Origin: Gammaproteobacteria bacterium
Lineage (GTDB): Bacteria > Pseudomonadota > Gammaproteobacteria > Eutrophobiales > Eutrophobiaceae
Assembly (NCBI GenBank): GCA_965221695.1
Contig: OZ244905.1
Coordinates: 2,976,001 to 3,040,000, forward strand
Reading direction: 5' to 3'
DNA: 64,000 nucleotides
Shown here: positions 1 through 64,000 of the stretch, in pieces
How the letters are laid out: each line of letters opens with the position of its first letter
How positions within the stretch are numbered: position 1 is the stretch's first letter
Translations under genes and position numbers: made by a program
The notes under the pieces: model-generated
What the model was told of the DNA's origin: nothing
Databases searched by the model: none
The model's input: only the letters and a program-made list of their open reading frames with translations

Positions 1-1
1 C

Positions 2-193
2 GTGATACAAGGCGGCGCCGGCAGCGCGGTGAATGAATGTGTTGTCTCACTGGGTATTGATCAGCGTATCCTGAACTACGGCTTGCCGGACCTACTGCTG
101 CAACACGGCTCCCAGCAAGACATGCTGAATGAGGCAAAACTGACCAGAGAAGGGTTACTGGAGTATATTAAGGGCGCATTAAAACCCTCCTGA
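2..193 (+). CDS. dxs: 1-deoxy-D-xylulose-5-phosphate synthase, C-terminal fragment (runs off window start)
   Basis: GGAGSAVNE...GLPD...HG C-terminal motif typical of Dxs. Confidence 0.85.
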   Translation: MIQGGAGSAVNECVVSLGIDQRILNYGLPDLLLQHGSQQDMLNEAKLTREGLLEYIKGALKPS

Positions 194-210
194 TCCGGGC
201 TTCTCTTATA

Positions 211-410
211 CCAGCGGGAATCCGGTCAGATAATGTGTCGCCCGGGGGGCGACCGGTTGTTTCACTGGATTCCCACTTCCCAGCCTGCCCCCGTATGGCG
301 TTGAGCGGGGGCGGGAATGGGGTGGGGGGCGCTTGGGTGAACCCCGCTACCGTACCACTCCCGCGAAAGCGGGAGTCCAGTCAAATACTGGGTCGCCCGC
401 AGGGCGACTC
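211..410 (-). repeat. REP/BIME-like mosaic repeat, family 1, copy A
   Basis: ACTCCCGCGAAAGCGGGAGTCCAG and GTCGCCC..GGGCGAC hairpins; reverse complement aligns with copy at 38511-38695; lies between convergent dxs and ppd. Confidence 0.85.
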
Positions 411-1623
411 ATTTTATATGCGCCATCAAGCGGCGCAGGACATCGCTGGGTGATGTATCCGGGCGGGGCAGGTTGCCGGGTATGCCGGGCGCGATTCTCA
501 GGTGCGCGAAGCGAGGGCCATCCAGGTCTTTGTGGGCATATAATTTCCTGATCACGGCGAGGTCCGTCCCATCCATGGCCATGCTGTAGCCGCAGGCCGC
601 GGCGATATCGGCAAAACTGACGTTGGCCGAGACGGTGGCCTGGGCGCCGGTTGATTCATGCACGCCGTTATCCAGCAACAAGTGAGTCAGATTGCCCCGG
701 CCGTAGCTGCCGAGGGTGGCGAAATTGCCCATGCGCATCAGACCGGCCCCGTCGCCGTCCACCACGGTAACTTGCAGTTCGGGGCAGGCCAGGGATAGGC
801 CCAGGGCAAAGGCAGACGCGCATCCCATCGAACCGACCATGTAGAGCTGGTTGTCGCGGTCGTCGATGGCGAACAACTCCCGCCCGGTGTAACCTGTAGT
901 CCCGATCAGGACGGATGTATCTACCGGGGTATGGCTGATTATCTCCGTGAGCGCTTGCCTCCGGGTTAGTCCCGACGGCGTCCCCAGAATTCTCTTGTGA
1001 CCGAAAAGGCGCGCTTTGAATCGATGAGCGAGGCGGTTTAGACCCGCCGGCGTTCCCTCAATTCTGTTGCGGTGGCGCCAGACCGCGGATCGGTCGGGGA
1101 TGGAATCGCGTTGCAGCGCATGCGGCGCCACAGTTCCCTGCTCCATCAGCAGCGCGTAGGGTTTTTGCTGTTCGGCGCAATAGCGCTGCGCTCGCTCCAG
1201 TACCGGGCCGATGTCCTTTTCGGTGGCTGGGAACGGTTCCCACGGAATTTCCATCAGGTCGAACAGGTCGCCGGTGATCTTCCCCATCAGTTCATGCTGC
1301 GGTTCGTCCCGGCGTCCGGGCTTGCCGCGGTGGGTGACAATCAGCAATATCGGAATGGAAAAGGTCTGCGTCAGCGATGTCAGCGGATTCACCGCATTGC
1401 CCAGGCCCGAGTTCTGCATCATCGCTACCGCGGGCGCGCCGCCCGTGCATAAACCGGCAGCCGTGGCCACGGCATCGCCCTCATTGGCGGAAGAGATGTA
1501 GGCCAGGTTATCGTCATTGATCACGTAGTTGATGAACGGAGTCAGGTAGGAGCAAGGCACCCCAGTGTAATGGGAAAATCCGTGCTCCCGCGCCGCTTCG
1601 ATGAATGCCTCAGCGTCGATCAT
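409..1623 (-). CDS. aepY: phosphonopyruvate decarboxylase (Ppd)
   Basis: GVPCS, NEG, MQNSGLGNAVNPL, DEPQH and ThDP motif GDGA...N; directly downstream of PEP mutase. Confidence 0.95.
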   Translation of the reverse strand: MIDAEAFIEAAREHGFSHYTGVPCSYLTPFINYVINDDNLAYISSANEGDAVATAAGLCTGGAPAVAMMQNSGLGNAVNPLTSLTQTFSIPILLIVTHRGKPGRRDEPQHELMGKITGDLFDLMEIPWEPFPATEKDIGPVLERAQRYCAEQQKPYALLMEQGTVAPHALQRDSIPDRSAVWRHRNRIEGTPAGLNRLAHRFKARLFGHKRILGTPSGLTRRQALTEIISHTPVDTSVLIGTTGYTGRELFAIDDRDNQLYMVGSMGCASAFALGLSLACPELQVTVVDGDGAGLMRMGNFATLGSYGRGNLTHLLLDNGVHESTGAQATVSANVSFADIAAACGYSMAMDGTDLAVIRKLYAHKDLDGPRFAHLRIAPGIPGNLPRPDTSPSDVLRRLMAHIK

Positions 1624-1627
1624 TTCG

Positions 1628-3253
1628 CTAATCCGAAGTAAAATCCCCGGCGCGGTCGATATCGTTGACGTTGTTCACATCCAGCCAATGCCCGTTGATA
1701 TAGTGCACAGTGACCGGGCGGCCGTTTGTTGCCAGGTGGTTAAGCAGGTCCGGCAGGGTCAGCCTGTCATAGCCGGGCCGGGCTTCCAGTTCGTCCAGCG
1801 CCTGTTCCAACCATAGTTTACCCTGTGACCTGACCCGCATCATACCGGTCCAGCGGCCGCAGGGCGGATCCTGCTCGGCGCTCTCTTCGGATACCCGTTG
1901 CAGGCGAACATCCTGCATGAACATGGAACGGTCATCGGGCCGGTCGCACCAGGCATAGTCGGGTGTGCCGGTGATATCAGCCTCGTTGAGCAGGGAGTCG
2001 ACGACGATGACAATTTCGCCGTCCCGCTCCAGCAGGTCTTGCAGGATGTATGACCGAAACAGCAGGTCGCCGTATATGATCACCATGTCGTCGCTGAACT
2101 TGTCCCTGGCACAGGCCAGGGAATAGAGTTCTCCCGTGGTTTCGTAACGGGTATTGATGCGGATGTCGACCCCGCTGATATCCAGCGTTTCCGACTTGTA
2201 CCCGGCAATCACCGTGATGTCATTGACGAAGCGCTTTTTGAATTCGTCCACCAGTCGTTGCAGCAGCGGTTTGCCGCGGATTTTCAGCATCGCCTTGGGC
2301 CGGTCTTCGGTCAACTCGTAAAGGTTGTTGCCGCGACTCGCGGCCAGCACCAGCGCGCGGCAGTCCCCGGTTGCGTTCAGGTAGCGCTCCTGTGCCCACT
2401 GGAGCTCGTCCGCGCCCTGTAACTGGAAGATGCTGTCCACCTTGGTGATACGGTCTTCAACGCCGGTCAGGGTTTCTTGGGAGTAGATCTCCCTGCTGAC
2501 ATGTTCCATCGCCTTGACCGAGGCGCGGATCATATGGTTGGCCCAGATGACCAGGCTGATCCCGGCCTTGCGAAATACGTCCACCGGTGTGCTGTAGTAT
2601 TTCGTCGGGACGATGACCAGCGGACAGGCGCCATCCCAGGCTTCGGCAAATGCGAGCACTTCGTCCGCGCGCGCTTGTTTGCTGTGTATCAGGATGGCGT
2701 CGGCGCCGGCCTCGCAATAGGCGCTTGCCCGCTTCAGGGCTTCGTCCATGCCCCAGCCCGCGATCAATGCCTCCACGCGCGCGACGATGCAGAAGTCCGG
2801 ATCAAGCTGGCTGTCCTTGCCGGCCCGGATCTTGCCGCTGAACTCGTTGATGTCGGCCAGGGCCTGTTTGCCACTGTCGATGAAGCTGTTGGTCTTGGGA
2901 AATTCCTTGTCTTCGATGCAGACCCCGGCAATGCCTCGCTGTTCGAGTTTTCTCACCAGGCGCCGCATGTTGTTGAAGTTGCCGTAACCGGTATCGCCAT
3001 CCAGCAGGATCGGGATGTCCGTAGCGTCGGACATGAACTCCAGCATGTCCACGACCTGGGTCCAGCTTGCTTCGTTGCTGTCCCTGACGCAGAACTGCGC
3101 GGACATGGCCAGGCCACTCGCCCAGATCCCCTTGAAACCGGCCTGCTGCACGAGTTTTGCCGAGATTCCATTATGGGCTTCCAGGATAAACGCCAGTTCG
3201 GGCGATTCGAGCAGTTCCCGCAACTGTTTGCTTTTACTGAGCTTCTGCTTCAT
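1628..3253 (-). CDS. aepX: phosphoenolpyruvate mutase (PepM) fused to a C-terminal nucleotidyltransferase domain
   Basis: Diagnostic EDKxxxxxNS ([10 protein letters not shown]); C-terminal half starts ALVLAASRG...PKAML (NTP transferase). Confidence 0.95.
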
Positions 3254-3993
3254 TTCGGGATACTATTCTCATATATTTCCGCAGCGCGCGCCATGTCTGC
3301 GGGAAAATCTATCTCAATCCAGTTGCGGCCGGTGATGTCCTCAACGTGGAACAGTTCAGGTGTTTCCCTGAGCAGGTCGCGGATCGCTTCCTCGTAGGGC
3401 GCTTCCTCCAGGTTATTTTCCAGGTACTCCTCCAATTTGCGCGCCAGCCGCGCTGATGTGGCGGCATCGAAACGGAAGAAGCCCACGGACTCGCCCTGGT
3501 AATCCCAGCTTATCGCCGGGTCAGGTATCTTCCTGAATTCCACCGGCGTGGCGCCGGCGATGCACAGTTTTACCGGCTCATCGCCGGGTTCGAAGTCCCG
3601 GTCCAGCAGAAAACAGTTGGCGGCGCGCGTGTCGAATAACCTGCCCAGGATTTCCGGTTCATACAACACATCGGCATCCATCAGGATGGTGTCGGTCCCG
3701 TCGGCGAGCAGTGCGGAAGCGCAGCGCAGACTCACGATACTGCCTTGCTCATAGTCCGGGTTGACGGTGGTTTCGATGGGCGCGCGGCTTTCGATCTGCG
3801 CCAACGCCGCGCCTATCTGCTCGTGCCGGTAACCTGTCACGATGAATATACGCTCAATGCCCAGTGTATTCAGGTTCTCAATATGCCGTTGCAGCAGAGT
3901 TTTTTCTCCGAACTGCAACAGACACTTGGGCCGTCCTGCGGCAGTATCCCCCAGGCGCTGCCCGCGCCCTGCGGCCAGGATGATCGCTTTCAT
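3250..3993 (-). CDS. phosphocholine/phosphonate cytidylyltransferase family (LicC/PntC-like)
   Basis: [14 protein letters not shown]...PKCLL, MDADV, WIEIDF; 4-bp overlaps with pgi and pepM. Confidence 0.9.
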
Positions 3994-5654
3994 AAACGCG
4001 CCCGACGATATCTGTTCATCAATTGCTCCGTGGACGAGTCATGGGAGCCGGGCGCGGCGTCGCCGGCAAGTTCCCCGGCTATCTCTGCCGCCAGGGTCTT
4101 TCCCAGTTCCACGCCCCACTGATCGAAGGGGTTGATGCCCCAGATCGCGGCTTCCACGAAGGTTTTGTGCTCGTACAGGGCCAGCAGCATGCCCAGGGTG
4201 TACGGGTCCAGGCGATCATACAGGATGGTGGCGCTTGGGCGGTTACCGTCGAAGTGGCGGTGGGGTTCTGCCGTATTGGTACTGCCCCGCATCAGGGCTT
4301 CGCCCTGGGCCAGGCAGTTGGCGACTAACAGTTCGTGCTGTTTCATATCATGACGACTGCCCAGAGGCAGCAGAAAATCGATGGAGGCGACGCGCGCGCC
4401 CTGGTGTAGGAATTGGAAAACAGCATGTTGCGCCGGGCTGCCGACCCCGCCCCAGATCACCTGGGAGGTCTGCACGTCCAGCTTGCTGCCACCGGCGCCG
4501 ACCGACTTGCCGTTGCTCTCCATCACCAACTGGCCCAGGTAGGCCGGCAATCGCTCCAGCCTCTGGTCGTAGGGGATGATGGCATGCGTGCCGATGCCAA
4601 GAAAATTGTTGTGCCAGATACTGATCAAGCCCAGAATCACGGGGAGGTTGCCGCGGAGTTCGGCTGACGCAAAGTGCGTATCCAGCGCGTGCGCGCCGGC
4701 CAGGAACTGTTTGAATCGGGTTTCGCCGATGCTGATCACCGCGCTTGTGCCGATGCAGGACCAGATTGAATAGCGCCCGCCGGTCCAGTCCTCGATCCTG
4801 AAATAACGCGCTTCATCGATGCCGAAACGCGCCACCGCAGCGGCGTTGCCGGACACGGCCAGGAAGTGAAGTCTTGGGTCCGCGCAGCCATTGTCCCGCA
4901 GCCAGTCCTGCGCGCGCCGGGCATTGACCAGGGTTTCTGATGTGCTGAAGGACTTGGATGCAACAATGAACAGCGTTGTCTCCGGGTCGGCTTGCGCCAG
5001 CACGCGTTCGATATCAAACGGGTCGATATTGGCGACGAAATCAATGTCTATGCCATCTTCGTGGAATTCGGATAATGCCTCGACCAGCAGGCGCGGACCC
5101 AGGTCCGAACCGCCGATACCGATATTCACCACCTTGGTCAGGGGTTTTCCGCTGGCGCCACTGATTTCTCCGGCGCGCAAGCGTTGGATAAATGCGAACA
5201 TCCGCTCGCGTTCCTGCCGCGCCTGGAGGACTATCTCGGACAATTCATAGTTGTCTTTTGAATTGTGTGGTTGTCCTGTGGATTGTGTGGTTGTCCCATC
5301 AATTGTGTGGTTGTCCTGAATTAGGTGGGTATCATCGGGCTCCCGAAGCAAGGCATGCAGGGCAGGGCGGCGTTCTGTGGTGTTGATCGCGTGTCCTGAG
5401 AATAATTCGCTGATCCTGTCACGTAATCCGCGTTCTTGCGCCAGGTCCAGCAACAGCGCCAGGACCTCGTCGGTGATAAGATATTTTGAGAAATCGACAA
5501 AAATCCGCTCCAGGCCCAGTGCAAACCTCTGCGCTCGCCCGGGATCCCGCATAAACTCCTCGCACAACTGTAATCCGTCCAGTTGTTGCCGGCGCTCCGC
5601 CAACCGGCGCCAGGCCACAGTCTGCTCCGGTGTGATGTCGTTTTGTTTGGTCAT
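3990..5654 (-). CDS. pgi: glucose-6-phosphate isomerase (carries an in-frame repeat insertion)
   Basis: IGIGGSDLGP, ASKSFST, GGRYSIWS, MESNGK, FDQWGVELGK; start placed at ATG 5654. Confidence 0.95.
   Translation of the reverse strand: MTKQNDITPEQTVAWRRLAERRQQLDGLQLCEEFMRDPGRAQRFALGLERIFVDFSKYLITDEVLALLLDLAQERGLRDRISELFSGHAINTTERRPALHALLREPDDTHLIQDNHTIDGTTTQSTGQPHNSKDNYELSEIVLQARQERERMFAFIQRLRAGEISGASGKPLTKVVNIGIGGSDLGPRLLVEALSEFHEDGIDIDFVANIDPFDIERVLAQADPETTLFIVASKSFSTSETLVNARRAQDWLRDNGCADPRLHFLAVSGNAAAVARFGIDEARYFRIEDWTGGRYSIWSCIGTSAVISIGETRFKQFLAGAHALDTHFASAELRGNLPVILGLISIWHNNFLGIGTHAIIPYDQRLERLPAYLGQLVMESNGKSVGAGGSKLDVQTSQVIWGGVGSPAQHAVFQFLHQGARVASIDFLLPLGSRHDMKQHELLVANCLAQGEALMRGSTNTAEPHRHFDGNRPSATILYDRLDPYTLGMLLALYEHKTFVEAAIWGINPFDQWGVELGKTLAAEIAGELAGDAAPGSHDSSTEQLMNRYRRARL
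5242..5330. repeat. 20-bp-period tandem repeat (ATTGTGTGGTTGTCC core) inside pgi
   Basis: Units at 5261, 5281, 5301 plus degenerate flanking units. Confidence 0.85.
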
Positions 5655-5778
5655 AGGGGAAAATTCAACAATTATAGCCATAACTTCACATTAAGTGCTC
5701 TAAACTTCAGACGTTATTGAATTGCTGTAAATGCTACAGAACAAATGACATCAAGCTATGGGAGTGATACTTGTTTAG

Positions 5779-5805
5779 GGAACCTCTGATTAAGTCAGAG
5801 TTTCC
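5779..5805. mobile_element. 27-bp collapsed MITE, family 2
   Basis: GGAACCTCTGATTAAGTCAGAGTTTCC flanked by direct TTAG repeats (5775-5778, 5806-5809). Confidence 0.8.
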
Positions 5806-5881
5806 TTAGCTATACTGCGTGGGTGAAAGTTGATTTTGACAGTGTGCGCGAGGACAGTCAGACGGTATTGTCGCGCAAGTT

Positions 5882-7075
5882 TCAGAGGCGCCGATCTGCG
5901 TTTTGGCAGGCTTCGGAAAAAATCCGAACGGGTGGCCGGTAAATTCCACCACCGATACGGCCCTGTTTGCCCTCAATATCAAGCACACCGAGCGATATGA
6001 TCGGAGCGCTGTTTGTTTCCAACGTCCGCGTTGCAGTCAGGCCGAACAACACCTCGTTCTGCGTGAAGCCACCGTGCTTCCTGGCCAGGAGTTGATCCGG
6101 TAGAGTCAGCGCGTCATGAGGGATTACGGGGGCGAATAATTTCTGCTGGGCCGGCGCGAAGTTCAATGCCATCGCTCCCAGACCAAGCGCATCAATCAGC
6201 GCGCTGTCTCCAATCGCCCCCAGGGCATTGCCCGATGTAAATCCCTGGTTATAGATGGCATCTGGCGCTGCTGCGGGCGCCGTAAACCAGCGTCCGGGCA
6301 GTCCCGAAACCTGTAAACCGAACTCGATACCATTGCCCCCCATTGCTGTAATTACGCAACTTCCTTGCAGGCTTCTGGCTGCTTCCACGATGGTTTTTAC
6401 CGCGGCCATCCACAGGTTGAGAAAAAACGGTGGCGTGTTTTCAATGTAGTCGATAACTTGATGTGCATGCGCAATGCCGGCCAGACGGGTCTTTATTTGA
6501 TCTAAAAGCCGCAAAGTGGAGGCATATGTCCTGCCATGGCAGTCGTCACCCTCACTCAATCCAAAATCAGCTATCGGGATGAGTGAAATCCCTTCTTCAG
6601 GTATCGCCTGTCGCAGGACTTCACTGAAGCGACCATTCAACCAGCGCAAATGGTTGAGCACATCAGGATTGCACAGCCCAAACCGCAGAGCATGTTTCAT
6701 CCCTCCGTTGATGGCGCTGACTGCCTTCAGGCGGGGATTGTTTTCATCGGTAACAACCAGGACCGGCATTGAGGGAGAAAGCGTTGCCGCCAACGGTACC
6801 ATCGCACACAGATCCTGAGCCGGCCTCAGAGTCAGATCCCCGGCGAGCAGCATTTCTCGCGCTTGTTGCTTGTCATCTGCCCAGCCTTCATACAGGATTG
6901 CCATGACCGCGGAATTAACCATTGCTTCAGCCATATTTTCCGGATGCACTGGCGGCCCCGCATGCAGTATCATCCGCTCACCGATAGGAATCGCGTGATC
7001 AGCTCGCGTTATTCCCTTCCACACCGGATTGACATTTTCCATTACGTCCAGGGCTTGCAGATCATTCACATTCAC
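5882..7075 (-). CDS. DUF1116 (YlbE-like) protein
   Basis: ILHAGPP, GDDCHGR, FFLNLWMAA, GGNGIEFG, AIGDSA motifs. Confidence 0.8.
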   Translation of the reverse strand: MNVNDLQALDVMENVNPVWKGITRADHAIPIGERMILHAGPPVHPENMAEAMVNSAVMAILYEGWADDKQQAREMLLAGDLTLRPAQDLCAMVPLAATLSPSMPVLVVTDENNPRLKAVSAINGGMKHALRFGLCNPDVLNHLRWLNGRFSEVLRQAIPEEGISLIPIADFGLSEGDDCHGRTYASTLRLLDQIKTRLAGIAHAHQVIDYIENTPPFFLNLWMAAVKTIVEAARSLQGSCVITAMGGNGIEFGLQVSGLPGRWFTAPAAAPDAIYNQGFTSGNALGAIGDSALIDALGLGAMALNFAPAQQKLFAPVIPHDALTLPDQLLARKHGGFTQNEVLFGLTATRTLETNSAPIISLGVLDIEGKQGRIGGGIYRPPVRIFSEACQNADRRL

Positions 7076-7100
7076 GAAGATAAGACTGGTCCGAATTTAA

Positions 7101-7129
7101 GGAAGCTCTGACTTAATCTCAGAGGTTAC
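7101..7129. mobile_element. collapsed MITE, family 2; supplies the stop codon of the Rieske oxygenase
   Basis: TTAA-GGAAGCTCTGACTTAATCTCAGAGGTTAC-TTAG. Confidence 0.75.
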
Positions 7130-8477
7130 TTAGTTCTTTTACAAATTTGTCAATTTGCTGCTTTATTTGCTCAACTCTATCTGCTTGCTCCTGGTAATCG
7201 CCATTGATGATGATCTCTGTGATGCGTTTACCGATTTGCTTCAGAACAACCTGCTCATTTTCCTCACTGATGCCGGACACCTTGATCACCGTGTCATGAC
7301 AGTACGTGGGAATCGTTCCGTCCGGAAGACTCTTCACAGGCTGTTCCTCTGGTTTTCCGTCATTGAGGCAATCCACACTGCGCCGCAGGCGCTGACGTAA
7401 CTGCATTACGCCGCGATCGCCGAACGTCAGATGCTCCAGGTTGTGGTTGGCAATATTTCCCTGGGAAACCTGCGCATCATAATCTCCGGGTTCCTTTTGT
7501 CTGTCAGCGTAGGCCCGTTCTCCGGTCTGCCCAAAAAAGTCGACTTTTTCCAGACCACATTCAGTTTCATCATGCAGGCCGTCCGGGTTCTGGTCTTCAT
7601 TAAAATGGCGCCAACCGATTATCTTGCAGGTTTCATTATCCACGGGCGTCGTCCAGCGCGTGATGCCTACCCGTCCGATGTTTCCGAAATTCTTGAGACG
7701 TTCTCCCCCTTCCAATATGTATCCTACCTGAGCCAGATTAGGGAGAATGATGTCATTGGAACGAATCCAGACATGGTCTCCCTGGCGCCGTGTTGTGATA
7801 TAAATCATCCCTGTCGGTGTATCCTGCCATTGCAGGTCCGGCAACAGACCCCAGGTATCGGTAAAGTGGCTGAATGTCACGCGGGTGTGTAAAAATACCG
7901 CATGGACCGGATCCATCACATTTTCATGAACCTGCAGCCAGTTACAGGGATAAGTCAGACTGTACGGAACGAGTTTGTCCCCTGGAATCTCATAACTGTC
8001 GTATATCGGGAAATCGGGGATGTCTTCCGGCGGCCCGAAATAGCCAAAAACGAGTCCTTTATACTCGAGCGCGGGATAAGCAGGGTGGCATAATTGATTC
8101 TTGATTTTACTGGACGGTGGGTCACCCGGAGTATCCAGGAGCTGACCGTCAACCGCGAAATGCCAACCGTGGTAGCAGCACCTGATTCCTTGATCCGATG
8201 GAATTCCGAATTCAAGTGAAGATCCCCGGTGTGAGCAATGCCGCGCAAGGATCGCAACATCATTACGGCTGGTCCTGAAGACGACCAGTTCCTCCCCGAA
8301 CATCCGGAAAGCCTTGGGCGATACTTCTATCTCCGAACATAATGCCACGGGCTGCCAGACCCGCCGCAGAACCTCTCCCATGGGCGCCTTGTTTTCAACC
8401 GCGGTCAGAGTCAGATCAAGCTCGGGTTCAGTATGATAATAGCCGCCGAACGGTTGGGTGAGAAAAGCTTTTTTCAT
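7119..8477 (-). CDS. Rieske non-heme iron oxygenase, large subunit (phthalate 4,5-dioxygenase/LigX-like)
   Basis: CSHRG...CCYHGW Rieske motif; ENVMDPVHAVFLH mononuclear iron site. Confidence 0.9.
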   Translation of the reverse strand: MKKAFLTQPFGGYYHTEPELDLTLTAVENKAPMGEVLRRVWQPVALCSEIEVSPKAFRMFGEELVVFRTSRNDVAILARHCSHRGSSLEFGIPSDQGIRCCYHGWHFAVDGQLLDTPGDPPSSKIKNQLCHPAYPALEYKGLVFGYFGPPEDIPDFPIYDSYEIPGDKLVPYSLTYPCNWLQVHENVMDPVHAVFLHTRVTFSHFTDTWGLLPDLQWQDTPTGMIYITTRRQGDHVWIRSNDIILPNLAQVGYILEGGERLKNFGNIGRVGITRWTTPVDNETCKIIGWRHFNEDQNPDGLHDETECGLEKVDFFGQTGERAYADRQKEPGDYDAQVSQGNIANHNLEHLTFGDRGVMQLRQRLRRSVDCLNDGKPEEQPVKSLPDGTIPTYCHDTVIKVSGISEENEQVVLKQIGKRITEIIINGDYQEQADRVEQIKQQIDKFVKELSNL

Positions 8478-8501
8478 AAATACTCTGCGATGTCGGCGAG
8501 A

Positions 8502-10745
8502 TTAAAAACTGACGCCAAGAGTAACACTGTACCATCTCGGATGTCCCGGCATTAATTGAGCCATACCAAGCAGGGGCGTGAAATCGACCGAGTAATTCAG
8601 GTATTCCTTATCGAAAATATTTTCCACTGAAAAGCTGATACTGTAGCGCTCGTTGGCGGATTTATAACCGATCCTCCCATTCCACACACTGTAATCATCA
8701 TGAAAGTGAAACGGTGAGTTATCAATACTGAAATAATGATCATCCATGTAATTGAAATCCACCTGCAAAGAGATATTTCCCATGTCTCCCAGAGGATGAA
8801 AGTATCGAAAGATTCCATTTACAGTCACATCCGGAGACAAAGCGAGATCATTGCCGGTAAAATCCTGTCCCGGCAACCCGGTGTCAAAACCTTTATCGGC
8901 TTTGGTATCAAGCAGGCCCAGGCCTAATATCGCCTCGAAGTTTTCAACGGGCGTCAGCATTAATTCCAGCTCCGCCCCGTAGACTTCGGCATCTCCGTTG
9001 CCAAAAAAGGCCGTGCCGATAATGGGGAAAAACTGGTACTGCATATCCTGGTAATCGTAATAAAAAACAGAGGCGTTAGCGCGCAGTCTGTTGTTCATGA
9101 AGTCGCCTTTTATTCCTGCTTCATAGGCATACAGAATCTCCTCTTTAAATGGCTCCTCCTGCCCGGGCGTGTCGATATAAGAACCGTTAAATCCACCACT
9201 CTTGAAACCTGCGCTGAAACCGGCGTACAGCAACACATTATCGTTCAAACGAAAGTCAAGCCCGGCTTTGCCGGAAATATTCTCTTCATTGATGCTCCTG
9301 CGAGTATCAATAAATGTGGGAAAATTGACAGGATCCGGACTGCCAAAAATCAAGGTTCCTAGAAAGTCATAAATGGTTTCTTCAGCGTTTATCAGAAAAT
9401 CCTTGTCTTCTTCGGTATAGCGGATGCCTGCCACCGCGGTCAGCCGGTCAGTCAAATTAAAATCCAGTTGTCCGAAAACAGCCCAGGAAGAAGTATCCTG
9501 CTCCCAGCGGTTAGGCCCGACGGTGATACCGGAGAAGCCGTTGGTAAGGACTTGCACATCATCCCCGTCGAAGCTCTTTTTCGTATCGTCGAAGTAGTAG
9601 GCCCCCAACTGCCAGATGAAGTTCCCGTGTTCACCTGACAGCCTGACTTCCTGGCTGAATTGTTCCGCGTCGACCACAAATGTCGCAATGACGTTTTGGA
9701 CAGTGGGTCCGGCAGCAGGACTGGGACTGGCATCGGAATCCTCGGTGTAATTTCTTTTTATCTCTTCGTAACCCGTGATCGAGACAAATTCGATACCATT
9801 ACCCAATTGATAATTTATGGTTCCGTTTACGCCGAATGTTTCCATATCCAGCGGTCCGACAAAATTCTGGTCCGTTTTATAGAGATCGTCGTCCGTATCA
9901 CGATACCCCTGCGCATCGAAACAACCACCGGCCAGCGCCTGTTCCGTTGAACAAGGCATCGTGCCCGCCGGGTCGGTCGATAGCGTGCCCAAGTGCGCGT
10001 ATTGCGCGGCATTCTGGTCAACATCGGAGACATGGGCCCTGATCAATACATCCAGGTTATCGGCAGGCATAAAATGTAACTGCCCGCGTACAGACAGGTT
10101 TTCCCTGTCATTACCATCGCCACCAAGCCGGTTATCCATATAGCCATCGGCATTATTGGTCCGAACAGAAACACGTCCCATTAATTTGTCGCCGGCAAGA
10201 GGCCCGCTCACCGCCCCCTCAAAGTTGATGGTATCGTAGGAACCGTAAGTCAACTCGCCATAAGCCTCAAACTCCTCAGTGGGCTTTTTCGAAATAAAGT
10301 GCAATAACCCGCCCGTGGTATTCCGGCCATACAAAGTGCCTTGGGGGCCTCTCAGCGCCTCCACACGCTCGAGATCAAAAAGCTGTAAGGTTTGTCCGAC
10401 CTGCGTTCCCATGTAAATTCCGTCAATATAGAAAGCCACAGGACCTTCATTTGCATCACCAAAGTCATTCAGACCCACGCCACGCATGGAAAATGTCGGT
10501 GTGTTGCCTTCTCCGACCGGCAAACCGAATGAGAGGTTAGCGATATGCGCGACCACATCGGTTGAATTTTCAAAGCCCAGCTCCCTGACAGCCTCGCCTG
10601 AGAAGGCTGTAACGGAAACCGGCACGTCCTGCAAATTCTCCTCACGTTTCTGGGCAGTCACCAGAATTTCTTCGAGGATACCTTGCGCCGTCACTGCATT
10701 CGCATAAACGCTTGTTAACACCAGGACTGATAATAATATTCGCAT
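8502..10745 (-). CDS. TonB-dependent receptor
   Basis: Signal peptide, EEILVTAQKREE TonB box, LRGPQGTLYGRN plug, terminal Phe. Confidence 0.95.
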   Translation of the reverse strand: MRILLSVLVLTSVYANAVTAQGILEEILVTAQKREENLQDVPVSVTAFSGEAVRELGFENSTDVVAHIANLSFGLPVGEGNTPTFSMRGVGLNDFGDANEGPVAFYIDGIYMGTQVGQTLQLFDLERVEALRGPQGTLYGRNTTGGLLHFISKKPTEEFEAYGELTYGSYDTINFEGAVSGPLAGDKLMGRVSVRTNNADGYMDNRLGGDGNDRENLSVRGQLHFMPADNLDVLIRAHVSDVDQNAAQYAHLGTLSTDPAGTMPCSTEQALAGGCFDAQGYRDTDDDLYKTDQNFVGPLDMETFGVNGTINYQLGNGIEFVSITGYEEIKRNYTEDSDASPSPAAGPTVQNVIATFVVDAEQFSQEVRLSGEHGNFIWQLGAYYFDDTKKSFDGDDVQVLTNGFSGITVGPNRWEQDTSSWAVFGQLDFNLTDRLTAVAGIRYTEEDKDFLINAEETIYDFLGTLIFGSPDPVNFPTFIDTRRSINEENISGKAGLDFRLNDNVLLYAGFSAGFKSGGFNGSYIDTPGQEEPFKEEILYAYEAGIKGDFMNNRLRANASVFYYDYQDMQYQFFPIIGTAFFGNGDAEVYGAELELMLTPVENFEAILGLGLLDTKADKGFDTGLPGQDFTGNDLALSPDVTVNGIFRYFHPLGDMGNISLQVDFNYMDDHYFSIDNSPFHFHDDYSVWNGRIGYKSANERYSISFSVENIFDKEYLNYSVDFTPLLGMAQLMPGHPRWYSVTLGVSF

Positions 10746-10827
10746 CGCAACCTCCTTACACTATTCAGGATGTAATCATTTTACCTCTTTAAAAATCAAC
10801 CACCTGCTTCTCACTCATAGCCAGCTT

Positions 10828-12180
10828 CTATACTTTAACCTCTTCCGCTTCAACTTGGCTGGTTGTCAGCCTCTCCTTGGCTTTTTTGATTAATACGTCC
10901 AAAACTCCCGGCTCATCCGCCAGGATACGTCTACCACTGATATTTGCTTCCGACATCAGTATCTTCACCTGTTTTACCAAATGTCTATCGTCATAAATAT
11001 CCTTTCCATACCCCAATTCCCTCAGCCTGTTGCGGATCACCGCCGGCATTGCCAGCGCCGGTGTAATACGCCATCCGGACTTATGGCCGATTGCCTCCGG
11101 GTTCAAGTCTTGCGGTCTGTCTGTCTGCACGAACGCTTCGTCAACATAGTGAAATGACCGTTTTCCGAAAACCGGATAATCCTCATGCAGCGGTTCCCCC
11201 ATATGAATGACCGACATCCTCTCCACAATTGGATACAATTTATCTACCGCATAGGTATCACTTACGTGCTCATTGCCTGCGCGCAGTAAATTACAGATCA
11301 ACATCGCGCCCGAACTATGACCTCCCTGCGCGGCGTGCGGAGAAAGACCTGCCCAGATTCCATCCGCGCCGGCCAGAATGGAATCAATCGCCGATGCATC
11401 CTCCATGCCGTTGCCGGAATGGGAATGTACCAGTATCAGTCTGGGAGGCGTTACATACTTTCGAATAAGCCTGACCAATTCCGCATTCTGAAAAGGAAAG
11501 TGAGTGCCGCGCACATCCTCAAAAATAACCGCCTGGATGGGAAGTTGTTGCAGCAGTTTCAGCGTCTGTGTCAAAAACCTGGGATCCTGATCCCAGGCGT
11601 CGAAAATATCTACAAAACGGATAAATATCCTGCCGCGCCGTCCCGTCGGCTGAGGCAGGATTTCCCGCAGATATTCAACATTTCTGACGATATCACGGAA
11701 CAGGTCGTCGTAGGTCCGGCCAGTCGCTTTCAGGAGTTCCGGTTCAAGATATATCAATAACAGACAGTTCGGCGTGCCTACTGATTCAAATTGCCGTTGG
11801 CTGTAGGTAGGCTTGAATGGTTTGTCTTTTTCAGTTTTCGCCGGCATCAGGTTCGAAAAATAGCCATCCATGGAATCGCCAGACTCCCTGAGTTGCTCTG
11901 CAAACACCTGATCGACATTTTCGTAATCGAAATAGCCGGTTATCGATATGTCCTCGAATCCAAATTCCTTGGACAGTGACAGTAGTTCATGCTTATCATC
12001 CAAGGTATGACCATAACTTGCCGGCAAACTCCCTTCTCTTGGCGCCATATCCAGGATAAACGGTTTGATATTTTTCAAAATTGCCAGTTTGCGATCAATT
12101 TGCTCCCTGACTCCTTCGGTGGCTTTCAGGTCTGTTTCATCGAGCCGGGTCAATTTCTTAATATCAGCCTCAAGCATCAC
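10828..12180 (-). CDS. DRE-TIM metallolyase family protein (LeuA/HMGL-like), function unknown
   Basis: ILDMAPREG helix, HSH metal motif, GADGIW. Confidence 0.6.
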   Translation of the reverse strand: MMLEADIKKLTRLDETDLKATEGVREQIDRKLAILKNIKPFILDMAPREGSLPASYGHTLDDKHELLSLSKEFGFEDISITGYFDYENVDQVFAEQLRESGDSMDGYFSNLMPAKTEKDKPFKPTYSQRQFESVGTPNCLLLIYLEPELLKATGRTYDDLFRDIVRNVEYLREILPQPTGRRGRIFIRFVDIFDAWDQDPRFLTQTLKLLQQLPIQAVIFEDVRGTHFPFQNAELVRLIRKYVTPPRLILVHSHSGNGMEDASAIDSILAGADGIWAGLSPHAAQGGHSSGAMLICNLLRAGNEHVSDTYAVDKLYPIVERMSVIHMGEPLHEDYPVFGKRSFHYVDEAFVQTDRPQDLNPEAIGHKSGWRITPALAMPAVIRNRLRELGYGKDIYDDRHLVKQVKILMSEANISGRRILADEPGVLDVLIKKAKERLTTSQVEAEEVKV

Positions 12181-12197
12181 TCTATCTCACGCAATCA

Positions 12198-13169
12198 TTA
12201 ACTCTGACTTTCCGACACAATCTGATTTCGAGCGGCCAGAGTCCTGATCTGGACGAATATCGTCTTGAGGAAACCATTTTCACAATGTTTGATGCGGCCC
12301 TCAAGTAACTCCGTTAATTCAGCCAGCCTGTGAAACGGGACAAGAGGCGCGGCATGGTGGGCGCTGTGATACGGCATACGCCAGGAAAGCATGGAAAGCA
12401 GCGGATTTAACAGTACCGTTCTCGAATTTTCCATCATGTCCGGCGACTTCGCGCAGCACACATGTTCAGTCATACGTATCAGGCGTTCTACAGGTTCCAT
12501 AATCACTCTTGGGGCAAGCCAGAAAACAACTATTGCCCAGGTCTGATATAAAATGGATAACGCAGCCAGACCCACATAAATACACAAAAATATGCAGGCT
12601 TCCAACTGAACTTTCTTGCGCTCGGCGGCGGGTACCGCTCGTCGCGTTATTGCGTTCATCCAGCCAAACGGCTGCAGTAACAGGTTCCGGGCAATGTTAT
12701 AAAAATAAGGAATGGCCGAGCCATACCAAAGATATTGCCAGAGATTCTCAGCCTTCACGTATTGGGCATCGCGCGCCGGGTCCTGGGTATATGTGTGATG
12801 ATCAGCATGCTCATACCTGAATGCCAGCGGTGGTAACATCAATATCAAACCAGTGATCCAAAACAGGGTATTGTTGAGCCACCTGGTTTTAAACACCGTT
12901 CCATGTGATGCTTCATGGTATGGCGCAAACAACCGGACGATAATAAAACCATGTAGAAGCAGAGCAGGATAAAACCAGGCTGAATCCAGCACAGAGTAAA
13001 GTAAACAACCGGTGCATCCTACTGCGCTGAAATGGAACAAGGCGAATACAAGCCCGCTTCGGTCCTGGCGTTGCATCAGTTCTGCCATCCTTCTTGGACC
13101 CACCAAATCCCTTACGGCCGCAGAAGCGGCAATGGTCGTATTACGGCTGCCCGATTGCATATCATTCAT
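12198..13169 (-). CDS. membrane di-iron fatty acid desaturase family, MocD-like
   Basis: His boxes HEASH, HADHH, HSAHH; TM segments. Confidence 0.85.
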   Translation of the reverse strand: MNDMQSGSRNTTIAASAAVRDLVGPRRMAELMQRQDRSGLVFALFHFSAVGCTGCLLYSVLDSAWFYPALLLHGFIIVRLFAPYHEASHGTVFKTRWLNNTLFWITGLILMLPPLAFRYEHADHHTYTQDPARDAQYVKAENLWQYLWYGSAIPYFYNIARNLLLQPFGWMNAITRRAVPAAERKKVQLEACIFLCIYVGLAALSILYQTWAIVVFWLAPRVIMEPVERLIRMTEHVCCAKSPDMMENSRTVLLNPLLSMLSWRMPYHSAHHAAPLVPFHRLAELTELLEGRIKHCENGFLKTIFVQIRTLAARNQIVSESQS

Positions 13170-13188
13170 CTTATGACGATAGTAAATA

Positions 13189-13287
13189 TTCCACTATGCG
13201 GAATTATGTTCTATAATGATATCGAAAATGGTTTATTCTGTCAAACAGAAAGTAGAAAAGAAAGCATAAAAGTTCAACTATGATGAA
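13189..13287. promoter_or_regulatory. two related 15-bp palindromic boxes, probable IclR-family operators in a divergent promoter
   Basis: TTCCACTATGCGGAA (13189-13203) and TTCAACTATGATGAA (13273-13287). Confidence 0.5.
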
Positions 13288-13297
13288 ATAACAGAAA

Positions 13298-13624
13298 ATG
13301 AGCGCATTTGATGAATTGACCTGGCATGACGTTGCAGATGTATCACAGGTTGATGACCTGTTGCCACTGGCGGTGGAAATCGCCGGGCGTTTTATCTCGT
13401 TGTACAGAGTTAAGGACGAAATATATGCCACCGCAAATATCTGCTCACACGAAGAAGCCTTGTTATCCGAAGGTTATATTGATGATGATGAGATTGTCTG
13501 TCCGATTCACCAGGCAAGGTTTCATATACCCACAGGCAGGGTTCTTTGCGCGCCGGCAACGGAAGATATTCTCGTTTATCCCGTGCGTATTACGGAAAAT
13601 CGGGTTTTAGTCGGAATCTCGTGA
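13298..13624 (+). CDS. Rieske [2Fe-2S] ferredoxin (MocE/NahAb-like)
   Basis: CSH...CPIH motif, 108 aa. Confidence 0.93.
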   Translation: MSAFDELTWHDVADVSQVDDLLPLAVEIAGRFISLYRVKDEIYATANICSHEEALLSEGYIDDDEIVCPIHQARFHIPTGRVLCAPATEDILVYPVRITENRVLVGIS

Positions 13625-13627
13625 AAA

Positions 13628-14137
13628 TTATCGAATTGCTACGCCGAGCACAATCGAGGTAGAGCAATGATAGGCCTGGCTGCTGACGCCCAGACACCAG
13701 TTGTATTCATTTGAGAGAAATGGCGTATGCATTGGTCGCGAGCCTTCATTTCTTGTGCACAGACAACGCCCGCAGGAGCTTTTACCACAGCAGTCGTTGT
13801 ATGAAATAATGTAATCCTTGCCGTCTTCGGGATTTCTGCAAGTTCCTATCCATGTAATTGGCGACATCTCGGCGCCAGGCGGACAAGTGTTGTAGCTGCC
13901 CCCGCAACATGAACAGAGAAAACCGTCAATAGCGCAATAACGCCAGTAATCACACTCTCTGGGATTTACGGCCTGCTCACTGGCCGATGAAGTTTCAGTA
14001 GCGCGGGCTACGGGCAACAACGGTATGGCGGATGTCCCCAGCAGGATTCTGCCCAGCGCGGCCAGTACGTTGCGCCGCGAGGTCCGTTTTGCAATAACGC
14101 GCACAACTTTTTCACTGATGTCATCAAAATAATTCAT
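13628..14137 (-). CDS. mauA: TTQ amine dehydrogenase small subunit (MauA/AauA family)
   Basis: Tat signal SRRNVL; Cys-rich CDYWRYCAIDG; both TTQ Trp positions present (ITWIG, YNWCL). Confidence 0.95.
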   Translation of the reverse strand: MNYFDDISEKVVRVIAKRTSRRNVLAALGRILLGTSAIPLLPVARATETSSASEQAVNPRECDYWRYCAIDGFLCSCCGGSYNTCPPGAEMSPITWIGTCRNPEDGKDYIISYNDCCGKSSCGRCLCTRNEGSRPMHTPFLSNEYNWCLGVSSQAYHCSTSIVLGVAIR

Positions 14138-14185
14138 TGATTACGAGCTGCGTATGTAGTCTGTCATGATTATGTAGTAACTGCA

Positions 14186-15355
14186 TTACCTGGAAACAGG
14201 CGTCTGCAGGATAGTGGGAGTCTGTCCTAGTTGTGTGACTTTACGCAGCAACGAGCCTGCTTCGGCATCGTAAATCAAAAGTTCCGGATAGGCTGAAAAG
14301 ACTGCAAAAAGCAATGGGTTATCGTCTTGCGATAATAGAATAGCGGTTGCCAGTTGTTCAAGTTTAATGGTCTTTGTGCGTTTTCTTGTGCGCAAATTGT
14401 ATACCCAGACGTCACGGCCCGGATCTTTATAAGAATCATTATTGCCCTGGTGCATCAAGACATACAGTCGTGATTGCCGCTGGTGCACCGCTAACGGTTG
14501 CAGGCCGCTCATAATCCATCCTTCAGTACGTTCCGCGTCCGATAGCAGAGACCATTTCTCATGGAATACCGGCTCTCCACTACTTGTGTGTGATACCGGG
14601 TAAATATATCCACGGACAGATGAAAATAGCCATTGTTCTCCGAAGCGAACGGCTTTTTCAGATACAAAATCACCTTCAGGGTCAAAAAATTGCCTGGTAC
14701 GATACTTTCTTTTATTCTGCCCGTTCTCATCCAGGTCTATCACAAGCAGTGTTCCATCCGCACATATCGATGCCAGCGTCTGCGCGCCGAAGGCATACAC
14801 CATGGCGCACCCACTTGTTTCGATTTCTCTTATAAATCTGTGTTCTTTGACATCAACAAGACTGATGGTCTGTGCCGGAGTATAGTTGTAAACAGCCAGG
14901 AATCGGTTATCATCAGTAAGCGTGGCATTTTGTGTAGTCGGGATGGTTTCAGCCCGTTTAGGTGGTATCTCAATCTCCGCTACAGGGAATAGTGTCCCGG
15001 CATCATAGATCGTGATCACATCTGTTCTCGTACCGCGTGTGCCACGGGACCAGTAGGTCTCAGGCGAGTAAATCGCGCGGTAATCACTTGGCAGCGCCAA
15101 CGCCATTCCATGTATGCCAGTGCTCAACATGCCCAGCATATCGCCGCTATCACCGTCAATAAGGAAAGCCCTTCCTGCTTCAAGATGGGTAAACGAAACG
15201 TCATTGATCCAGACCCAGTGTGGGTTTGGTTGTGCTGGAAGTTCTCTTACGTTGCCCAGCTTTTCTGCAGGTAACTCTGCGACAACATCAGTAATAAGCA
15301 GTGACAGAACTGCCAAGGCAGCCAGAGCGGTCACGTTGTGTGAACGGTTCAACAC
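14186..15355 (-). CDS. mauB: TTQ amine dehydrogenase large beta-propeller subunit (MauB/AauB family)
   Basis: ETYWSRGTRGTRTDV, YNYTPAQTISLVD, LYVLMH; signal peptide. Confidence 0.93.
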   Translation of the reverse strand: MLNRSHNVTALAALAVLSLLITDVVAELPAEKLGNVRELPAQPNPHWVWINDVSFTHLEAGRAFLIDGDSGDMLGMLSTGIHGMALALPSDYRAIYSPETYWSRGTRGTRTDVITIYDAGTLFPVAEIEIPPKRAETIPTTQNATLTDDNRFLAVYNYTPAQTISLVDVKEHRFIREIETSGCAMVYAFGAQTLASICADGTLLVIDLDENGQNKRKYRTRQFFDPEGDFVSEKAVRFGEQWLFSSVRGYIYPVSHTSSGEPVFHEKWSLLSDAERTEGWIMSGLQPLAVHQRQSRLYVLMHQGNNDSYKDPGRDVWVYNLRTRKRTKTIKLEQLATAILLSQDDNPLLFAVFSAYPELLIYDAEAGSLLRKVTQLGQTPTILQTPVSR

Positions 15356-15358
15356 AGT

Positions 15359-16162
15359 CTATCCACCCAGATTCCTGGTTATTTCATCTGAAGAATGTTT
15401 CAGATAACTGACCAGGACCTTCGTATCCAGTTTCAGGAAACGGTCAGCCGGTCCAATAATGCCTACACTGCCTATGACCTCATGTGAGCTATCGAAAATA
15501 GGCATGGCTATACCAGCCGCCCCTTCACTGATTTCTTCAATAGACGTGGCGAAACCATATTTTTTTATGCGGTCCAGTTCATTTTCAATCAGTTTTCTGT
15601 CGGTAATTGTCTTATCGGTTAATTTCTCCATGGAATTAGATAAGGCAACTTCCACTTCATCATCATGCATGAACGCGAGGACCGCTTTAGCTGAACCACC
15701 AGCGTGTAGCGGAACATGCTGGCCATCTTCCATCATCAACCTTAAACCGGGGTTATTATTGATTTGCAACGCGCATATTACCGAATCCCTTAGGGGACTC
15801 AGCATCATGAGTATCGCTGTCTCTCTTGTCCGCGCGGATAAATTATTAAGGACAGGATGTGTAATACGGCGGATATCGATCTGCGCCAGGGCGCGCTGAC
15901 CGATCTGCAAAGCCAGAGGACCAAGCCGGTACTGCTCGGAATCCGCATCCTGGGAGAGAATTTTTTTATCCTGCAAGACAGTTAAAATACGGTGCACCGT
16001 GGTTTTCGGTAATCCTGTCTCTTTCGTGACTCCAGCGAGAGTCCAACTGGGATGCTCGGTGGAAAATAATTCAATTATCTGAAATGTCTTATCAAGTATC
16101 TTGATCTGTGGAGGGGAATTCCTACGCGGTCTGCCGCGACGTTTTGCCATTTGTGAGTCCAA
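15359..16162 (-). CDS. IclR family transcriptional regulator
   Basis: HTH GLPKTTVHRIL; PLHAGGSAKAVLA; GIAMPIF. Confidence 0.93.
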   Translation of the reverse strand: MDSQMAKRRGRPRRNSPPQIKILDKTFQIIELFSTEHPSWTLAGVTKETGLPKTTVHRILTVLQDKKILSQDADSEQYRLGPLALQIGQRALAQIDIRRITHPVLNNLSARTRETAILMMLSPLRDSVICALQINNNPGLRLMMEDGQHVPLHAGGSAKAVLAFMHDDEVEVALSNSMEKLTDKTITDRKLIENELDRIKKYGFATSIEEISEGAAGIAMPIFDSSHEVIGSVGIIGPADRFLKLDTKVLVSYLKHSSDEITRNLGG

Positions 16163-16180
16163 CTCTGTGACGGGCGCACA

Positions 16181-16795
16181 TTAATGGCTTATCCAGGTTT
16201 CGGAAAACGCCAAAAAAGCGCTACTCATGGAGCGACCAAAAAATTGGCGGGGATACACATTTCCTTTAAGCGTTCGGCCATTAACAGTTATTTCGGCCGA
16301 ACCTGCCTCTACAAACAGGCTGTACATCTGATGCTCGCCAGTAGCGCTTTGATCTTTATCAACGTCAACAGCAAACGGTTCGCCCAACTCTCCCCAGGCC
16401 ATTATGATCTCAATGTTTCCGCCTGTCACAGTCTCCATATAAGCGCCATGCGTATCACCGCTCGTTTTTATGTTTTCTATTGGCACGCGCGTCATTGCCG
16501 TCAGACCGGCACGATTCCGGAAGGTTGGAAACTTAGAGACAAAATCCCGCAAAATGTAGTCCGTCATCGCATCGTTATCAGTCATCAGCACATTAGCCAC
16601 ATCCGGCATTCCGTTTGCCTCATCCGGCCTTTCCAGCAACAGTAGAAAGTTGCCTCTACCATGCGGAGACACGACAACACGTCCGAAGACAGCAAGCGTA
16701 ATCCAAGGCCCATCAGGATTATCACGCAGGTAAATTCCCGGATTTTCACCCGACCATTCGACTTTACCAGGATTGATTGGACTTTTATCGGTCAT
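16181..16795 (-). CDS. conserved hypothetical protein
   Basis: 204 aa with AAAGGGGA upstream; WSGENPGIYL N-terminus, SAFLAFSETW C-terminus; first gene of the iclR-mauB-mauA run. Confidence 0.75.
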   Translation of the reverse strand: MTDKSPINPGKVEWSGENPGIYLRDNPDGPWITLAVFGRVVVSPHGRGNFLLLLERPDEANGMPDVANVLMTDNDAMTDYILRDFVSKFPTFRNRAGLTAMTRVPIENIKTSGDTHGAYMETVTGGNIEIIMAWGELGEPFAVDVDKDQSATGEHQMYSLFVEAGSAEITVNGRTLKGNVYPRQFFGRSMSSAFLAFSETWISH

Positions 16796-16835
16796 GGTAT
16801 TATCCCCTTTGTAGACTGGCTGTTGTCAAATAATT

Positions 16836-16909
16836 CGCCCTGAAGAGGATTCGAACCTCTGGCCTTCCGCTTAGGAGGCGGACGCTCTATCCAACTGAGC
16901 TATCAGGGC
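16836..16909 (-). tRNA. tRNA-Arg(CCT), CCA not encoded
   Basis: GCCCTGA...TCCGC-CTCCTAA-GCGGA...GGTTCGAATCC...TCAGGGCG cloverleaf. Confidence 0.95.
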
Positions 16910-16973
16910 ACAGTTCGGGAATTAAATGATTCCCGGTTGACCGAGTAAAGCATATCATTTATTAATTCTCTCC

Positions 16974-17648
16974 ATGCAAAAATATTCAGTTATCATTCCC
17001 GCCCTCAATGAGGCGGACTATATTGGCGCGACCTTGGAACGGCTCCAACCGGCTCGCGCCAGGGGCCATGAAGTGATCCTGGTGGATGGCGGCAGCGCGG
17101 ATGACACCTGTGGGATCGCGGCCGGCGCAGCGGATCGCGTGTTGCAATGGCATTCCGGCAGGGCCAGGCAAATGAATTGCGGCGCCGAGGCCGCGCGCGG
17201 CGAGGTCTATGTTTTCCTCCACGCCGACACCTTGATACCCACCGACTTTGACAAGCTCCTGGATGCTCGCGATGTCTGCGAAAATACCTGGGGGAGCTTC
17301 GATATCAGGTTGTCCGGCCAGCATATCAGTTTCCGTTGTATCGAGCGATGCATGAATCTTCGCTCAAGACTGACCGGTATCGCTATGGGAGACCAGGCTA
17401 TTTTTACCGGTTCTCATCTGTTTCATCGTGTAAATGGTTATGCGGACATCCCGTTGATGGAGGATATTGAATTGTGCGCCAGGCTGAAACAGATTTCTGC
17501 GCCGATCCGTATAAGACAACCTGTTGTCAGCTCATCCCGACGCTGGGAGCAACATGGCATCGCCAGCACTGTGCTGCTTTCATGGAAACTGAGACTCTGT
17601 TATACGTTCGGCGCCGACCCTAAGCAACTCGCACGGCTCTACCACTAA
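16974..17648 (+). CDS. GT2 glycosyltransferase, TIGR04283-like
   Basis: SVIIPALNE, GRARQMN.GA, FLHADT, GDQAIF, MEDIE, SSRRW. Confidence 0.9.
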   Translation: MQKYSVIIPALNEADYIGATLERLQPARARGHEVILVDGGSADDTCGIAAGAADRVLQWHSGRARQMNCGAEAARGEVYVFLHADTLIPTDFDKLLDARDVCENTWGSFDIRLSGQHISFRCIERCMNLRSRLTGIAMGDQAIFTGSHLFHRVNGYADIPLMEDIELCARLKQISAPIRIRQPVVSSSRRWEQHGIASTVLLSWKLRLCYTFGADPKQLARLYH

Positions 17649-17674
17649 CCGGCCAGGTTCAAATCAGGACAACT

Positions 17675-18292
17675 ATGAATTCCCGAGAACAGGCTGGATC
17701 TGACACAGCATTGCTGGTGTTCACGCGTGCGCCGGAACCGGGAAATGTGAAAACCCGCTTGCTATCCGCAATCGGCGCTGAGCGGGCTACTGCGATACAA
17801 ATCGAATTATTGTGTCGGACACTGGAAACGGCGCGCAACTCGAGCGTGGGCTCTATCGAACTGTGGTGTGCGCCGACTACGCAACATCCCGTCCTGCTCG
17901 AACTGAAGGACAGCTTTTCACTGACGTTACGCGCGCAGACCGGCGCCGATCTGGGTGAGCGTATGTGTTTCGCTATGGAGCAGGCTTTGCGGGTCTACTC
18001 GCGTGTGACGTTGGTCGGCAGTGACTGTATGGATTTGGTTGCGACGGATATTGATCTCGCTTTGGAAAAGTTGGCTGTCGGGAACGATGTCGTCCTGGGT
18101 CCGGCCTTGGATGGCGGGTATTATCTGCTTGGATTGACCCGGTTGTACCGGCAACTGTTTGCCGGAATTAAGTGGGGAACGGATACGGTACTCCAGGACA
18201 CCAGGGAACGTGTGGTCGGATCCGGGCTGAAATTACATGAACTGCCGGCGCGTCGCGATCTTGACCGACCCGAAGACCTGCGCTACCTGTAG
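17675..18292 (+). CDS. TIGR04282/DUF2064 family transferase
   Basis: APEPGNVKTRL, QTGADLGERM, GSDC, LGPALDGGYYLLG. Confidence 0.9.
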   Translation: MNSREQAGSDTALLVFTRAPEPGNVKTRLLSAIGAERATAIQIELLCRTLETARNSSVGSIELWCAPTTQHPVLLELKDSFSLTLRAQTGADLGERMCFAMEQALRVYSRVTLVGSDCMDLVATDIDLALEKLAVGNDVVLGPALDGGYYLLGLTRLYRQLFAGIKWGTDTVLQDTRERVVGSGLKLHELPARRDLDRPEDLRYL

Positions 18293-18337
18293 ACGTCACG
18301 TTGAAACATGAAAGCCTGCCGTTGTGGCCGGCACAAG

Positions 18338-18838
18338 TTATTGATTAGCGGCCGGTTTTTCTTTGTCTGGGCCGTATTCCCTGATGAATTTGCGTGATAG
18401 CTTTTCCGCTTCTTCCAGTTCTTCCGCTGACAGGTTTTCCCGGGCAGCCGGCAGCGCATTGATGGACTTCTCGTGCTGGTGTTCAGCTCCTGTGCGGTAC
18501 CACGCGTAAGCATATTCGTAGTCCCTCGGCACGCCTCTGCCGCTCATGTACAGTTCTGCCAGCCGATACTGGGCCTGTTTGATGCGTTTCTGCGCCGCTT
18601 TGCGGAACCATTTGGCGGCTTCATCATAGCTCTGATCTACACCTTGCCCGCGTAAATGCATCATGGCGACATAATATTGGGCGAGAGCGTGCTCGGAAGT
18701 TTCCGCAAGAGAGCGCATGGTGTTATAGGCCTGTTCATACTCGCCTTTATTATAGGCGAAGACCCCATCAATAAATTCTGCCAGCGCCGGGCCGACCAGG
18801 GCGCTCGCCAGCATGAGTGCGATAATCTGTTTCTTCAT
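18338..18838 (-). CDS. secreted Sel1-repeat protein
   Basis: Signal peptide from MKKQII; AQY..A.M...G.GV..S/D...A..W repeats. Confidence 0.88.
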   Translation of the reverse strand: MKKQIIALMLASALVGPALAEFIDGVFAYNKGEYEQAYNTMRSLAETSEHALAQYYVAMMHLRGQGVDQSYDEAAKWFRKAAQKRIKQAQYRLAELYMSGRGVPRDYEYAYAWYRTGAEHQHEKSINALPAARENLSAEELEEAEKLSRKFIREYGPDKEKPAANQ

Positions 18839-18854
18839 TAACGGTATTATACCC

Positions 18855-19763
18855 TTATTTTCCAAGTTCGGACAGCAATGCCGAGAGAGACCGAGCTGAT
18901 TGGCCGGGTGCCATAAGGTGCGCGCCGGCGACGCCATCAATGTTCTGCAGGCGCTCTATAAGTTCGATACAGATGCGCCGTCCCTCCTGTTTCGGATCGC
19001 GGCTGTCTTCCAGCCGCTGTATCAGCGAGTCGGGGAAGGCTACCCCCCAGAGATTCTCCCGCATCCACCTGGCGGAGCGAGCAGATACCACGGGTCCCAG
19101 GCCGATGAGAATACCGGCTCTATCCGTTACGCCCCATTTTCTCATGTGGCTGATATAGGCCTCGATCAAGTCTATGTCGTAACACAATTGGGTCTGTATG
19201 AAGCGCGCGCCGGCGTCAATTTTTTTCGAGATGGCCGGCGGGGTTCCATTGTTATCCGGATACCGCGGCACATCGGCCGAGCCGATGAGAAAACGAGGAG
19301 GGGGATCGATTTCCCGGCCGTTGGGTAGGATGCCCTGTTCGCTCATATCCCGTGCGAGGGCGATCAAGGCGGCGCTGTCCAGATCATGCACTGCCTTGGC
19401 TTCAGGCTGGTCGCCCTTGGCGGGGTCGTCTCCTGTCAGCAACAGCAGGTTGGAAACGCCGAATGCCGCGCAACCGACTAAATCAGCGCACAGCGCAATC
19501 CGGTTTCGATCGCGGCAGGTCAATTGCAGCACCGGCTCTATTTCTTTGGCGGCAAGCAAGGCCGCGGCGGCGACACTGGACATAGTGGTTCTGGCTGCGG
19601 CGCCGTCGGTGACATTGATGGCCTCCACCCGTCCGCTCAGCATACCGGCTTCTTCCAGCAAGCTGTCCGGCGCCGCAGCCAGTGGCGGCACCAGTTCCGC
19701 TGTGAAGCAAAATTTTCCCGCATTCAGGGACTGTTCCAAGTTGTTCAATGATCCGGCCTGCAT
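18855..19763 (-). CDS. metF: methylenetetrahydrofolate reductase
   Basis: TAELVPP, INVTD, LTCRDRNR, LTGDDP, FIQTQ. Confidence 0.9.
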   Translation of the reverse strand: MQAGSLNNLEQSLNAGKFCFTAELVPPLAAAPDSLLEEAGMLSGRVEAINVTDGAAARTTMSSVAAAALLAAKEIEPVLQLTCRDRNRIALCADLVGCAAFGVSNLLLLTGDDPAKGDQPEAKAVHDLDSAALIALARDMSEQGILPNGREIDPPPRFLIGSADVPRYPDNNGTPPAISKKIDAGARFIQTQLCYDIDLIEAYISHMRKWGVTDRAGILIGLGPVVSARSARWMRENLWGVAFPDSLIQRLEDSRDPKQEGRRICIELIERLQNIDGVAGAHLMAPGQSARSLSALLSELGK

Positions 19764-19937
19764 ATTATGTAGTGGGGGAAATGATAGAGAAAATACCTGT
19801 CCTGAGTTCCTGTTTACATTTTTATTATATACGGTAAATTCGCGCCAGCGCGCGCTATATATCTGACGCGATTTTTTTTATTATAGCGGAATGGTACCGT
19901 GGTAGATTATACGGTAAAAGAATTTAATCAAACAAAT

Positions 19938-20255
19938 ATGGCAGATCAGGATATTCTAGATACCGCCCAGCGCTGGCTGGCTGAGGGGCGTGACCTTGCC
20001 TTGGCGACAGTAGTGGAGACTTGGGGCTCGGCGCCGGTTCCCAGCGGCAGCCAGTTATTGGTGGACGGGCAGACCAATTTTGTCGGTTCCGTCTCCGGGG
20101 GCTGCGTGGAGACGGCTGTTATCGGTGAGGCGGAACAGGTCATCAGTTCCGGGCAGCCGCGTATGCTGGAGTACGGCGTGACCAACGAGATGGCCTGGGA
20201 AGTTGGCTTGGCTTGCGGCGGGCGCATCAAGGTCTACCTGGAACCCATACGCTGA
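19938..20255 (+). CDS. xdhC: XdhC/CoxI family protein, N-terminal domain gene
   Basis: ATVVETWGSAP, GSVSGGCVE, VGLACGG. Confidence 0.88.
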   Translation: MADQDILDTAQRWLAEGRDLALATVVETWGSAPVPSGSQLLVDGQTNFVGSVSGGCVETAVIGEAEQVISSGQPRMLEYGVTNEMAWEVGLACGGRIKVYLEPIR

Positions 20256-20265
20256 GATTATCGGA

Positions 20266-20967
20266 GTGCGCAAAGAGTCGCTGGAACAGATAAACGCCTG
20301 CCGGTCGGCGCACAGGACTTGCGTGTTGTTCAGAAATCTGGTTACCCATGACAGCTTTGTGTTGGAACCCGGCCCGCATGTGGATGAACAGGACGCGGAG
20401 CTGTATGAACTTGCCATGCAGGCCCTGAGAACAGATCAGTGTATGCGGCGCAATGTCCAGGGGCAGGACTGGTTCATCCAACCCTTCAACGCGCCGCTGC
20501 GTCTGATCATTATCGGCGCGGTGCACACGGGCCAATACCTTGCAAACTACGCGCTATACTGTGGTTATGATGTAGTCGTGGTGGACCCCAGGCAGGCATT
20601 CGCCAACGAGTCCCGTTTCCCCGGCGTGACATTGAACACGGAATGGCCCGATTACGCCCTGGAACTCTTGTCCCCTGACCGGCGCACCGCCTTGGTGACC
20701 CTTACCCACGATCCTAAACTGGACGATCCGGCCCTGCAGACGGCTTTGCGTTCCCCGGCGTTCTATATTGGCGCCTTGGGTAGCAGGCGCACCCATGCCG
20801 CGCGGGTAGAGCGCTTGCGCCAGGCCGGACTTTCAGAGGCGGAAATCGCCCGCCTGAAAGCCCCGGTGGGACTGGATATCGGCTCGCGCTCCCCGGCAGA
20901 GATTGCAGTTTCCATCATGGCTGAGATCACCGCCACACTGCGCAAAGATGAATTTGCAGAAAAATGA
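20266..20967 (+). CDS. xdhC: XdhC family protein, Rossmann domain gene
   Basis: IIGAVH, LTHDPKLDD, YIGALGSRRT, PVGLDIG...PAEIA; GTG start inferred. Confidence 0.85.
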   Translation: MRKESLEQINACRSAHRTCVLFRNLVTHDSFVLEPGPHVDEQDAELYELAMQALRTDQCMRRNVQGQDWFIQPFNAPLRLIIIGAVHTGQYLANYALYCGYDVVVVDPRQAFANESRFPGVTLNTEWPDYALELLSPDRRTALVTLTHDPKLDDPALQTALRSPAFYIGALGSRRTHAARVERLRQAGLSEAEIARLKAPVGLDIGSRSPAEIAVSIMAEITATLRKDEFAEK

Positions 20968-21022
20968 TCAGCAGATTCCAGGAATCCCGCCATTAACACT
21001 GAGGAATCTCTGATTAAGTTAA

Positions 21023-21173
21023 GGAAACTCTGAACAAGTCCATCCTGGACTTGTCAGAGTACGGAAAACAAAAATGCGATTTTTGTTTTCCTCACAATAT
21101 CAATGACTTACAGTCATTGATATTGACGATACATCCTTGTATCGTAGGAACCTCTGACTTAATCAGAGGTTCC
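21023..21173. mobile_element. 151-bp MITE, family 2 long form (IS5-type ends, TTAA duplication)
   Basis: TIRs GGAA(A/C)CTCTGA..AAGTC; TTAA at 21019-21022 and 21174-21177; five consecutive hairpins; extra half copy at ~21000-21018. Confidence 0.85.
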
Positions 21174-21184
21174 TTAAAGCTTAC

Positions 21185-22186
21185 TTAAGGCGTTAACGTC
21201 TCCATGACTCCGCTGGCCGCGCCGCCGCCTACCAATTTGCCGCCGCCGATGACGTAAATGGTGTCGTCAACAGCAGTGGCAGCCAGGCCGTGACGCGCTG
21301 TAGGGAGGTCCGGCAGTCTTGACCAGCTATTGCTGCTGATATCGTATACCCAACTGTCGGCAAACACTTTTTGTTCTGATGTCCATTGTTCTCCACCGAA
21401 AACATAGATCTTATCGTCCAATGCCGCTGCTGCGAGACCGCCTGATGCTATCGGCATGGGGGCAAGGGTTGTCCAACTATCCGTCACTGAGTCGTAGGCT
21501 TCCAGAGTGTCCAGGTTTGTTTGAATTTGTGTTCCATCTGCGCGCACTATGTTGACACGGCCGCCGACCACGTAAATCAGGTTGTTGTAGACAGCAGCAG
21601 CGGCGCTATTGCGTGCGGTTGGCGCCGGTTTGCCATTACTCCATGAGCGTTTATCCGGGTCATAGATCAAGTGAACGTCGGTATCAACGTAATCATCAAA
21701 CAGTTTTGCATCTTGTTTGCCCGGCTTTCGTCCACCAATGATATGTATGCGATTATTCACCACGGCGTAGACATGTTCTGCAAGTGGGCCCGGCAGGGAC
21801 ACACCTTGTTTCCAATTGTTGTTTTCCAAGTCATATTCGTATACATCGTCGTGCATGAGCCAGTTGGGGTAACCGCCGGAGAAACCTCCGACGGCATATA
21901 AGGTTCCGCTCACAACTGCCGGGGTGATATGATGACGGGCTTGTGGCAATGGCGCCAGGACATGCCATGTCTTCGTTTGCGTATCATACTTCTCAAACGT
22001 CGCGGTATAAGCTATGCCATCTGCAAGGACGCCGCCTGGGACAAGAATATTGTTGCCATGCGTTGCCACATAAATCTCCTGACGCGGGGTCGGCATGGAT
22101 GGCGCTGTTTGCCAGTCTGCGCCGAACACGAATTGACTTTGTAGCAATAAAACAAGTAGGGGAATGGATTGCAGGGGTTTATTCAT
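21185..22186 (-). CDS. secreted Kelch-repeat beta-propeller protein
   Basis: Signal peptide; six repeats of IYV.GG...YD...W. Confidence 0.92.
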   Translation of the reverse strand: MNKPLQSIPLLVLLLQSQFVFGADWQTAPSMPTPRQEIYVATHGNNILVPGGVLADGIAYTATFEKYDTQTKTWHVLAPLPQARHHITPAVVSGTLYAVGGFSGGYPNWLMHDDVYEYDLENNNWKQGVSLPGPLAEHVYAVVNNRIHIIGGRKPGKQDAKLFDDYVDTDVHLIYDPDKRSWSNGKPAPTARNSAAAAVYNNLIYVVGGRVNIVRADGTQIQTNLDTLEAYDSVTDSWTTLAPMPIASGGLAAAALDDKIYVFGGEQWTSEQKVFADSWVYDISSNSWSRLPDLPTARHGLAATAVDDTIYVIGGGKLVGGGAASGVMETLTP

Positions 22187-22686
22187 TTTTGCCTACTCCG
22201 TTCGGTTGTTCGTTGTTTCTTGAAGAGCGCAGCAACGATAAATGCTGTGCTGGTGATGATCAGTAACGCGCCAGCGGCGGCGCTGCACTGAAATAATATG
22301 CCCGGGCTTAGAGTTTGCAGGTAAACGGAAGTCGGAAACAGGACGATACCTGCCACCATAGCCGATAAAACAAGGAGTTGGCTTTTTCGCTGCCAGTCAC
22401 AAGACAATAACAGGAAACCTGCCAGTAATAGCAATATAGACAGTTTGATGTAATGTGTGTGCGCATCGATGATACGCACATAACGAAAATTTTGCTGTTG
22501 CGCTTCCCGCATATGGCTTTGCGCTGCCTGTATATCGTGATCCATTGCAGCCGCAAATGCGGCCTGATACTGTTCCCGCAGCAATAGCAGGGTCTCCTGT
22601 TCTACTTTGAAAGCAAAAATGCCGCCGCTGATTGAGCTCAACAGGATAAAGCATAGCGCTATCAGGGTCAGGTTTTTTACGCTCAT
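22183..22686 (-). CDS. hypothetical 4-TM membrane protein with DAHTH motif
   Basis: Hydrophobic helices; 4-bp overlaps with both neighbours. Confidence 0.75.
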   Translation of the reverse strand: MSVKNLTLIALCFILLSSISGGIFAFKVEQETLLLLREQYQAAFAAAMDHDIQAAQSHMREAQQQNFRYVRIIDAHTHYIKLSILLLLAGFLLLSCDWQRKSQLLVLSAMVAGIVLFPTSVYLQTLSPGILFQCSAAAGALLIITSTAFIVAALFKKQRTTERSRQK

Positions 22687-23726
22687 TTTGTCTGGTCTAC
22701 AAGCGCGGTCTGTCTAACGGTACCGAATAACATCGCAAACAATGCAACAATGACGATAAACCCGGCTAGATCCGCCAGGGCTGCCGATTTGAGACCATAG
22801 ATAGTGGCATTGAAGATGAAGAAAGGCAGCAGGTAGGCGCCGGCAAGGAACACACAGGCCCAGCGCATACGAGTCTTTTCGCTGTAAAAGATGAAACTTT
22901 GGATGAATGCAAGCAACAACGCGATGGTTCCCATCTCAATCGCATGTGAATGTACGGCCGTGGTAATTGCGATCAGGGAATTGTTCCGCCGGTAATCATT
23001 AACCAGTTGCTCGACACCCACGGGTTCACTGGTGAGCGCCAGCATATGATCCAGTAACTCGAACTGGCGTGGTTCGTGTTGTGTAGTAAAAACCCAAGCA
23101 TAATATAATCCGAATAGCATACCCAGCAGTACCAGTAGCGCCCCCCAGCTCGACAAGAGCCTGCTGCTGTACGGTTTGAGTAGCGCGCTGAGTTGCTCTT
23201 TAAGGTCAGGCAGTGGGTTTTCCATAGAAAAGACCGACAGCATTGTAGCCAGCAGACCAATGCAGATGCACAAGGCGCCTAGGTGAGATACGTAATTAGC
23301 CCATGTTCCGGTCCATGAGCTGATGAAGATGAATAAAGGTTGGATGATCCCGCCTGCCACTATCAATGATGCAATATATACACGTGTCCTGGCACGATAG
23401 GTCAATAAGGGTTGCAATAAAGCCAATATCAGCGCAAGCACGCCAAACGCGCCGGCATGGGAATGGGCGTTCATAATGCGGCCGCGCCGATCAAGCAGGA
23501 ACTCAATCCGTTCAAACGCGCTATTCAGCAGGCTTTCTTTACCTGCTGTCGTTGCGTTGATGACATCAAGCCAGCGTTCCCTTATTTCAGCATTGGCGAC
23601 ATGGGAGATAAAGATTGCGAACACTTCCCCCAACAGCATGTTGACCAGCAACAGGGCTATTCCAGCAAATACAAGTATGCGCGCGGCGCTGTCGCGCAAC
23701 AGCTCTGGGTGATCTTTATCCGGCAT
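22683..23726 (-). CDS. hypothetical membrane protein, two tandem 4-TM HSH modules
   Basis: NAHSH and AVHSH in two similar halves. Confidence 0.78.
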   Translation of the reverse strand: MPDKDHPELLRDSAARILVFAGIALLLVNMLLGEVFAIFISHVANAEIRERWLDVINATTAGKESLLNSAFERIEFLLDRRGRIMNAHSHAGAFGVLALILALLQPLLTYRARTRVYIASLIVAGGIIQPLFIFISSWTGTWANYVSHLGALCICIGLLATMLSVFSMENPLPDLKEQLSALLKPYSSRLLSSWGALLVLLGMLFGLYYAWVFTTQHEPRQFELLDHMLALTSEPVGVEQLVNDYRRNNSLIAITTAVHSHAIEMGTIALLLAFIQSFIFYSEKTRMRWACVFLAGAYLLPFFIFNATIYGLKSAALADLAGFIVIVALFAMLFGTVRQTALVDQTK

Positions 23727-23814
23727 AATATAACCGTATGGTGTGCCTGTTCGTGGACATTCCGCTATTGTAGAGGCGCCTCTTATTCCAACGCAAGCCT
23801 GAGCGCGCGCATGA

Positions 23815-25113
23815 TTATGCCGCAGTCTTGATCAAGCGGTGGGAATAGCGCAACAGCAGCAGGGCCGTGGTCAGACTGCCGGCAATGGCGGCGATGCCGG
23901 CGCTTATCAAGCCGATTTTCGGCAACAGCAGGACCAGGGTCGAGATGTGAAGAAGGGTGGTGAAGACCCTGACATACATGGATATATCAGGGCGGCCTAT
24001 GGAAAACAGGGCAGGCTCCAGGGGGAAGGAGGTCATCGTGATGGCGGCGCCCAGCATCAGCAATACCAGCAGATCATAGGCGTTGGCGTATTCCACGCCG
24101 AAGAACAGGCCCAGCAGGGATTCTCCGAACAGGAAAACCAGCGCCAGGATCAAGCCGGCAATCGCGCCGCCAGCCAGCGCTGAGCGTGTAATGACCTCCC
24201 AGAGACGGCTGAATTGTTTTATCACCGCGATTTTTGTCATTTCCGGGTATACCGTCTCAGTGAATAACTGGGCGGGTTTGATCAGGACGGCTGCGGATTC
24301 CTGGGCGATCTTAAACAGCCCGGCGCCGGCCGGGCCTGACAAGGCGCCGACGATGAGGGTGGCGATGTGCACGCTGGAGGTATGTAGGGTTCGGTTGATA
24401 TGCGATGCCCAGATAAATGCGAGGATTCCTTCATGCGGATCGATCAGACGTTTCAGGCTGAGGTTCATATCATTGCTGTAACCCCTGCGGCTGAATTCGC
24501 GCCAGGCAAACCAGATGGTTGCGAAACACTGGATGGCGCCGGCGCTGAACCAGAACAACAGGAATGCGCCGATGTGCCGATAATACAGGAAGGCGATACA
24601 TGCCCCGACCAGGCGTATCGTCGGCACCAGCATCAGCATCAGAGCTATCAGGTCGAAGCGGTCGAACAGGCGCAGCAGACCCAGGGAAGTGGTCTTGAAG
24701 TTGAACAGGATCATCAGACAGTAGAGGGTGGCCACCGGCGCCAGCTCCGGTGTTACGCCAAACCATGGCCCGACCAGAGGGATGGCCAGCATGCCTGTCA
24801 GTGCGCCCAGCACACAGAAGCCCAGGTCCAACAGCATGGTAAATTTGATCAGTTTCTGGAAATCCTGCCGCGCGTTGCTCTCCAGGCACAGGGCGCCATA
24901 CCTGACCACGCACTGCGCAGTCTTTAACGAGATAAAGTCCCGAACCGCGACGGCATAGGCGTGGATAAGGATAAGAACGCCGAAATCATGGACGCCCAGG
25001 GCGCGGGTGGCCAGAGCCAGATAGATCAGGCCAGCTATGGCCGTATAGATCTTGCCCGCGGTGAGCATGGCGGAGTTTTTGAATACCCGGCGGTACAGGC
25101 CGTCGTCCGTCAT
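23815..25113 (-). CDS. MOP/Wzx-like flippase (lipopolysaccharide biosynthesis protein family)
   Basis: ~12 TM; RALGVHDFG, GPAGAGLFKIA; overlaps spt stop. Confidence 0.85.
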   Translation of the reverse strand: MTDDGLYRRVFKNSAMLTAGKIYTAIAGLIYLALATRALGVHDFGVLILIHAYAVAVRDFISLKTAQCVVRYGALCLESNARQDFQKLIKFTMLLDLGFCVLGALTGMLAIPLVGPWFGVTPELAPVATLYCLMILFNFKTTSLGLLRLFDRFDLIALMLMLVPTIRLVGACIAFLYYRHIGAFLLFWFSAGAIQCFATIWFAWREFSRRGYSNDMNLSLKRLIDPHEGILAFIWASHINRTLHTSSVHIATLIVGALSGPAGAGLFKIAQESAAVLIKPAQLFTETVYPEMTKIAVIKQFSRLWEVITRSALAGGAIAGLILALVFLFGESLLGLFFGVEYANAYDLLVLLMLGAAITMTSFPLEPALFSIGRPDISMYVRVFTTLLHISTLVLLLPKIGLISAGIAAIAGSLTTALLLLRYSHRLIKTAA

Positions 25114-26294
25114 CAGACCGAAGTCGATAATTCGCTGAACGCCTGGCAGATTTTATCTATTTGTTGATCTGTATGGGCGGCGCTGACGCTGATGCGCACC
25201 AGTGATTTGCCGTCGGGCGTAGCCGGCGGGAAGATCAGGTTCACATAGACTCCATGGTCGTGCAGGCCGCGCCACAGCGAAAGGGCCTGTTCCCGGGTGT
25301 TCAGCAAGGCAGCGATCACCGGACAAGGCTCGGGCCCCAGTTCATAACCGGCGTTTGCCAGGCTCTGGTATAGTCGCTGCGCATGACGCCAGAGCCGGGC
25401 GCGTAAGTCGGCGCCGTTTTCCACTCGTTGCAACGCTTTGCGGGTGGATGCAATCACTGAAGGACAGGGCGAGGCGGTGAAAATATATGGCCTGCTTGCA
25501 TAACGAATGAGATCAAGCTGCGGGTGGTTGCTGACGCAGTACCCGCCGGCGCTGGCCAGGCTCTTGCTGAAGGTGCCGACGATAAAATCCGTATCGTTGA
25601 TAACGCCTGCCTCTTCCACCAGGCCCCTGCCCCTGTCCCCGAGAACGCCCAATGAATGGGCTTCGTCCACCAGCAGCAGCGCGCCGAATTCATTTTTTAC
25701 CTCGATAATTTCCTTGATACGGGCTTTGTCTCCCAGCATGCTGTAGATGCCTTCGATGATGATTAGCGCGTTTGCCGCGCGCGCGCCCAGGCGCCGCAAG
25801 CGTTTCTGCAGGTCGTCGGGATTATTGTGACGAAAGCGCACGATGTCGGCGCCGCTCAGGCGGCATCCGTCGTAGATACTGGCATGGCTGTCGGCATCTA
25901 TTACCACGGTGTCTTCGTTATTTGCCAGGCCGGATATCACCGCCAGGTTGGCCTGGTAGCCGGTAGTGAATACGATGGCCTTCTCGCATTCGTAGAACGC
26001 AGCGAATTCCCGTTCCAGGGCCCTGTGCCCGGAAAAGCTGCCGTTAGCCATTCTGGAACCGGTGGTCCCCGTGCCCTGCTCGTCCAGCGCTTCATGGGCG
26101 GCAATCAGGCATTCCTCATCGAAGGTAAGCCCCAGGTAATTATTTGTGCCGGCCAGGATCATCCTTCTGCCGTTTATGCGCGCCTCCGTCGGCGAGTAGA
26201 CTTCTTCAATGGGCGCCCCAAACGGGTCAATGCCCTGACCCAATAGGTTCTGGCGGTCCTGCGCCAGGGGCTGAAATTTGTCAAACAGGCTCAT
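25113..26294 (-). CDS. spt: serine palmitoyltransferase
   Basis: AOS family GTNNYLG, GTTGSR, SHASIYDG, DEAHS, GTFSKS; context with ACP, CerR and CerS. Confidence 0.9.
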   Translation of the reverse strand: MSLFDKFQPLAQDRQNLLGQGIDPFGAPIEEVYSPTEARINGRRMILAGTNNYLGLTFDEECLIAAHEALDEQGTGTTGSRMANGSFSGHRALEREFAAFYECEKAIVFTTGYQANLAVISGLANNEDTVVIDADSHASIYDGCRLSGADIVRFRHNNPDDLQKRLRRLGARAANALIIIEGIYSMLGDKARIKEIIEVKNEFGALLLVDEAHSLGVLGDRGRGLVEEAGVINDTDFIVGTFSKSLASAGGYCVSNHPQLDLIRYASRPYIFTASPCPSVIASTRKALQRVENGADLRARLWRHAQRLYQSLANAGYELGPEPCPVIAALLNTREQALSLWRGLHDHGVYVNLIFPPATPDGKSLVRISVSAAHTDQQIDKICQAFSELSTSV

Positions 26295-26298
26295 TGCG

Positions 26299-26553
26299 TC
26301 AGGCTTTTGTGTTGATTGCAGAGTGAATCTGCTGTGCCAGGTCTTTCACGGTATGCACATCTGCCAGCAGGTTGACCGGGAGAGAGATGTCAAATTCATC
26401 CTCCATATCCATCAACAGATCCAACGCCTTGAATGAATCCAGGCCCAACTCCGTGATCAACTCCGAATCCTCCGTCAGACTGACGTCCGAGGTAGTCAGC
26501 CGGGACAGTTCGCTGAGCGCTTTTTCCAGAATTTCCTCATAGGTTACTGTCAT
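26299..26553 (-). CDS. dedicated acyl carrier protein
   Basis: ELGLDSF phosphopantetheine site, acidic 84 aa. Confidence 0.93.
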   Translation of the reverse strand: MTVTYEEILEKALSELSRLTTSDVSLTEDSELITELGLDSFKALDLLMDMEDEFDISLPVNLLADVHTVKDLAQQIHSAINTKA

Positions 26554-26570
26554 ACATTATTCTCCGGTCA

Positions 26571-26599
26571 GGAAATCTCTGAGCTAGTCAGAGTTTCCC
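26571..26599. mobile_element. collapsed MITE, family 2 (degenerate)
   Basis: GGAAATCTCTGAGCTAGTCAGAGTTTCCC between cerR and ACP. Confidence 0.7.
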
Positions 26600-26604
26600 T
26601 AAGA

Positions 26605-27513
26605 TTATAACGCTGAATCAATGCCGTCGCTAAGGCTGATTTCCGGTTCCCAGCCCAGGCAAGCTGTTAACGGCGCATTATCGCATACCCAGTTTTCGTG
26701 GGTGAGCTCATTGATCTTGCCGGGTGTCAGCATGGCCGGATAGCGGAATGTTCGGGCCAGATGAAGATTAACCCGGGCCGCGCATTTCAATACAGTTGTA
26801 GAAACCTGGACCTGGATAATCCGGCGCTTCCAGGCAGCCTGCCCGATTGCGGCAATATCCGCCCAGCGGTAGCCTTCCCTGGTTCCGTCATCCAGTTCGA
26901 ACAGCCCTTGTGCTGTGTGCGCCGATAACCACATCAGAATGGCGTTTACCAGATCATCAACATGTAGCAGACTGATCCTGGCGTCCACTCTCCCTGCTCT
27001 GAACAGCAGGCCGCGTCGCATGAGGCGGAACAGGGGACGCATTTCCTTATCGCCCGGTCCGTAAATCGCAGTGGGACGGTAAATGGTCCTGAACAGGTCG
27101 GAATTAGCGTCCGACATCAGCAGTGTTTCTGCTCTCGATTTACTGAGCGCATACCAGGAATAGTCCGGGTATCTGGCGGCCACGGATGAGATCAGCAGGA
27201 ATCTGGGGGCAGGCGCAATGCGCCGCGCGGCGGCCAGCAAGTTTTCCGTACCTCCCAGGTTGACGTCCAGAAAGTCTTCCAGGCTATTCCCCCGGGTGAT
27301 GCCGGCGCAATGTATGACACTGGCGCAGCCCTTGACCAGTTCATCCAGCGCAGGCCTGTTATTCAGGTCGCCCTCGATCCAGGAGGCGTTACCCGCACGC
27401 GCGCGCCCGGGTCTTGTCAGGGCGCGAACCGAATGGTTTGATTTTTCAAGCGCGGCAAGAAGATTACTTCCCAGAAAGCCTGTGGCCCCCGTCAGCGCCA
27501 CACGCTCTGCCAT
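26605..27513 (-). CDS. cerR: NAD-dependent epimerase/SDR, probable ceramide reductase
   Basis: TGATGFLG, YALSK, RPTAIYGPGD; position between acyl-AMP ligase and ACP/spt as in the Caulobacter cluster. Confidence 0.75.
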   Translation of the reverse strand: MAERVALTGATGFLGSNLLAALEKSNHSVRALTRPGRARAGNASWIEGDLNNRPALDELVKGCASVIHCAGITRGNSLEDFLDVNLGGTENLLAAARRIAPAPRFLLISSVAARYPDYSWYALSKSRAETLLMSDANSDLFRTIYRPTAIYGPGDKEMRPLFRLMRRGLLFRAGRVDARISLLHVDDLVNAILMWLSAHTAQGLFELDDGTREGYRWADIAAIGQAAWKRRIIQVQVSTTVLKCAARVNLHLARTFRYPAMLTPGKINELTHENWVCDNAPLTACLGWEPEISLSDGIDSAL

Positions 27514-27520
27514 GGCAGAG

Positions 27521-29272
27521 TTATGCGCTTTCGGCTTGTAAGTCGGCAGCCTGCGTCAGGTCTACTCTATCGATAAAACCCTTGCGCGCGGCCACGCGGG
27601 ATAATTTACCAGATGAAGTGCGCGGCAGAGTATGCGGGTCTACCAGGTCCACATAGCAGTAAATCCCGAAGCCCTCATACACCTTTCGCTGTAACTGCTT
27701 GATCAATGATTGTCTGGCCGTACTATCGGTAAGACGGCATTCAACCACCAGCACGACTATCTGCTGTTCATTATCGAGTTCGATATCGAATGCCGAGGAC
27801 TCGCCCATCCTGATCTCGTCCATTTCTTCGGCTATTTCTTCAAGGTCCTGGGCGCGGATATTCCTGCCGTTTACGATGATGATGTCTTTGCGGCGTCCCG
27901 TCAGGTAAAGGTTGTCACGGTACAGGTAGCCTAAATCGCCGGTATCCAGCCAGCCATTTTCCAGTATCACCCGAGCGGTCGCTTCCTGGTCGTCCAGATA
28001 GCCGCTCATCAGGCTTGGGCCTTTGACCAGCACCCTGCCCACACGCAGGTCGGGTTGCAACTCGCCATCGTTATCGACGATCCTGATCTCGTGCTCAGGT
28101 AGCGCGCTGCCGCAATTCACTATTTCATTCACCTTACGGTTGTCCGCCTGCACGCGTACTGCGATGCCTCGTTCGGCCATGGTCAGCGCATCGACCGACA
28201 TCACGTCCAGGCCACAGTCCAGTTCCGAGAAGGTCGCGGCGAGTGATGCCTCGGCCAGCCCGTAACAGGGCAGGAACGCATTGGAGTCGAACCCGGTTTC
28301 GGCCATCGTCTTTGCAAATGCCTTGAAGGTGCTGGAACGTAACATCTCTGCGCCGATACCGGCAATGCGCCAACAACTCAGGTCAAGCTGTTGCAGGTCA
28401 GCGCTGCGAATCCTACGGGTACAGAGTTCGTAACCGAATGGCGGCGAGAAAGCGATGGTGCAGCGATTCCGGCTGATTAGGCGCAACCATTGCAGGGGAC
28501 GGATGGCAAAATCCCTGGTGCGCAGGTAATCTACGGATAACTGGGAGGCTATCGGACCGAGCACGAAACCCACCAGTCCCATGTCATGATAGAACGGCAA
28601 CCAGGAGGCGCAGCGGTCTCCATTATGGACTTTCAGGCCGGTTCTTGTGATCCCTTGCAGGTTGCTCATTACCGCCTTGCCGGTGATGATAACGCCTTGC
28701 GGCATCCGTGTGCTGCCCGATGTGAACTGCAAGTAGGCCGGCTCTTCGGGTCTGCTCGGTTGCATGGGACGTTCTGACGGAGCGATGCTGGCCAGTTGAT
28801 CCGGCGTGCCGATCCATTCAAGGCGCTCGTTGTCCGCGGCAGCCTCCTCAAGGAAGCTGATGAATTCTTTATGTGCGATGGCCACCTTCGCCCTGCCACT
28901 GTCAAGCAGTCCTTTGAGCTGCTGCACATAAACTGCATGGCTGCCCAGATTCAAGGGTATCGGCATCGCGAAGGGGACAAGCCCGACATACTGGCAGGCG
29001 AAGAACAGGACGATGAAATCCGGATGGGTGTCCGCGATGAGCGCGATGTGGTCGCCACGCTTCAGATTCAGCTTTAGCAGGCGTTTAGCGGTCAGCTTCG
29101 CTTGCTGTTGCAGCTCACTGTACGGCAGGACCGCGTTGAGATTGCCTTTTGCGTCATAAAAATTGCAGCCGGTAACACCAGCGGCGGCATAATCCAGAGC
29201 TTCGGACAAACAGGAGAATCCGGCCAGGTTTTGGCCTATTGTATTGCTAGTGTTCGTTGCTTCTCGGTTCAC
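27521..29272 (-). CDS. fatty acyl-AMP ligase (acyl-ACP synthetase for Spt)
   Basis: LQFTSGST, SWLPFYHDMGLVG, YGLAE, TGDLG, PRTSSGK. Confidence 0.92.
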   Translation of the reverse strand: MNREATNTSNTIGQNLAGFSCLSEALDYAAAGVTGCNFYDAKGNLNAVLPYSELQQQAKLTAKRLLKLNLKRGDHIALIADTHPDFIVLFFACQYVGLVPFAMPIPLNLGSHAVYVQQLKGLLDSGRAKVAIAHKEFISFLEEAAADNERLEWIGTPDQLASIAPSERPMQPSRPEEPAYLQFTSGSTRMPQGVIITGKAVMSNLQGITRTGLKVHNGDRCASWLPFYHDMGLVGFVLGPIASQLSVDYLRTRDFAIRPLQWLRLISRNRCTIAFSPPFGYELCTRRIRSADLQQLDLSCWRIAGIGAEMLRSSTFKAFAKTMAETGFDSNAFLPCYGLAEASLAATFSELDCGLDVMSVDALTMAERGIAVRVQADNRKVNEIVNCGSALPEHEIRIVDNDGELQPDLRVGRVLVKGPSLMSGYLDDQEATARVILENGWLDTGDLGYLYRDNLYLTGRRKDIIIVNGRNIRAQDLEEIAEEMDEIRMGESSAFDIELDNEQQIVVLVVECRLTDSTARQSLIKQLQRKVYEGFGIYCYVDLVDPHTLPRTSSGKLSRVAARKGFIDRVDLTQAADLQAESA

Positions 29273-29532
29273 AGTGAATAAACCCCCGTCTCGTTTTTTT
29301 TCACGCCGGTTGACAAAGGTAGATTTATTTTTGGTTTATTACAGAGTCCATCCGCAAGCATAGGATAATCATCCAGTTCTTTTCAAATTATAAATTATAA
29401 ACATAAAATACGTCCAGTGTATATCTTTATACTCAGTCTAGGTCGACAAATATTACACAACCTGAGAAAAACTTCCAGCTTTTTTTGTAAATCCCCTTGA
29501 TTGTTGTGTAAATTTTACTAACTGGCCTGCTC

Positions 29533-29729
29533 CCCATACCATTCCCGTGAAAACGGGAATCCAGTGAGACAACGGGTCGCCCCCCGTTTTCACGGGGGTT
29601 GGCTCTGCGGACGACACACTATTTGACTGTACCCCCGCGGTTGCGGGAGCGGTACGGGCGAATGCCTTGGCCCGTACGAAAAGTTACATGCAATCGGGGT
29701 GTGCAGAGAGCTGATCATTAGGGTTTAGG
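29533..29729 (+). repeat. REP/BIME-like repeat, family 1, copy B
   Basis: ATTCCCGTGAAAACGGGAATCCAG at 29541; tail CTGATCATTAGGGTTTAG shared with copy D. Confidence 0.8.
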
Positions 29730-29763
29730 CAGAGCAAACGTATATTATATATTTCACCGCTTC

Positions 29764-29789
29764 CCTGGGAGCGCGGGCGAGACGCCGCG
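29764..29789 (+). repeat. REP-like repeat, family 3 (partial)
   Basis: CCTGGGAGCGCGGGCGAGACGCCGCG immediately after the HIT stop. Confidence 0.55.
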
Positions 29790-30236
29790 TTAGGCTGGCC
29801 ATGCAGACCTCAAATCATCCAGTAATTGCTTGAACACCTTGTCCTGCAAGGAGTTGTGCTGCGCCAGGTCCGGCGGACCTGGCCAAGCGGTATCGGAAAA
29901 AAACGCTCCTCCGTAGCTGCGCTCAGACGCATACCGGGGTATTACATGAAAGTGGACATGGGGGTCTACCATCATTAGCATCAGATAGTTCAGTTTATCA
30001 TGGCGGAAAAGATGCGATAATACCGAGTCAATGTCGCGTGTTACCCGGGCCAGTTCGGTAAATGCGGCTTCGTTGAGCTGGGAAAAAGCCGTCACAGGTT
30101 CGCGTGCGACCAGCGCCAGGGCGCCTAGCGTCACCTGGGCGGGACGCAGCAGCACGAGCCATGTAGAATAAGTATGGATGCAGGTTTCCGGGGCGCCGAA
30201 TTTCAACATTGTTTCGTTCAGGGCATTGGATGACAT
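29790..30236 (-). CDS. HIT family nucleotide hydrolase
   Basis: PHVHFHVIPR histidine triad. Confidence 0.9.
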   Translation of the reverse strand: MSSNALNETMLKFGAPETCIHTYSTWLVLLRPAQVTLGALALVAREPVTAFSQLNEAAFTELARVTRDIDSVLSHLFRHDKLNYLMLMMVDPHVHFHVIPRYASERSYGGAFFSDTAWPGPPDLAQHNSLQDKVFKQLLDDLRSAWPA

Positions 30237-30280
30237 ACGCGGTTTCGCCGATCAACAAAAAAAGTCTGCGCATATAGTAA

Positions 30281-31459
30281 ATGATGAAGCGCCAAGGGTC
30301 AAAGTCAATTTTACAGGAACAAAGCCAGCGGTCCGAGCCGATCCGGGTCATTCCGGTGACCAATCGGCGTCAGCTTGCCGCGTTTATTCGTGTGCCTTGG
30401 GGTCTGTACGCGCAAGATCCCCTTTGGGTCCCGCCGTTGAAGCTCGAACGCAGGTTGCATTTCTCCTCCCTGAATCCTTATTTTGCTCATGGCCGCTGGC
30501 AGGGCTGGGTTGCCTGGCGTGGCGCTCGGCCGGTCGGTCGCATCAGCGCCCAGGTCGACGATCTGCATCGCAGACATTACCGCGTGAAATCCGGCCATTT
30601 CGGTTTTCTCGAATGTGAGAACGACCCGGAGGCAATGCGCGCGCTGATTACAGAGAGCGAACGCTGGTTGGCGCAATATCAAACCGAAGAGATCACCGGT
30701 CCGTTCAATTTTTCCATCAACCAGGAATGCGGATTGCTGGTGGATGGTTTTGGCACACCACCGGCGCTCATGATGCCTCATAACCATCATTGGTATGCGG
30801 AGTTGCTTGAACAGCAGGGCTATTCCCCGGCGAAAGACCTGTATGCTTACTGGGTCGATCCTGCTTTCGTCATACCGCCTGTTATGCAGAGACTGGTGGA
30901 CAGGTTCGGCAAGTCCGTTCGGCTGCGCGGATTGAACCGGAAGCGTTTCAAACAGGAACTGGAGACTTTGCGTAGCATTTTTAATGATGCCTGGTCGAAC
31001 AATTGGGGTTTTGTCCCGTTTACCCAAGAGGAATTTGCGGAGTTGGGAACCAGCCTGAGGTTGTTTGTGCCGGATGACTTTATCCGCATTGCGGAATACG
31101 AAGGCGAGCCGGTTGCGTTTATTGTTGCCTTGCCCAATCTGAACGAAGTGATTCGCGACCTGGATGGCAACCTGTTTCCTGCTGGATTGCTCAAACTTAT
31201 CATCGCCTTGCGCAAGCGTCGAATCAAAACCGGCAGAATTCCATTGATGGGTGTGCGTAAGACGCTGCAGAATACCCCGCTGGGTATCGCGCTGGCATTG
31301 ATTGTAATCCACGACCTCAGGCAGAAGGTTGTCGCCGCCGGGATGACGGGCGTGGAAATGTCCTGGATACTGGAAGATAACAAGGCTATGCGCAGCATCC
31401 TTGAAAGGATTGGCAGCAAGTTGTACAAGACCTACCGTATCTACCGGAAATCGGTCTGA
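30281..31459 (+). CDS. bcerS: bacterial ceramide synthase (double GNAT fold)
   Basis: DPLWVPPL, VGRISAQ, GPFNFSINQECGLLVDGF, NDAWSNNWGFVP, EMSWILEDN; within spt cluster. Confidence 0.85.
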   Translation: MMKRQGSKSILQEQSQRSEPIRVIPVTNRRQLAAFIRVPWGLYAQDPLWVPPLKLERRLHFSSLNPYFAHGRWQGWVAWRGARPVGRISAQVDDLHRRHYRVKSGHFGFLECENDPEAMRALITESERWLAQYQTEEITGPFNFSINQECGLLVDGFGTPPALMMPHNHHWYAELLEQQGYSPAKDLYAYWVDPAFVIPPVMQRLVDRFGKSVRLRGLNRKRFKQELETLRSIFNDAWSNNWGFVPFTQEEFAELGTSLRLFVPDDFIRIAEYEGEPVAFIVALPNLNEVIRDLDGNLFPAGLLKLIIALRKRRIKTGRIPLMGVRKTLQNTPLGIALALIVIHDLRQKVVAAGMTGVEMSWILEDNKAMRSILERIGSKLYKTYRIYRKSV

Positions 31460-31586
31460 TCCGTCGTTCTCACCATACTGCTTGCTGTTACCGGCCATAT
31501 TCCCGTTATGTTCATTTATAAATTTTTTCAACATGACACGGTGCGCTTGCTGCGCCGCCGCTTGTCTTGTTTCTGCTTGCAGGCAA

Positions 31587-32408
31587 ATGCCGCTTGAACG
31601 CAAAATTGTCGCCTTGACGCTTGCCGCGGATCGTAACGCCGGGGACGCAGTAGCGAAGGTTGCCGGCGTTCCTTCCAAGGGACTGGCGCCGTTGGCAGGA
31701 ATACCCATGATAGTGCGGGTGTTGAATGCGTTGCTGGCGTGCGGGCGGCTGGACTCCATCCTGTTATGCGGGCCCGCGCCGGCAGCCGTCGATGCTTGCC
31801 CGCCGTTGCGAGAACTCATCGATCAGGAAGCTGTCTCCTGGTTCCCTGCGGAGGACAGTCTGAGCGGCAGCGTGCTGGCGGGACTGGCCAGGATGGATCC
31901 CGATGCGCTGGCGTTGATAACGACTGCCGACCACGCATTGCTTGATGCCGGGATAGTCGATTATTTTCTGGATCGGGTCCTGGACGGCCGCGCCGACGTC
32001 AGTGTGGGGATGGCGGACTATGATCTGGTACGGCGCGCCTACCCGGGCGCGCGCCGCACGACCCTGAAATTTGCCGAAGGCGGATATTGCGGGTGCAATC
32101 TCTTTGCGCTGGACGGCGCGCGTGCAAGGGACATCATTTCATTATGGCAGCGGACCCAGACGCAACGAAAACGGCCCTGGCGCATGGTCCTGGGGTTATT
32201 CGGTTTCGGGATGCTGGCGCAGTATGCCAGCGGTCGCATGAGTATGGATCGAGTGAGACAGGCGGTCCGGGAAGCCACCGGCATTGCGTTGGATTTTATC
32301 TGTTTGCCGTTCCCGCATGCCGCCATCGACGTGGACACGCCCGCGGATCTGGAATTGGCGCAGAAGATTTTCAGGGAGCAGCTTGAGGGTACTGACTCCC
32401 GGCGTTAG
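31587..32408 (+). CDS. MobA/IspD-like nucleotidyltransferase
   Basis: LTLAADR...KGLAPLAG, TTADHALL, GCNLF, AIDVDTPADL; ATG 31587. Confidence 0.85.
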   Translation: MPLERKIVALTLAADRNAGDAVAKVAGVPSKGLAPLAGIPMIVRVLNALLACGRLDSILLCGPAPAAVDACPPLRELIDQEAVSWFPAEDSLSGSVLAGLARMDPDALALITTADHALLDAGIVDYFLDRVLDGRADVSVGMADYDLVRRAYPGARRTTLKFAEGGYCGCNLFALDGARARDIISLWQRTQTQRKRPWRMVLGLFGFGMLAQYASGRMSMDRVRQAVREATGIALDFICLPFPHAAIDVDTPADLELAQKIFREQLEGTDSRR

Positions 32409-32558
32409 CCCACCCGCCTGGGATTGCGTATCGTCAAGCTTTCCTGCCAGCGCGGGCGTCCCGCCGGCAGGCAGGTGGGACGGCTGCAATCCCCGGGGGG
32501 GCGCCATAGTTTTCCTTGGCTAATACCAAAAACTTCGTGTTTGAGCTTGTGTGCAAGT

Positions 32559-33293
32559 TCAAACATGGTGTTTAACCACGTCTTCAGCTCTGTCCAGGTC
32601 CTTTTTGAAATCTATCTCGCACCAGCGCCGGCCGGCAATACTGCAGGCGCGTACCAGGGATTGCCCGGCAAGCCTGTCCACCACGCTCAGGAACCATAGC
32701 CGCAGGGCGTCACCTTGCTTCATCTGCCGGTCCAGGCGCTCGCGAAACAATGCCGGACCTGTGCCCCGGAAGTACAACAGACCGATTGACTCCGCCATAG
32801 TGTGCTCGTCAGGAAGAGTCTTGCCAACGGATTTCACCATGGAGTCCTCTAGTTCGACCCGCATATCGTCATTATCGTACCTGTCCTTGTAATCGATAGT
32901 CAGGGTGACCGGCGCTTCAGGGGACTCGAATACCGTGTCCAATAATGCCGGTTCAAATAGCGTGTCGCCGTTCAGCAGAATGAAATCCCCGGACATTGCA
33001 TGGCGCGCCATCCAGCAACTTGCCAGATTATCCGATACGCTGTAAAACGGGTTGAAAATAATGTTTATCCTGTGCAGGTCGGCGCCAAAGCTATCTTTGA
33101 TATGCGCTTCAACGAGGTTCGAGTTAAACCCGGTGACAATATGCGCCTGTTCGATGCCAGCCGCCAGCAATTTCTGGATCTGCCATTCCAGGATGGTTTT
33201 GCCGGCCACGGGCAGCATACACTTGGGACGCGTCTCGGTCAGGGGCAGCAATCTTTTGCCCTGGCCGGCGCTTAAAATAATCGCATTGGTCAT
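32559..33293 (-). CDS. LicC-like cytidylyltransferase
   Basis: AIILSAGQGKRL...PKCML, LNGDTLF, WCEIDF. Confidence 0.9.
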   Translation of the reverse strand: MTNAIILSAGQGKRLLPLTETRPKCMLPVAGKTILEWQIQKLLAAGIEQAHIVTGFNSNLVEAHIKDSFGADLHRINIIFNPFYSVSDNLASCWMARHAMSGDFILLNGDTLFEPALLDTVFESPEAPVTLTIDYKDRYDNDDMRVELEDSMVKSVGKTLPDEHTMAESIGLLYFRGTGPALFRERLDRQMKQGDALRLWFLSVVDRLAGQSLVRACSIAGRRWCEIDFKKDLDRAEDVVKHHV

Positions 33294-33404
33294 AAGATTC
33301 TCATTATTCCAGGCGGGTGTTATTGTCTGAGGTGAGCAGTTTAATGAAATTTATAATACAATCAAACCAACCTGGAAGAACTCCTGTCATCGACCGGATG
33401 CCGC

Positions 33405-34481
33405 ATGTCACATATTGATCGCTATATCATACGGGAAGTCCTCAGACCCTTCAGTTTTGTTCTAATCATCCTGGTCACGCTGTTTGCCTGTTTCAGCAGC
33501 GCGCGCTACCTGGCTGAAGCGGTGACTGAGACCCTGGGTATCTATTTCATGATCAAATTGATTTTGCTCAAGACATTTATTGCCCTGGAGGTCCTGATCC
33601 CGATCGCGCTTTACACGTCTGTTGTGATCGGCCTGGGCAGGCTGCACCGGGACCGGGAAATAGTGGCGCTGAACGCCGCCGGAGCCGGAAATAAACGCAT
33701 CATCGGCCCGGTTATCCTGGTATCCATACCGATCGCGCTGGCTGTCGGCGCGTTGTCCCTGCACGGCCGGCCCTGGGCTTACGAAAACAGTTATATCCTG
33801 GATGCCATGGCCAAGGCCGATTTGAATACCGACCGGTTTCAGGCGGGACGTTTTTACGGCAATGAAGACAACGGCACGGTGGTTTTTATTGCCGATAAGC
33901 AGCGCATCAGCGGCGAGATGTCCGGGATATTTTACTATACGCGCAAAGGTGAAGTCAGTGAGGTCACTACGGCGGCGCGCGCCCGGCAGGACAAGAGCCT
34001 GGAAGATGGCAGGCTGCAGTTGACGCTTGACAACGGATTGCTGTACAGGTTGCAGCACAACTCCATGGAAGATGAAGTGGCGCGCTACGAAAAACTGATC
34101 AGGTTTCATGACGACCCCGAAATCAGCATCGGCTATCGGCGCAAGGCCCAGACGACTCCTACCCTGCTTAAATCCGACAATCCTGAGGATATTGCGGAAG
34201 CCCAGTGGCGTCTGTCCCGGCCACTGGCCGCGCTGTTGCTTGCATTGATTGCGATTCCCTTAAGCCATACCAACTCAAGACAGGGAAAAAATGAGAGAGT
34301 GTTCATGGCCGCATTGATTTTTGCGGTGTATTACAACCTCAGTGGTGTAGCCCAGACCTGGGTGGAACAAGGTGTGATGGATGAAATGCCCGGCGTTTGG
34401 TGGTTGCACGGAGTCATGGCGCTGGTGGTTTCGCTGTTCCTGTTCCAGAGATTTTACCGGCGTTTGTTGCCTGGCCTATGA
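33405..34481 (+). CDS. lptF: LptF-family permease (paralogue within sphingolipid cluster)
   Basis: IDRYIIRE, RLHRDREIVALNAAG, AEAQWRLSRP. Confidence 0.9.
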   Translation: MSHIDRYIIREVLRPFSFVLIILVTLFACFSSARYLAEAVTETLGIYFMIKLILLKTFIALEVLIPIALYTSVVIGLGRLHRDREIVALNAAGAGNKRIIGPVILVSIPIALAVGALSLHGRPWAYENSYILDAMAKADLNTDRFQAGRFYGNEDNGTVVFIADKQRISGEMSGIFYYTRKGEVSEVTTAARARQDKSLEDGRLQLTLDNGLLYRLQHNSMEDEVARYEKLIRFHDDPEISIGYRRKAQTTPTLLKSDNPEDIAEAQWRLSRPLAALLLALIAIPLSHTNSRQGKNERVFMAALIFAVYYNLSGVAQTWVEQGVMDEMPGVWWLHGVMALVVSLFLFQRFYRRLLPGL

Positions 34482-35542
34482 GCGCGCTTGAAACCTACCT
34501 GATGCGCCGGATCTGCATGGGGTTGTTGATTGCCACGGCAGTATTGCTGCCGCTGTTCAGCTTTTTCGACCTGATAGAACAGATGGAGGATATCGGTCAA
34601 GGTTTCTATCGTATGGAGGATGCGTTTTACATTGTGCTGTTGATGTTGCCCAGGCGTTTGATCCAACTGCTCCCGTTTATTGCGCTGATCGGCAATGTCA
34701 TAGCGCTGGGGCGGCTGGCGTATAATTCGGAAATCACCGCCATGCGCGCAGCCGGACTGTCGCCCGCGCGTATCAGCCTGGCGTCTTTCAAAGTCGGTCT
34801 GTGCTTGCTGCTGTTGCTGGGCGCGCTGGAGCAGGTGGTCGCGCCGGCAATGCAGAGCAAAGCTATTGCCCACCGCCTGGAAGCCTTGAACCAGAGCGCG
34901 GAACTGGGCGAGGACCTGGGTATCTGGACGCGTAATGAAAATCAGGTATTGCGGCTCGGGGGATCGATTCGCGCGGCCTATGTGCAGGATGTGGAAATAT
35001 TCACCTTGGATCAGCAGGGCCTGCTTACTGCCTATATACATGCGCAAGGCGCGGAGATCATCAGCAAAGACAATTGGACTCTGCATGAAGTGACCATGAA
35101 GGAGTTCAACGGCACTGAGGTGAGCTCTCGCTTTTCCGCGCGCCTGGACTGGAAGCCGTTTCTTAGCGCCGAGCAGGTATCCACGCTGACCAGGCCGGCG
35201 GAAAGCCTGGCGCCGGCAGAGTTGTACCGCCATATTCAGTACCTGAAACAAACCGGGCAGCAGCATGATGAGATTTTGCTGACCTACTGGCGAAAATTTG
35301 GCGCAGGGTTGATCATGCTGGCCATGTTACTGCTGTCAGTCCCGTTCGTCTTCGGTTCCAGACAAGCCGGCATCGGTTCCCGGCTGGCGCTGGCGGGGGT
35401 CACCGGCATTTGTGTCTACTTGCTGGACCAGATTCTGTCCAATGCCGGATTATTGTTGGACCTGAACCATGCGTTGGTAGCGTTGACGCCTGGACTGGCC
35501 CTGATGTTCATAGCCAGTCTGTGGCTGCAACGAGTGCCCTGA
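34478..35542 (+). CDS. lptG: LptG-family permease
   Basis: LGRLAYNSEITAMRAAG; ATGA overlap with lptF. Confidence 0.9.
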   Translation: MSALETYLMRRICMGLLIATAVLLPLFSFFDLIEQMEDIGQGFYRMEDAFYIVLLMLPRRLIQLLPFIALIGNVIALGRLAYNSEITAMRAAGLSPARISLASFKVGLCLLLLLGALEQVVAPAMQSKAIAHRLEALNQSAELGEDLGIWTRNENQVLRLGGSIRAAYVQDVEIFTLDQQGLLTAYIHAQGAEIISKDNWTLHEVTMKEFNGTEVSSRFSARLDWKPFLSAEQVSTLTRPAESLAPAELYRHIQYLKQTGQQHDEILLTYWRKFGAGLIMLAMLLLSVPFVFGSRQAGIGSRLALAGVTGICVYLLDQILSNAGLLLDLNHALVALTPGLALMFIASLWLQRVP

Positions 35543-35579
35543 GCAACAGCGCCGTGCCGGAAAGGGTTAACTCCAGCCG

Positions 35580-35607
35580 CCGGGAGCGCGGGCGTCTCGC
35601 CCGCGTC
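35580..35607 (+). repeat. REP-like repeat, family 3
   Basis: CCGGGAGCGCGGGCGTCTCGCCCGCG hairpin between convergent genes. Confidence 0.65.
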
Positions 35608-35651
35608 ACCAGGCAATCGTGTCGTTTACAAGGTGATCTCTGCAGGAATGA

Positions 35652-36596
35652 TTAATTCCTGATTTCAGTGTCCAGCTTCAGTTCAAATTTGTCCGTATCA
35701 TCGTTATGTAAGAATGACCTGATCCGAGTCTGCCAGCCGGTCCGGCGTCTGCTTACCTGGTAGAGGTTATAGCCCGCTTTTTTCTCCGGGTCGTTATAAC
35801 ATGCCGAGGCTGAAGGCGCTCCGAACACCGGGATGCGCCAGGTTCCGGCTTGCAACGTTGCGCGCATCTGCCGGTGTCCGTGGCCATGGACGATTAACTC
35901 TGCGCCGGGTCCGGCCAGGGTCGAGAGCAGTTGCTCCGTATCGGATAATCCGCGTCGGAAGCTCATGGAGTGCGGACTGTGATGCAGGATCAGAACGCGA
36001 TACAGGCCCCGCTGCGCGGCGGTTTCAAGCAGGCGACCAAGGCGTTGTAACTGTTCCTTGCCCAGCTTGCCGCTGGCGAAGAACGGCGGCGTGGGAACGG
36101 CGCTGGAAAGGCCGATGAGCGCGACCGGACCGCGTGTCCGCAGATACGGGAAACCTGGCGCGTGATCCTGATCGTCAGGGTCGCTTTGCATCCAGGCGCG
36201 CCAGCGTCCGATCGTTGCGGCCAGATCAGAGTCAATATAACGATCATGATTCCCCGGCACAATTGAGATATAATCCGAGGCGCCGACGCTGTGTAACCAG
36301 GCTTCGGCTTCCTGGCATTCGTTTGCCGTGCCAAGGTGCGTGAAATCCCCGCTGATAATCAGGTGCTCGGGTTGTTGGTTGCTCAGTTCAGCAAGCGCGC
36401 GGGATAGGACTTGCCTGCTGTGGGACCGGCGTCGTTTTATACGCCAGGAGAGATAGCCAAGGACGCGTTTATTGGCTAATTCACGCCATGTAACAGAGTT
36501 TAATGAGGTCAGGTGCGGGTCCGAAAGGTGCGCGAGGGTCAGGCTGGCTTTCATTGTCATCAATTCAGAGGATATTGTTGGGATTCCATAAACCAC
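35652..36596 (-). CDS. calcineurin-like metallophosphoesterase
   Basis: SDPH, GDFT, GNHD, HH, HGHGH. Confidence 0.92.
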   Translation of the reverse strand: MVYGIPTISSELMTMKASLTLAHLSDPHLTSLNSVTWRELANKRVLGYLSWRIKRRRSHSRQVLSRALAELSNQQPEHLIISGDFTHLGTANECQEAEAWLHSVGASDYISIVPGNHDRYIDSDLAATIGRWRAWMQSDPDDQDHAPGFPYLRTRGPVALIGLSSAVPTPPFFASGKLGKEQLQRLGRLLETAAQRGLYRVLILHHSPHSMSFRRGLSDTEQLLSTLAGPGAELIVHGHGHRQMRATLQAGTWRIPVFGAPSASACYNDPEKKAGYNLYQVSRRRTGWQTRIRSFLHNDDTDKFELKLDTEIRN

Positions 36597-36691
36597 AGAA
36601 TGCGCAGAATAGCACGAATCGTTATTCGGGGGTCATGGGAGACAGCCCGGCGGTAGCGCGGAGATCAGGCGTTCCAGCTAGGTTGACCTGA

Positions 36692-37645
36692 ATGGCACAG
36701 CAAGATATACCGCAGGCATTGATCGATCGTATCGCGCAACAGTGCGCTGGTCCCGCGCCTGCTTCCTGCGCGTTGATTGTCGAGGCGTTGAAGGAGACCT
36801 ACGCCGCCGCCCTGTCAGGCATCCTGTTTTATGGTTCCTGTTCCAGGAGCGACTCCATGCAGGACGGCATCGCCGATGTGTTTGTGCTCGTCGACAGCTA
36901 CCGTAATGCTTACCCCAAACGGCGACAGGCCTGGCTCAACGCCTGTCTGCCGCCCAACATCTGCTACCGGGAAATTCCCTGTGACGGCGCGCCGGTGCGG
37001 CTGAAACTGGCTGTCATCAGCATCGCGGATTTCAGCCACGGCATCTGCCACGGCTTTCACCCCTACCTGTGGGGGCGCTTCGCGCAGCCTACTACTATTC
37101 TCTATGCCAGCGCTGAAGCAACGCGCCGCGAATTTCAACGCCTCATGGCGCAGTCCGTGCTGACGCTGCTGAGAACCACGCTGCCCACTCTGCAGGGCAC
37201 AATCAGCGATTCGGAAACGATTTGGACCAATGCGTTATCCTTGTCCTACTCAACCGAATTCCGGGCCGAACCCGACTCCAAGGCTGCGCAACTGGCACGC
37301 TATCATCATGCCGCGTTTGCGGCCTTGCTGGATGCCTCGCTGCCTGCTCTAAAGACCTCACTATGCCGCGCAGGCGCCGGCAGTTACCGAGCGCTCGGCA
37401 ATGCCGAATGCGCGCGCCGGGCGCGCAGGCAATGGCTTCACCGCCGCCGGTTGGGACGCATGCTGTGGGGGCTGAGGCTGATCAAAGCGACGCTTACCTT
37501 CAGCAACGGCGCCGATTATGCGGCCTGGAAGATCGAACGCCATACGGGTGTGAAGATAGATGTTACCCCCAGGCTGCGGCGATATCCGTTGTTGTTCGGT
37601 TGGGGAGCGCTGCTCAAACTGGTCAGGCAGGGGATCTTAAAATGA
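36692..37645 (+). CDS. conserved sphingolipid-cluster protein, Tam41-like nucleotidyltransferase fold (CpgC-like)
   Basis: LFYGS...DGIADVFV, LPPN, WGRFAQP, DYAAWKIERH. Confidence 0.65.
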   Translation: MAQQDIPQALIDRIAQQCAGPAPASCALIVEALKETYAAALSGILFYGSCSRSDSMQDGIADVFVLVDSYRNAYPKRRQAWLNACLPPNICYREIPCDGAPVRLKLAVISIADFSHGICHGFHPYLWGRFAQPTTILYASAEATRREFQRLMAQSVLTLLRTTLPTLQGTISDSETIWTNALSLSYSTEFRAEPDSKAAQLARYHHAAFAALLDASLPALKTSLCRAGAGSYRALGNAECARRARRQWLHRRRLGRMLWGLRLIKATLTFSNGADYAAWKIERHTGVKIDVTPRLRRYPLLFGWGALLKLVRQGILK

Positions 37646-37734
37646 GGCAAGCCCGAATAACTCTGGTTCGCTTGTCAGTGTCTAACGGTTTGCCCAGCAT
37701 GAGCTATTCAGGTTTGATAAGCTTTCTCTGAGCT

Positions 37735-38496
37735 ATGGCGGAACAAAAGAAAAAACGCCGCCCCAGCGTGGCGCTGGGGCTGTGGATCATCAAGCGCATA
37801 GAGCGGGCGCTGATCAGGTATTCGCTGGTTCCGGACACGCCGTTTCTCGATCCCCTGGAATTTTCCTGGGTGCGCACCCTGGAGGCCGATTGGACAGTGA
37901 TCCGTGCGGAACTTGACCGGTTGTTGCAAGCCCCCGAGCGTATCCCGAATTTCCATGAGATCTCGCGCGATCAGTACAACATAACACGGGACGACAAGTG
38001 GAAATCATACTTCCTCTACGGCTATGGCTACAAGATGGAAAACAACTGCGAGGCCTGCCCGGAGACCACGCGCATCCTGGAATCGATACCGGATATGTTT
38101 ACCGCATTTTTTTCCGTACTGGCGCCGGGCAAACACATCCCCCTGCACCGCGGACCCTACCGAGGCCTGTTACGTTGCCACCTGGCTCTGGTCGTGCCCG
38201 AACCGCGCCAGGACTGCTGGATCGAGGTGGGTGGCGAGACCAGCGCCTGGGAGGAAGGCCGTTGTATTGTGTTCGATGATACCTACCAGCATCGGGTCGA
38301 GAACAATACCGCCGGCAGACGGGTGGTGCTGTTTATCGACATCAAGCGGCCGTTGAGGTTTCCCGGGTCGCTGCTGAACCGGATCGTGCTGTTCCTGATC
38401 CGCCTCTCGCCCTATATCCAGGATGCCCGCCGCAACCAGGTGGCCTGGGAAAAGCGCCTGGGCGAACCGGAGAAAGAACAACGAGAATCCTTATAA
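37735..38496 (+). CDS. Asp/Asn beta-hydroxylase family 2OG-Fe(II) dioxygenase (LpxO-like; candidate ceramide hydroxylase)
   Basis: FSVLAPGKHIPLHRGPY, RCHLAL, FDDTYQH, RVVLFID. Confidence 0.88.
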   Translation: MAEQKKKRRPSVALGLWIIKRIERALIRYSLVPDTPFLDPLEFSWVRTLEADWTVIRAELDRLLQAPERIPNFHEISRDQYNITRDDKWKSYFLYGYGYKMENNCEACPETTRILESIPDMFTAFFSVLAPGKHIPLHRGPYRGLLRCHLALVVPEPRQDCWIEVGGETSAWEEGRCIVFDDTYQHRVENNTAGRRVVLFIDIKRPLRFPGSLLNRIVLFLIRLSPYIQDARRNQVAWEKRLGEPEKEQRESL

Positions 38497-38510
38497 GGAA
38501 GCGTTGCTTA

Positions 38511-38695
38511 CTGGACTCCCGCTTCCGCGGGAGTGGTACGGTGGCAGTGTTCACGCAAGCGCCCTCCAGCCCATTCCCGCGTAAGTGGGAATCCAGTGAG
38601 ACAAAGAGTCGCCCTTCGGGCGGCACAGTATTGAACTGGACTCCTGCTTTCGCGGGAGTGGTATGGTGGCGCTGTTCACGGGAATGGTGGCTATC
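38511..38695 (+). repeat. REP/BIME-like repeat, family 1, copy C
   Basis: CTGGACTCCCGCTTCCGCGGGAGT, ATTCCCGCGTAAGTGGGAAT (38573-38592), CTGGACTCCTGCTTTCGCGGGAGT. Confidence 0.85.
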
Positions 38696-38702
38696 CGAGC
38701 TA

Positions 38703-39659
38703 TCACCGCGAAATAAAATCCAGGGTCGTTTCAGCCAATTGCTTCCGGTCCTGCTCGGATTTCATCACGGTGCCGGTGATTTTCACTTTGATTCCCAGCT
38801 TTTCGATGGCGGCTGCCTCATGCTTGTCGCCGCGGTCGATAACCAGCCCATCCAGGATGTCGCGGTAATAGTCTGCGATGGCCAGGTTGCCGGGCGTGAT
38901 GCCCAGTTCGGCCATGATCTTTGCGGCGGGGCCTTTCAGGGCTTTCCCGCCGACGATGGGTGATACTGCGACCACCGGCGTACTGATGGATTGCAGGCCA
39001 GTGCGGATGCCTTGCAGGGACAGGATCGGATCGATACTCAGGAACGGGTTTGACGGGCACAGGATCACCGCGTCCAGTTGCGGGCTGTTGAGCAGCGCGG
39101 CAAATTCCGGGTGCGCGCGGGCCGTGTCAACGCCGTCGAAGCGGATGCCCCGCACGTGCGGCCGGCAACCCAGGCGCACGAAGTAGTCCTGGAACGGTAG
39201 TTCTCCCCGGTCGGTCAGGATAACCGTGCGCAACGCGTCGTCGCTCATCGGCAGGACCCGGTGCGCAACACCGAAAGCGTCACATAATGTCCTGGTGGCC
39301 TCGGCCAGTCCCATGCCCTGTTGCAATGCGAGGTTGCGGCGCACATGCGTAGCCAGGTCCCTGTCTCCCAGGTTGAACCAATCCAGCCCGTCAAAGCGGG
39401 CGATGGCTTTCATGAAGTTCCAGGTTTCGCCGGCCAGTCCCCAGCCCCGTTCCGGGTCCGCCACCCCGGCCAGCGTGTACATGACCGTATCCAGGTCGGG
39501 CGAGACCGGCAGGCCCAGGCGCCGGAAGTCATCGCCGGTGTTGACCACGATCAGGAGTTCCTCCGGTTTCAGGATCATACTCAGCCCATGGGCCAGTTTT
39601 GCGCCGCCTACGCCGCCGCACAAGGCCAGGATGGACTTCCCCGGAGTTTCCATGATCAC
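38703..39659 (-). CDS. cofD: 2-phospho-L-lactate/phosphoenolpyruvate transferase (F420 biosynthesis)
   Basis: GGVGGAKLA, NTGDD, PDLDTVMYTL, WFNLGDRD, PSNPFLSI, KGPAAK. Confidence 0.95.
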   Translation of the reverse strand: MIMETPGKSILALCGGVGGAKLAHGLSMILKPEELLIVVNTGDDFRRLGLPVSPDLDTVMYTLAGVADPERGWGLAGETWNFMKAIARFDGLDWFNLGDRDLATHVRRNLALQQGMGLAEATRTLCDAFGVAHRVLPMSDDALRTVILTDRGELPFQDYFVRLGCRPHVRGIRFDGVDTARAHPEFAALLNSPQLDAVILCPSNPFLSIDPILSLQGIRTGLQSISTPVVAVSPIVGGKALKGPAAKIMAELGITPGNLAIADYYRDILDGLVIDRGDKHEAAAIEKLGIKVKITGTVMKSEQDRKQLAETTLDFISR

Positions 39660-40432
39660 CTGAACAAGTCCTTGTCCGCCGCCCTGATCAAGGCCGCGGC
39701 GTTATTGTGCGGGCCATCCAGCTCCAGACCTTTGACCAACACCACTGGGATTCCCTGGCCAGCCTGTCCCATGAGCAGCGATGCGGCGGCGGCAATATCA
39801 TCGGCGATGCCCGCCTCGGTCACCCGCAACGGGGTTCCATGCAGGTCGGACTCGCCGCGCAAATCCAGCAAGCAGGGCAGGCCGGCGGCGCCGATGGCAA
39901 TACCGGTGACGCCGTTACGCCAGGCGCGCCCGGCGCTGTCGTTGATGATGACGCCGATGTCCAGCGCCAGGTGTTGCCGGATGGCGGCATGGATGCGCGC
40001 AGCGCTGGCATCGGGATTTTCCGGCAACAGCAGCGCCCGTTCGGAACGGGCGTTCTGCGGGATATTGGAATGGTCGATGCCGGCATTGGCATGGACGAAG
40101 CCCAACTTGTGCTCGACGATAAGCACATCCCGCCGATACCTGACCACCCGTTTCGACTGGGACAGGATCAGTTCCACCAGGCGCGGGTCTTTGCCGGTCT
40201 CCCCGGCCAGTTCCAGGGCGCGTGCCGAAGGCGCGACCCCGGCCAGGTCTGCATAGCGGTCCTCCGCTTTGGAGACGATCTTCTGCGCGATCACCAGGAT
40301 ATCGCCGTCAGTAACCGGATACTCCCGCAATCGCACCGCCAACAGCGCCGCCAGGTCCGTGCCGGGCATGATTTCAGGCAGGCCGCGCAACGGCAGCAAT
40401 TGTATGCCGTCAACGGGTTTGCTGTGGGTCAT
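39656..40432 (-). CDS. cofE: coenzyme F420-0:L-glutamate ligase
   Basis: QKIVSKAE, ANAGIDHSN, DSAGRAWRNG, DLFR. Confidence 0.95.
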   Translation of the reverse strand: MTHSKPVDGIQLLPLRGLPEIMPGTDLAALLAVRLREYPVTDGDILVIAQKIVSKAEDRYADLAGVAPSARALELAGETGKDPRLVELILSQSKRVVRYRRDVLIVEHKLGFVHANAGIDHSNIPQNARSERALLLPENPDASAARIHAAIRQHLALDIGVIINDSAGRAWRNGVTGIAIGAAGLPCLLDLRGESDLHGTPLRVTEAGIADDIAAAASLLMGQAGQGIPVVLVKGLELDGPHNNAAALIRAADKDLFR

Positions 40433-40514
40433 GGCGCAAGTATCTCATCGTTCGATGCATAGGGTTATAATACCTTGTCTGACAGTTAACAAAGTTTCTC
40501 AAATCAGACTAATC

Positions 40515-42050
40515 ATGACAAACGATAACAAAGCGCGCGCAGAGTCACACCGTATCGGCGTTGTCGGGGCCGGGGTTATGGGCCGGGGAATTGCCCAGTT
40601 GTTTCTGCAATCCGGGTACCCGGTGCGGCTGTATGATGCCCAGGCCGGCGCCTTGGACAGCGCGGCCGAATTCATCAGCAAAATGGCGCTACGCCAGGTT
40701 GACAAGGGCCGGCATACGCAGGATCAGGCGGACGCGATGCTTGCCCGCCTCAAGCTGTGCCGCGCGCCGGCTGAACTGGCTTCCTGCCGGGTTGTTATCG
40801 AAGCGGTCGTGGAACTGGCGGATGTCAAGAAGCAGTTATTTGCGGAACTGGAAAAAATCGTCTCCGCTGACGCGATCCTGGCGAGTAACACATCTTCGTT
40901 GCTGGTGTCTGACATCGCCGCGGCTTGTGATCGGCCGCAGCGGGTCGCGGGGCTGCATTTCTTCAACCCGGTTCCGCTGATGCGGGTGGTCGAGGTGATC
41001 CCCGCGGCGCTGACTGAAGCGACTGTTATCAAAGAGCTTTGCGCGCTCGTTGCCGCAACCGGTCACCGCGCTGTGGTCGCCGCGGACCAGCCCGGGTTCC
41101 TGGTGAACCATGCGGGCCGCGGCTTTGTCACAGAGGGGTTGCGCATCCTGGAAGAGGGCGTCGCGCAGCCTGCGGACATCGACCGAGTGATGCGCGAGGC
41201 CATGGGCTTTCGGATGGGGCCGTTTGAGCTGCTGGACCTGACCGGGCTGGATGTGTCCGGCAAGGTGATGCAATCCGTGTATGACCAGTTTCTGCAGGAG
41301 CCTATGTATCGGCCCTCGTCCCTGGTCCCGCCGAGAATGGCGGCGGGTCTGTTCGGGCGCAAAACCGGGCATGGTTTTTACCGTTACGAGGAAGGCCGGA
41401 AAATCGAGCCGGAGCAGGCGCCGCCGCCGCCGGTCAGCCTCACCAGGGTCTGGCTGGAAGACGCTGTTACTGATGCAGGCCGGCAACTGGCAGAGCAACT
41501 GAAGGTCGCCGGCGCGCAGCTCACGAACGCGCCGGCCGGCGCCGACACGATGATCGTGTTCCAGCCCTGGGGCGGCGATGTCAGCCAATCCTGCGCCGGA
41601 CAGGGCCTGGACCCAACCCGCAGCGTGGCTGTGGACCCGCTGCCCGAAGCCGGCGCGCGCCGTACCCTGATGCTGTCTCCACTGACCGCGCCGGCAGTGC
41701 GTGACAGCATGCATGGCCTGCTCGCGGCCGTAGCGCCGGTTACCGTGATCAACGACAGTCCGGGTTTTATCTGCCAGCGCATCCTGGCCGTGATCGTGAA
41801 TATCGCTGCCAATATTGCCCAGCGCCGCATCGCCTCCGTGCCCGACATAGAGGACGCCGTGACCCTGGGCCTGGGCTACCCGCATGGCCCGTTGTCCTGG
41901 GGAGACAGGGTAGGCGGAGAGCGAATCGCGCAAATTCTGGACAACCTGTTTGATTTGACCCGCGACCCGCGCTACCGTCTCAGCCCCTGGCTGAGAAGGC
42001 GGGCGCTGTGCGGCGTGTCGCTGCTGACCGAAGAAACCGAACGCTATTGA
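40515..42050 (+). CDS. paaH: 3-hydroxyacyl-CoA dehydrogenase, PaaH-like
   Basis: GAGVMGRGIA, ASNTSS, HFFNP, MGPFELLD; ATG 40515. Confidence 0.85.
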   Translation: MTNDNKARAESHRIGVVGAGVMGRGIAQLFLQSGYPVRLYDAQAGALDSAAEFISKMALRQVDKGRHTQDQADAMLARLKLCRAPAELASCRVVIEAVVELADVKKQLFAELEKIVSADAILASNTSSLLVSDIAAACDRPQRVAGLHFFNPVPLMRVVEVIPAALTEATVIKELCALVAATGHRAVVAADQPGFLVNHAGRGFVTEGLRILEEGVAQPADIDRVMREAMGFRMGPFELLDLTGLDVSGKVMQSVYDQFLQEPMYRPSSLVPPRMAAGLFGRKTGHGFYRYEEGRKIEPEQAPPPPVSLTRVWLEDAVTDAGRQLAEQLKVAGAQLTNAPAGADTMIVFQPWGGDVSQSCAGQGLDPTRSVAVDPLPEAGARRTLMLSPLTAPAVRDSMHGLLAAVAPVTVINDSPGFICQRILAVIVNIAANIAQRRIASVPDIEDAVTLGLGYPHGPLSWGDRVGGERIAQILDNLFDLTRDPRYRLSPWLRRRALCGVSLLTEETERY

Positions 42051-42059
42051 GACGTAACA

Positions 42060-43484
42060 ATGACCAATAAAGTAATCACCCGCTTCGCGCCCAGTCCCAC
42101 CGGGTTCCTGCACATCGGCGGCATTCGCACGGCCTTGTTTTCCTGGCTTTACGCCCGCGGTCACGCCGGCGAGTTCCTGCTGCGAATAGAAGACACCGAC
42201 CGCGAGCGCAGTACCGATGCGGCTGTCAAGGTCATCCTGGAAGGGATGAAATGGCTCGGATTGGACCATGATCGAGAGATCGCCTACCAGTCGGCGCGTA
42301 GTGAAAAATATCAGGCAGCGATCCGGGAGTTGCTGGATAGGGGTCGGGCCTATTATTGTTTCTGTAGCAAGGAAGAACTGGAAGCCATGCGCACGGAGGC
42401 TATGAGCAAGGGCGAGAAACCCAGGTATAACGGTAAATACCGTGACCTGGGCCGACTGCCGGGGCCGGGCGAGACGCCGGTGGTGCGTTTCAAAAACCCA
42501 CTGGACGGCGAGGTGGTCATTGACGATTTCATCCAGGGTCAGGTGGCGATCAGCAACACGGAACTGGATGATTTGATTCTGGCCCGTTCCGACGGTTCGC
42601 CTACCTACAACCTGAGTGTCGTGGTGGACGATGCGGATATGGGTATCACCCACGTGATACGCGGGGACGACCACCTCAACAATACGCCCAGGCAAGTCAA
42701 CATCTTCAATGCCTTGGACATCACTGCGCCGAAGTATGCCCATATTCCCCTGATCCTGGACCCGGATGGCAAAAAACTGTCCAAGCGCCATGGCGCCGCA
42801 AGCGTGCTGGAGTACCGCGAACAGGGCTACCTGCCCGAAGCCGTGTTGAATTACCTGGTGAGGTTGGGCTGGTCGCATGGCGACCAGGAGCTTTTCAGTC
42901 TGGACGAAATGGTTGAGCTGTTTGACATAGCCCGGGTCAACAAGGCTGCGGCCGCGCTGAACCCGGACAAACTGGCCTGGCTGAACCAGCATTATCTGAG
43001 GGAAAGCGACGCGCAGCGGATTGCCTGCCTGCTTAAGGCAAAACTGGTTGAGCTTGGTGTTGACGTATCCGCCCCCCCCGATCTCAAGGATGTGGCCGAA
43101 GTGCAGAAGGCGCGCGTGAAAACAATAACGGAGATGGCCGAGCAGAGTCGTTTCTTTTATGAAGAGTTTGAGCAATACGATGAGACGGCCGCGAAAAAAC
43201 ACCTGCGCCCGGTGGCGTTCGAGCCGCTGCGACAGGTCAGAGACGCGTTAGCCGAACTGGCTGACTGGGACCAGGATGCCTTGCACGCGGCCATCGATGC
43301 CGTGGCGCAGCAACAGTCGATGAAATTCGGGAAAATCGCCCAGCCACTGCGCGTGGCGGTAACCGGCGGCGCAGTCTCGCCCTCCATCGACATCACCCTG
43401 GCGCTGCTGGGCCGCGCCAGGACTTTATCCCGGCTCGAGCGCGCGCTAAAACTGATTGAACGCAGGATGGATGCGAGCGAGTGA
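42060..43484 (+). CDS. gltX: glutamate--tRNA ligase
   Basis: RFAPSPTG.LHIGG, RIEDTD, KLSKR. Confidence 0.97.
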   Translation: MTNKVITRFAPSPTGFLHIGGIRTALFSWLYARGHAGEFLLRIEDTDRERSTDAAVKVILEGMKWLGLDHDREIAYQSARSEKYQAAIRELLDRGRAYYCFCSKEELEAMRTEAMSKGEKPRYNGKYRDLGRLPGPGETPVVRFKNPLDGEVVIDDFIQGQVAISNTELDDLILARSDGSPTYNLSVVVDDADMGITHVIRGDDHLNNTPRQVNIFNALDITAPKYAHIPLILDPDGKKLSKRHGAASVLEYREQGYLPEAVLNYLVRLGWSHGDQELFSLDEMVELFDIARVNKAAAALNPDKLAWLNQHYLRESDAQRIACLLKAKLVELGVDVSAPPDLKDVAEVQKARVKTITEMAEQSRFFYEEFEQYDETAAKKHLRPVAFEPLRQVRDALAELADWDQDALHAAIDAVAQQQSMKFGKIAQPLRVAVTGGAVSPSIDITLALLGRARTLSRLERALKLIERRMDASE

Positions 43485-43562
43485 TATGGGCCGCAACAAG
43501 CTGTTGACGGCGCGCCGGCATAAGGGCGGCAACCGGATTAATTACCGTCCTGATAGTTTTAA

Positions 43563-43591
43563 GGAAACTCTGAGATTAAGTCAGAGCTTCC
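43563..43591. mobile_element. 29-bp collapsed MITE, family 2
   Basis: TTAA-GGAAACTCTGAGATTAAGTCAGAGCTTCC-TTAA; right TTAA is the hydrolase stop codon. Confidence 0.8.
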
Positions 43592-45664
43592 TTAAAATTC
43601 CTGTTGTACAGCCTGCGTAACAATAGTGTCCCTGTCGCGTGGCAACAGATACCTATTCCTGACCAGTTCATTTGCGCTGTGATTCACCTTTGCTACCCAT
43701 TGTTCATGGCTTCCGTACCTTTCTTCCAGTGAAAGCCGCGGATCACCTGTTTCCAGGCGCGTTTTCCTGGTATCTGACAAAGGCGCCCATGAACCAAGGT
43801 TTTCGGCAAGGTCATTCTCTGCGTGCCCGGCTGCCCTCGGATTCCAACCGGTATAGGTACCAATCGGATTGGCCACTCTCGGTAACCGGATACCGGGAAT
43901 TTCATTACCGTCCTCGTCAATCGCAGAAAATAATATGGTATAAGGCCTTCCAAGCCTGTAAGGGTTTAACGGATCATCGCTCAGGACATAATCTGTTTGC
44001 CTAATTGCATTATAGTTTGCCGTGAAGGTGAAACCGGGAACAGGTGATGGAAATCCGTCGACGATATGACTCATCGGCGCCAGGGTGTTGTCGCTGATCT
44101 TTCCATAACTCGATACAGGAGGGGGACTGTTATCCGCGATCCAGTGATCAAGCGCCAGTAGCAAGGCTCTTTGCACCGGGCGGATATCCACCGGGTTGGA
44201 GAGGTTCTTGACTTCCACACCGCGCTGTCCCGGACGCCGTGCCGAAGTAGCGCTGAGATCCCTGAAGTTAAAAGGGATATGCGACGATGAGGCCAGCCAG
44301 TAAACACGGACATTATCCGGCAAAACAAGGTCTTCCCGGCCCAGCGGATCTGTGACGACCAGCGACGCCCGCCGACTCCTGATTTCGGTGCCCGTATCCA
44401 CATGCATGATCTTCGGGCATGTCTCGCTTATGCTGCACTTGTTTAATATACCATCCGATCTGCCGGTGATCGGATCGTGGATGACACCATAGGTAAAAGG
44501 AAACTGGTCACCCGGTTGCAGGTGCCACCGATGTTGAGTTGTGTAGTTTCCGGGTTTGGCAAAACGCCAATTGATATAACTCCTGGCCGCGCCCGATGCC
44601 GAGGGCATGGCTCCCTCAAATACCATCCGGCCCTTTTCATCCTCATTGAAACCTTGATAAATAAAATCCTTTATCATCCTGCCGGATTGCGAGTAGCCAA
44701 AAATCAATGCCCGGTTTATCCCCATTGCACTTGCCGGGTTCTGTTGAGTGTCATCATGACGCAGAAAAGAAACCAGGTCTCTTATGCCCGCAAAGCCGAT
44801 ACCGAAGATGCCATTCTCGTCTATGACATTCCCGTCACTCCCTTTTATCCTGGTAATGTCGAACGCAGGATAGATAAATTCATAAATTGCGCCGGAATCA
44901 AAACCCGCAGGCCTGTTTATTTTCAGGGTTTCATCGTTTTCATAGGAGAAGTGCAAATCCCCCGGTATTTTCCTGGCATCTGCTTCAAACTGGCGTACCG
45001 TCAGTGTTGCCCGGCCGGCATCCTGATCGGCCACAGGATGCGGTAGTTTCGCGATAAACACTGGCTCTGTCCCGGTATCGGAAAATTCAACCAGGTTCAT
45101 GCCCTCAAGAGGTTTGTTATCTGTCAATGCGACAGGAAAGTCTGCTACCAGAACTCCATCAGCGGGTTGAATACTGCCGTCCCAGGCGCTCCAGACGAAC
45201 GTAAAACCTTCTTTCATAACCAGACCATCGCCAACGTCTTCAATGGCCAATTGATTTGACGCAAAGCGATATTCCTGGTTCCAGTTGAAAAAATAAAGAT
45301 CCAAAAAACGGCTGCGATTGGTCACAGAATAGACCAGCGAGCCATTACCACCCTGCTCCGGAGTCATCATGACTACATCCACGTTGTATTTGACCCGGCC
45401 ATCCTGATCGACGGGCGCTTTGTCCAAATCAACAATGACCTTGTTGCGCGCATCCGAGGGATCCAGCAACCCGGTCGCAACACCTCGAATCTCAAAGTAC
45501 CGCCCCCATTCTCCGAAGGCCTTTCCGCCGAACGCAGGCGTTACCTTCGTCACTGAGAAATTCACAATCTCCCCGTTTACTGGAGTACTGGCACAGAGTA
45601 CTAACAGGAGCAGTAAAATAGGGAGAAGGCAATACTGCTGCTGGTGTTTTTTCGCAATATTCAC
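43592..45664 (-). CDS. secreted alpha/beta-hydrolase domain protein
   Basis: Signal peptide; GYSQSG nucleophile elbow; GDPRLSLEERY C-terminus. Confidence 0.85.
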   Translation of the reverse strand: MNIAKKHQQQYCLLPILLLLLVLCASTPVNGEIVNFSVTKVTPAFGGKAFGEWGRYFEIRGVATGLLDPSDARNKVIVDLDKAPVDQDGRVKYNVDVVMMTPEQGGNGSLVYSVTNRSRFLDLYFFNWNQEYRFASNQLAIEDVGDGLVMKEGFTFVWSAWDGSIQPADGVLVADFPVALTDNKPLEGMNLVEFSDTGTEPVFIAKLPHPVADQDAGRATLTVRQFEADARKIPGDLHFSYENDETLKINRPAGFDSGAIYEFIYPAFDITRIKGSDGNVIDENGIFGIGFAGIRDLVSFLRHDDTQQNPASAMGINRALIFGYSQSGRMIKDFIYQGFNEDEKGRMVFEGAMPSASGAARSYINWRFAKPGNYTTQHRWHLQPGDQFPFTYGVIHDPITGRSDGILNKCSISETCPKIMHVDTGTEIRSRRASLVVTDPLGREDLVLPDNVRVYWLASSSHIPFNFRDLSATSARRPGQRGVEVKNLSNPVDIRPVQRALLLALDHWIADNSPPPVSSYGKISDNTLAPMSHIVDGFPSPVPGFTFTANYNAIRQTDYVLSDDPLNPYRLGRPYTILFSAIDEDGNEIPGIRLPRVANPIGTYTGWNPRAAGHAENDLAENLGSWAPLSDTRKTRLETGDPRLSLEERYGSHEQWVAKVNHSANELVRNRYLLPRDRDTIVTQAVQQEF

Positions 45665-45908
45665 TCTTCGGTGTTCCTTATCGCCATTTTTAATGCAATT
45701 TTTCTCGTGCCCGTATGGGTTTGTTCGATATGATTATGACACAGGCACAATTTGCATTACAGGACCTTTGTCTCACCGGCCAGGGGCGCTGGTGGCAAAC
45801 CCAACAACCGAGCTTGACTCCACCCCCGCGATTCAATATATTCAGCAAAGAGCTATTCCGACAGGAAGAGCACATTCCACAGTAGATAGTTATAAGGGAG
45901 GACATGTA

Positions 45909-46241
45909 ATGTCAAATGAATTGATCGCCATCTTTGGAGTGGCCGCCACCCTGGCCGGCCTCATTATATACGGTCAGTACAACACGAAGTCGGATATACA
46001 GAATCTCCGCTCGGATATGCGGGCTGAATTCAAGGCAGTGCGTGAAGAAACACAGGCGGAATTCAACATTCACCTGGCAGCGATAAACGGGTTACGGGAA
46101 GATGTGAGTCAGTTATATGTGCGGGTGGCGCGCCAGGAAGGACTGATGGATGGCCTGCGCGAGGCTATCGTCGGGCTTCGGGATGCTCTCACCGGCACGC
46201 CCGATAGGGTTGCTGGTCCGGGCGCCCGCCCGCCAGCCTGA
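45909..46241 (+). CDS. small hypothetical protein, N-terminal TM plus coiled coil
   Basis: Strong RBS AAGGGAGGA; MSNELIAIFGVAATLAGLII then heptad-rich region. Confidence 0.7.
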   Translation: MSNELIAIFGVAATLAGLIIYGQYNTKSDIQNLRSDMRAEFKAVREETQAEFNIHLAAINGLREDVSQLYVRVARQEGLMDGLREAIVGLRDALTGTPDRVAGPGARPPA

Positions 46242-46267
46242 CGCGGGTGAGACGGTCGCGCTCCCGG
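46239..46267 (-). repeat. REP-like repeat, family 3
   Basis: Reverse complement CCGGGAGCGCGACCGTCTCACCCGCGTCA matches 35580 copy. Confidence 0.65.
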
Positions 46268-46289
46268 CGGTAATTGTAACAGCAGCAGC

Positions 46290-46317
46290 TTGACAATCGG
46301 GCGGTACGGAGTATACT
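46290..46317 (+). promoter_or_regulatory. sigma70 promoter of the tRNA-Ala/Glu pair
   Basis: TTGACA-N16-TATACT followed by GC-rich discriminator. Confidence 0.75.
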
Positions 46318-46357
46318 GCCGACCGGTACACTCGGTTTTATATCACAACTTCGCAGA

Positions 46358-46433
<76 letters not shown>

Positions 46434-46444
46434 GGTTCTTATCT

Positions 46445-46520
46445 GTCCCCTTCGTCTAGAGGCCTAGGACACCGCCCTTTCACGGCGGCGACAGGGGTTC
46501 GACTCCCCTAGGGGACGCCA
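46445..46520 (+). tRNA. tRNA-Glu(TTC)
   Basis: GTCCCCTTCGTCTAGA...CCGCC-CTTTCAC-GGCGG...GACGCCA. Confidence 0.97.
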
Positions 46521-46944
46521 AAAATGCCGGCTTGCTCACTTTCAACAGGTTTCGCACGAAATGTGAGTAAGCCCCCAGGCCCAACGGCGCATCCATGCCG
46601 ATCATTTCAGTGTCCGGGCCGGTGGTCAGTTCAGTATCATGCTCGCGTCGGATCTTTACCCATGCCAGGCGCGCTTCCCAATGGTAGTCCTCGGTGCGAG
46701 TGGTTTCGAGGATCACCTCCCAAGCCCGCTTGGGGAGAGGGTCTGGCGCTGCGTTACGCCGGATCACGCGTCCTGGGCTGCGCTTATCCAACTCGTCTGC
46801 GAGCGCTTCGCACAAGTTTGTGACGACGGCCGGGTTGGTGTCCGGCGCGCCATGGCAGGACAATAACAACGGCGATTTATCCGCCCAGGCGCCGGATGCG
46901 GCTGCCCCGGCGATAACAAGCACAACAGGGAATCTGCAACGCAT
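46480..46944 (-). CDS. hypothetical secreted protein whose 3' end overlaps tRNA-Glu antisense
   Basis: Signal-peptide-like N-terminus (..GAWA-D); fills the gap between tRNA and epimerase. Confidence 0.5.
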   Translation of the reverse strand: MRCRFPVVLVIAGAAASGAWADKSPLLLSCHGAPDTNPAVVTNLCEALADELDKRSPGRVIRRNAAPDPLPKRAWEVILETTRTEDYHWEARLAWVKIRREHDTELTTGPDTEMIGMDAPLGLGAYSHFVRNLLKVSKPAFLASPRGVEPLSPP

Positions 46945-47062
46945 GGAAATCAGCGGGTCGGAAGATGAAGTTTGTCAAGCATACTACAGGCCCTTCCATG
47001 AAGCCAATGGCGTTTTCCTGTAAAATAAGTTCATTTTATGTATTTAACCCGGATATTGCACC

Positions 47063-48082
47063 ATGGGAATACTTGTTACCGGTTGCGCCGGGTTTATCGG
47101 CGCGGCGTTGTCCAGGCGGTTGCTTGAGCGGGGGGATGACGTTATCGGGATCGATAACCTGAATGATTATTACGATCCCGGGTTGAAGCAGGACAGGCTG
47201 GGTTTACTGCAGGATTTTGACAACTTCCGTTTCAGGAAAGCGGATATCTCGGACACGGCGGGTATGGCAGACCTGTTTCGTGAGGTTGCGCCCGATCGGG
47301 TAGCGCACCTGGCCGCGCAAGCGGGGGTGCGTTATTCCATTACCCATCCACATAGTTATACCCGCGCCAATATCGAGGGTTTCCTGAACATACTCGAAGG
47401 TTGCCGAGCGGTGGGCGTGGAACACCTGGTGTATGCGTCGTCCAGTTCGGTGTACGGCGCAAGTGGGAAGTTGCCGTATGCGGAAGCGGATGAGGCGTCC
47501 CATCCGGTTTCTCTATACGGCGCGACCAAGCGCGCCAACGAATTGATGGCGCACAGTTACAGTTGTTTGTACAACATCCCTGTGACCGGTCTGCGTTATT
47601 TTACCGTCTACGGTCCCTGGGGAAGGCCGGACATGTCGCCCATGCTGTTCGCCGGGAAGCTCTACGCCGGCGAACCACTGCAGGTGTTCAACCGGGGGCA
47701 GCACCGCAGGGATTTTACTTATATCGACGATGTGGTGGAGGCGACGCTGAGAATAACAGATCGCCCCCCGGATAAGGATGAAGACTGGGATGCGACCCGG
47801 CCTGATCCGGCATCCGGGCCGGCAAGATACCGGATTTACAACATCGGCAACCAGCACGCGGTCAACCTGATGGATTTCATCAGGACTCTGGAGCTGGCGA
47901 CCGGCAGCAAAGCCGTGATCGAATACACCGGCGCGCAACCCGGTGATGTGCGGGATACGCTTTCGGACTCGTCGATGTTGCGGGAAGAATTTGATTTTGT
48001 CCCCGGTGTGTCCCTGGAACAGGGAATAATACGGTTTGTTGACTGGTATAAGCGTTATTACAACATTGATTGCAAGAGATAG
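47063..48082 (+). CDS. UDP-glucuronate 4-epimerase-like SDR
   Basis: TGCAGFIG, HLAAQAGVRYS, YGATK, YGPWGRPDM. Confidence 0.92.
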   Translation: MGILVTGCAGFIGAALSRRLLERGDDVIGIDNLNDYYDPGLKQDRLGLLQDFDNFRFRKADISDTAGMADLFREVAPDRVAHLAAQAGVRYSITHPHSYTRANIEGFLNILEGCRAVGVEHLVYASSSSVYGASGKLPYAEADEASHPVSLYGATKRANELMAHSYSCLYNIPVTGLRYFTVYGPWGRPDMSPMLFAGKLYAGEPLQVFNRGQHRRDFTYIDDVVEATLRITDRPPDKDEDWDATRPDPASGPARYRIYNIGNQHAVNLMDFIRTLELATGSKAVIEYTGAQPGDVRDTLSDSSMLREEFDFVPGVSLEQGIIRFVDWYKRYYNIDCKR

Positions 48083-48109
48083 GACTATGACATTCGAGGG
48101 CAAACTGTC

Positions 48110-49414
48110 GTGAACGTTGCTATGGTAGGCGCCGGCTATGTCGGGCTGGTTTCAGGGGCCTGTTTTGCGGAGTTCGGCGCTAATGTCTTATGTATTGATG
48201 TTGATACAGACAGGATTGCTCAGCTCAAACAGGGCGTCATTCCTATCTATGAACCCGGCTTGACGGAACTGATCAGTAAAAACACAGGGCAAGGCAAGTT
48301 GTCGTTCCACGAAAATTATGGGGAAGCGCTGGCGAACTGTGATTTGATATTTATCGCAGTCGGCACTCCAGCCCGGCGTGGCGACGGCCATGCAGATTTA
48401 AAGTACGTGTACCAGGCAGCGGAAAATATCGCCCCATACTTACGCGGCTACACAGTGGTAGTCGACAAGTCCACCGTCCCGGTGGGCACAGCCGGCAATG
48501 TAAAGCGTATTATTGCTGAAAAGAACCCAGCCGCCGAATTTGATGTGGCCTCCAATCCCGAATTTTTACGCGAAGGCGCGGCGTTGACTGACTTCATGCG
48601 CCCTGATCGGGTGGTCATCGGAGTGGAAACAAAGCGGGCCGAAGAGGCGCTGCGCGAGCTGTATCGCCCTCTTAATCTCATTGAGACGCCTATGCTGGTG
48701 ACCAACTTGGAATCTGCAGAGTTGATCAAGTATGCAGCCAATGCGTTTCTGGCTACGAAGATCAGTTTTATCAATGAAATCTCCGCGTTGTGCGAAGTGG
48801 TCAACGCGGATGTGCACGCGGTCGCCAAAGGCATAGGCCTGGACGGTCGCATAGGCAGAAAATTTCTGCATCCAGGCCCGGGTTATGGTGGCTCCTGTTT
48901 TCCCAAGGATACCCGGGCGCTGGTGAGGATAGCAGAGGAAAACAATGTGACCAGCCGCATCGTCGAGGCGGTGATGGAAGTGAACGACGCGCAGAAGGCG
49001 CGTATGATCGGTAAAATTCGCAATGCTCTGGGTGGCAACGAAAGCGGGAAGACCTTAGCGATACTGGGTCTGGCCTTCAAACCGGAAACCGACGATATGC
49101 GGGATGCGCCGGCGCTGTCCATTCTGCCCAAGCTGGTCGAGAATGGCGCCAGAATACAAGCGCATGACCCGCAGGCGATGGCTGAAGCAAAACCCCTGTT
49201 GCCGGAATCCGTGATATATTTTGATGATCCCTACGCCGCATTAGCCGGCGCGGATGCGGCCGTACTGATGACCGAATGGAATGCTTACCGTGGTATGGAC
49301 TTGGACAGGATAAAAAAAACCATGCAAGGAGATGTATTCATAGACCTGCGCAACGTTTATGAGCCTGAACAGATGCGCGCTGCCGGCTTAAACTATACTT
49401 GTGTCGGCCGTTAA
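48110..49414 (+). CDS. ugd: UDP-glucose 6-dehydrogenase
   Basis: GAGYVGL, KSTVPVG, SNPEFLREG, GYGGSCFPKD. Confidence 0.95.
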   Translation: MNVAMVGAGYVGLVSGACFAEFGANVLCIDVDTDRIAQLKQGVIPIYEPGLTELISKNTGQGKLSFHENYGEALANCDLIFIAVGTPARRGDGHADLKYVYQAAENIAPYLRGYTVVVDKSTVPVGTAGNVKRIIAEKNPAAEFDVASNPEFLREGAALTDFMRPDRVVIGVETKRAEEALRELYRPLNLIETPMLVTNLESAELIKYAANAFLATKISFINEISALCEVVNADVHAVAKGIGLDGRIGRKFLHPGPGYGGSCFPKDTRALVRIAEENNVTSRIVEAVMEVNDAQKARMIGKIRNALGGNESGKTLAILGLAFKPETDDMRDAPALSILPKLVENGARIQAHDPQAMAEAKPLLPESVIYFDDPYAALAGADAAVLMTEWNAYRGMDLDRIKKTMQGDVFIDLRNVYEPEQMRAAGLNYTCVGR

Positions 49415-49444
49415 GGAATCTCTGACTTAATCTCAGACGTTCCC
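49415..49444. mobile_element. collapsed MITE, family 2, exactly filling the gap between two convergent stop codons
   Basis: TTAA-GGAATCTCTGACTTAATCTCAGACGTTCCC-TTAG. Confidence 0.78.
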
Positions 49445-51076
49445 TTAGTAACACCCGTTTGTCATACAAATAAGCCCGTCTTGCAGACGATACTCTGCAT
49501 GCAGCTTGTAGCGACCATTATGGTGGCGTTCAAAAACGCCATTAATTGTGGCTGGCGGCTTAATCTGCGGAATTCCGATTGCATTGCGATTTGAATTGGA
49601 AAATGTCGTTTGGCCAAGCATGGCAAATCCAAACAAGCCAAGACCGCAAAGCAGCAGCCGCAATTGCGGTTTGCCGCGCGCAATGAGATCAGACACGAGA
49701 AAAATTCCGACAGACACTGTGGCTGCCACTGGTATTAGCCACTGAAGCCGCCAGGCCAGTGACCAGGCAATTTTGGCGACCAAGAAAACCACGATCGGAT
49801 TCAACGCAATCAAAGCTATTCCGGCGATTGTCGCGACAACCGCCTTCTGTTTATCGATGCAGCCGGCAAACAAGGGCAATATACATAAACTGGCAATACC
49901 TAAATAGCCGCGCAGTCCGTCGCCATACCTGAAATCCAGCGCTTCGCGCAGGGAATCAAATCTGGGGTTTTGGGCAACAGGAAAACTTCCCGTAGAGGCA
50001 ATGATGACAATTGCCAGCGCCAGCAATGAGATTATGCCGAGTAAAAAAGGCAGGTAGCGCGCGCGACTAAATGGTTCGCGGTAAATTACCCATGCTGTTA
50101 ATGCCAAACCCGAAAAATACAAGGGCAGCAAAACAAGCGCTGACTGGGTCAATCCGATACCGGAGATACAAGCTATTGCCAATCGAAATTTGCTGCCAGG
50201 CAAACGTCTCAGGACGCCAATGCTTGCGCCGATGAGGTAAGGGCAGAGCATTGCATGAAATATGGATTTGCCCTGGTACAATCGCACAAACGCGTCATTG
50301 CCCGGACTCTGATGTTTGCCGGCCCACACTATCAGGATCACAACGGTCATAAGCGTTAATATGCCCGCATAATTACAGTTTAACCGCTGGTACAGCAGGT
50401 AGTACGCAAGCACGGCCAACATAGCCGCCAAAGCAGGAACAATAAGGTAATACACTTGCAGGAAGTCAATCCCGGTCCAATATGAAACGACCGCTTCCAG
50501 GGCCGGATAGCTGACCAGCATCCTGGCCGTATCATACATCGGAAACAGATTCATAGCCTGCGCAGGCTGATTCAGGGGCAACAGCCCAAAAAACAGGTAG
50601 AAGGCGTCATCCGGGTCAGACCGATGTGAAACCAGCGTATAGACAACTGCGATAACCAAAGCGCCGCCAAGCATGAACGGTGACTTTTCCAGCGCTGAAT
50701 CGTCAGCGAATGACCAGGGTCGAGGCGCCTTCCGCAATATGAGCAGACATACTGCAACCAACAGCAGAACAAGGGTTAAAGCGCCGGATGTCGATAAGAC
50801 GAGTAAAACCAGCAATACGAAAACCGCCAGTGTTCCTATATCAAATTGGTTGCCGCTACGGCCGGCATCTGCTCCCACAGACGCGGATGTTGCAGGTCCG
50901 CGGCTGTTGAGCTTAACCAGGTAACCGGCTAGGAATGGTACCGCCAACATCAGCACAGCAAGAGTCTTGAACGAACCACCTAAAAAAAGAACGCCCCATA
51001 ACGTCAGGCTTGAGAGCGCAAAAAACGTTATAAAGAAATCAAGCAGATGCTCGTGGATGCGTATTGGGCTAGCCAT
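49445..51076 (-). CDS. polytopic membrane protein, DUF6077-like (possible GT-C/ligase)
   Basis: Many TM helices; RSDPDDAFY and FVRLYQGKS motifs. Confidence 0.6.
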   Translation of the reverse strand: MASPIRIHEHLLDFFITFFALSSLTLWGVLFLGGSFKTLAVLMLAVPFLAGYLVKLNSRGPATSASVGADAGRSGNQFDIGTLAVFVLLVLLVLSTSGALTLVLLLVAVCLLILRKAPRPWSFADDSALEKSPFMLGGALVIAVVYTLVSHRSDPDDAFYLFFGLLPLNQPAQAMNLFPMYDTARMLVSYPALEAVVSYWTGIDFLQVYYLIVPALAAMLAVLAYYLLYQRLNCNYAGILTLMTVVILIVWAGKHQSPGNDAFVRLYQGKSIFHAMLCPYLIGASIGVLRRLPGSKFRLAIACISGIGLTQSALVLLPLYFSGLALTAWVIYREPFSRARYLPFLLGIISLLALAIVIIASTGSFPVAQNPRFDSLREALDFRYGDGLRGYLGIASLCILPLFAGCIDKQKAVVATIAGIALIALNPIVVFLVAKIAWSLAWRLQWLIPVAATVSVGIFLVSDLIARGKPQLRLLLCGLGLFGFAMLGQTTFSNSNRNAIGIPQIKPPATINGVFERHHNGRYKLHAEYRLQDGLICMTNGCY

Positions 51077-51965
51077 CGGCGGAGCGATAAAGGCTATCCA
51101 GGACCGTCCCGGAAATATTTTCCGGGAAAGTCAAGCGGCGGGTCAGTTTATGCATGTTGGCAACGTTATTTTTTATCAGATCATCGGTGCGCTTTGTTGC
51201 CGGTTTCATGAGTCCCTCCCGGCGTAACAACTGGGGGCCGTCCGCGCTGATCTTGGGGGTGGCAGCCCAGAGTTGATGGAATTCACGATCCTCTTCAAGC
51301 AGCCTCCTGAAAAGGTAGTGAAACCAGAAATAGTTACCGTCCTCAGGATCATCAGACCATGCAACCAATAAATCATCTTCCCGGTAGCGTTGCGCCAGGT
51401 AACTCATACAAAGATAGCCAAGCAGCTTGAACAGCCGATTTTTTCCCCTGTTATCCAAGATCCACTTGAAACGGTGATGCGCTTGCGTTTTTGCCAGCAA
51501 CCTGCACACCGACGAGTGCCAGAGGTCAATGATACGAGATTGCTTCTTCGCTGCCAAAAACCAGCTACTGATGGGACGATCAGGACCGGGTTTATCATAA
51601 GCAAAAAAACCGCTGTTTCTGCATACGGCTTCTATCCAGTCGTCCAAGGGGCGCGCGCACCAGAGTGTTGCATCGGCCCATACTCCACCATACTTTTTCA
51701 GCAGGCATATTCTTATGATGTCCGAAAGAGCCGGAAGCGGCAAGCTCAAGGTTTCCAGGGTTTTCGGTAATTTAACTTTGTCGCCGATGGTTGTCGCGTC
51801 AAGCAAGTCGATATCCCAGGTAGGGTTGTGTTTCTGCCAGGCGCCAGCACAGTGTTTAACAATAGCCGGAGCGCTATCCCAACCTTGATGCCAGTACATA
51901 AACAGTACTTTAGGGATATTATTTGCAGGATCACGCTTTTTATATGACAAAATACTTTCAACCAA
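51069..51965 (-). CDS. capsular polysaccharide synthesis protein (DxD glycosyltransferase)
   Basis: MYWHQGWDSAP, SDIIRICLLKKYGGVWADAT, ISSWFLA, YFWFH; TTG start inferred. Confidence 0.85.
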   Translation of the reverse strand: MVESILSYKKRDPANNIPKVLFMYWHQGWDSAPAIVKHCAGAWQKHNPTWDIDLLDATTIGDKVKLPKTLETLSLPLPALSDIIRICLLKKYGGVWADATLWCARPLDDWIEAVCRNSGFFAYDKPGPDRPISSWFLAAKKQSRIIDLWHSSVCRLLAKTQAHHRFKWILDNRGKNRLFKLLGYLCMSYLAQRYREDDLLVAWSDDPEDGNYFWFHYLFRRLLEEDREFHQLWAATPKISADGPQLLRREGLMKPATKRTDDLIKNNVANMHKLTRRLTFPENISGTVLDSLYRSADG

Positions 51966-53052
51966 AGTTGCTTTGTTTGTCGGGCCAGTGATGAAAACGC
52001 CACAACGCAATCAGGTTCAGGCCAACGGCAAAGCAGATCATCCACCAAACGGGAATTAACTCTACTACCGCCAATAATGCCATCAGGACGACAGCAACGT
52101 TCACTAGCGCAATGAAGCCTGCGATGGCGTCGTGCTTCGCTCCCGCCTGCGCTGCAACCTGGTAGGCATGCCGGCGATGCGCGAGCCAGATTTTCTCCCC
52201 CCGAACCAGCCGCAAGAGCAGAGTGAATGTTGCATCAGTCCAATAATATAACGGCAGCGCCAGCGCGAGCCACCACAGACCGTCTACGCATGCAACCCAT
52301 ACCAGCAACCAGCCGAGCAGGTATCCAAGCGGAATACTCCCGGCGTCGCCTAAAAACAGTTGCGCGGGATGCCAGTTGAATACCAGAAATCCCGCGGCTG
52401 CGCCAGCCAGCACAGCAGCCAGAGACGCCCTCAACCAGTTGCTGTCGACCTCCGTGGACATAAGCAGTAAAGCAGCGGCAAGACCGCCTGCTATCGTGAT
52501 TGTCTCTACTCCTGTTATTCCATCGATACCATCCATGAAGTTGAAGAGGTTGATAAACCATAGCCAAGCAATACCGGTGATCAAACGATCGGCCCAGAAC
52601 GGGAATAGTCCTCCGAACAGTAATGCCGATTCGGGCAGGTAAGCCATGCCTATGATAACTGCGAGGATATGCGTTACAAAACGCATTAACAACGGTACTT
52701 TTGTTACGTCATCGATAAAACTGATTACAGCGAGGATAGCTGTGGCCGCAAGAATTACCTGCATCTCGCCAATGGAACCAGCAATGAATGCGAACAACAG
52801 CCAGCATGGCAGTATCACGCCGGTTACAGCTATGCCTGCGCCCGTCGGCAGCGGGCGACTATGGCTGGACCGGTTCCCGGGCCGATCCACGATATTATAT
52901 AAAACCAAAAATCTTAACGCCAAGCGTACCAGCGTCCAAGAGGTGAGCGCTGACAGCATCCCGGCGCCCAGGGTAATGATAATCGCATCCATTGTGGTCT
53001 CTCTTCCAACCTGATATGTTATCTGCGCTGTATCCGGAACAATGGTATTCAT
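51958..53052 (-). CDS. polyprenyl-phosphate N-acetylhexosamine-1-phosphate transferase (WbpL/WecA-like)
   Basis: RSSH..P.PTGAG, FIDD, NLFNFMDGIDG, FLGDAGS, AHRRHAYQ; true start may be ATG 52992. Confidence 0.9.
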   Translation of the reverse strand: MNTIVPDTAQITYQVGRETTMDAIIITLGAGMLSALTSWTLVRLALRFLVLYNIVDRPGNRSSHSRPLPTGAGIAVTGVILPCWLLFAFIAGSIGEMQVILAATAILAVISFIDDVTKVPLLMRFVTHILAVIIGMAYLPESALLFGGLFPFWADRLITGIAWLWFINLFNFMDGIDGITGVETITIAGGLAAALLLMSTEVDSNWLRASLAAVLAGAAAGFLVFNWHPAQLFLGDAGSIPLGYLLGWLLVWVACVDGLWWLALALPLYYWTDATFTLLLRLVRGEKIWLAHRRHAYQVAAQAGAKHDAIAGFIALVNVAVVLMALLAVVELIPVWWMICFAVGLNLIALWRFHHWPDKQSNFG

Positions 53053-53109
53053 CCTGATAGGTTCCTACGGTACAGGGATGTGCGCGCTCTGACAAGTCCA
53101 GATCCCCGG

Positions 53110-53278
53110 CGCCATTCACGTGGAAACGAGAATCCAGTTGCCAAAGAGTCGCCTTTCAGGCAACACAGTGTTTGACTGGATTCCCGCTGTAGTGGGAGTG
53201 GCACAGGGGAATGCTCTGGTTTGTGCCGGCAGCTACAAAATCATCGAGGTGAGCAGCGCCCTGATCATGAGGGTTTAG
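53110..53278 (+). repeat. REP/BIME-like repeat, family 1, copy D (degenerate)
   Basis: GAATCCAG..GAGTCGCC..TTTGACTGGATTCCCGC..GGGAGT; tail CTGATCATGAGGGTTTAG. Confidence 0.75.
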
Positions 53279-53333
53279 ATGTTCCATTAGCTCGCTGTTT
53301 CCGGAGAAAATAAGCCCGATAAATTCACAAGCG

Positions 53334-54221
53334 ATGTTTTATAATATGCCGATGTTGAGTTATCGAAGCCGGGAAAAAGTCCAAACCGCAATGCGCGGCG
53401 ATGAAACAGAGGAGATCTTCCGGAAACTGTTCGGTCAGCAGACCGTAAGCGCCTGTCTGGACATGGTCAGGGGCGCGGCCAGCTTTCATCTGTGGGGGTT
53501 GCTCGGCTGGCAGGATATCCGTCGCCGCTATCGGCGCTCCATTATCGGCCCGTTCTGGCTTACCATCAGCATGGGCATACTGGTGACGATACTAAGCCTG
53601 TTGTACAGCGCTCTATTGAAAGTCGAAATCGTAGACTATGCGCCATTTCTCGCTCTTGGTTTTATCATCTGGACCTTGATTGCCGGCTTTATCAACGAAG
53701 GCTGCGCGACCTTTACCAACGCCCAAAGCATCATCAAGCAAGTGGACCTGCCTCTTACGGTCCACGTTTATCGCGTGGTTTGGCGCAATCTCATTATTTT
53801 TTTTCATAATTTCACGATCTTTTTCGTTGTTGCCGTTATTTTTTCCATTTGGCCGAACTGGACGGCTTTGCTGGTCCTTCCAGGTCTTGCGCTCATCTGT
53901 CTGAACGGGGTATGGGTGGGGTTATTGTTCGGGCTTGTTTCGGCCCGTTTCCGCGATGTGCCGCCTATTATGGACAGCATCATAAGGATTGCCTTCTTTG
54001 TTACGCCGATTATTTGGATGCCTGAGTTGCTGCCCGGCCGCGCCGTATTGCTTGATTTTAACCCGTTCTTCCATTACGTGGAGTTGGTGCGGGCGCCACT
54101 GCTGGGGCAAGCGCCGGAGCCTGTTTCCTGGCTAGCGGTTTTGTGCATTACGCTCGGCGGCTGGCTTCTGACTTTTGTTCTGTTTCGCAATTACCAGCGC
54201 CGGTTGGCGTACTGGGTATGA
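53334..54221 (+). CDS. wzm: polysaccharide ABC exporter permease
   Basis: DIRRRYRRSIIGPFW, ARFRD, FFVTPIIW, NPF. Confidence 0.92.
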   Translation: MFYNMPMLSYRSREKVQTAMRGDETEEIFRKLFGQQTVSACLDMVRGAASFHLWGLLGWQDIRRRYRRSIIGPFWLTISMGILVTILSLLYSALLKVEIVDYAPFLALGFIIWTLIAGFINEGCATFTNAQSIIKQVDLPLTVHVYRVVWRNLIIFFHNFTIFFVVAVIFSIWPNWTALLVLPGLALICLNGVWVGLLFGLVSARFRDVPPIMDSIIRIAFFVTPIIWMPELLPGRAVLLDFNPFFHYVELVRAPLLGQAPEPVSWLAVLCITLGGWLLTFVLFRNYQRRLAYWV

Positions 54222-54225
54222 CAGC

Positions 54226-54972
54226 ATGGTGAGTCTTGAACTGGAAGCAGTCACGGTCGTTTTTCCGATCTACAATGCCAACACGCGTTCGCTGAAAAAC
54301 CGCTTGTTGCATCATGGCTCCGGCGGACATATCGGACGTGGCGCCGGCAATCGTCTGTGCGTGCGCGCGCTGGAGAATGTAAGCCTTTCCTTTGGGCATG
54401 GTGATAGGATTGGAATAATTGGTCGTAACGGCGCAGGCAAGACAACATTGTTGCGCGTCCTCGCCGGCGCCTATTCACCCACGCGCGGGTGGGTGCGGCG
54501 GCGCGGGCGGACTGCTTCATTATTGAATATTTCCCTGGGTATCGATCCCGAGGCGACGGGTTACGAGAACATCATGATACGTGGCTTATTTCTGGGGCTT
54601 ATGCCGGAAGAGGTACGATCGCGAATGGAGGAAATTGCCTCATTCACCGAACTCGGCGACTACCTGGCAATGCCGGTGCATACTTATTCCAGTGGCATGA
54701 GACTCCGGCTCGCCTTTGCCGTTTGCACCTGTTTCAATCCGGAAATACTGCTTATGGACGAGTGGCTCAGTGTGGGTGACCGCGCTTTCATTGAAAAAGC
54801 CAGCCGCAGACTCGAGAATTTTATGGGACGGGCCGGGATTCTGGCGCTCGCCTCACAAAACCTGGCGCTGTTAGAGCGTGTCTGCACCAAGGGAGTGTTG
54901 TTGGATTCCGGGAAAGTCAAGGCATACGGACCGATTCGGGACGTGTTGAAAGAATACAGGCAAGAGGGTTAG
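54226..54972 (+). CDS. wzt: polysaccharide ABC exporter ATPase without C-terminal CBM
   Basis: GRNGAGKT, YSSGM.LRL, LLMDE; ~248 aa from ATG 54226. Confidence 0.92.
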   Translation: MVSLELEAVTVVFPIYNANTRSLKNRLLHHGSGGHIGRGAGNRLCVRALENVSLSFGHGDRIGIIGRNGAGKTTLLRVLAGAYSPTRGWVRRRGRTASLLNISLGIDPEATGYENIMIRGLFLGLMPEEVRSRMEEIASFTELGDYLAMPVHTYSSGMRLRLAFAVCTCFNPEILLMDEWLSVGDRAFIEKASRRLENFMGRAGILALASQNLALLERVCTKGVLLDSGKVKAYGPIRDVLKEYRQEG

Positions 54973-55063
54973 CGCCGATTTAACGGGTTGTCCATTCACT
55001 TTCAGAGACGGGGAAAAAGATTACTCAGGAGTCGGTTATTTCGACTGCCACCATGGGATTGTT

Positions 55064-58000
55064 ATGAGCGCAACTGTTGCACAGGACTCGGATGAAAAAG
55101 CCTCCAGACCGACGCTTTTTGTGCTTGGGATGCATCGGTCAGGAACCAGCGCCCTTACCGGGGCGCTGCGACTGAGTGGCGCCTGGGTAGGTGAGGAAAC
55201 GGAGCTCACGGAAGCAAATGTTGAAAACCCACTCGGTTTTTGGGAAAGGCGGGATATGCGTAAGCTCTGCGATGAGTTGTTGCATTCGGCCGGAGCGGAC
55301 TGGTGGAAAATCGCAAATTTCGATGCGAAAGCCATTCCTGACAAGGTATTGGCAAAGCAGCGCCGGAAGTTTGAGAAGATTGTTTCCAGATTGGACAAAT
55401 ATGATGCCTGGGTGATAAAAGAGCCACGTCTCTGTCTGCTCCTGCCGGCCCTGCGATACCAGGTAAAGAAACCGGTTTGCCTGCATATCTATCGTAATCC
55501 TCTCGAAGTTGCGCGGTCTTTACAAGCTCGAAACGGCTTCAGTATCTCCGCCGGGCTGGCTCTCTGGGAAGTCTATAATCTCCATGCATTGAATGCATCC
55601 GAAGGCTTGCCGCGTATTTCGCTTTCTTACGAAGCGCTGATGTCGCAGCCGCTGGAAACACTGGATGCGCTAGTCAATGAACTTGAAAGATATGTTGCCA
55701 GCCATCAGATAAAGCCGAATAGAGAATTGGTTGAGCGATTTATCGACGTTAATCTTTATCACCAGAAAGCAACAGACGAAGAGACTGAAAAGTATCTGCT
55801 GCCGTCACAAAGCGCGCTCTGGTTGCGACTCCGTAACGGCGAGGCTTTTGATTATTACAGGAATGTTCCAGTTCCCGCAGCGGCCAAGCAATCCTTATTT
55901 GACCTGGAATCGGCAGAGACGTTATTCAACCATCGCAATAACAGGATAAATGAATTAGAAGCAGACCTTAAAAAACATGTCGCGATAGTGGATGACAGCA
56001 AAAAGCGGATCAGCGCGCTGGAGGCGTCGAACACCCGGCACAAGGCTAACCTACAAGAACGCAATATTTCGCTGCAAGCCAGCAAAAAGCAGATCGGCGC
56101 GCTGGAGGCATCCAACACCCGATACAAGGCCAACTTGCGAGCACGCAATATTTCGCTGCAAGCCAGCAAAAAGCGTGTCGGCGCGCTGGAGACAGCTAAC
56201 ACCCGGCTTACAGCCACTAACACCCAGCTTACAGCCAACCTGAAAGCTCGCGCTAAGACGATAGATGACCTCTATAATTCCACCAGTTGGAAAATAACTG
56301 CCCCGCTTCGTCAGTTATCCCTCGCCGCTAGGTGGCTTGTGAAAAACCTTCGCCGTCCGCCGCGGCAATTATTCTGGTCGATCATTAATCGGTTTTTACG
56401 CGCCGTGGAGATTGTCCGGTCGTGGCTTGCACAACCAGGAGTGAAAACCGTTGACCAGCAAAATAATGGACAGCTTGCGCTTACGACTCAATTGTCAAAA
56501 CTCATTCGTGAATGCCGGCAGGAGGCGCAGACCAGGGAAGAACGGGCTTCATCGGTCAGCCAGGAAAACTCTATCAGCGCTGGAGCCAAGACCAGGGTTA
56601 CGGTTATAGGCTGGGATTTAGGCCATAACCCGATAGGGCGCACGTATTTACTGGCCGATATTTTACGTAACGATTACGAGGTGGAGCTACTCGGCGCCAA
56701 CTTTCCGCGATTTGGCGAACAGGTCTGGGAGCCTCTACGTAATTGCAGCCGCGTCACGATTAAAAGTTTCCCGGGATGCAACTTTCCTGAGCACTTCGAA
56801 CAGATGGAAGAAGTTGCTCAACAAGTAGAAGGCGACATCATTTATGTATCGAAACCGAGATTGCCTGGCCTGGAGTTGGCGATACTTGCCAAGTTGCACA
56901 GGAACCGCCCGGTGATTCTGGATATTGATGACTATGAAGTCGGATTTTTCAAGAACCGTGGTCCAATAACGCTTAAACAGGCGAAAAATAAACGTCGTAG
57001 CGCGGACTTCATCACTCCACACGGCGAGACCTGGACCCGTTACGCCGAATCGCTTATCCCTTTGTTCGAACAGGTTACGGTCTCCAATGAAGTATTGCAG
57101 AAGAAATTTGGCGGGATGATCCTGCCGCATATTCGCGACGAACACGATTTTAATCCCTCCGTCTACCCGCGTGATACGCTGCGCGCGTCACTGGGTTTCA
57201 GTCGCACAGATAAAATTATCCTGTTCGCTGGCACTCCCCGCATCCACAAGGGTGTCCGGGCAGTGGTCGCCGCATTACAAACCCTGAATCGACCTGATTA
57301 TAAACTGCTGCTTATCGGTTCTCCGGCAGACAATGAAACTCGCCGTTTCTTCAAGAACGCGATGTCCGGACAAGTGAAAGTTCTCGGCAACATTCCATTT
57401 TCCGACTTGCCCGGTTATCTCTGTATAGGTGACCTCATTTGCCTGCTTCAGGATAGAGATCACATAACCTCTCATTTCCAGATGCCTGCCAAGTTCACCG
57501 ACGCGCTGTCGATGGGTATTCCGATACTGGCCACCAATGTTCCGCCGCTGGAGAATCTCGCAAAACAAGGGTTGGTCGAATTATTGAATGACGCGCCACT
57601 GGAGCAAAAAATCGATGAGATTTTCAGCGACTATGGAACTTACAAATATAAAGCAATGCAAAACCGCCAGGTGTTTTTGCGAGAGTACAGCTACGAGGCC
57701 AACCTGCCCAGGCTGAAAGATACGATCGACCGCTTATTGAGCGTCCGGCCTGAACCGATATCCGGCGCGTTCGACGAACTGATCAGCTACCATCGCAGAA
57801 TTTTCTCTACCGCAGTCGATGCGTCTCGTGCGCGCGCAAAGATTGTTGTGAGCAGGCAATCTACCTCTGAGTCAGAAATGACATTGACCACCTCCGCGGC
57901 GCAGACTATCAGTCAGCCTAGGGTGAAATCATATATCGATGACAAGATAGACATCGTGTTTTTTTGGAAACAGAACGACACCGGTATTTATGGGCGGCGT

Positions 58001-59938
58001 CAGGATATGATTGTGAAGTATCTGGCCGATGAACCGCGCATTCGACAAATTCTTCATTTTGATGCGCCTGTGAATATATTCAGGTCCGGATATGATGTTC
58101 TAAAATCCGCAGAGGGTGGGCGTCACAGCCATGCTCGTCTGGTTCTTCGCCAAACCTTAAGACGCAAATTTGGCCGCAACAATTCAGATAAAATTCAATT
58201 TGATACATTCGTTTTTGCATCCGGCCGTCATGTGTTCGATTTTTGGAAGCGAGTTTTACCCGCTGAAGAGGACTACCCGGATTACCTTGCTCGGGTTATG
58301 GAACGCCACCGAATCGGTGAACGAAGGACGATCTTTTGGGTTTGCCCTAATAATTTCGAATTCCCATCATTGGCAGATCGGTTCAAACCGGACCTGGTGA
58401 TATCCGATGTTATCGACGATCAGCGGACATGGCCTTGTAAGCCCGAATACAAAGAGAAATTGCATGGCAATTATCGAGAGATACTGGCGCGCAGCGACCT
58501 GACGATTGCCAATTGTCGAAGCGTATTCGAGAGTATGCAGGAATTCACTGGCAATATTCATCTAATTCCCAATGCGTGCGAGTTATTGTGGGAACAGGCG
58601 AAGAACTGGGAAAAACCCGCGCAATTAACACGTATCCAAGGACCTGTAGTCGGATACGTGGGGAATCTGGACATTACTCGGATTGATTTGGATCTGCTGG
58701 TGGCGCTGGCGGCAGAACGGCCTGATTGGAATTTAGTCCTTATCGGTTCCATGCATAGGAGTGACAAGATAAAAGAGCTGAAGAAATTCAAAAATGTCTA
58801 TTTTCTTGGGGTACAGGTATATGACCAGGCAGTACGCTTCATTCGTCACTTCGATGTGGCAATGATTCCCCATTTGGACAATGATCTCACCAGGAATATG
58901 AATCCTTTGAAACTTTATGTTTATTTTTCCCTGCACGTGCCTGTTGTAACCACGCCGATCGCGAATACTGAAGATTTTCAGGAGTTCATAGAGGTTGGCC
59001 GCAACCCGGAAGAGTTCATTGAGCGGATCAGCTATTGTCTGGAAAACAATCCGCTCTCAGACAATGCCGGGCGTGTCCGGAATTTACTGGAGAAAAATGC
59101 ATGGAACGAGCGGGTAACACGCCTGTTAACACTGATCGACAGGGAGTTTACCAGGCGAGAAAGGTCGGTAGCGCCCGACTTTCCGCTATCCGCCTGTGTT
59201 TCTGAAGACGGTTACCCTGATCTCTGTACGGTGTGTGGCCATACAGGATATTTACATCGGGAGGAACCATCGATCAGGGAGACATACCGTTGCGGCAATT
59301 GCGGGGCCAGTTTGCGTTATCGGGAGCAGGCGCGCCTTATCCTCGAACATTTTTCCAGGGAAACATCTGAATGTCTTGCAGATTTGGTAAATGAATCTGA
59401 ATTTCAGAATCTCAAGATTTATGAACCGGGATTGATTGGGCCATTTCGAAATTTTTTTCAAAAAATGCCTGGTTACCATTCCTCCTATTTCTGGGAGGAT
59501 CTCAAACCCGGGCAATTCCGGGAGGGAGTGCAGTGTCAGGATTTGATGAACATTACTTTTGAAGACAATTCATTCGACCTGGTATTGTCTTCAGATATAT
59601 TTGAACATGTGCGCAGGCCATTCGTTGGCTTAAAAGAGGTGAATCGAGTCCTGAAACCCGGCGGTTATCATATCTTCAGTATTCCCTCGGAATATCCGAT
59701 GCCTGCCAAAACAGTTTTCCGCGTCGACACCAGCGGTCCGGAGAATGTGTTTGTATTACCCAAGCGCTATAATAGCGCGCCCGGGGGTGGAAAATCACTG
59801 GTATATACTGACTTTGGGGCAGATATGGTTGAGATTATGTCTGCGGATGGGATCGATCTCAAAATTGAGTCCCCTTGCTCCGACACTGCACCGACTCACA
59901 TAACCAACCGGATGCTCTCATTTTATTGGAAGAAGTGA
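55064..59938 (+). CDS. multidomain glycan synthase: sulfotransferase, coiled coil, two GT-B (GT4-like) domains, Zn-ribbon/SAM methyltransferase
   Basis: LGMHRSGTS/KEPR/RNP; heptad repeats; SWKITAPLR; MPAKFTDAL and MNPLKLYVY; CxxC..CxxC; FDLVLSSDIFEH, RVLKPGG. Confidence 0.85.
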   Translation: MSATVAQDSDEKASRPTLFVLGMHRSGTSALTGALRLSGAWVGEETELTEANVENPLGFWERRDMRKLCDELLHSAGADWWKIANFDAKAIPDKVLAKQRRKFEKIVSRLDKYDAWVIKEPRLCLLLPALRYQVKKPVCLHIYRNPLEVARSLQARNGFSISAGLALWEVYNLHALNASEGLPRISLSYEALMSQPLETLDALVNELERYVASHQIKPNRELVERFIDVNLYHQKATDEETEKYLLPSQSALWLRLRNGEAFDYYRNVPVPAAAKQSLFDLESAETLFNHRNNRINELEADLKKHVAIVDDSKKRISALEASNTRHKANLQERNISLQASKKQIGALEASNTRYKANLRARNISLQASKKRVGALETANTRLTATNTQLTANLKARAKTIDDLYNSTSWKITAPLRQLSLAARWLVKNLRRPPRQLFWSIINRFLRAVEIVRSWLAQPGVKTVDQQNNGQLALTTQLSKLIRECRQEAQTREERASSVSQENSISAGAKTRVTVIGWDLGHNPIGRTYLLADILRNDYEVELLGANFPRFGEQVWEPLRNCSRVTIKSFPGCNFPEHFEQMEEVAQQVEGDIIYVSKPRLPGLELAILAKLHRNRPVILDIDDYEVGFFKNRGPITLKQAKNKRRSADFITPHGETWTRYAESLIPLFEQVTVSNEVLQKKFGGMILPHIRDEHDFNPSVYPRDTLRASLGFSRTDKIILFAGTPRIHKGVRAVVAALQTLNRPDYKLLLIGSPADNETRRFFKNAMSGQVKVLGNIPFSDLPGYLCIGDLICLLQDRDHITSHFQMPAKFTDALSMGIPILATNVPPLENLAKQGLVELLNDAPLEQKIDEIFSDYGTYKYKAMQNRQVFLREYSYEANLPRLKDTIDRLLSVRPEPISGAFDELISYHRRIFSTAVDASRARAKIVVSRQSTSESEMTLTTSAAQTISQPRVKSYIDDKIDIVFFWKQNDTGIYGRRQDMIVKYLADEPRIRQILHFDAPVNIFRSGYDVLKSAEGGRHSHARLVLRQTLRRKFGRNNSDKIQFDTFVFASGRHVFDFWKRVLPAEEDYPDYLARVMERHRIGERRTIFWVCPNNFEFPSLADRFKPDLVISDVIDDQRTWPCKPEYKEKLHGNYREILARSDLTIANCRSVFESMQEFTGNIHLIPNACELLWEQAKNWEKPAQLTRIQGPVVGYVGNLDITRIDLDLLVALAAERPDWNLVLIGSMHRSDKIKELKKFKNVYFLGVQVYDQAVRFIRHFDVAMIPHLDNDLTRNMNPLKLYVYFSLHVPVVTTPIANTEDFQEFIEVGRNPEEFIERISYCLENNPLSDNAGRVRNLLEKNAWNERVTRLLTLIDREFTRRERSVAPDFPLSACVSEDGYPDLCTVCGHTGYLHREEPSIRETYRCGNCGASLRYREQARLILEHFSRETSECLADLVNESEFQNLKIYEPGLIGPFRNFFQKMPGYHSSYFWEDLKPGQFREGVQCQDLMNITFEDNSFDLVLSSDIFEHVRRPFVGLKEVNRVLKPGGYHIFSIPSEYPMPAKTVFRVDTSGPENVFVLPKRYNSAPGGGKSLVYTDFGADMVEIMSADGIDLKIESPCSDTAPTHITNRMLSFYWKK
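55996..56240 (+). repeat. in-frame 84-bp tandem repeat (~3 units) plus a 21-bp duplication
   Basis: CAGCAAAAAGC.. at 55996, 56080, 56164; CTAACACCC(G/A)GCTTACAGCCA twice. Confidence 0.9.
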
Positions 59939-59951
59939 CGGGCAGGGTGGT

Positions 59952-59988
59952 TAAGAAATCTCAGAGATTAAGTCTCAGAGCTTCCTGA
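59952..59988. mobile_element. collapsed MITE, family 2 (degenerate)
   Basis: TAAGAAATCTCAGAGATTAAGTCTCAGAGCTTCC just after the large ORF stop. Confidence 0.65.
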
Positions 59989-60051
59989 CACTTGCTCTGC
60001 TATTCGGGCTATTGTTACAATTATTACTGAATTGTTTGGGGATACCAGATT

Positions 60052-60279
60052 ATGCGGAATGTTCGGCGCACTATATTTATCATAAGTAGTATTATTTGCT
60101 TACCTGCTTTTGCCTATATCGATCCCGCTTCGGGCAGCGCCATTATGTCACTCATCATCGGCTTCTTTGTGACGCTCGGATTAGTGTTAAAAACCTATTG
60201 GTACAAGTTTAAAGCGCTATTTTCAAGAGCGGCGCGACCCTCGGAGAAGTCGGACACTGACGCGGAAAAGTCCGAATAA
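60052..60279 (+). CDS. small membrane protein with AYIDPxxGS motif
   Basis: Signal-like N-terminus, AYIDPASGS, one TM, basic tail. Confidence 0.75.
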   Translation: MRNVRRTIFIISSIICLPAFAYIDPASGSAIMSLIIGFFVTLGLVLKTYWYKFKALFSRAARPSEKSDTDAEKSE

Positions 60280-60337
60280 AACCGATAAAAAAGTTCGCGC
60301 TCCCTGCCGCTAACAACGCTTCTGATAAGGCTTAATA

Positions 60338-60997
60338 ATGAAGAGCACAGTCCGCGAGCAACGTAAAACTTATTGGAGAGATTTTTATAAACAAAGACAT
60401 TCCTTAGTACCCTCCCAGTTTTGCGCTCTTGTTGCCGTTGAGATCGACGCGCGCGCTACTGTTGTGGACTTGGGTAGCGGCAACGGGAGAGACTCATTGT
60501 TTTTCGCTTCCCAAGGCCATATGACAATAGCCATGGATTTATCTGTTGATGCGGTAAAAATCGCTGATCGTGAGGCCGGATTGAGAGGGCTTGGTGATAG
60601 AGTGTCCTTCCTTCAAGGTGACTTATCCTCGAATGCGGACATTGATAGCGTTGTCCAAATTGCGCGAGCAAAAAGCAGTCGTGACATTCTGGCGTTTTAT
60701 TCCCGCTTTGTTCTGCACTCCCTGGATGACACGGAAGAAAACAGATTTTTACTCGCATTGTCGGCAGTCATGAAACAGAATGAATGTGTTTTCTTAGAGT
60801 TCAGGGCTAAAGAAGACAGTGTCCGGCAAAAACACTTTCCTAATCATTTTCGACGTTATATCGATTCCACAGTTTTTCAAAGAAAACTCGAAGATGCCTG
60901 GGGATTTTCTCTTCAGTACTCAGTGACAGGCACAGGCATGGCCAAATATAAAGAAGAAGATCCCGTCGTCACCAGGATTTTTGCGAGAAAAGTATAG
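60338..60997 (+). CDS. class I SAM-dependent methyltransferase
   Basis: VVDLGSGNGRD; YSRFVLH. Confidence 0.9.
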   Translation: MKSTVREQRKTYWRDFYKQRHSLVPSQFCALVAVEIDARATVVDLGSGNGRDSLFFASQGHMTIAMDLSVDAVKIADREAGLRGLGDRVSFLQGDLSSNADIDSVVQIARAKSSRDILAFYSRFVLHSLDDTEENRFLLALSAVMKQNECVFLEFRAKEDSVRQKHFPNHFRRYIDSTVFQRKLEDAWGFSLQYSVTGTGMAKYKEEDPVVTRIFARKV

Positions 60998-61020
60998 GCT
61001 GTCAAAGCTGGACTCCTGTT

Positions 61021-62181
61021 TTGGTCAAATTTATTCAATATTTGAGTAATGTAATCCGTTTTCTCCAGCTACCCAGGCAAACCCGCCGGCTTATCTTCTA
61101 TTCGGAGGGCAGAAATTACTGGCCGCACCTGCAACCTTTGCTTATGGAGACGCTCGCGCTAACGGATTTGTCAATTTGTTATATTACTTCGGATGAGGGC
61201 GATCCGGGTTTGCTGCTTACGCGTTCGAATTACCATAAGTTCGTGATTGATGAAGGGCATGTGCGCAACTGGTTATTCAGCAATATCGAAACGGATGTCA
61301 TCGTCATGACTATGCCGGATCTGCACCAGTACCAGGTCAAGCGTTCCAGACATGCTGTTCATTACGTCTATGTGCAGCATTCGCTGGTGAGCCTGCATAG
61401 AGTTTACCGCAAAGGAGCGTTTGATCATTACGATACGATATTTTGTGCTGGTCCTCATCATATGAAGGAAACACGAGCCATCGAAGCAGAATTTAAACTG
61501 AAGCCTAAAAAGCTGGTGGCGCATGGCTACGGCCGTTTGGATACTATTATCAGCCAGTCCAAAGTTGGCGCCGTGAATGAGATGCCATCAAAGCAGCACA
61601 AGCATATTCTGATTGCGCCTTCCTGGGGGCCTGAAGGCTTGCTCGAATCCGGCATCTGCAAATCCATAGTCGATCATTTGCTGCAACGGCAATATCGGGT
61701 TACGCTTCGACCGCATCCTCAGACGCATAAGTTCGCGCCAGAAAAGGTCCGCGAGATTCTGGCGCAACATCAGAAAAATCCGATGTTCATGCATGAGTTG
61801 GACGTCGTGGGCATGAATTCTATGACCGACTCGGATGCGATGATCAGCGATTGGTCCGGGGTTGCATTGGAGTATATGCTCGCACTAAAGAAACCGGTTT
61901 TATACGTGGACACGCCGGCGAAGGTGAATAATACGGAATATCATCGGATAGGATTGGAGCCGGTGGAAAGCAGGCTCCGCAAAACCGGACTAAGCGATAT
62001 CCTCAGACTCGATGAGATTAATCGGGTGGCGGATAAAATTAAGGAACTATTGACGCGCGCGGCAAATCCGGACTTCGAAAGCGACAAGCTGGTTTTTAAC
62101 CCGGGCGAAAGCGGCATCATCGGCGCAAAACATTTACTCGAAATTCTCTCCGAAGCAGCGCGCGCCAGGAGTATCTGTTGA
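61021..62181 (+). CDS. CDP-glycerol glycerophosphotransferase (TagF-like) family
   Basis: GYGRLD, LIAPSWG, LRPHP, MISDWSG. Confidence 0.85.
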   Translation: MVKFIQYLSNVIRFLQLPRQTRRLIFYSEGRNYWPHLQPLLMETLALTDLSICYITSDEGDPGLLLTRSNYHKFVIDEGHVRNWLFSNIETDVIVMTMPDLHQYQVKRSRHAVHYVYVQHSLVSLHRVYRKGAFDHYDTIFCAGPHHMKETRAIEAEFKLKPKKLVAHGYGRLDTIISQSKVGAVNEMPSKQHKHILIAPSWGPEGLLESGICKSIVDHLLQRQYRVTLRPHPQTHKFAPEKVREILAQHQKNPMFMHELDVVGMNSMTDSDAMISDWSGVALEYMLALKKPVLYVDTPAKVNNTEYHRIGLEPVESRLRKTGLSDILRLDEINRVADKIKELLTRAANPDFESDKLVFNPGESGIIGAKHLLEILSEAARARSIC

Positions 62182-64000
62182 CTTCTGGCTTTATTAGAAC
62201 CAACTTTCTGGTTGCTGCGATGGCTTGCGCAGCCATACTGGCGCTTCCCTATGTTGCCATGTTCGTAACCAACAGTACGGATATTGGTATACCGCTAGCC
62301 GATTTCTGCGCTTTCCTTGTTACCTATGCAGTCATATTTTTTGCCGTCACTTTTGCAGTGATGACCATTGCAGGTAAAAAATTTCATTTACCCGTCATTA
62401 ATCTGGTTTTTTTTCTCGTTCTGGGCGTCACCATTCAATATTACCTGTTAAGCGAATCTCTTGATATTCTGGACGGCCGGAATCTCAGCTCTTATACAAC
62501 TGATCAGCTCATCGTAGACATGATGATCTATGTCCTGATCGGCGGGCTGCTATACAGGTTCAGGAGTAAAGTCTATAAGAATATTCTGACGCTTGGGACC
62601 GGTGTCTGCTTGTTCCAGCTTATCAACTTGGGAGTATTGATTCAATCTCATCAGGTCCATTTTGCAGAGATCTCGCGCCAGCATGCCGATGTGGAGTCGA
62701 TAAGCCGTTTCTCCAGAGAAGAAAATGTTCTTCACATTGTGTTCGATGGATTTCAGTCCGGCCTTTTCCAGGATATTATTGACAAGGACAGGATGATTGC
62801 ATCTGAGTTGAAAGGATTTTTGTATTTTCCGGATACCGTAACCGCCTCTGAAGTTACCCAGCTTTCATTTGCGGCTTTTCTCAGCGGGCAGGAATATTCG
62901 AATAACGAACCGATGAGTTCCTATCTGTTCAATAATGGTTTAAGACGGATGGGGACGGCCAAACCCTTGCAACAGCCCTCGAATATACTGGAGGCAGCCT
63001 CTGACACGGGATTTCAGGTAGAAGTTGCGACACCGTTTGTTTTGCTGGAAGAGCAGGAGTTTTATTCACAATTTTTCTTCATACAAAGACCTTACAATTC
63101 TGAAGTCAATCACCGAAGAACGATTGGATACCAGGCCAGTTTTATTCTCGATCTGATTTTGTTCAGGAGCGCGCCCAAAATTCTTAAGGGTTTTGTTTAC
63201 AATAAAGGCTTATGGAGATTTTCAAGGTTATCTAATCCAAATCCGGGAATGGATTTCAATCATCACGCAAGCATCGGGTTTTTAGAAGACGTGACAACCA
63301 ATCTGTCGCTTTCGCAACAGCCCCGGATTTATAAACTCTTTCACTTGATTACCCCTCATGCGCCTTTTGTGACGAATCAGAATTGCCGGTTTTCTGGGGA
63401 AGAACTCGATCGGGATTATGCCAATATATACAATCAGGCAAGGTGTGCCCTGCTGCAGTTTGTCAGGCTCTTGAATCAACTCAAACGTTTCGGAATTTAT
63501 GATAGCGCAACAATACTGGTTCATGGCGATCATGGGATACGGTTGCCATTTCCTGAATTTGAGAAAGGGCCTGATGATGACTCTGCCTTACCGAGACCCA
63601 TAGGAAACAGCAATCCATTGTTGTTGATCAAACCTCCGGGCGGGAAAGGCCCTCTGGCTACAATTGATGCTGAAATATCATTGACGGATATTCCGAAAAC
63701 GATGTCGGCATTGTTGCAATTGAACGCTTATTACGACGGCGTTGATTTTATCAATGAAAAACCGAAAAACAGGGTCAGGCGTTATTTTCACACAAGACAA
63801 TCACGAATCAACGCCGGCCGTGACGACAGGTTTCTTAACTGGAATGAATATGAGATATCCGGTCCGGTGCGCAAGAGAGCCTCATGGAGGAAGACAGGGG
63901 AGATCAATTGGACAAAGAAGGATTTTACTGAGTTTCCGGTTGCCGATTTTTTGGCTATAGAGAAATTCGAACTCACGGACGAGAATGCGGTGCAAATTCG
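62178..64000 (+). CDS. membrane-anchored alkaline-phosphatase/sulfatase superfamily protein (LTA synthase-like); absent from ORF track because it runs off the window
   Basis: Hand translation from TTG 62178: N-terminal TMs, NVLHIVFDGF, EVTQLS, FHLITPHAPF, VHGDHG. Confidence 0.8.
   Translation, partial: MTSGFIRTNFLVAAMACAAILALPYVAMFVTNSTDIGIPLADFCAFLVTYAVIFFAVTFAVMTIAGKKFHLPVINLVFFLVLGVTIQYYLLSESLDILDGRNLSSYTTDQLIVDMMIYVLIGGLLYRFRSKVYKNILTLGTGVCLFQLINLGVLIQSHQVHFAEISRQHADVESISRFSREENVLHIVFDGFQSGLFQDIIDKDRMIASELKGFLYFPDTVTASEVTQLSFAAFLSGQEYSNNEPMSSYLFNNGLRRMGTAKPLQQPSNILEAASDTGFQVEVATPFVLLEEQEFYSQFFFIQRPYNSEVNHRRTIGYQASFILDLILFRSAPKILKGFVYNKGLWRFSRLSNPNPGMDFNHHASIGFLEDVTTNLSLSQQPRIYKLFHLITPHAPFVTNQNCRFSGEELDRDYANIYNQARCALLQFVRLLNQLKRFGIYDSATILVHGDHGIRLPFPEFEKGPDDDSALPRPIGNSNPLLLIKPPGGKGPLATIDAEISLTDIPKTMSALLQLNAYYDGVDFINEKPKNRVRRYFHTRQSRINAGRDDRFLNWNEYEISGPVRKRASWRKTGEINWTKKDFTEFPVADFLAIEKFELTDENAVQI

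Follow-up and report, generated by a model that had tools for sequence, protein, structure and literature searches.

A horizontally acquired ten-gene island with an oxygenase and lyase core and a putative role in amine catabolism

What is the function of a block of ten genes that joins a periplasmic amine dehydrogenase to two types of oxygenase, a divergent DRE-TIM enzyme and a DUF1116 protein, and do these genes act together? The question is raised by a locus in the 64,000-nucleotide stretch of DNA from a marine gammaproteobacterium analysed here (the window; contig OZ244905.1, positions 2,976,001 to 3,040,000). A preliminary description had read the block as a single unit for the uptake and breakdown of an amine-bearing aromatic or heterocyclic compound, an interpretation that is partly supported by the present analysis.

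Gene content and boundaries of the island

All ten genes are open reading frames, and the families and coordinates first assigned to them are borne out by the frames themselves, by Pfam and NCBIfam and, in the case of the DRE-TIM enzyme, by a fold search. They lie within an insertion of 11,153 bp (5682..16834) between the start codon of pgi and the 3' end of a tRNA-Arg(CCT) gene (16835..16910, reverse strand), the latter recognised by Rfam (tRNA, 73.1 bits) and by ARAGORN. GC content falls from 0.58-0.62 on the left flank to 0.47-0.55 within the block, and GC3 from 0.62-0.78 in the neighbouring genes to 0.47-0.57. In two of the five congeners examined (G004 and G012) pgi directly adjoins tRNA-Arg, the site being empty, and within the genus only 2 of 23 genomes carry a close match of the DRE-TIM gene. 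All ten genes together were found in no more than two genomes, both of one genus, and the chromosomal locus differs between them; the syntenic copy in the congener G003 (locus L001), with 70-88% amino-acid identity, stands beside ureide genes, the G000 orthologues of which are at 636-640 kb. The low GC and GC3, the tRNA-Arg edge, the empty sites, the sparse distribution in the genus and the other locus in G003 together establish the block as a genuine compositional island, beyond chance, that has been acquired horizontally.

The IclR-family regulator (15359..16162, reverse strand, 267 aa, HTH_IclR and IclR_C domains), which would control the set, reaches 153 bits against the BhcR model (cut-off 350). 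The TonB-dependent outer-membrane receptor (8502..10745, reverse strand, 747 aa), with a signal peptide, plug and barrel, scores 164 bits against the TonB-siderophore subfamily model, under the cut-off of 223.5, and occurs only in the window and L001 versions of the block. The Rieske-type [2Fe-2S] ferredoxin (13298..13624, forward strand, 108 aa; PF00355, 67.9 bits) is closest to AndAb (99 bits), HcaC (86 bits) and the MocE family (66.5 bits), all under the NCBIfam cut-offs. The divergent intergenic region between this gene and the hydroxylase operon (13170..13297) has its best promoter-like site at 13244-13216 on the reverse strand, with 11 of 12 matches; across the region, the counts of such sites do not exceed the shuffled expectation.

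The oxygenase and lyase core

Searches of the family libraries (Pfam, NCBIfam) and of the literature gave no characterised pathway matching the island, in agreement with the preliminary description. The Rieske non-haem iron oxygenase (7119..8477, reverse strand, 452 aa) is of the alpha-only type, with PF00355 and a weak VanA_C/LigXa_C match. Among solved structures, phthalate dioxygenase comes nearest (7fjl, 139 bits); the match spans only residues 23-207 of 452, which comprise the Rieske domain and the first part of the catalytic domain. Orthologues were found in loci L001, L002, L021, L024 and L075.

The second oxygenase, encoded by the first gene of operon 2 (12198..13169, reverse strand, 323 aa), is a membrane fatty-acid-desaturase-like di-iron hydroxylase (PF00487, 114 bits) in whose translation the His boxes HEASH, HADHH and HSAHH can be read. 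Its best NCBIfam match, GntB, reaches 45 bits, far under the cut-off. MocD, MocE and MocF form the three-component hydroxylase of rhizopine catabolism, and the island likewise sets an enzyme of this membrane type beside a small Rieske ferredoxin, in what is probably a cluster for the catabolism of a polar, amine-bearing compound. The comparison covered the MocE model, against which the ferredoxin falls well under the cut-off of 136; unlike the moc system, the island has no genes for a MocF-type reductase, MocA, MocB or MocC. Of the 20 other loci whose DRE-TIM protein is at least 38% identical, 11 have the hydroxylase gene no more than 6 kb from the DRE-TIM gene, and six of the remaining nine carry 2OG/Fe(II) oxygenases instead.

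The 450-aa protein encoded at 10828..12180 (reverse strand) represents an uncharacterised, divergent subfamily of DRE-TIM metallo-enzymes. It has no Pfam match at E ≤ 0.001, HMGL-like included, and its identification as a predicted DRE-TIM barrel comes from weak NCBIfam matches, a confident model (pLDDT 91.2) and a Foldseek search, which ranks isopropylmalate (IPMS), homocitrate (HCS) and citramalate (CMS) synthases first (isopropylmalate synthase 4ov9, E 1.5e-14), followed by HMG-CoA lyase and DmpG. With these metallolyases, 4-hydroxy-2-oxovalerate aldolase among them, the protein has the TIM-barrel fold in common at an identity of only 12-20%. In 27 sequences, R48 is nearly invariant and E49, H252 and H254 are invariant; the metal site of homocitrate synthase likewise conserves an R-E and an HxH pair, its metal-binding His pair aligning with H252 and H254, and an EDvRG motif aligns to DTVG. 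The loop carrying the catalytic His of the homocitrate and isopropylmalate synthases, which activates acetyl-CoA, falls in a gap of the family profile. Unlike the known DRE-TIM systems, the island has no LeuCD/LeuB-type or DmpF-type partners.

The last gene of operon 2 (5882..7075, reverse strand) encodes a cytoplasmic DUF1116/AllG-family protein of 397 aa, which at 213.6 bits is well above the PF06545 cut-off and shows full-length homology to 3clq, an "uncharacterized protein" (E 5.7e-44). AllG is a subunit of the AllFGH oxamate carbamoyltransferase of E. coli; unlike in that system, neither an FdrA/AllF-like gene (CoA_binding and Ligase_CoA) nor a DUF2877/AllH gene adjoins the island gene. 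An FdrA-type fusion is present in 12 of the 20 DUF1116 representatives scanned (19 longer than typical and P0241, of 397 aa), and a DRE-TIM fusion in none of them. DUF1116 adjoins the DRE-TIM gene again in the alphaproteobacterium G434 (L094), at 38.6% identity and cut by the contig end.

Operon 1 begins with the gene of a 204-aa protein (16181..16795, reverse strand) that has no family in Pfam or NCBIfam and 809 homologues, of which every one named by its source is a "hypothetical protein". Its model (pLDDT 90.8) has a beta-cone fold resembling acetoacetate decarboxylase (ADC): VIA aligns 152 residues to 3bh2 with Z 8.4 and an rmsd of 4.8, a Z of about 8 being the level that VIA notes as common between unrelated models, and the best Foldseek match is MppR (4jme_B, E 7.3e-4, TM 0.39). 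The best structural matches are thus members of the ADC-like superfamily (ADC, MppR, Sbi_00515, Swit_4259), compared with which the protein has 10-12% identity and is about 50 residues shorter. The family has no invariant lysine, so that none is available for Schiff-base chemistry. It mostly occurs apart from the other island genes: none of 15 alphaproteobacterial loci has a DRE-TIM or hydroxylase gene nearby, and one of them has the Rieske oxygenase.

A neighbourhood search for recurrence, set beforehand, found the genes together again, as the whole block in L001/G003 and as five genes of a single tight operon in an alphaproteobacterial MAG (L002). The latter runs head to tail in the order Rieske oxygenase (56% identity), a 693-aa flavoenzyme, hydroxylase (45%), DRE-TIM (56%), ferredoxin (44%) and 204-aa protein (49.5%), with neighbouring genes separated by anything from a few to about 40 bases, and follows a LysR regulator and PotABCD-type genes. 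Both recurrences support the claim that the genes form one unit. In a third genome, locus L075 groups the 204-aa protein with PotA, a binding protein and two permeases. It also encodes the Rieske oxygenase (41%) and, alongside it, a class III aminotransferase, an aldehyde dehydrogenase and a reductase of the FNR type; the binding protein belongs to SBP_bac_8/SBP_bac_1 in Pfam and has no NCBIfam family at E ≤ 1e-8. The importers in the relatives are PotD-type polyamine binders, and omega-aminotransferases, sarcosine oxidase and BHMT-like methyltransferases are present in other contexts. Several of the related loci from metagenomes are likely to derive from closely related organisms and do not count as independent cases.

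Amine-removing enzymes and functions encoded elsewhere

The island encodes a tryptophan tryptophylquinone (TTQ) amine dehydrogenase. The light chain (13628..14137, reverse strand, 169 aa; PF02975, 165 bits) has an SRRNVL twin-arginine leader and is closest to that of aromatic amine dehydrogenase (AADH; 2agl_D, E 4.8e-48, 166 bits), with which both quinone-forming tryptophans (CDYWR, NWC) and the cysteine-rich core align. The heavy chain (14186..15355, reverse strand, 389 aa; PF06433, 174.9 bits) has a signal peptide, so that both subunits bear export signals as in the known enzymes, and matches the heavy chains of methylamine dehydrogenase (MADH) and AADH alike (E about 1e-44, about 154 bits). 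The heavy-then-light gene order is also that of AADH of Alcaligenes faecalis and of MADH. Unlike those systems, the island has neither mauE/mauD separating the two subunit genes nor a gene for MauG or a cupredoxin, both chains score under the NCBIfam MADH equivalog cut-offs, and the enzyme sits among oxygenase and lyase genes rather than in a mau/aau-type operon.

The host genome has four TTQ heavy-light pairs, that of the island included. One adjoins PaaK, PaaZ and a thioesterase, another directly follows a TonB receptor and precedes liu genes of the isovaleryl-CoA-pathway type, and the remaining one adjoins another Rieske oxygenase and an OYE enzyme. TTQ enzymes are thus used modularly in this host, two of the other pairs standing beside recognisable downstream pathways (paa, liu). 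In the loci compared from other lineages, no TTQ gene lies beside the core, and the link between the two therefore rests on the interleaving of the genes and on analogy.

Outside this genus, the front end is replaced by non-homologous enzymes while the core recurs. In L002, the 693-aa flavoenzyme, which matches histamine dehydrogenase (3k30, 731 bits, residues 6-679) with the FMN-binding Cys aligned, and a PotD-type ABC importer take the place of the TTQ dehydrogenase and the TonB receptor; in L075, a class III (omega-)aminotransferase and an aldehyde dehydrogenase accompany the core genes, and class III aminotransferases also adjoin the DRE-TIM gene in L020 and L024. Because three non-homologous amine-removing enzymes adjoin the recurring core (TTQ here, the histamine-dehydrogenase type in L002 and the aminotransferase in L075), these sequence matches support a likely role in amine catabolism. 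This part of the substrate assignment in the preliminary description stood, while the aromatic or heterocyclic character that it proposed is not established.

The block does lack a ferredoxin reductase, an aldehyde dehydrogenase and an inner-membrane transporter, as first described, and a complete route cannot for this reason be drawn from its genes. These gaps are real; a reductase of matching type and a MauE/MauD pair are encoded at other sites of the genome. Only one reductase of the Reductase_C type is present; it is AndAa/HcaD-like, the type that suits the ferredoxin. A pseudoazurin-like cupredoxin is also encoded outside the island. The MauE/MauD-like pair lies 0.6 Mb away, and the neighbour of MauE, at 181.6 bits, narrowly misses the cut-off of 188.6 set for MauD. 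Of the 23 genomes of the genus, 22 have MauE, and the only genome without it also has no TTQ light chain. The genome has no dedicated MauG, its sole CCP_MauG-family protein being fused to SCO1 beside an SBP56 gene.

Proposed route and alternative readings

In the best reading of these data, the island is modular and its cytoplasmic oxygenase and lyase core matches none of the characterised pathways searched. With moderate confidence, we take this horizontally acquired block to serve the catabolism of a primary amine through two layers, a front end and the core; the order of the steps and all substrates are what we infer from the gene content. In the periplasmic front end, the TonB receptor would bring the amine across the outer membrane, and the TTQ dehydrogenase would convert R-CH2-NH2 to aldehyde and ammonia, passing electrons to a periplasmic carrier encoded elsewhere. 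The distant MauE/MauD pair would mature its cofactor and also serve the three other TTQ enzymes of the host. In the cytoplasm and inner membrane, the product may then be oxygenated by the Rieske oxygenase and the MocD-like hydroxylase, both fed by the one Rieske ferredoxin, itself reduced in trans by the AndAa/HcaD-type reductase. The oxygenated intermediate would pass to the cofactor-less beta-cone protein, the DRE-TIM metallo-enzyme, which may form or cleave a C-C bond in a compound resembling a 2-oxo acid, and the DUF1116 protein, with central metabolites as the putative end products.

The context tentatively favours an amine that is small, cationic and akin to histamine, agmatine or a diamine. 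A ring compound such as histamine fits the closest relatives of the TTQ light chain (AADH), the L002 flavoenzyme (histamine dehydrogenase) and the Rieske oxygenase (phthalate dioxygenase); aliphatic amines fit equally well with the importers, omega-aminotransferases, sarcosine oxidase and methyltransferases of the relatives. The hin pathway of Pseudomonas putida U and P. aeruginosa follows a similar logic, in which the side-chain amine is removed and the rest is oxygenated and dismantled, and the amine-removing enzyme of the L002 relative is of the histamine dehydrogenase type. The Hin route uses the HinC aminotransferase, HinD aldehyde dehydrogenase, HinF FAD-monooxygenase, HinG/HinH amidases and HinL enamine deaminase (PMC8231116, PMC6467879), and the island contains none of these enzyme types.

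A substrate resembling tyramine, phenylethylamine or tryptamine, that is, an aromatic amine whose ring the Rieske enzyme would hydroxylate ahead of cleavage, would suit the AADH-like light chain, the phthalate dioxygenase relative and a ferredoxin like AndAb and HcaC of aromatic dioxygenase systems. We consider it unlikely, as neither the island nor L002 contains an extradiol or intradiol dioxygenase, a cis-diol dehydrogenase or a meta- or ortho-pathway gene, the importers of the relatives are PotD-type, the phthalate dioxygenase match is limited to part of the protein, and the host TTQ pair beside the paa genes would already serve phenylethylamine.

It is also improbable that the block is a mosaic of independent, co-travelling modules (TTQ with IclR; hydroxylase, ferredoxin, DRE-TIM and DUF1116; Rieske oxygenase with the 204-aa protein; TonB receptor) rather than one pathway. 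Such independence would explain why the Rieske oxygenase and 204-aa protein occur without DRE-TIM or hydroxylase in L075, the hydroxylase and DRE-TIM without the Rieske oxygenase in L012, L016, L020 and L022, and the 204-aa protein apart from all others in 14 of the 15 alphaproteobacterial loci, and why a 21-nt inverted repeat flanks the DUF1116 gene alone. The modules are, however, interleaved, with the 204-aa gene heading the IclR-TTQ operon and the receptor gene lying between DRE-TIM and the Rieske oxygenase; moreover, five of the genes share the L002 operon, one ferredoxin is provided for two ferredoxin-dependent oxygenases, and all ten genes have relocated together, the set occupying two different chromosomal sites.

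A biosynthetic block that makes, modifies and re-imports a secreted siderophore-like or signalling molecule, with DRE-TIM as synthase and the oxygenases as tailoring enzymes, is very unlikely: its hints, namely the synthase folds closest to DRE-TIM, the "TonB-dependent siderophore receptor" model and the biosynthetic GntB, come with scores far under curated cut-offs and with an unaligned synthase-type His loop, the island lacks genes for an NRPS, an NIS synthetase, an exporter or precursor supply, enzymes of the periplasmic amine dehydrogenase type are catabolic, and in the relatives the core is paired with importers, aminotransferases and an aldehyde dehydrogenase.

Gene Layout and Insertion Site

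The ten genes of the island are arranged in three transcription units. The first operon, on the minus strand, encodes a 204-aa protein (16795-16181), an IclR-type regulator (16162-15359), and the heavy (15355-14186) and light (14137-13628) chains of a periplasmic tryptophan tryptophylquinone (TTQ) dehydrogenase. A Rieske ferredoxin is encoded by a single gene on the plus strand (13298-13624), and the second operon, again on the minus strand, carries a fatty-acid-desaturase-like hydroxylase (13169-12198), a 450-aa protein of the DRE-TIM type (12180-10828), a TonB-dependent receptor (10745-8502), a Rieske oxygenase (8477-7119), and a DUF1116 protein (7075-5882). The families named for these genes in the preliminary description are each borne out by the Pfam and NCBIfam libraries; two of the proteins, the 450-aa DRE-TIM and the 204-aa protein, have no Pfam match. 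Export signals can be read in the translations of the TonB receptor and of both TTQ subunits. The 128-nt divergent spacer contains the best promoter-like site of the region, 5' of the hydroxylase gene, the region-wide count of such sites being not above the shuffled expectation. An Rfam search (E ≤ 1, 5400-17200) for a riboswitch or another RNA element from which the ligand could be named returned only the tRNA and one sub-threshold match.

The block is a genomic island. It is located on the 3' side of tRNA-Arg(CCT) (16835-16910), with 40 nt between the first island gene and the tRNA gene. In two of the five congeners examined (G004 and G012), pgi directly adjoins tRNA-Arg, and the same GT2 and DUF2064 genes come next, from which it follows that the window genome contains an insertion of 11,153 bp (5682-16834); in the remaining three, no pgi is present within the ~1.2-1.5 kb fetched beside the tRNA. 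The GC content is 0.47-0.55 within the block versus 0.58-0.62 in the left flank, and GC3 is 0.47-0.57 in the island versus 0.62-0.78 in the flanking genes; the GC content of the whole genome is 0.55. An insertion next to a tRNA gene, a deviant composition, and an empty site in relatives are found together, as is characteristic of tRNA-associated islands. The island genes include no integrase, the window contains no further copy of the tRNA 3' end (28 nt, up to 3 mismatches), and the island ends show no convincing direct or att-type repeat.

A role of the neighboring PEP-mutase genes was also considered and was set aside, since these genes (1628-3993) belong to the high-GC core DNA just beyond the insertion. 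One encodes a 541-aa protein in which a PEP mutase is joined to a nucleotidyltransferase domain, and the other a second, MobA-like nucleotidyltransferase (247 aa); the pair looks like phosphonate biosynthesis.

TTQ Dehydrogenases of the Host

The light chain of the island enzyme scores 165 bits against PF02975 (cut-off 25) and retains the CDYWR and NWC motifs, with its cysteines aligned to those of AADH (2agl_D), such that both TTQ-forming tryptophans and the conserved cysteine framework are in place. The heavy chain, the β-propeller subunit, matches PF06433 with 174.9 bits and the heavy chains in the PDB with E ~4e-44, and its gene is located next to that of the light chain, at a distance of 48 nt. 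The scores against the NCBIfam methylamine dehydrogenase equivalogs are below the cut-offs for both the light (154.9 versus 196.85) and the heavy chain (181.8 versus 454.45). Judged by these scores, the enzyme is a member of the family and not a methylamine dehydrogenase equivalog.

The host genome encodes four TTQ heavy-light pairs, with no mauE or mauD between the subunit genes in any of them and neither gene within the island. The three other pairs, located on C1 of the host genome at 346-347.7 kb (L101), 889.5-891.2 kb (L102), and 2435-2437 kb (L103), have light chains with 54-60% identity to the island copy. The neighbors of one pair are an acetylpolyamine-amidohydrolase-like gene, PaaK, PaaZ, and a thioesterase; another comes after genes for a TetR protein and a TonB receptor and is followed by an acyl-CoA dehydrogenase, a carboxyltransferase, an enoyl-CoA hydratase, and a biotin carboxylase of the leucine/isovalerate type; and another precedes a Rieske oxygenase of the Ring_hydroxyl_A type and an OYE flavoenzyme. 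From these contexts we infer that the periplasmic TTQ enzymes of this host feed aldehydes into dedicated cytoplasmic routes, and the pairing of a TonB receptor with a TTQ enzyme appears to be a habit of the organism. The four dehydrogenases, with their different downstream pathways, constitute a natural comparison set.

The maturation genes are found elsewhere. The TTQ light-chain family is present in 22 of the 23 genus genomes, in one to four copies, and the same 22 genomes carry one MauE each, while G010 has neither. In the host, the single MauE (100 bits; C1:2382575-2382952, at 2.38 Mb) is encoded between citrate synthase and CoA-transferase genes, and its neighbor is a thioredoxin-like protein that reaches 181.6 bits with the MauD model (cut-off 188.6). 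This MauE/MauD-like pair (L039:741-1896) is far from all four TTQ loci. The joint presence or absence of MauE and the light chain across the genus suggests that one trans-acting MauE/MauD maturation pair serves all TTQ paralogues. The only protein of the CCP_MauG family in the host is a 612-aa SCO1/SenC fusion with an MbnH/MauG-like di-haem domain (C1:1516716-1520165; L011:937-2775), which scores 232 bits as MbnH-like and 194 bits as MauG (cut-off 444). It is encoded beside the gene of SBP56, a selenium-binding protein of a group that includes methanethiol oxidase. A pseudoazurin-like cupredoxin is also encoded in the genome, away from the island.

We have also considered an amine-specific TonB subfamily that would unite the island receptor with the one beside the fourth TTQ pair; it was rejected, as the two share only 33% identity and other paralogues are closer. 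The 3.54-Mb host genome yields 67 TonB-receptor-like tblastn matches to the island receptor at E < 1e-20, which indicates a very large receptor repertoire.

Oxygenases and Proteins of Unassigned Function

The hydroxylase belongs to the membrane fatty-acid desaturase/hydroxylase family (MocD, GntB, AlkB type), with 114.2 bits against PF00487 (cut-off 29.7) and the His boxes HEASH, HADHH, and HSAHH in its translation. Its best NCBIfam match is GntB, at 45 bits versus a cut-off of 380, with no characterized equivalent, and a comparison with the PDB sequences gave no match at E ≤ 0.01. The Rieske oxygenase (PF00355, 54.6 bits; 139 bits against the phthalate dioxygenase 7fjl) displays the expected order of a [2Fe-2S] domain and a mononuclear-iron catalytic domain, with CSH...CCYH and DPVHAVFLH in its translation. 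A single ferredoxin reductase of the AndAa/HcaD type (Reductase_C-type) is encoded in the host genome at 1.72 Mb, outside the island, and this type fits the island ferredoxin, since the best matches of the latter are AndAb and HcaC. The IclR protein scores above the cut-offs of both HTH_IclR and IclR_C and is therefore a member of that family; at 153.4 versus a cut-off of 350, it is not a BhcR equivalog.

A second hydroxylase (40% identity) and Rieske ferredoxin (38% identity), divergently oriented as in the island, are present in the host at C1:1738268-1739575 (L104:7233-8579), ~18 kb from the sole Reductase_C-type ferredoxin reductase. The neighbors of this pair are the soxBDAG sarcosine oxidase genes, an aldehyde dehydrogenase, a sulfatase, and an α/β Rieske dioxygenase.

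The predicted model of the 450-aa protein (pLDDT 91.2) shows the TIM-barrel fold common to IPMS, HCS, HMG-CoA lyase, and DmpG. Foldseek returned 321 PDB matches at E ≤ 0.001, with 4ov9, 3mi3, and 2ztj at the top. The closest folds are those of isopropylmalate, homocitrate, and citramalate synthases, and HMG-CoA lyases and DmpG-type aldolases rank next. No Pfam family, including PF00682 (HMGL-like), is found at E ≤ 0.001 for the window protein, and a precomputed PF00682 match is present in 9 of 120 homologues, among the matches listed. In an alignment of 27 sequences, E49, H252, and H254 are invariant and R48 is nearly so. The HxH pair aligns with the His pair of HCS in FHGHNDTG, and the acidic residue following the Arg completes the site; the equivalents of E49 and H252/H254 are presumably the metal ligands in DRE-TIM enzymes. 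The SHKAGMH loop of Thermus HCS (subdomain I), which we take to carry the catalytic His of the synthases, falls on a 5-residue gap in the family profile alignment, and the NCBIfam synthase models give 17-31 bits versus cut-offs of 413-600. With the metal site kept and the loop of the catalytic His not alignable, we lean tentatively toward chemistry of the lyase, aldolase, or decarboxylase type on a 2-oxo-acid. No fused DRE-TIM forms, which could serve as Rosetta-stone evidence, were found among proteins of 789-2250 aa; this type of evidence is weak in itself.

The DUF1116 protein is shared with the AllFGH oxamate carbamoyltransferase, but the partner subunits of that enzyme, FdrA-like and DUF2877, are both absent among the 17 proteins scanned around DUF1116. 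Domain fusions were scanned in 20 DUF1116 representatives (19 longer than typical and one of 397 aa), 12 of which are joined to FdrA-type CoA-ligase domains and none to DRE-TIM. Fusions to GntR, MarR, CoxG, NmrA, and AtzH-like domains also occur (among P0347, P0376, P0305, P0319, and P0382). This variety of partners hints that the domain may be a small-molecule binder and need not act solely as a catalytic subunit. The DUF1116 gene of the island is exactly bracketed by a 21-nt inverted repeat with 95% complementarity (5788-5808 and 7098-7118), each arm of which lies in one flanking intergenic spacer, the left one overlapping a hairpin at 5784-5800. The repeat may serve as a regulator site or as a pair of terminators, or it may be the trace of a cassette insertion.

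For the 204-aa protein, the predicted model is a β-cone that weakly resembles acetoacetate-decarboxylase-like enzymes (Foldseek E 7e-4, TM ~0.4; VIA Z 8.4, rmsd 4.8, 152 residues aligned), and the family has no conserved lysine. The ESM Atlas returned only unnamed clusters. With 809 database homologues and an occurrence in 34 of 401 sampled Alphaproteobacteria, the family, which carries no annotation, is commoner than the DRE-TIM subfamily. In 14 of its best 15 alphaproteobacterial loci, it is found apart from the other island genes, and a consistent genomic partner was sought in vain in these 15 loci, which are heterogeneous. A 142-aa version of the protein from the same genome (P0133) is 100% identical over 70% of the query. 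As the homologues are 199-215 aa long and conserved from residue 9 on, this existing gene call probably starts too late.

Recurrence of the Core and Candidate Substrates

The DRE-TIM protein has about 241 homologues. A close match to it is present in 2 of the 23 genus genomes, namely the host and G003, with a weak match only (E 4.9e-6) in G017. The DRE-TIM subfamily was detected in 1 of 400 scored Gammaproteobacteria, which is the host, one further genome being left unscored, and in 4 of 401 sampled Alphaproteobacteria (about 1%). The G003 copy (locus L001) is syntenic over all ten genes, with 70-88% amino-acid identity; it adjoins ureide-catabolism genes, the host orthologues of which are located at 636-640 kb, and its DUF1116 gene is followed by a sodium:solute symporter and another TonB receptor. 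The recurrence by which the preliminary description proposed to judge the island is thus observed, in full at L001 and for the core at an alphaproteobacterial MAG locus (L002), the complete ten-gene set having been found in a single genus.

L002, which was found via the DRE-TIM protein, consists of a PotA/PotD-type ABC importer, a LysR regulator, and then six genes head to tail, encoding a Rieske oxygenase (56%), a 693-aa flavoenzyme, a hydroxylase (45%), a DRE-TIM protein (56%), a ferredoxin (44%), and a 204-aa protein (49.5%). TTQ genes, TonB receptor, IclR, and DUF1116 are absent from this locus. The flavoenzyme matches histamine dehydrogenase over its full length with 731 bits and trimethylamine dehydrogenase with 565 bits, and its FMN-linking cysteine is aligned with that of histamine dehydrogenase. 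The positions of Gln65, Glu79, Trp267, and Asp358, which we take to be the substrate-contacting residues of the Nocardioides histamine dehydrogenase, are aligned as well, one of them as Glu.

Parts of the set recur at other loci. In the alphaproteobacterium G434, a DUF1116 gene (38.6%, cut by the contig end) directly adjoins the DRE-TIM gene (38%), with a hydroxylase (45%) in divergent orientation. In G218 (L075), PotA, a binding protein, two permeases, and a Rieske oxygenase (41%) come after the 204-aa protein, and the locus further contains a class III aminotransferase, a dehydrogenase of the betaine-aldehyde/aminobutyraldehyde type, and an FNR-type oxygenase reductase. We pooled 20 loci with a DRE-TIM protein of at least 38% identity from the metagenome scan, L001, L002, and L094 (the G434 locus), of which some metagenome loci (L012/L013; L014/15/17/18/19/27; L024/L025) are probably close kin and not independent. 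A hydroxylase gene lies within 6 kb of the DRE-TIM gene in 11 of them. Six of the nine others contain 2OG/Fe(II) oxygenases, RidA, an amidase, a GhrA-like reductase, and hydantoinase-B; two show the context of the Rieske oxygenase together with sarcosine oxidase, a GbcA-like oxygenase, a class III aminotransferase, and BKACE; and one is too short to judge. The hydroxylase is absent at all 10 loci where the DRE-TIM identity is below 37%. The open reading frames of the related loci were taken by a longest-frame rule, which can yield wrong frames in GC-rich DNA, and were counted only when they had a family match or homologues.

We regard the block as a catabolic genomic island with two or three enzyme families of unassigned function. 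Each of its parts belongs to a known superfamily, and none reaches the equivalog cut-off of a characterized enzyme. The view that the combination is not a described pathway holds up, as no match was found in the family libraries or in our searches of the open-access full-text literature. For MocD/MocE, these searches brought up only genome papers on opines and rhizopine and unrelated papers on fungal effectors, and for DUF1116 and oxamate carbamoyltransferase mere listings. The hin pathway for histamine was considered as a known route and was discarded on its enzyme types: the characterized Pseudomonas route runs through an aminotransferase, an aldehyde dehydrogenase, and an FAD monooxygenase, together with two amidases and an enamine deaminase (PMC8231116, PMC6467879), and the island encodes none of these enzyme types. 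Should histamine be the substrate, its downstream route would be new.

On the substrate, the evidence is divided. The three nearest relatives, namely aromatic amine dehydrogenase, histamine dehydrogenase, and phthalate dioxygenase, favor a ring-bearing amine such as histamine. The PotD-type binding proteins of two relatives (182-184 bits, below the cut-off of 582) favor aliphatic di- or polyamines or methylated amines, and so do the neighboring ω-aminotransferases and sarcosine-oxidase or BHMT-like genes. Solved histamine dehydrogenases are also active on agmatine and putrescine, and the two leads are therefore not exclusive.

We suggest, with low confidence, that the island and its relatives represent an oxidative route not previously described. 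Its substrates would be small cationic amines of the histamine, agmatine, or diamine type, and a swappable deaminating front end would be joined to a fixed core. The front end would be a TTQ dehydrogenase, a flavoenzyme of the histamine-dehydrogenase type, or an ω-aminotransferase. The core would comprise the Rieske oxygenase, the MocD-like membrane hydroxylase, and three enzymes of undescribed chemistry, these last being a DRE-TIM protein from a new subfamily, a solitary DUF1116, and a member of a β-cone family that has no name and more than 800 members. The most likely sequence of events in the island itself is as follows. The TonB receptor would take up an amine, the CH2-NH2 group of which would be converted into an aldehyde by the TTQ enzyme in the periplasm. 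The product would then enter the cell through a carrier encoded outside this island copy and be hydroxylated by the Rieske oxygenase and the hydroxylase, which would share one ferredoxin. The β-cone 204-aa protein, the DRE-TIM enzyme, and DUF1116 would convert the oxygenated intermediate into central metabolites, and IclR would sense an intermediate.

Biogenic amines and polyamines form a sizeable pool of dissolved organic nitrogen, for which, to our knowledge, few bacterial routes are known. The island joins a quinoprotein of the periplasm to an oxygenase/lyase set of the cytoplasm, and this set matches no characterized pathway. The small-cationic-amine route, if true, would reveal the first functions of two or three protein families and would represent a new marine fate of biogenic amines. 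The occurrence of three non-homologous amine-removing enzymes around one core provides a testable handle on the substrate.

A branch of the DRE-TIM family with 45-46% identity is found at L014, L015, L017, L018, L019, and L027, six metagenome loci where it is accompanied by two 2OG/Fe(II) oxygenases and RidA. Loci of this type also encode an amidase (AtzE-like), a reductase (GhrA-like), hydantoinase-B, and an uncharacterized but conserved protein of 171-254 aa, and they look like a different, uncharacterized nitrogen-compound pathway built around the same enzyme.
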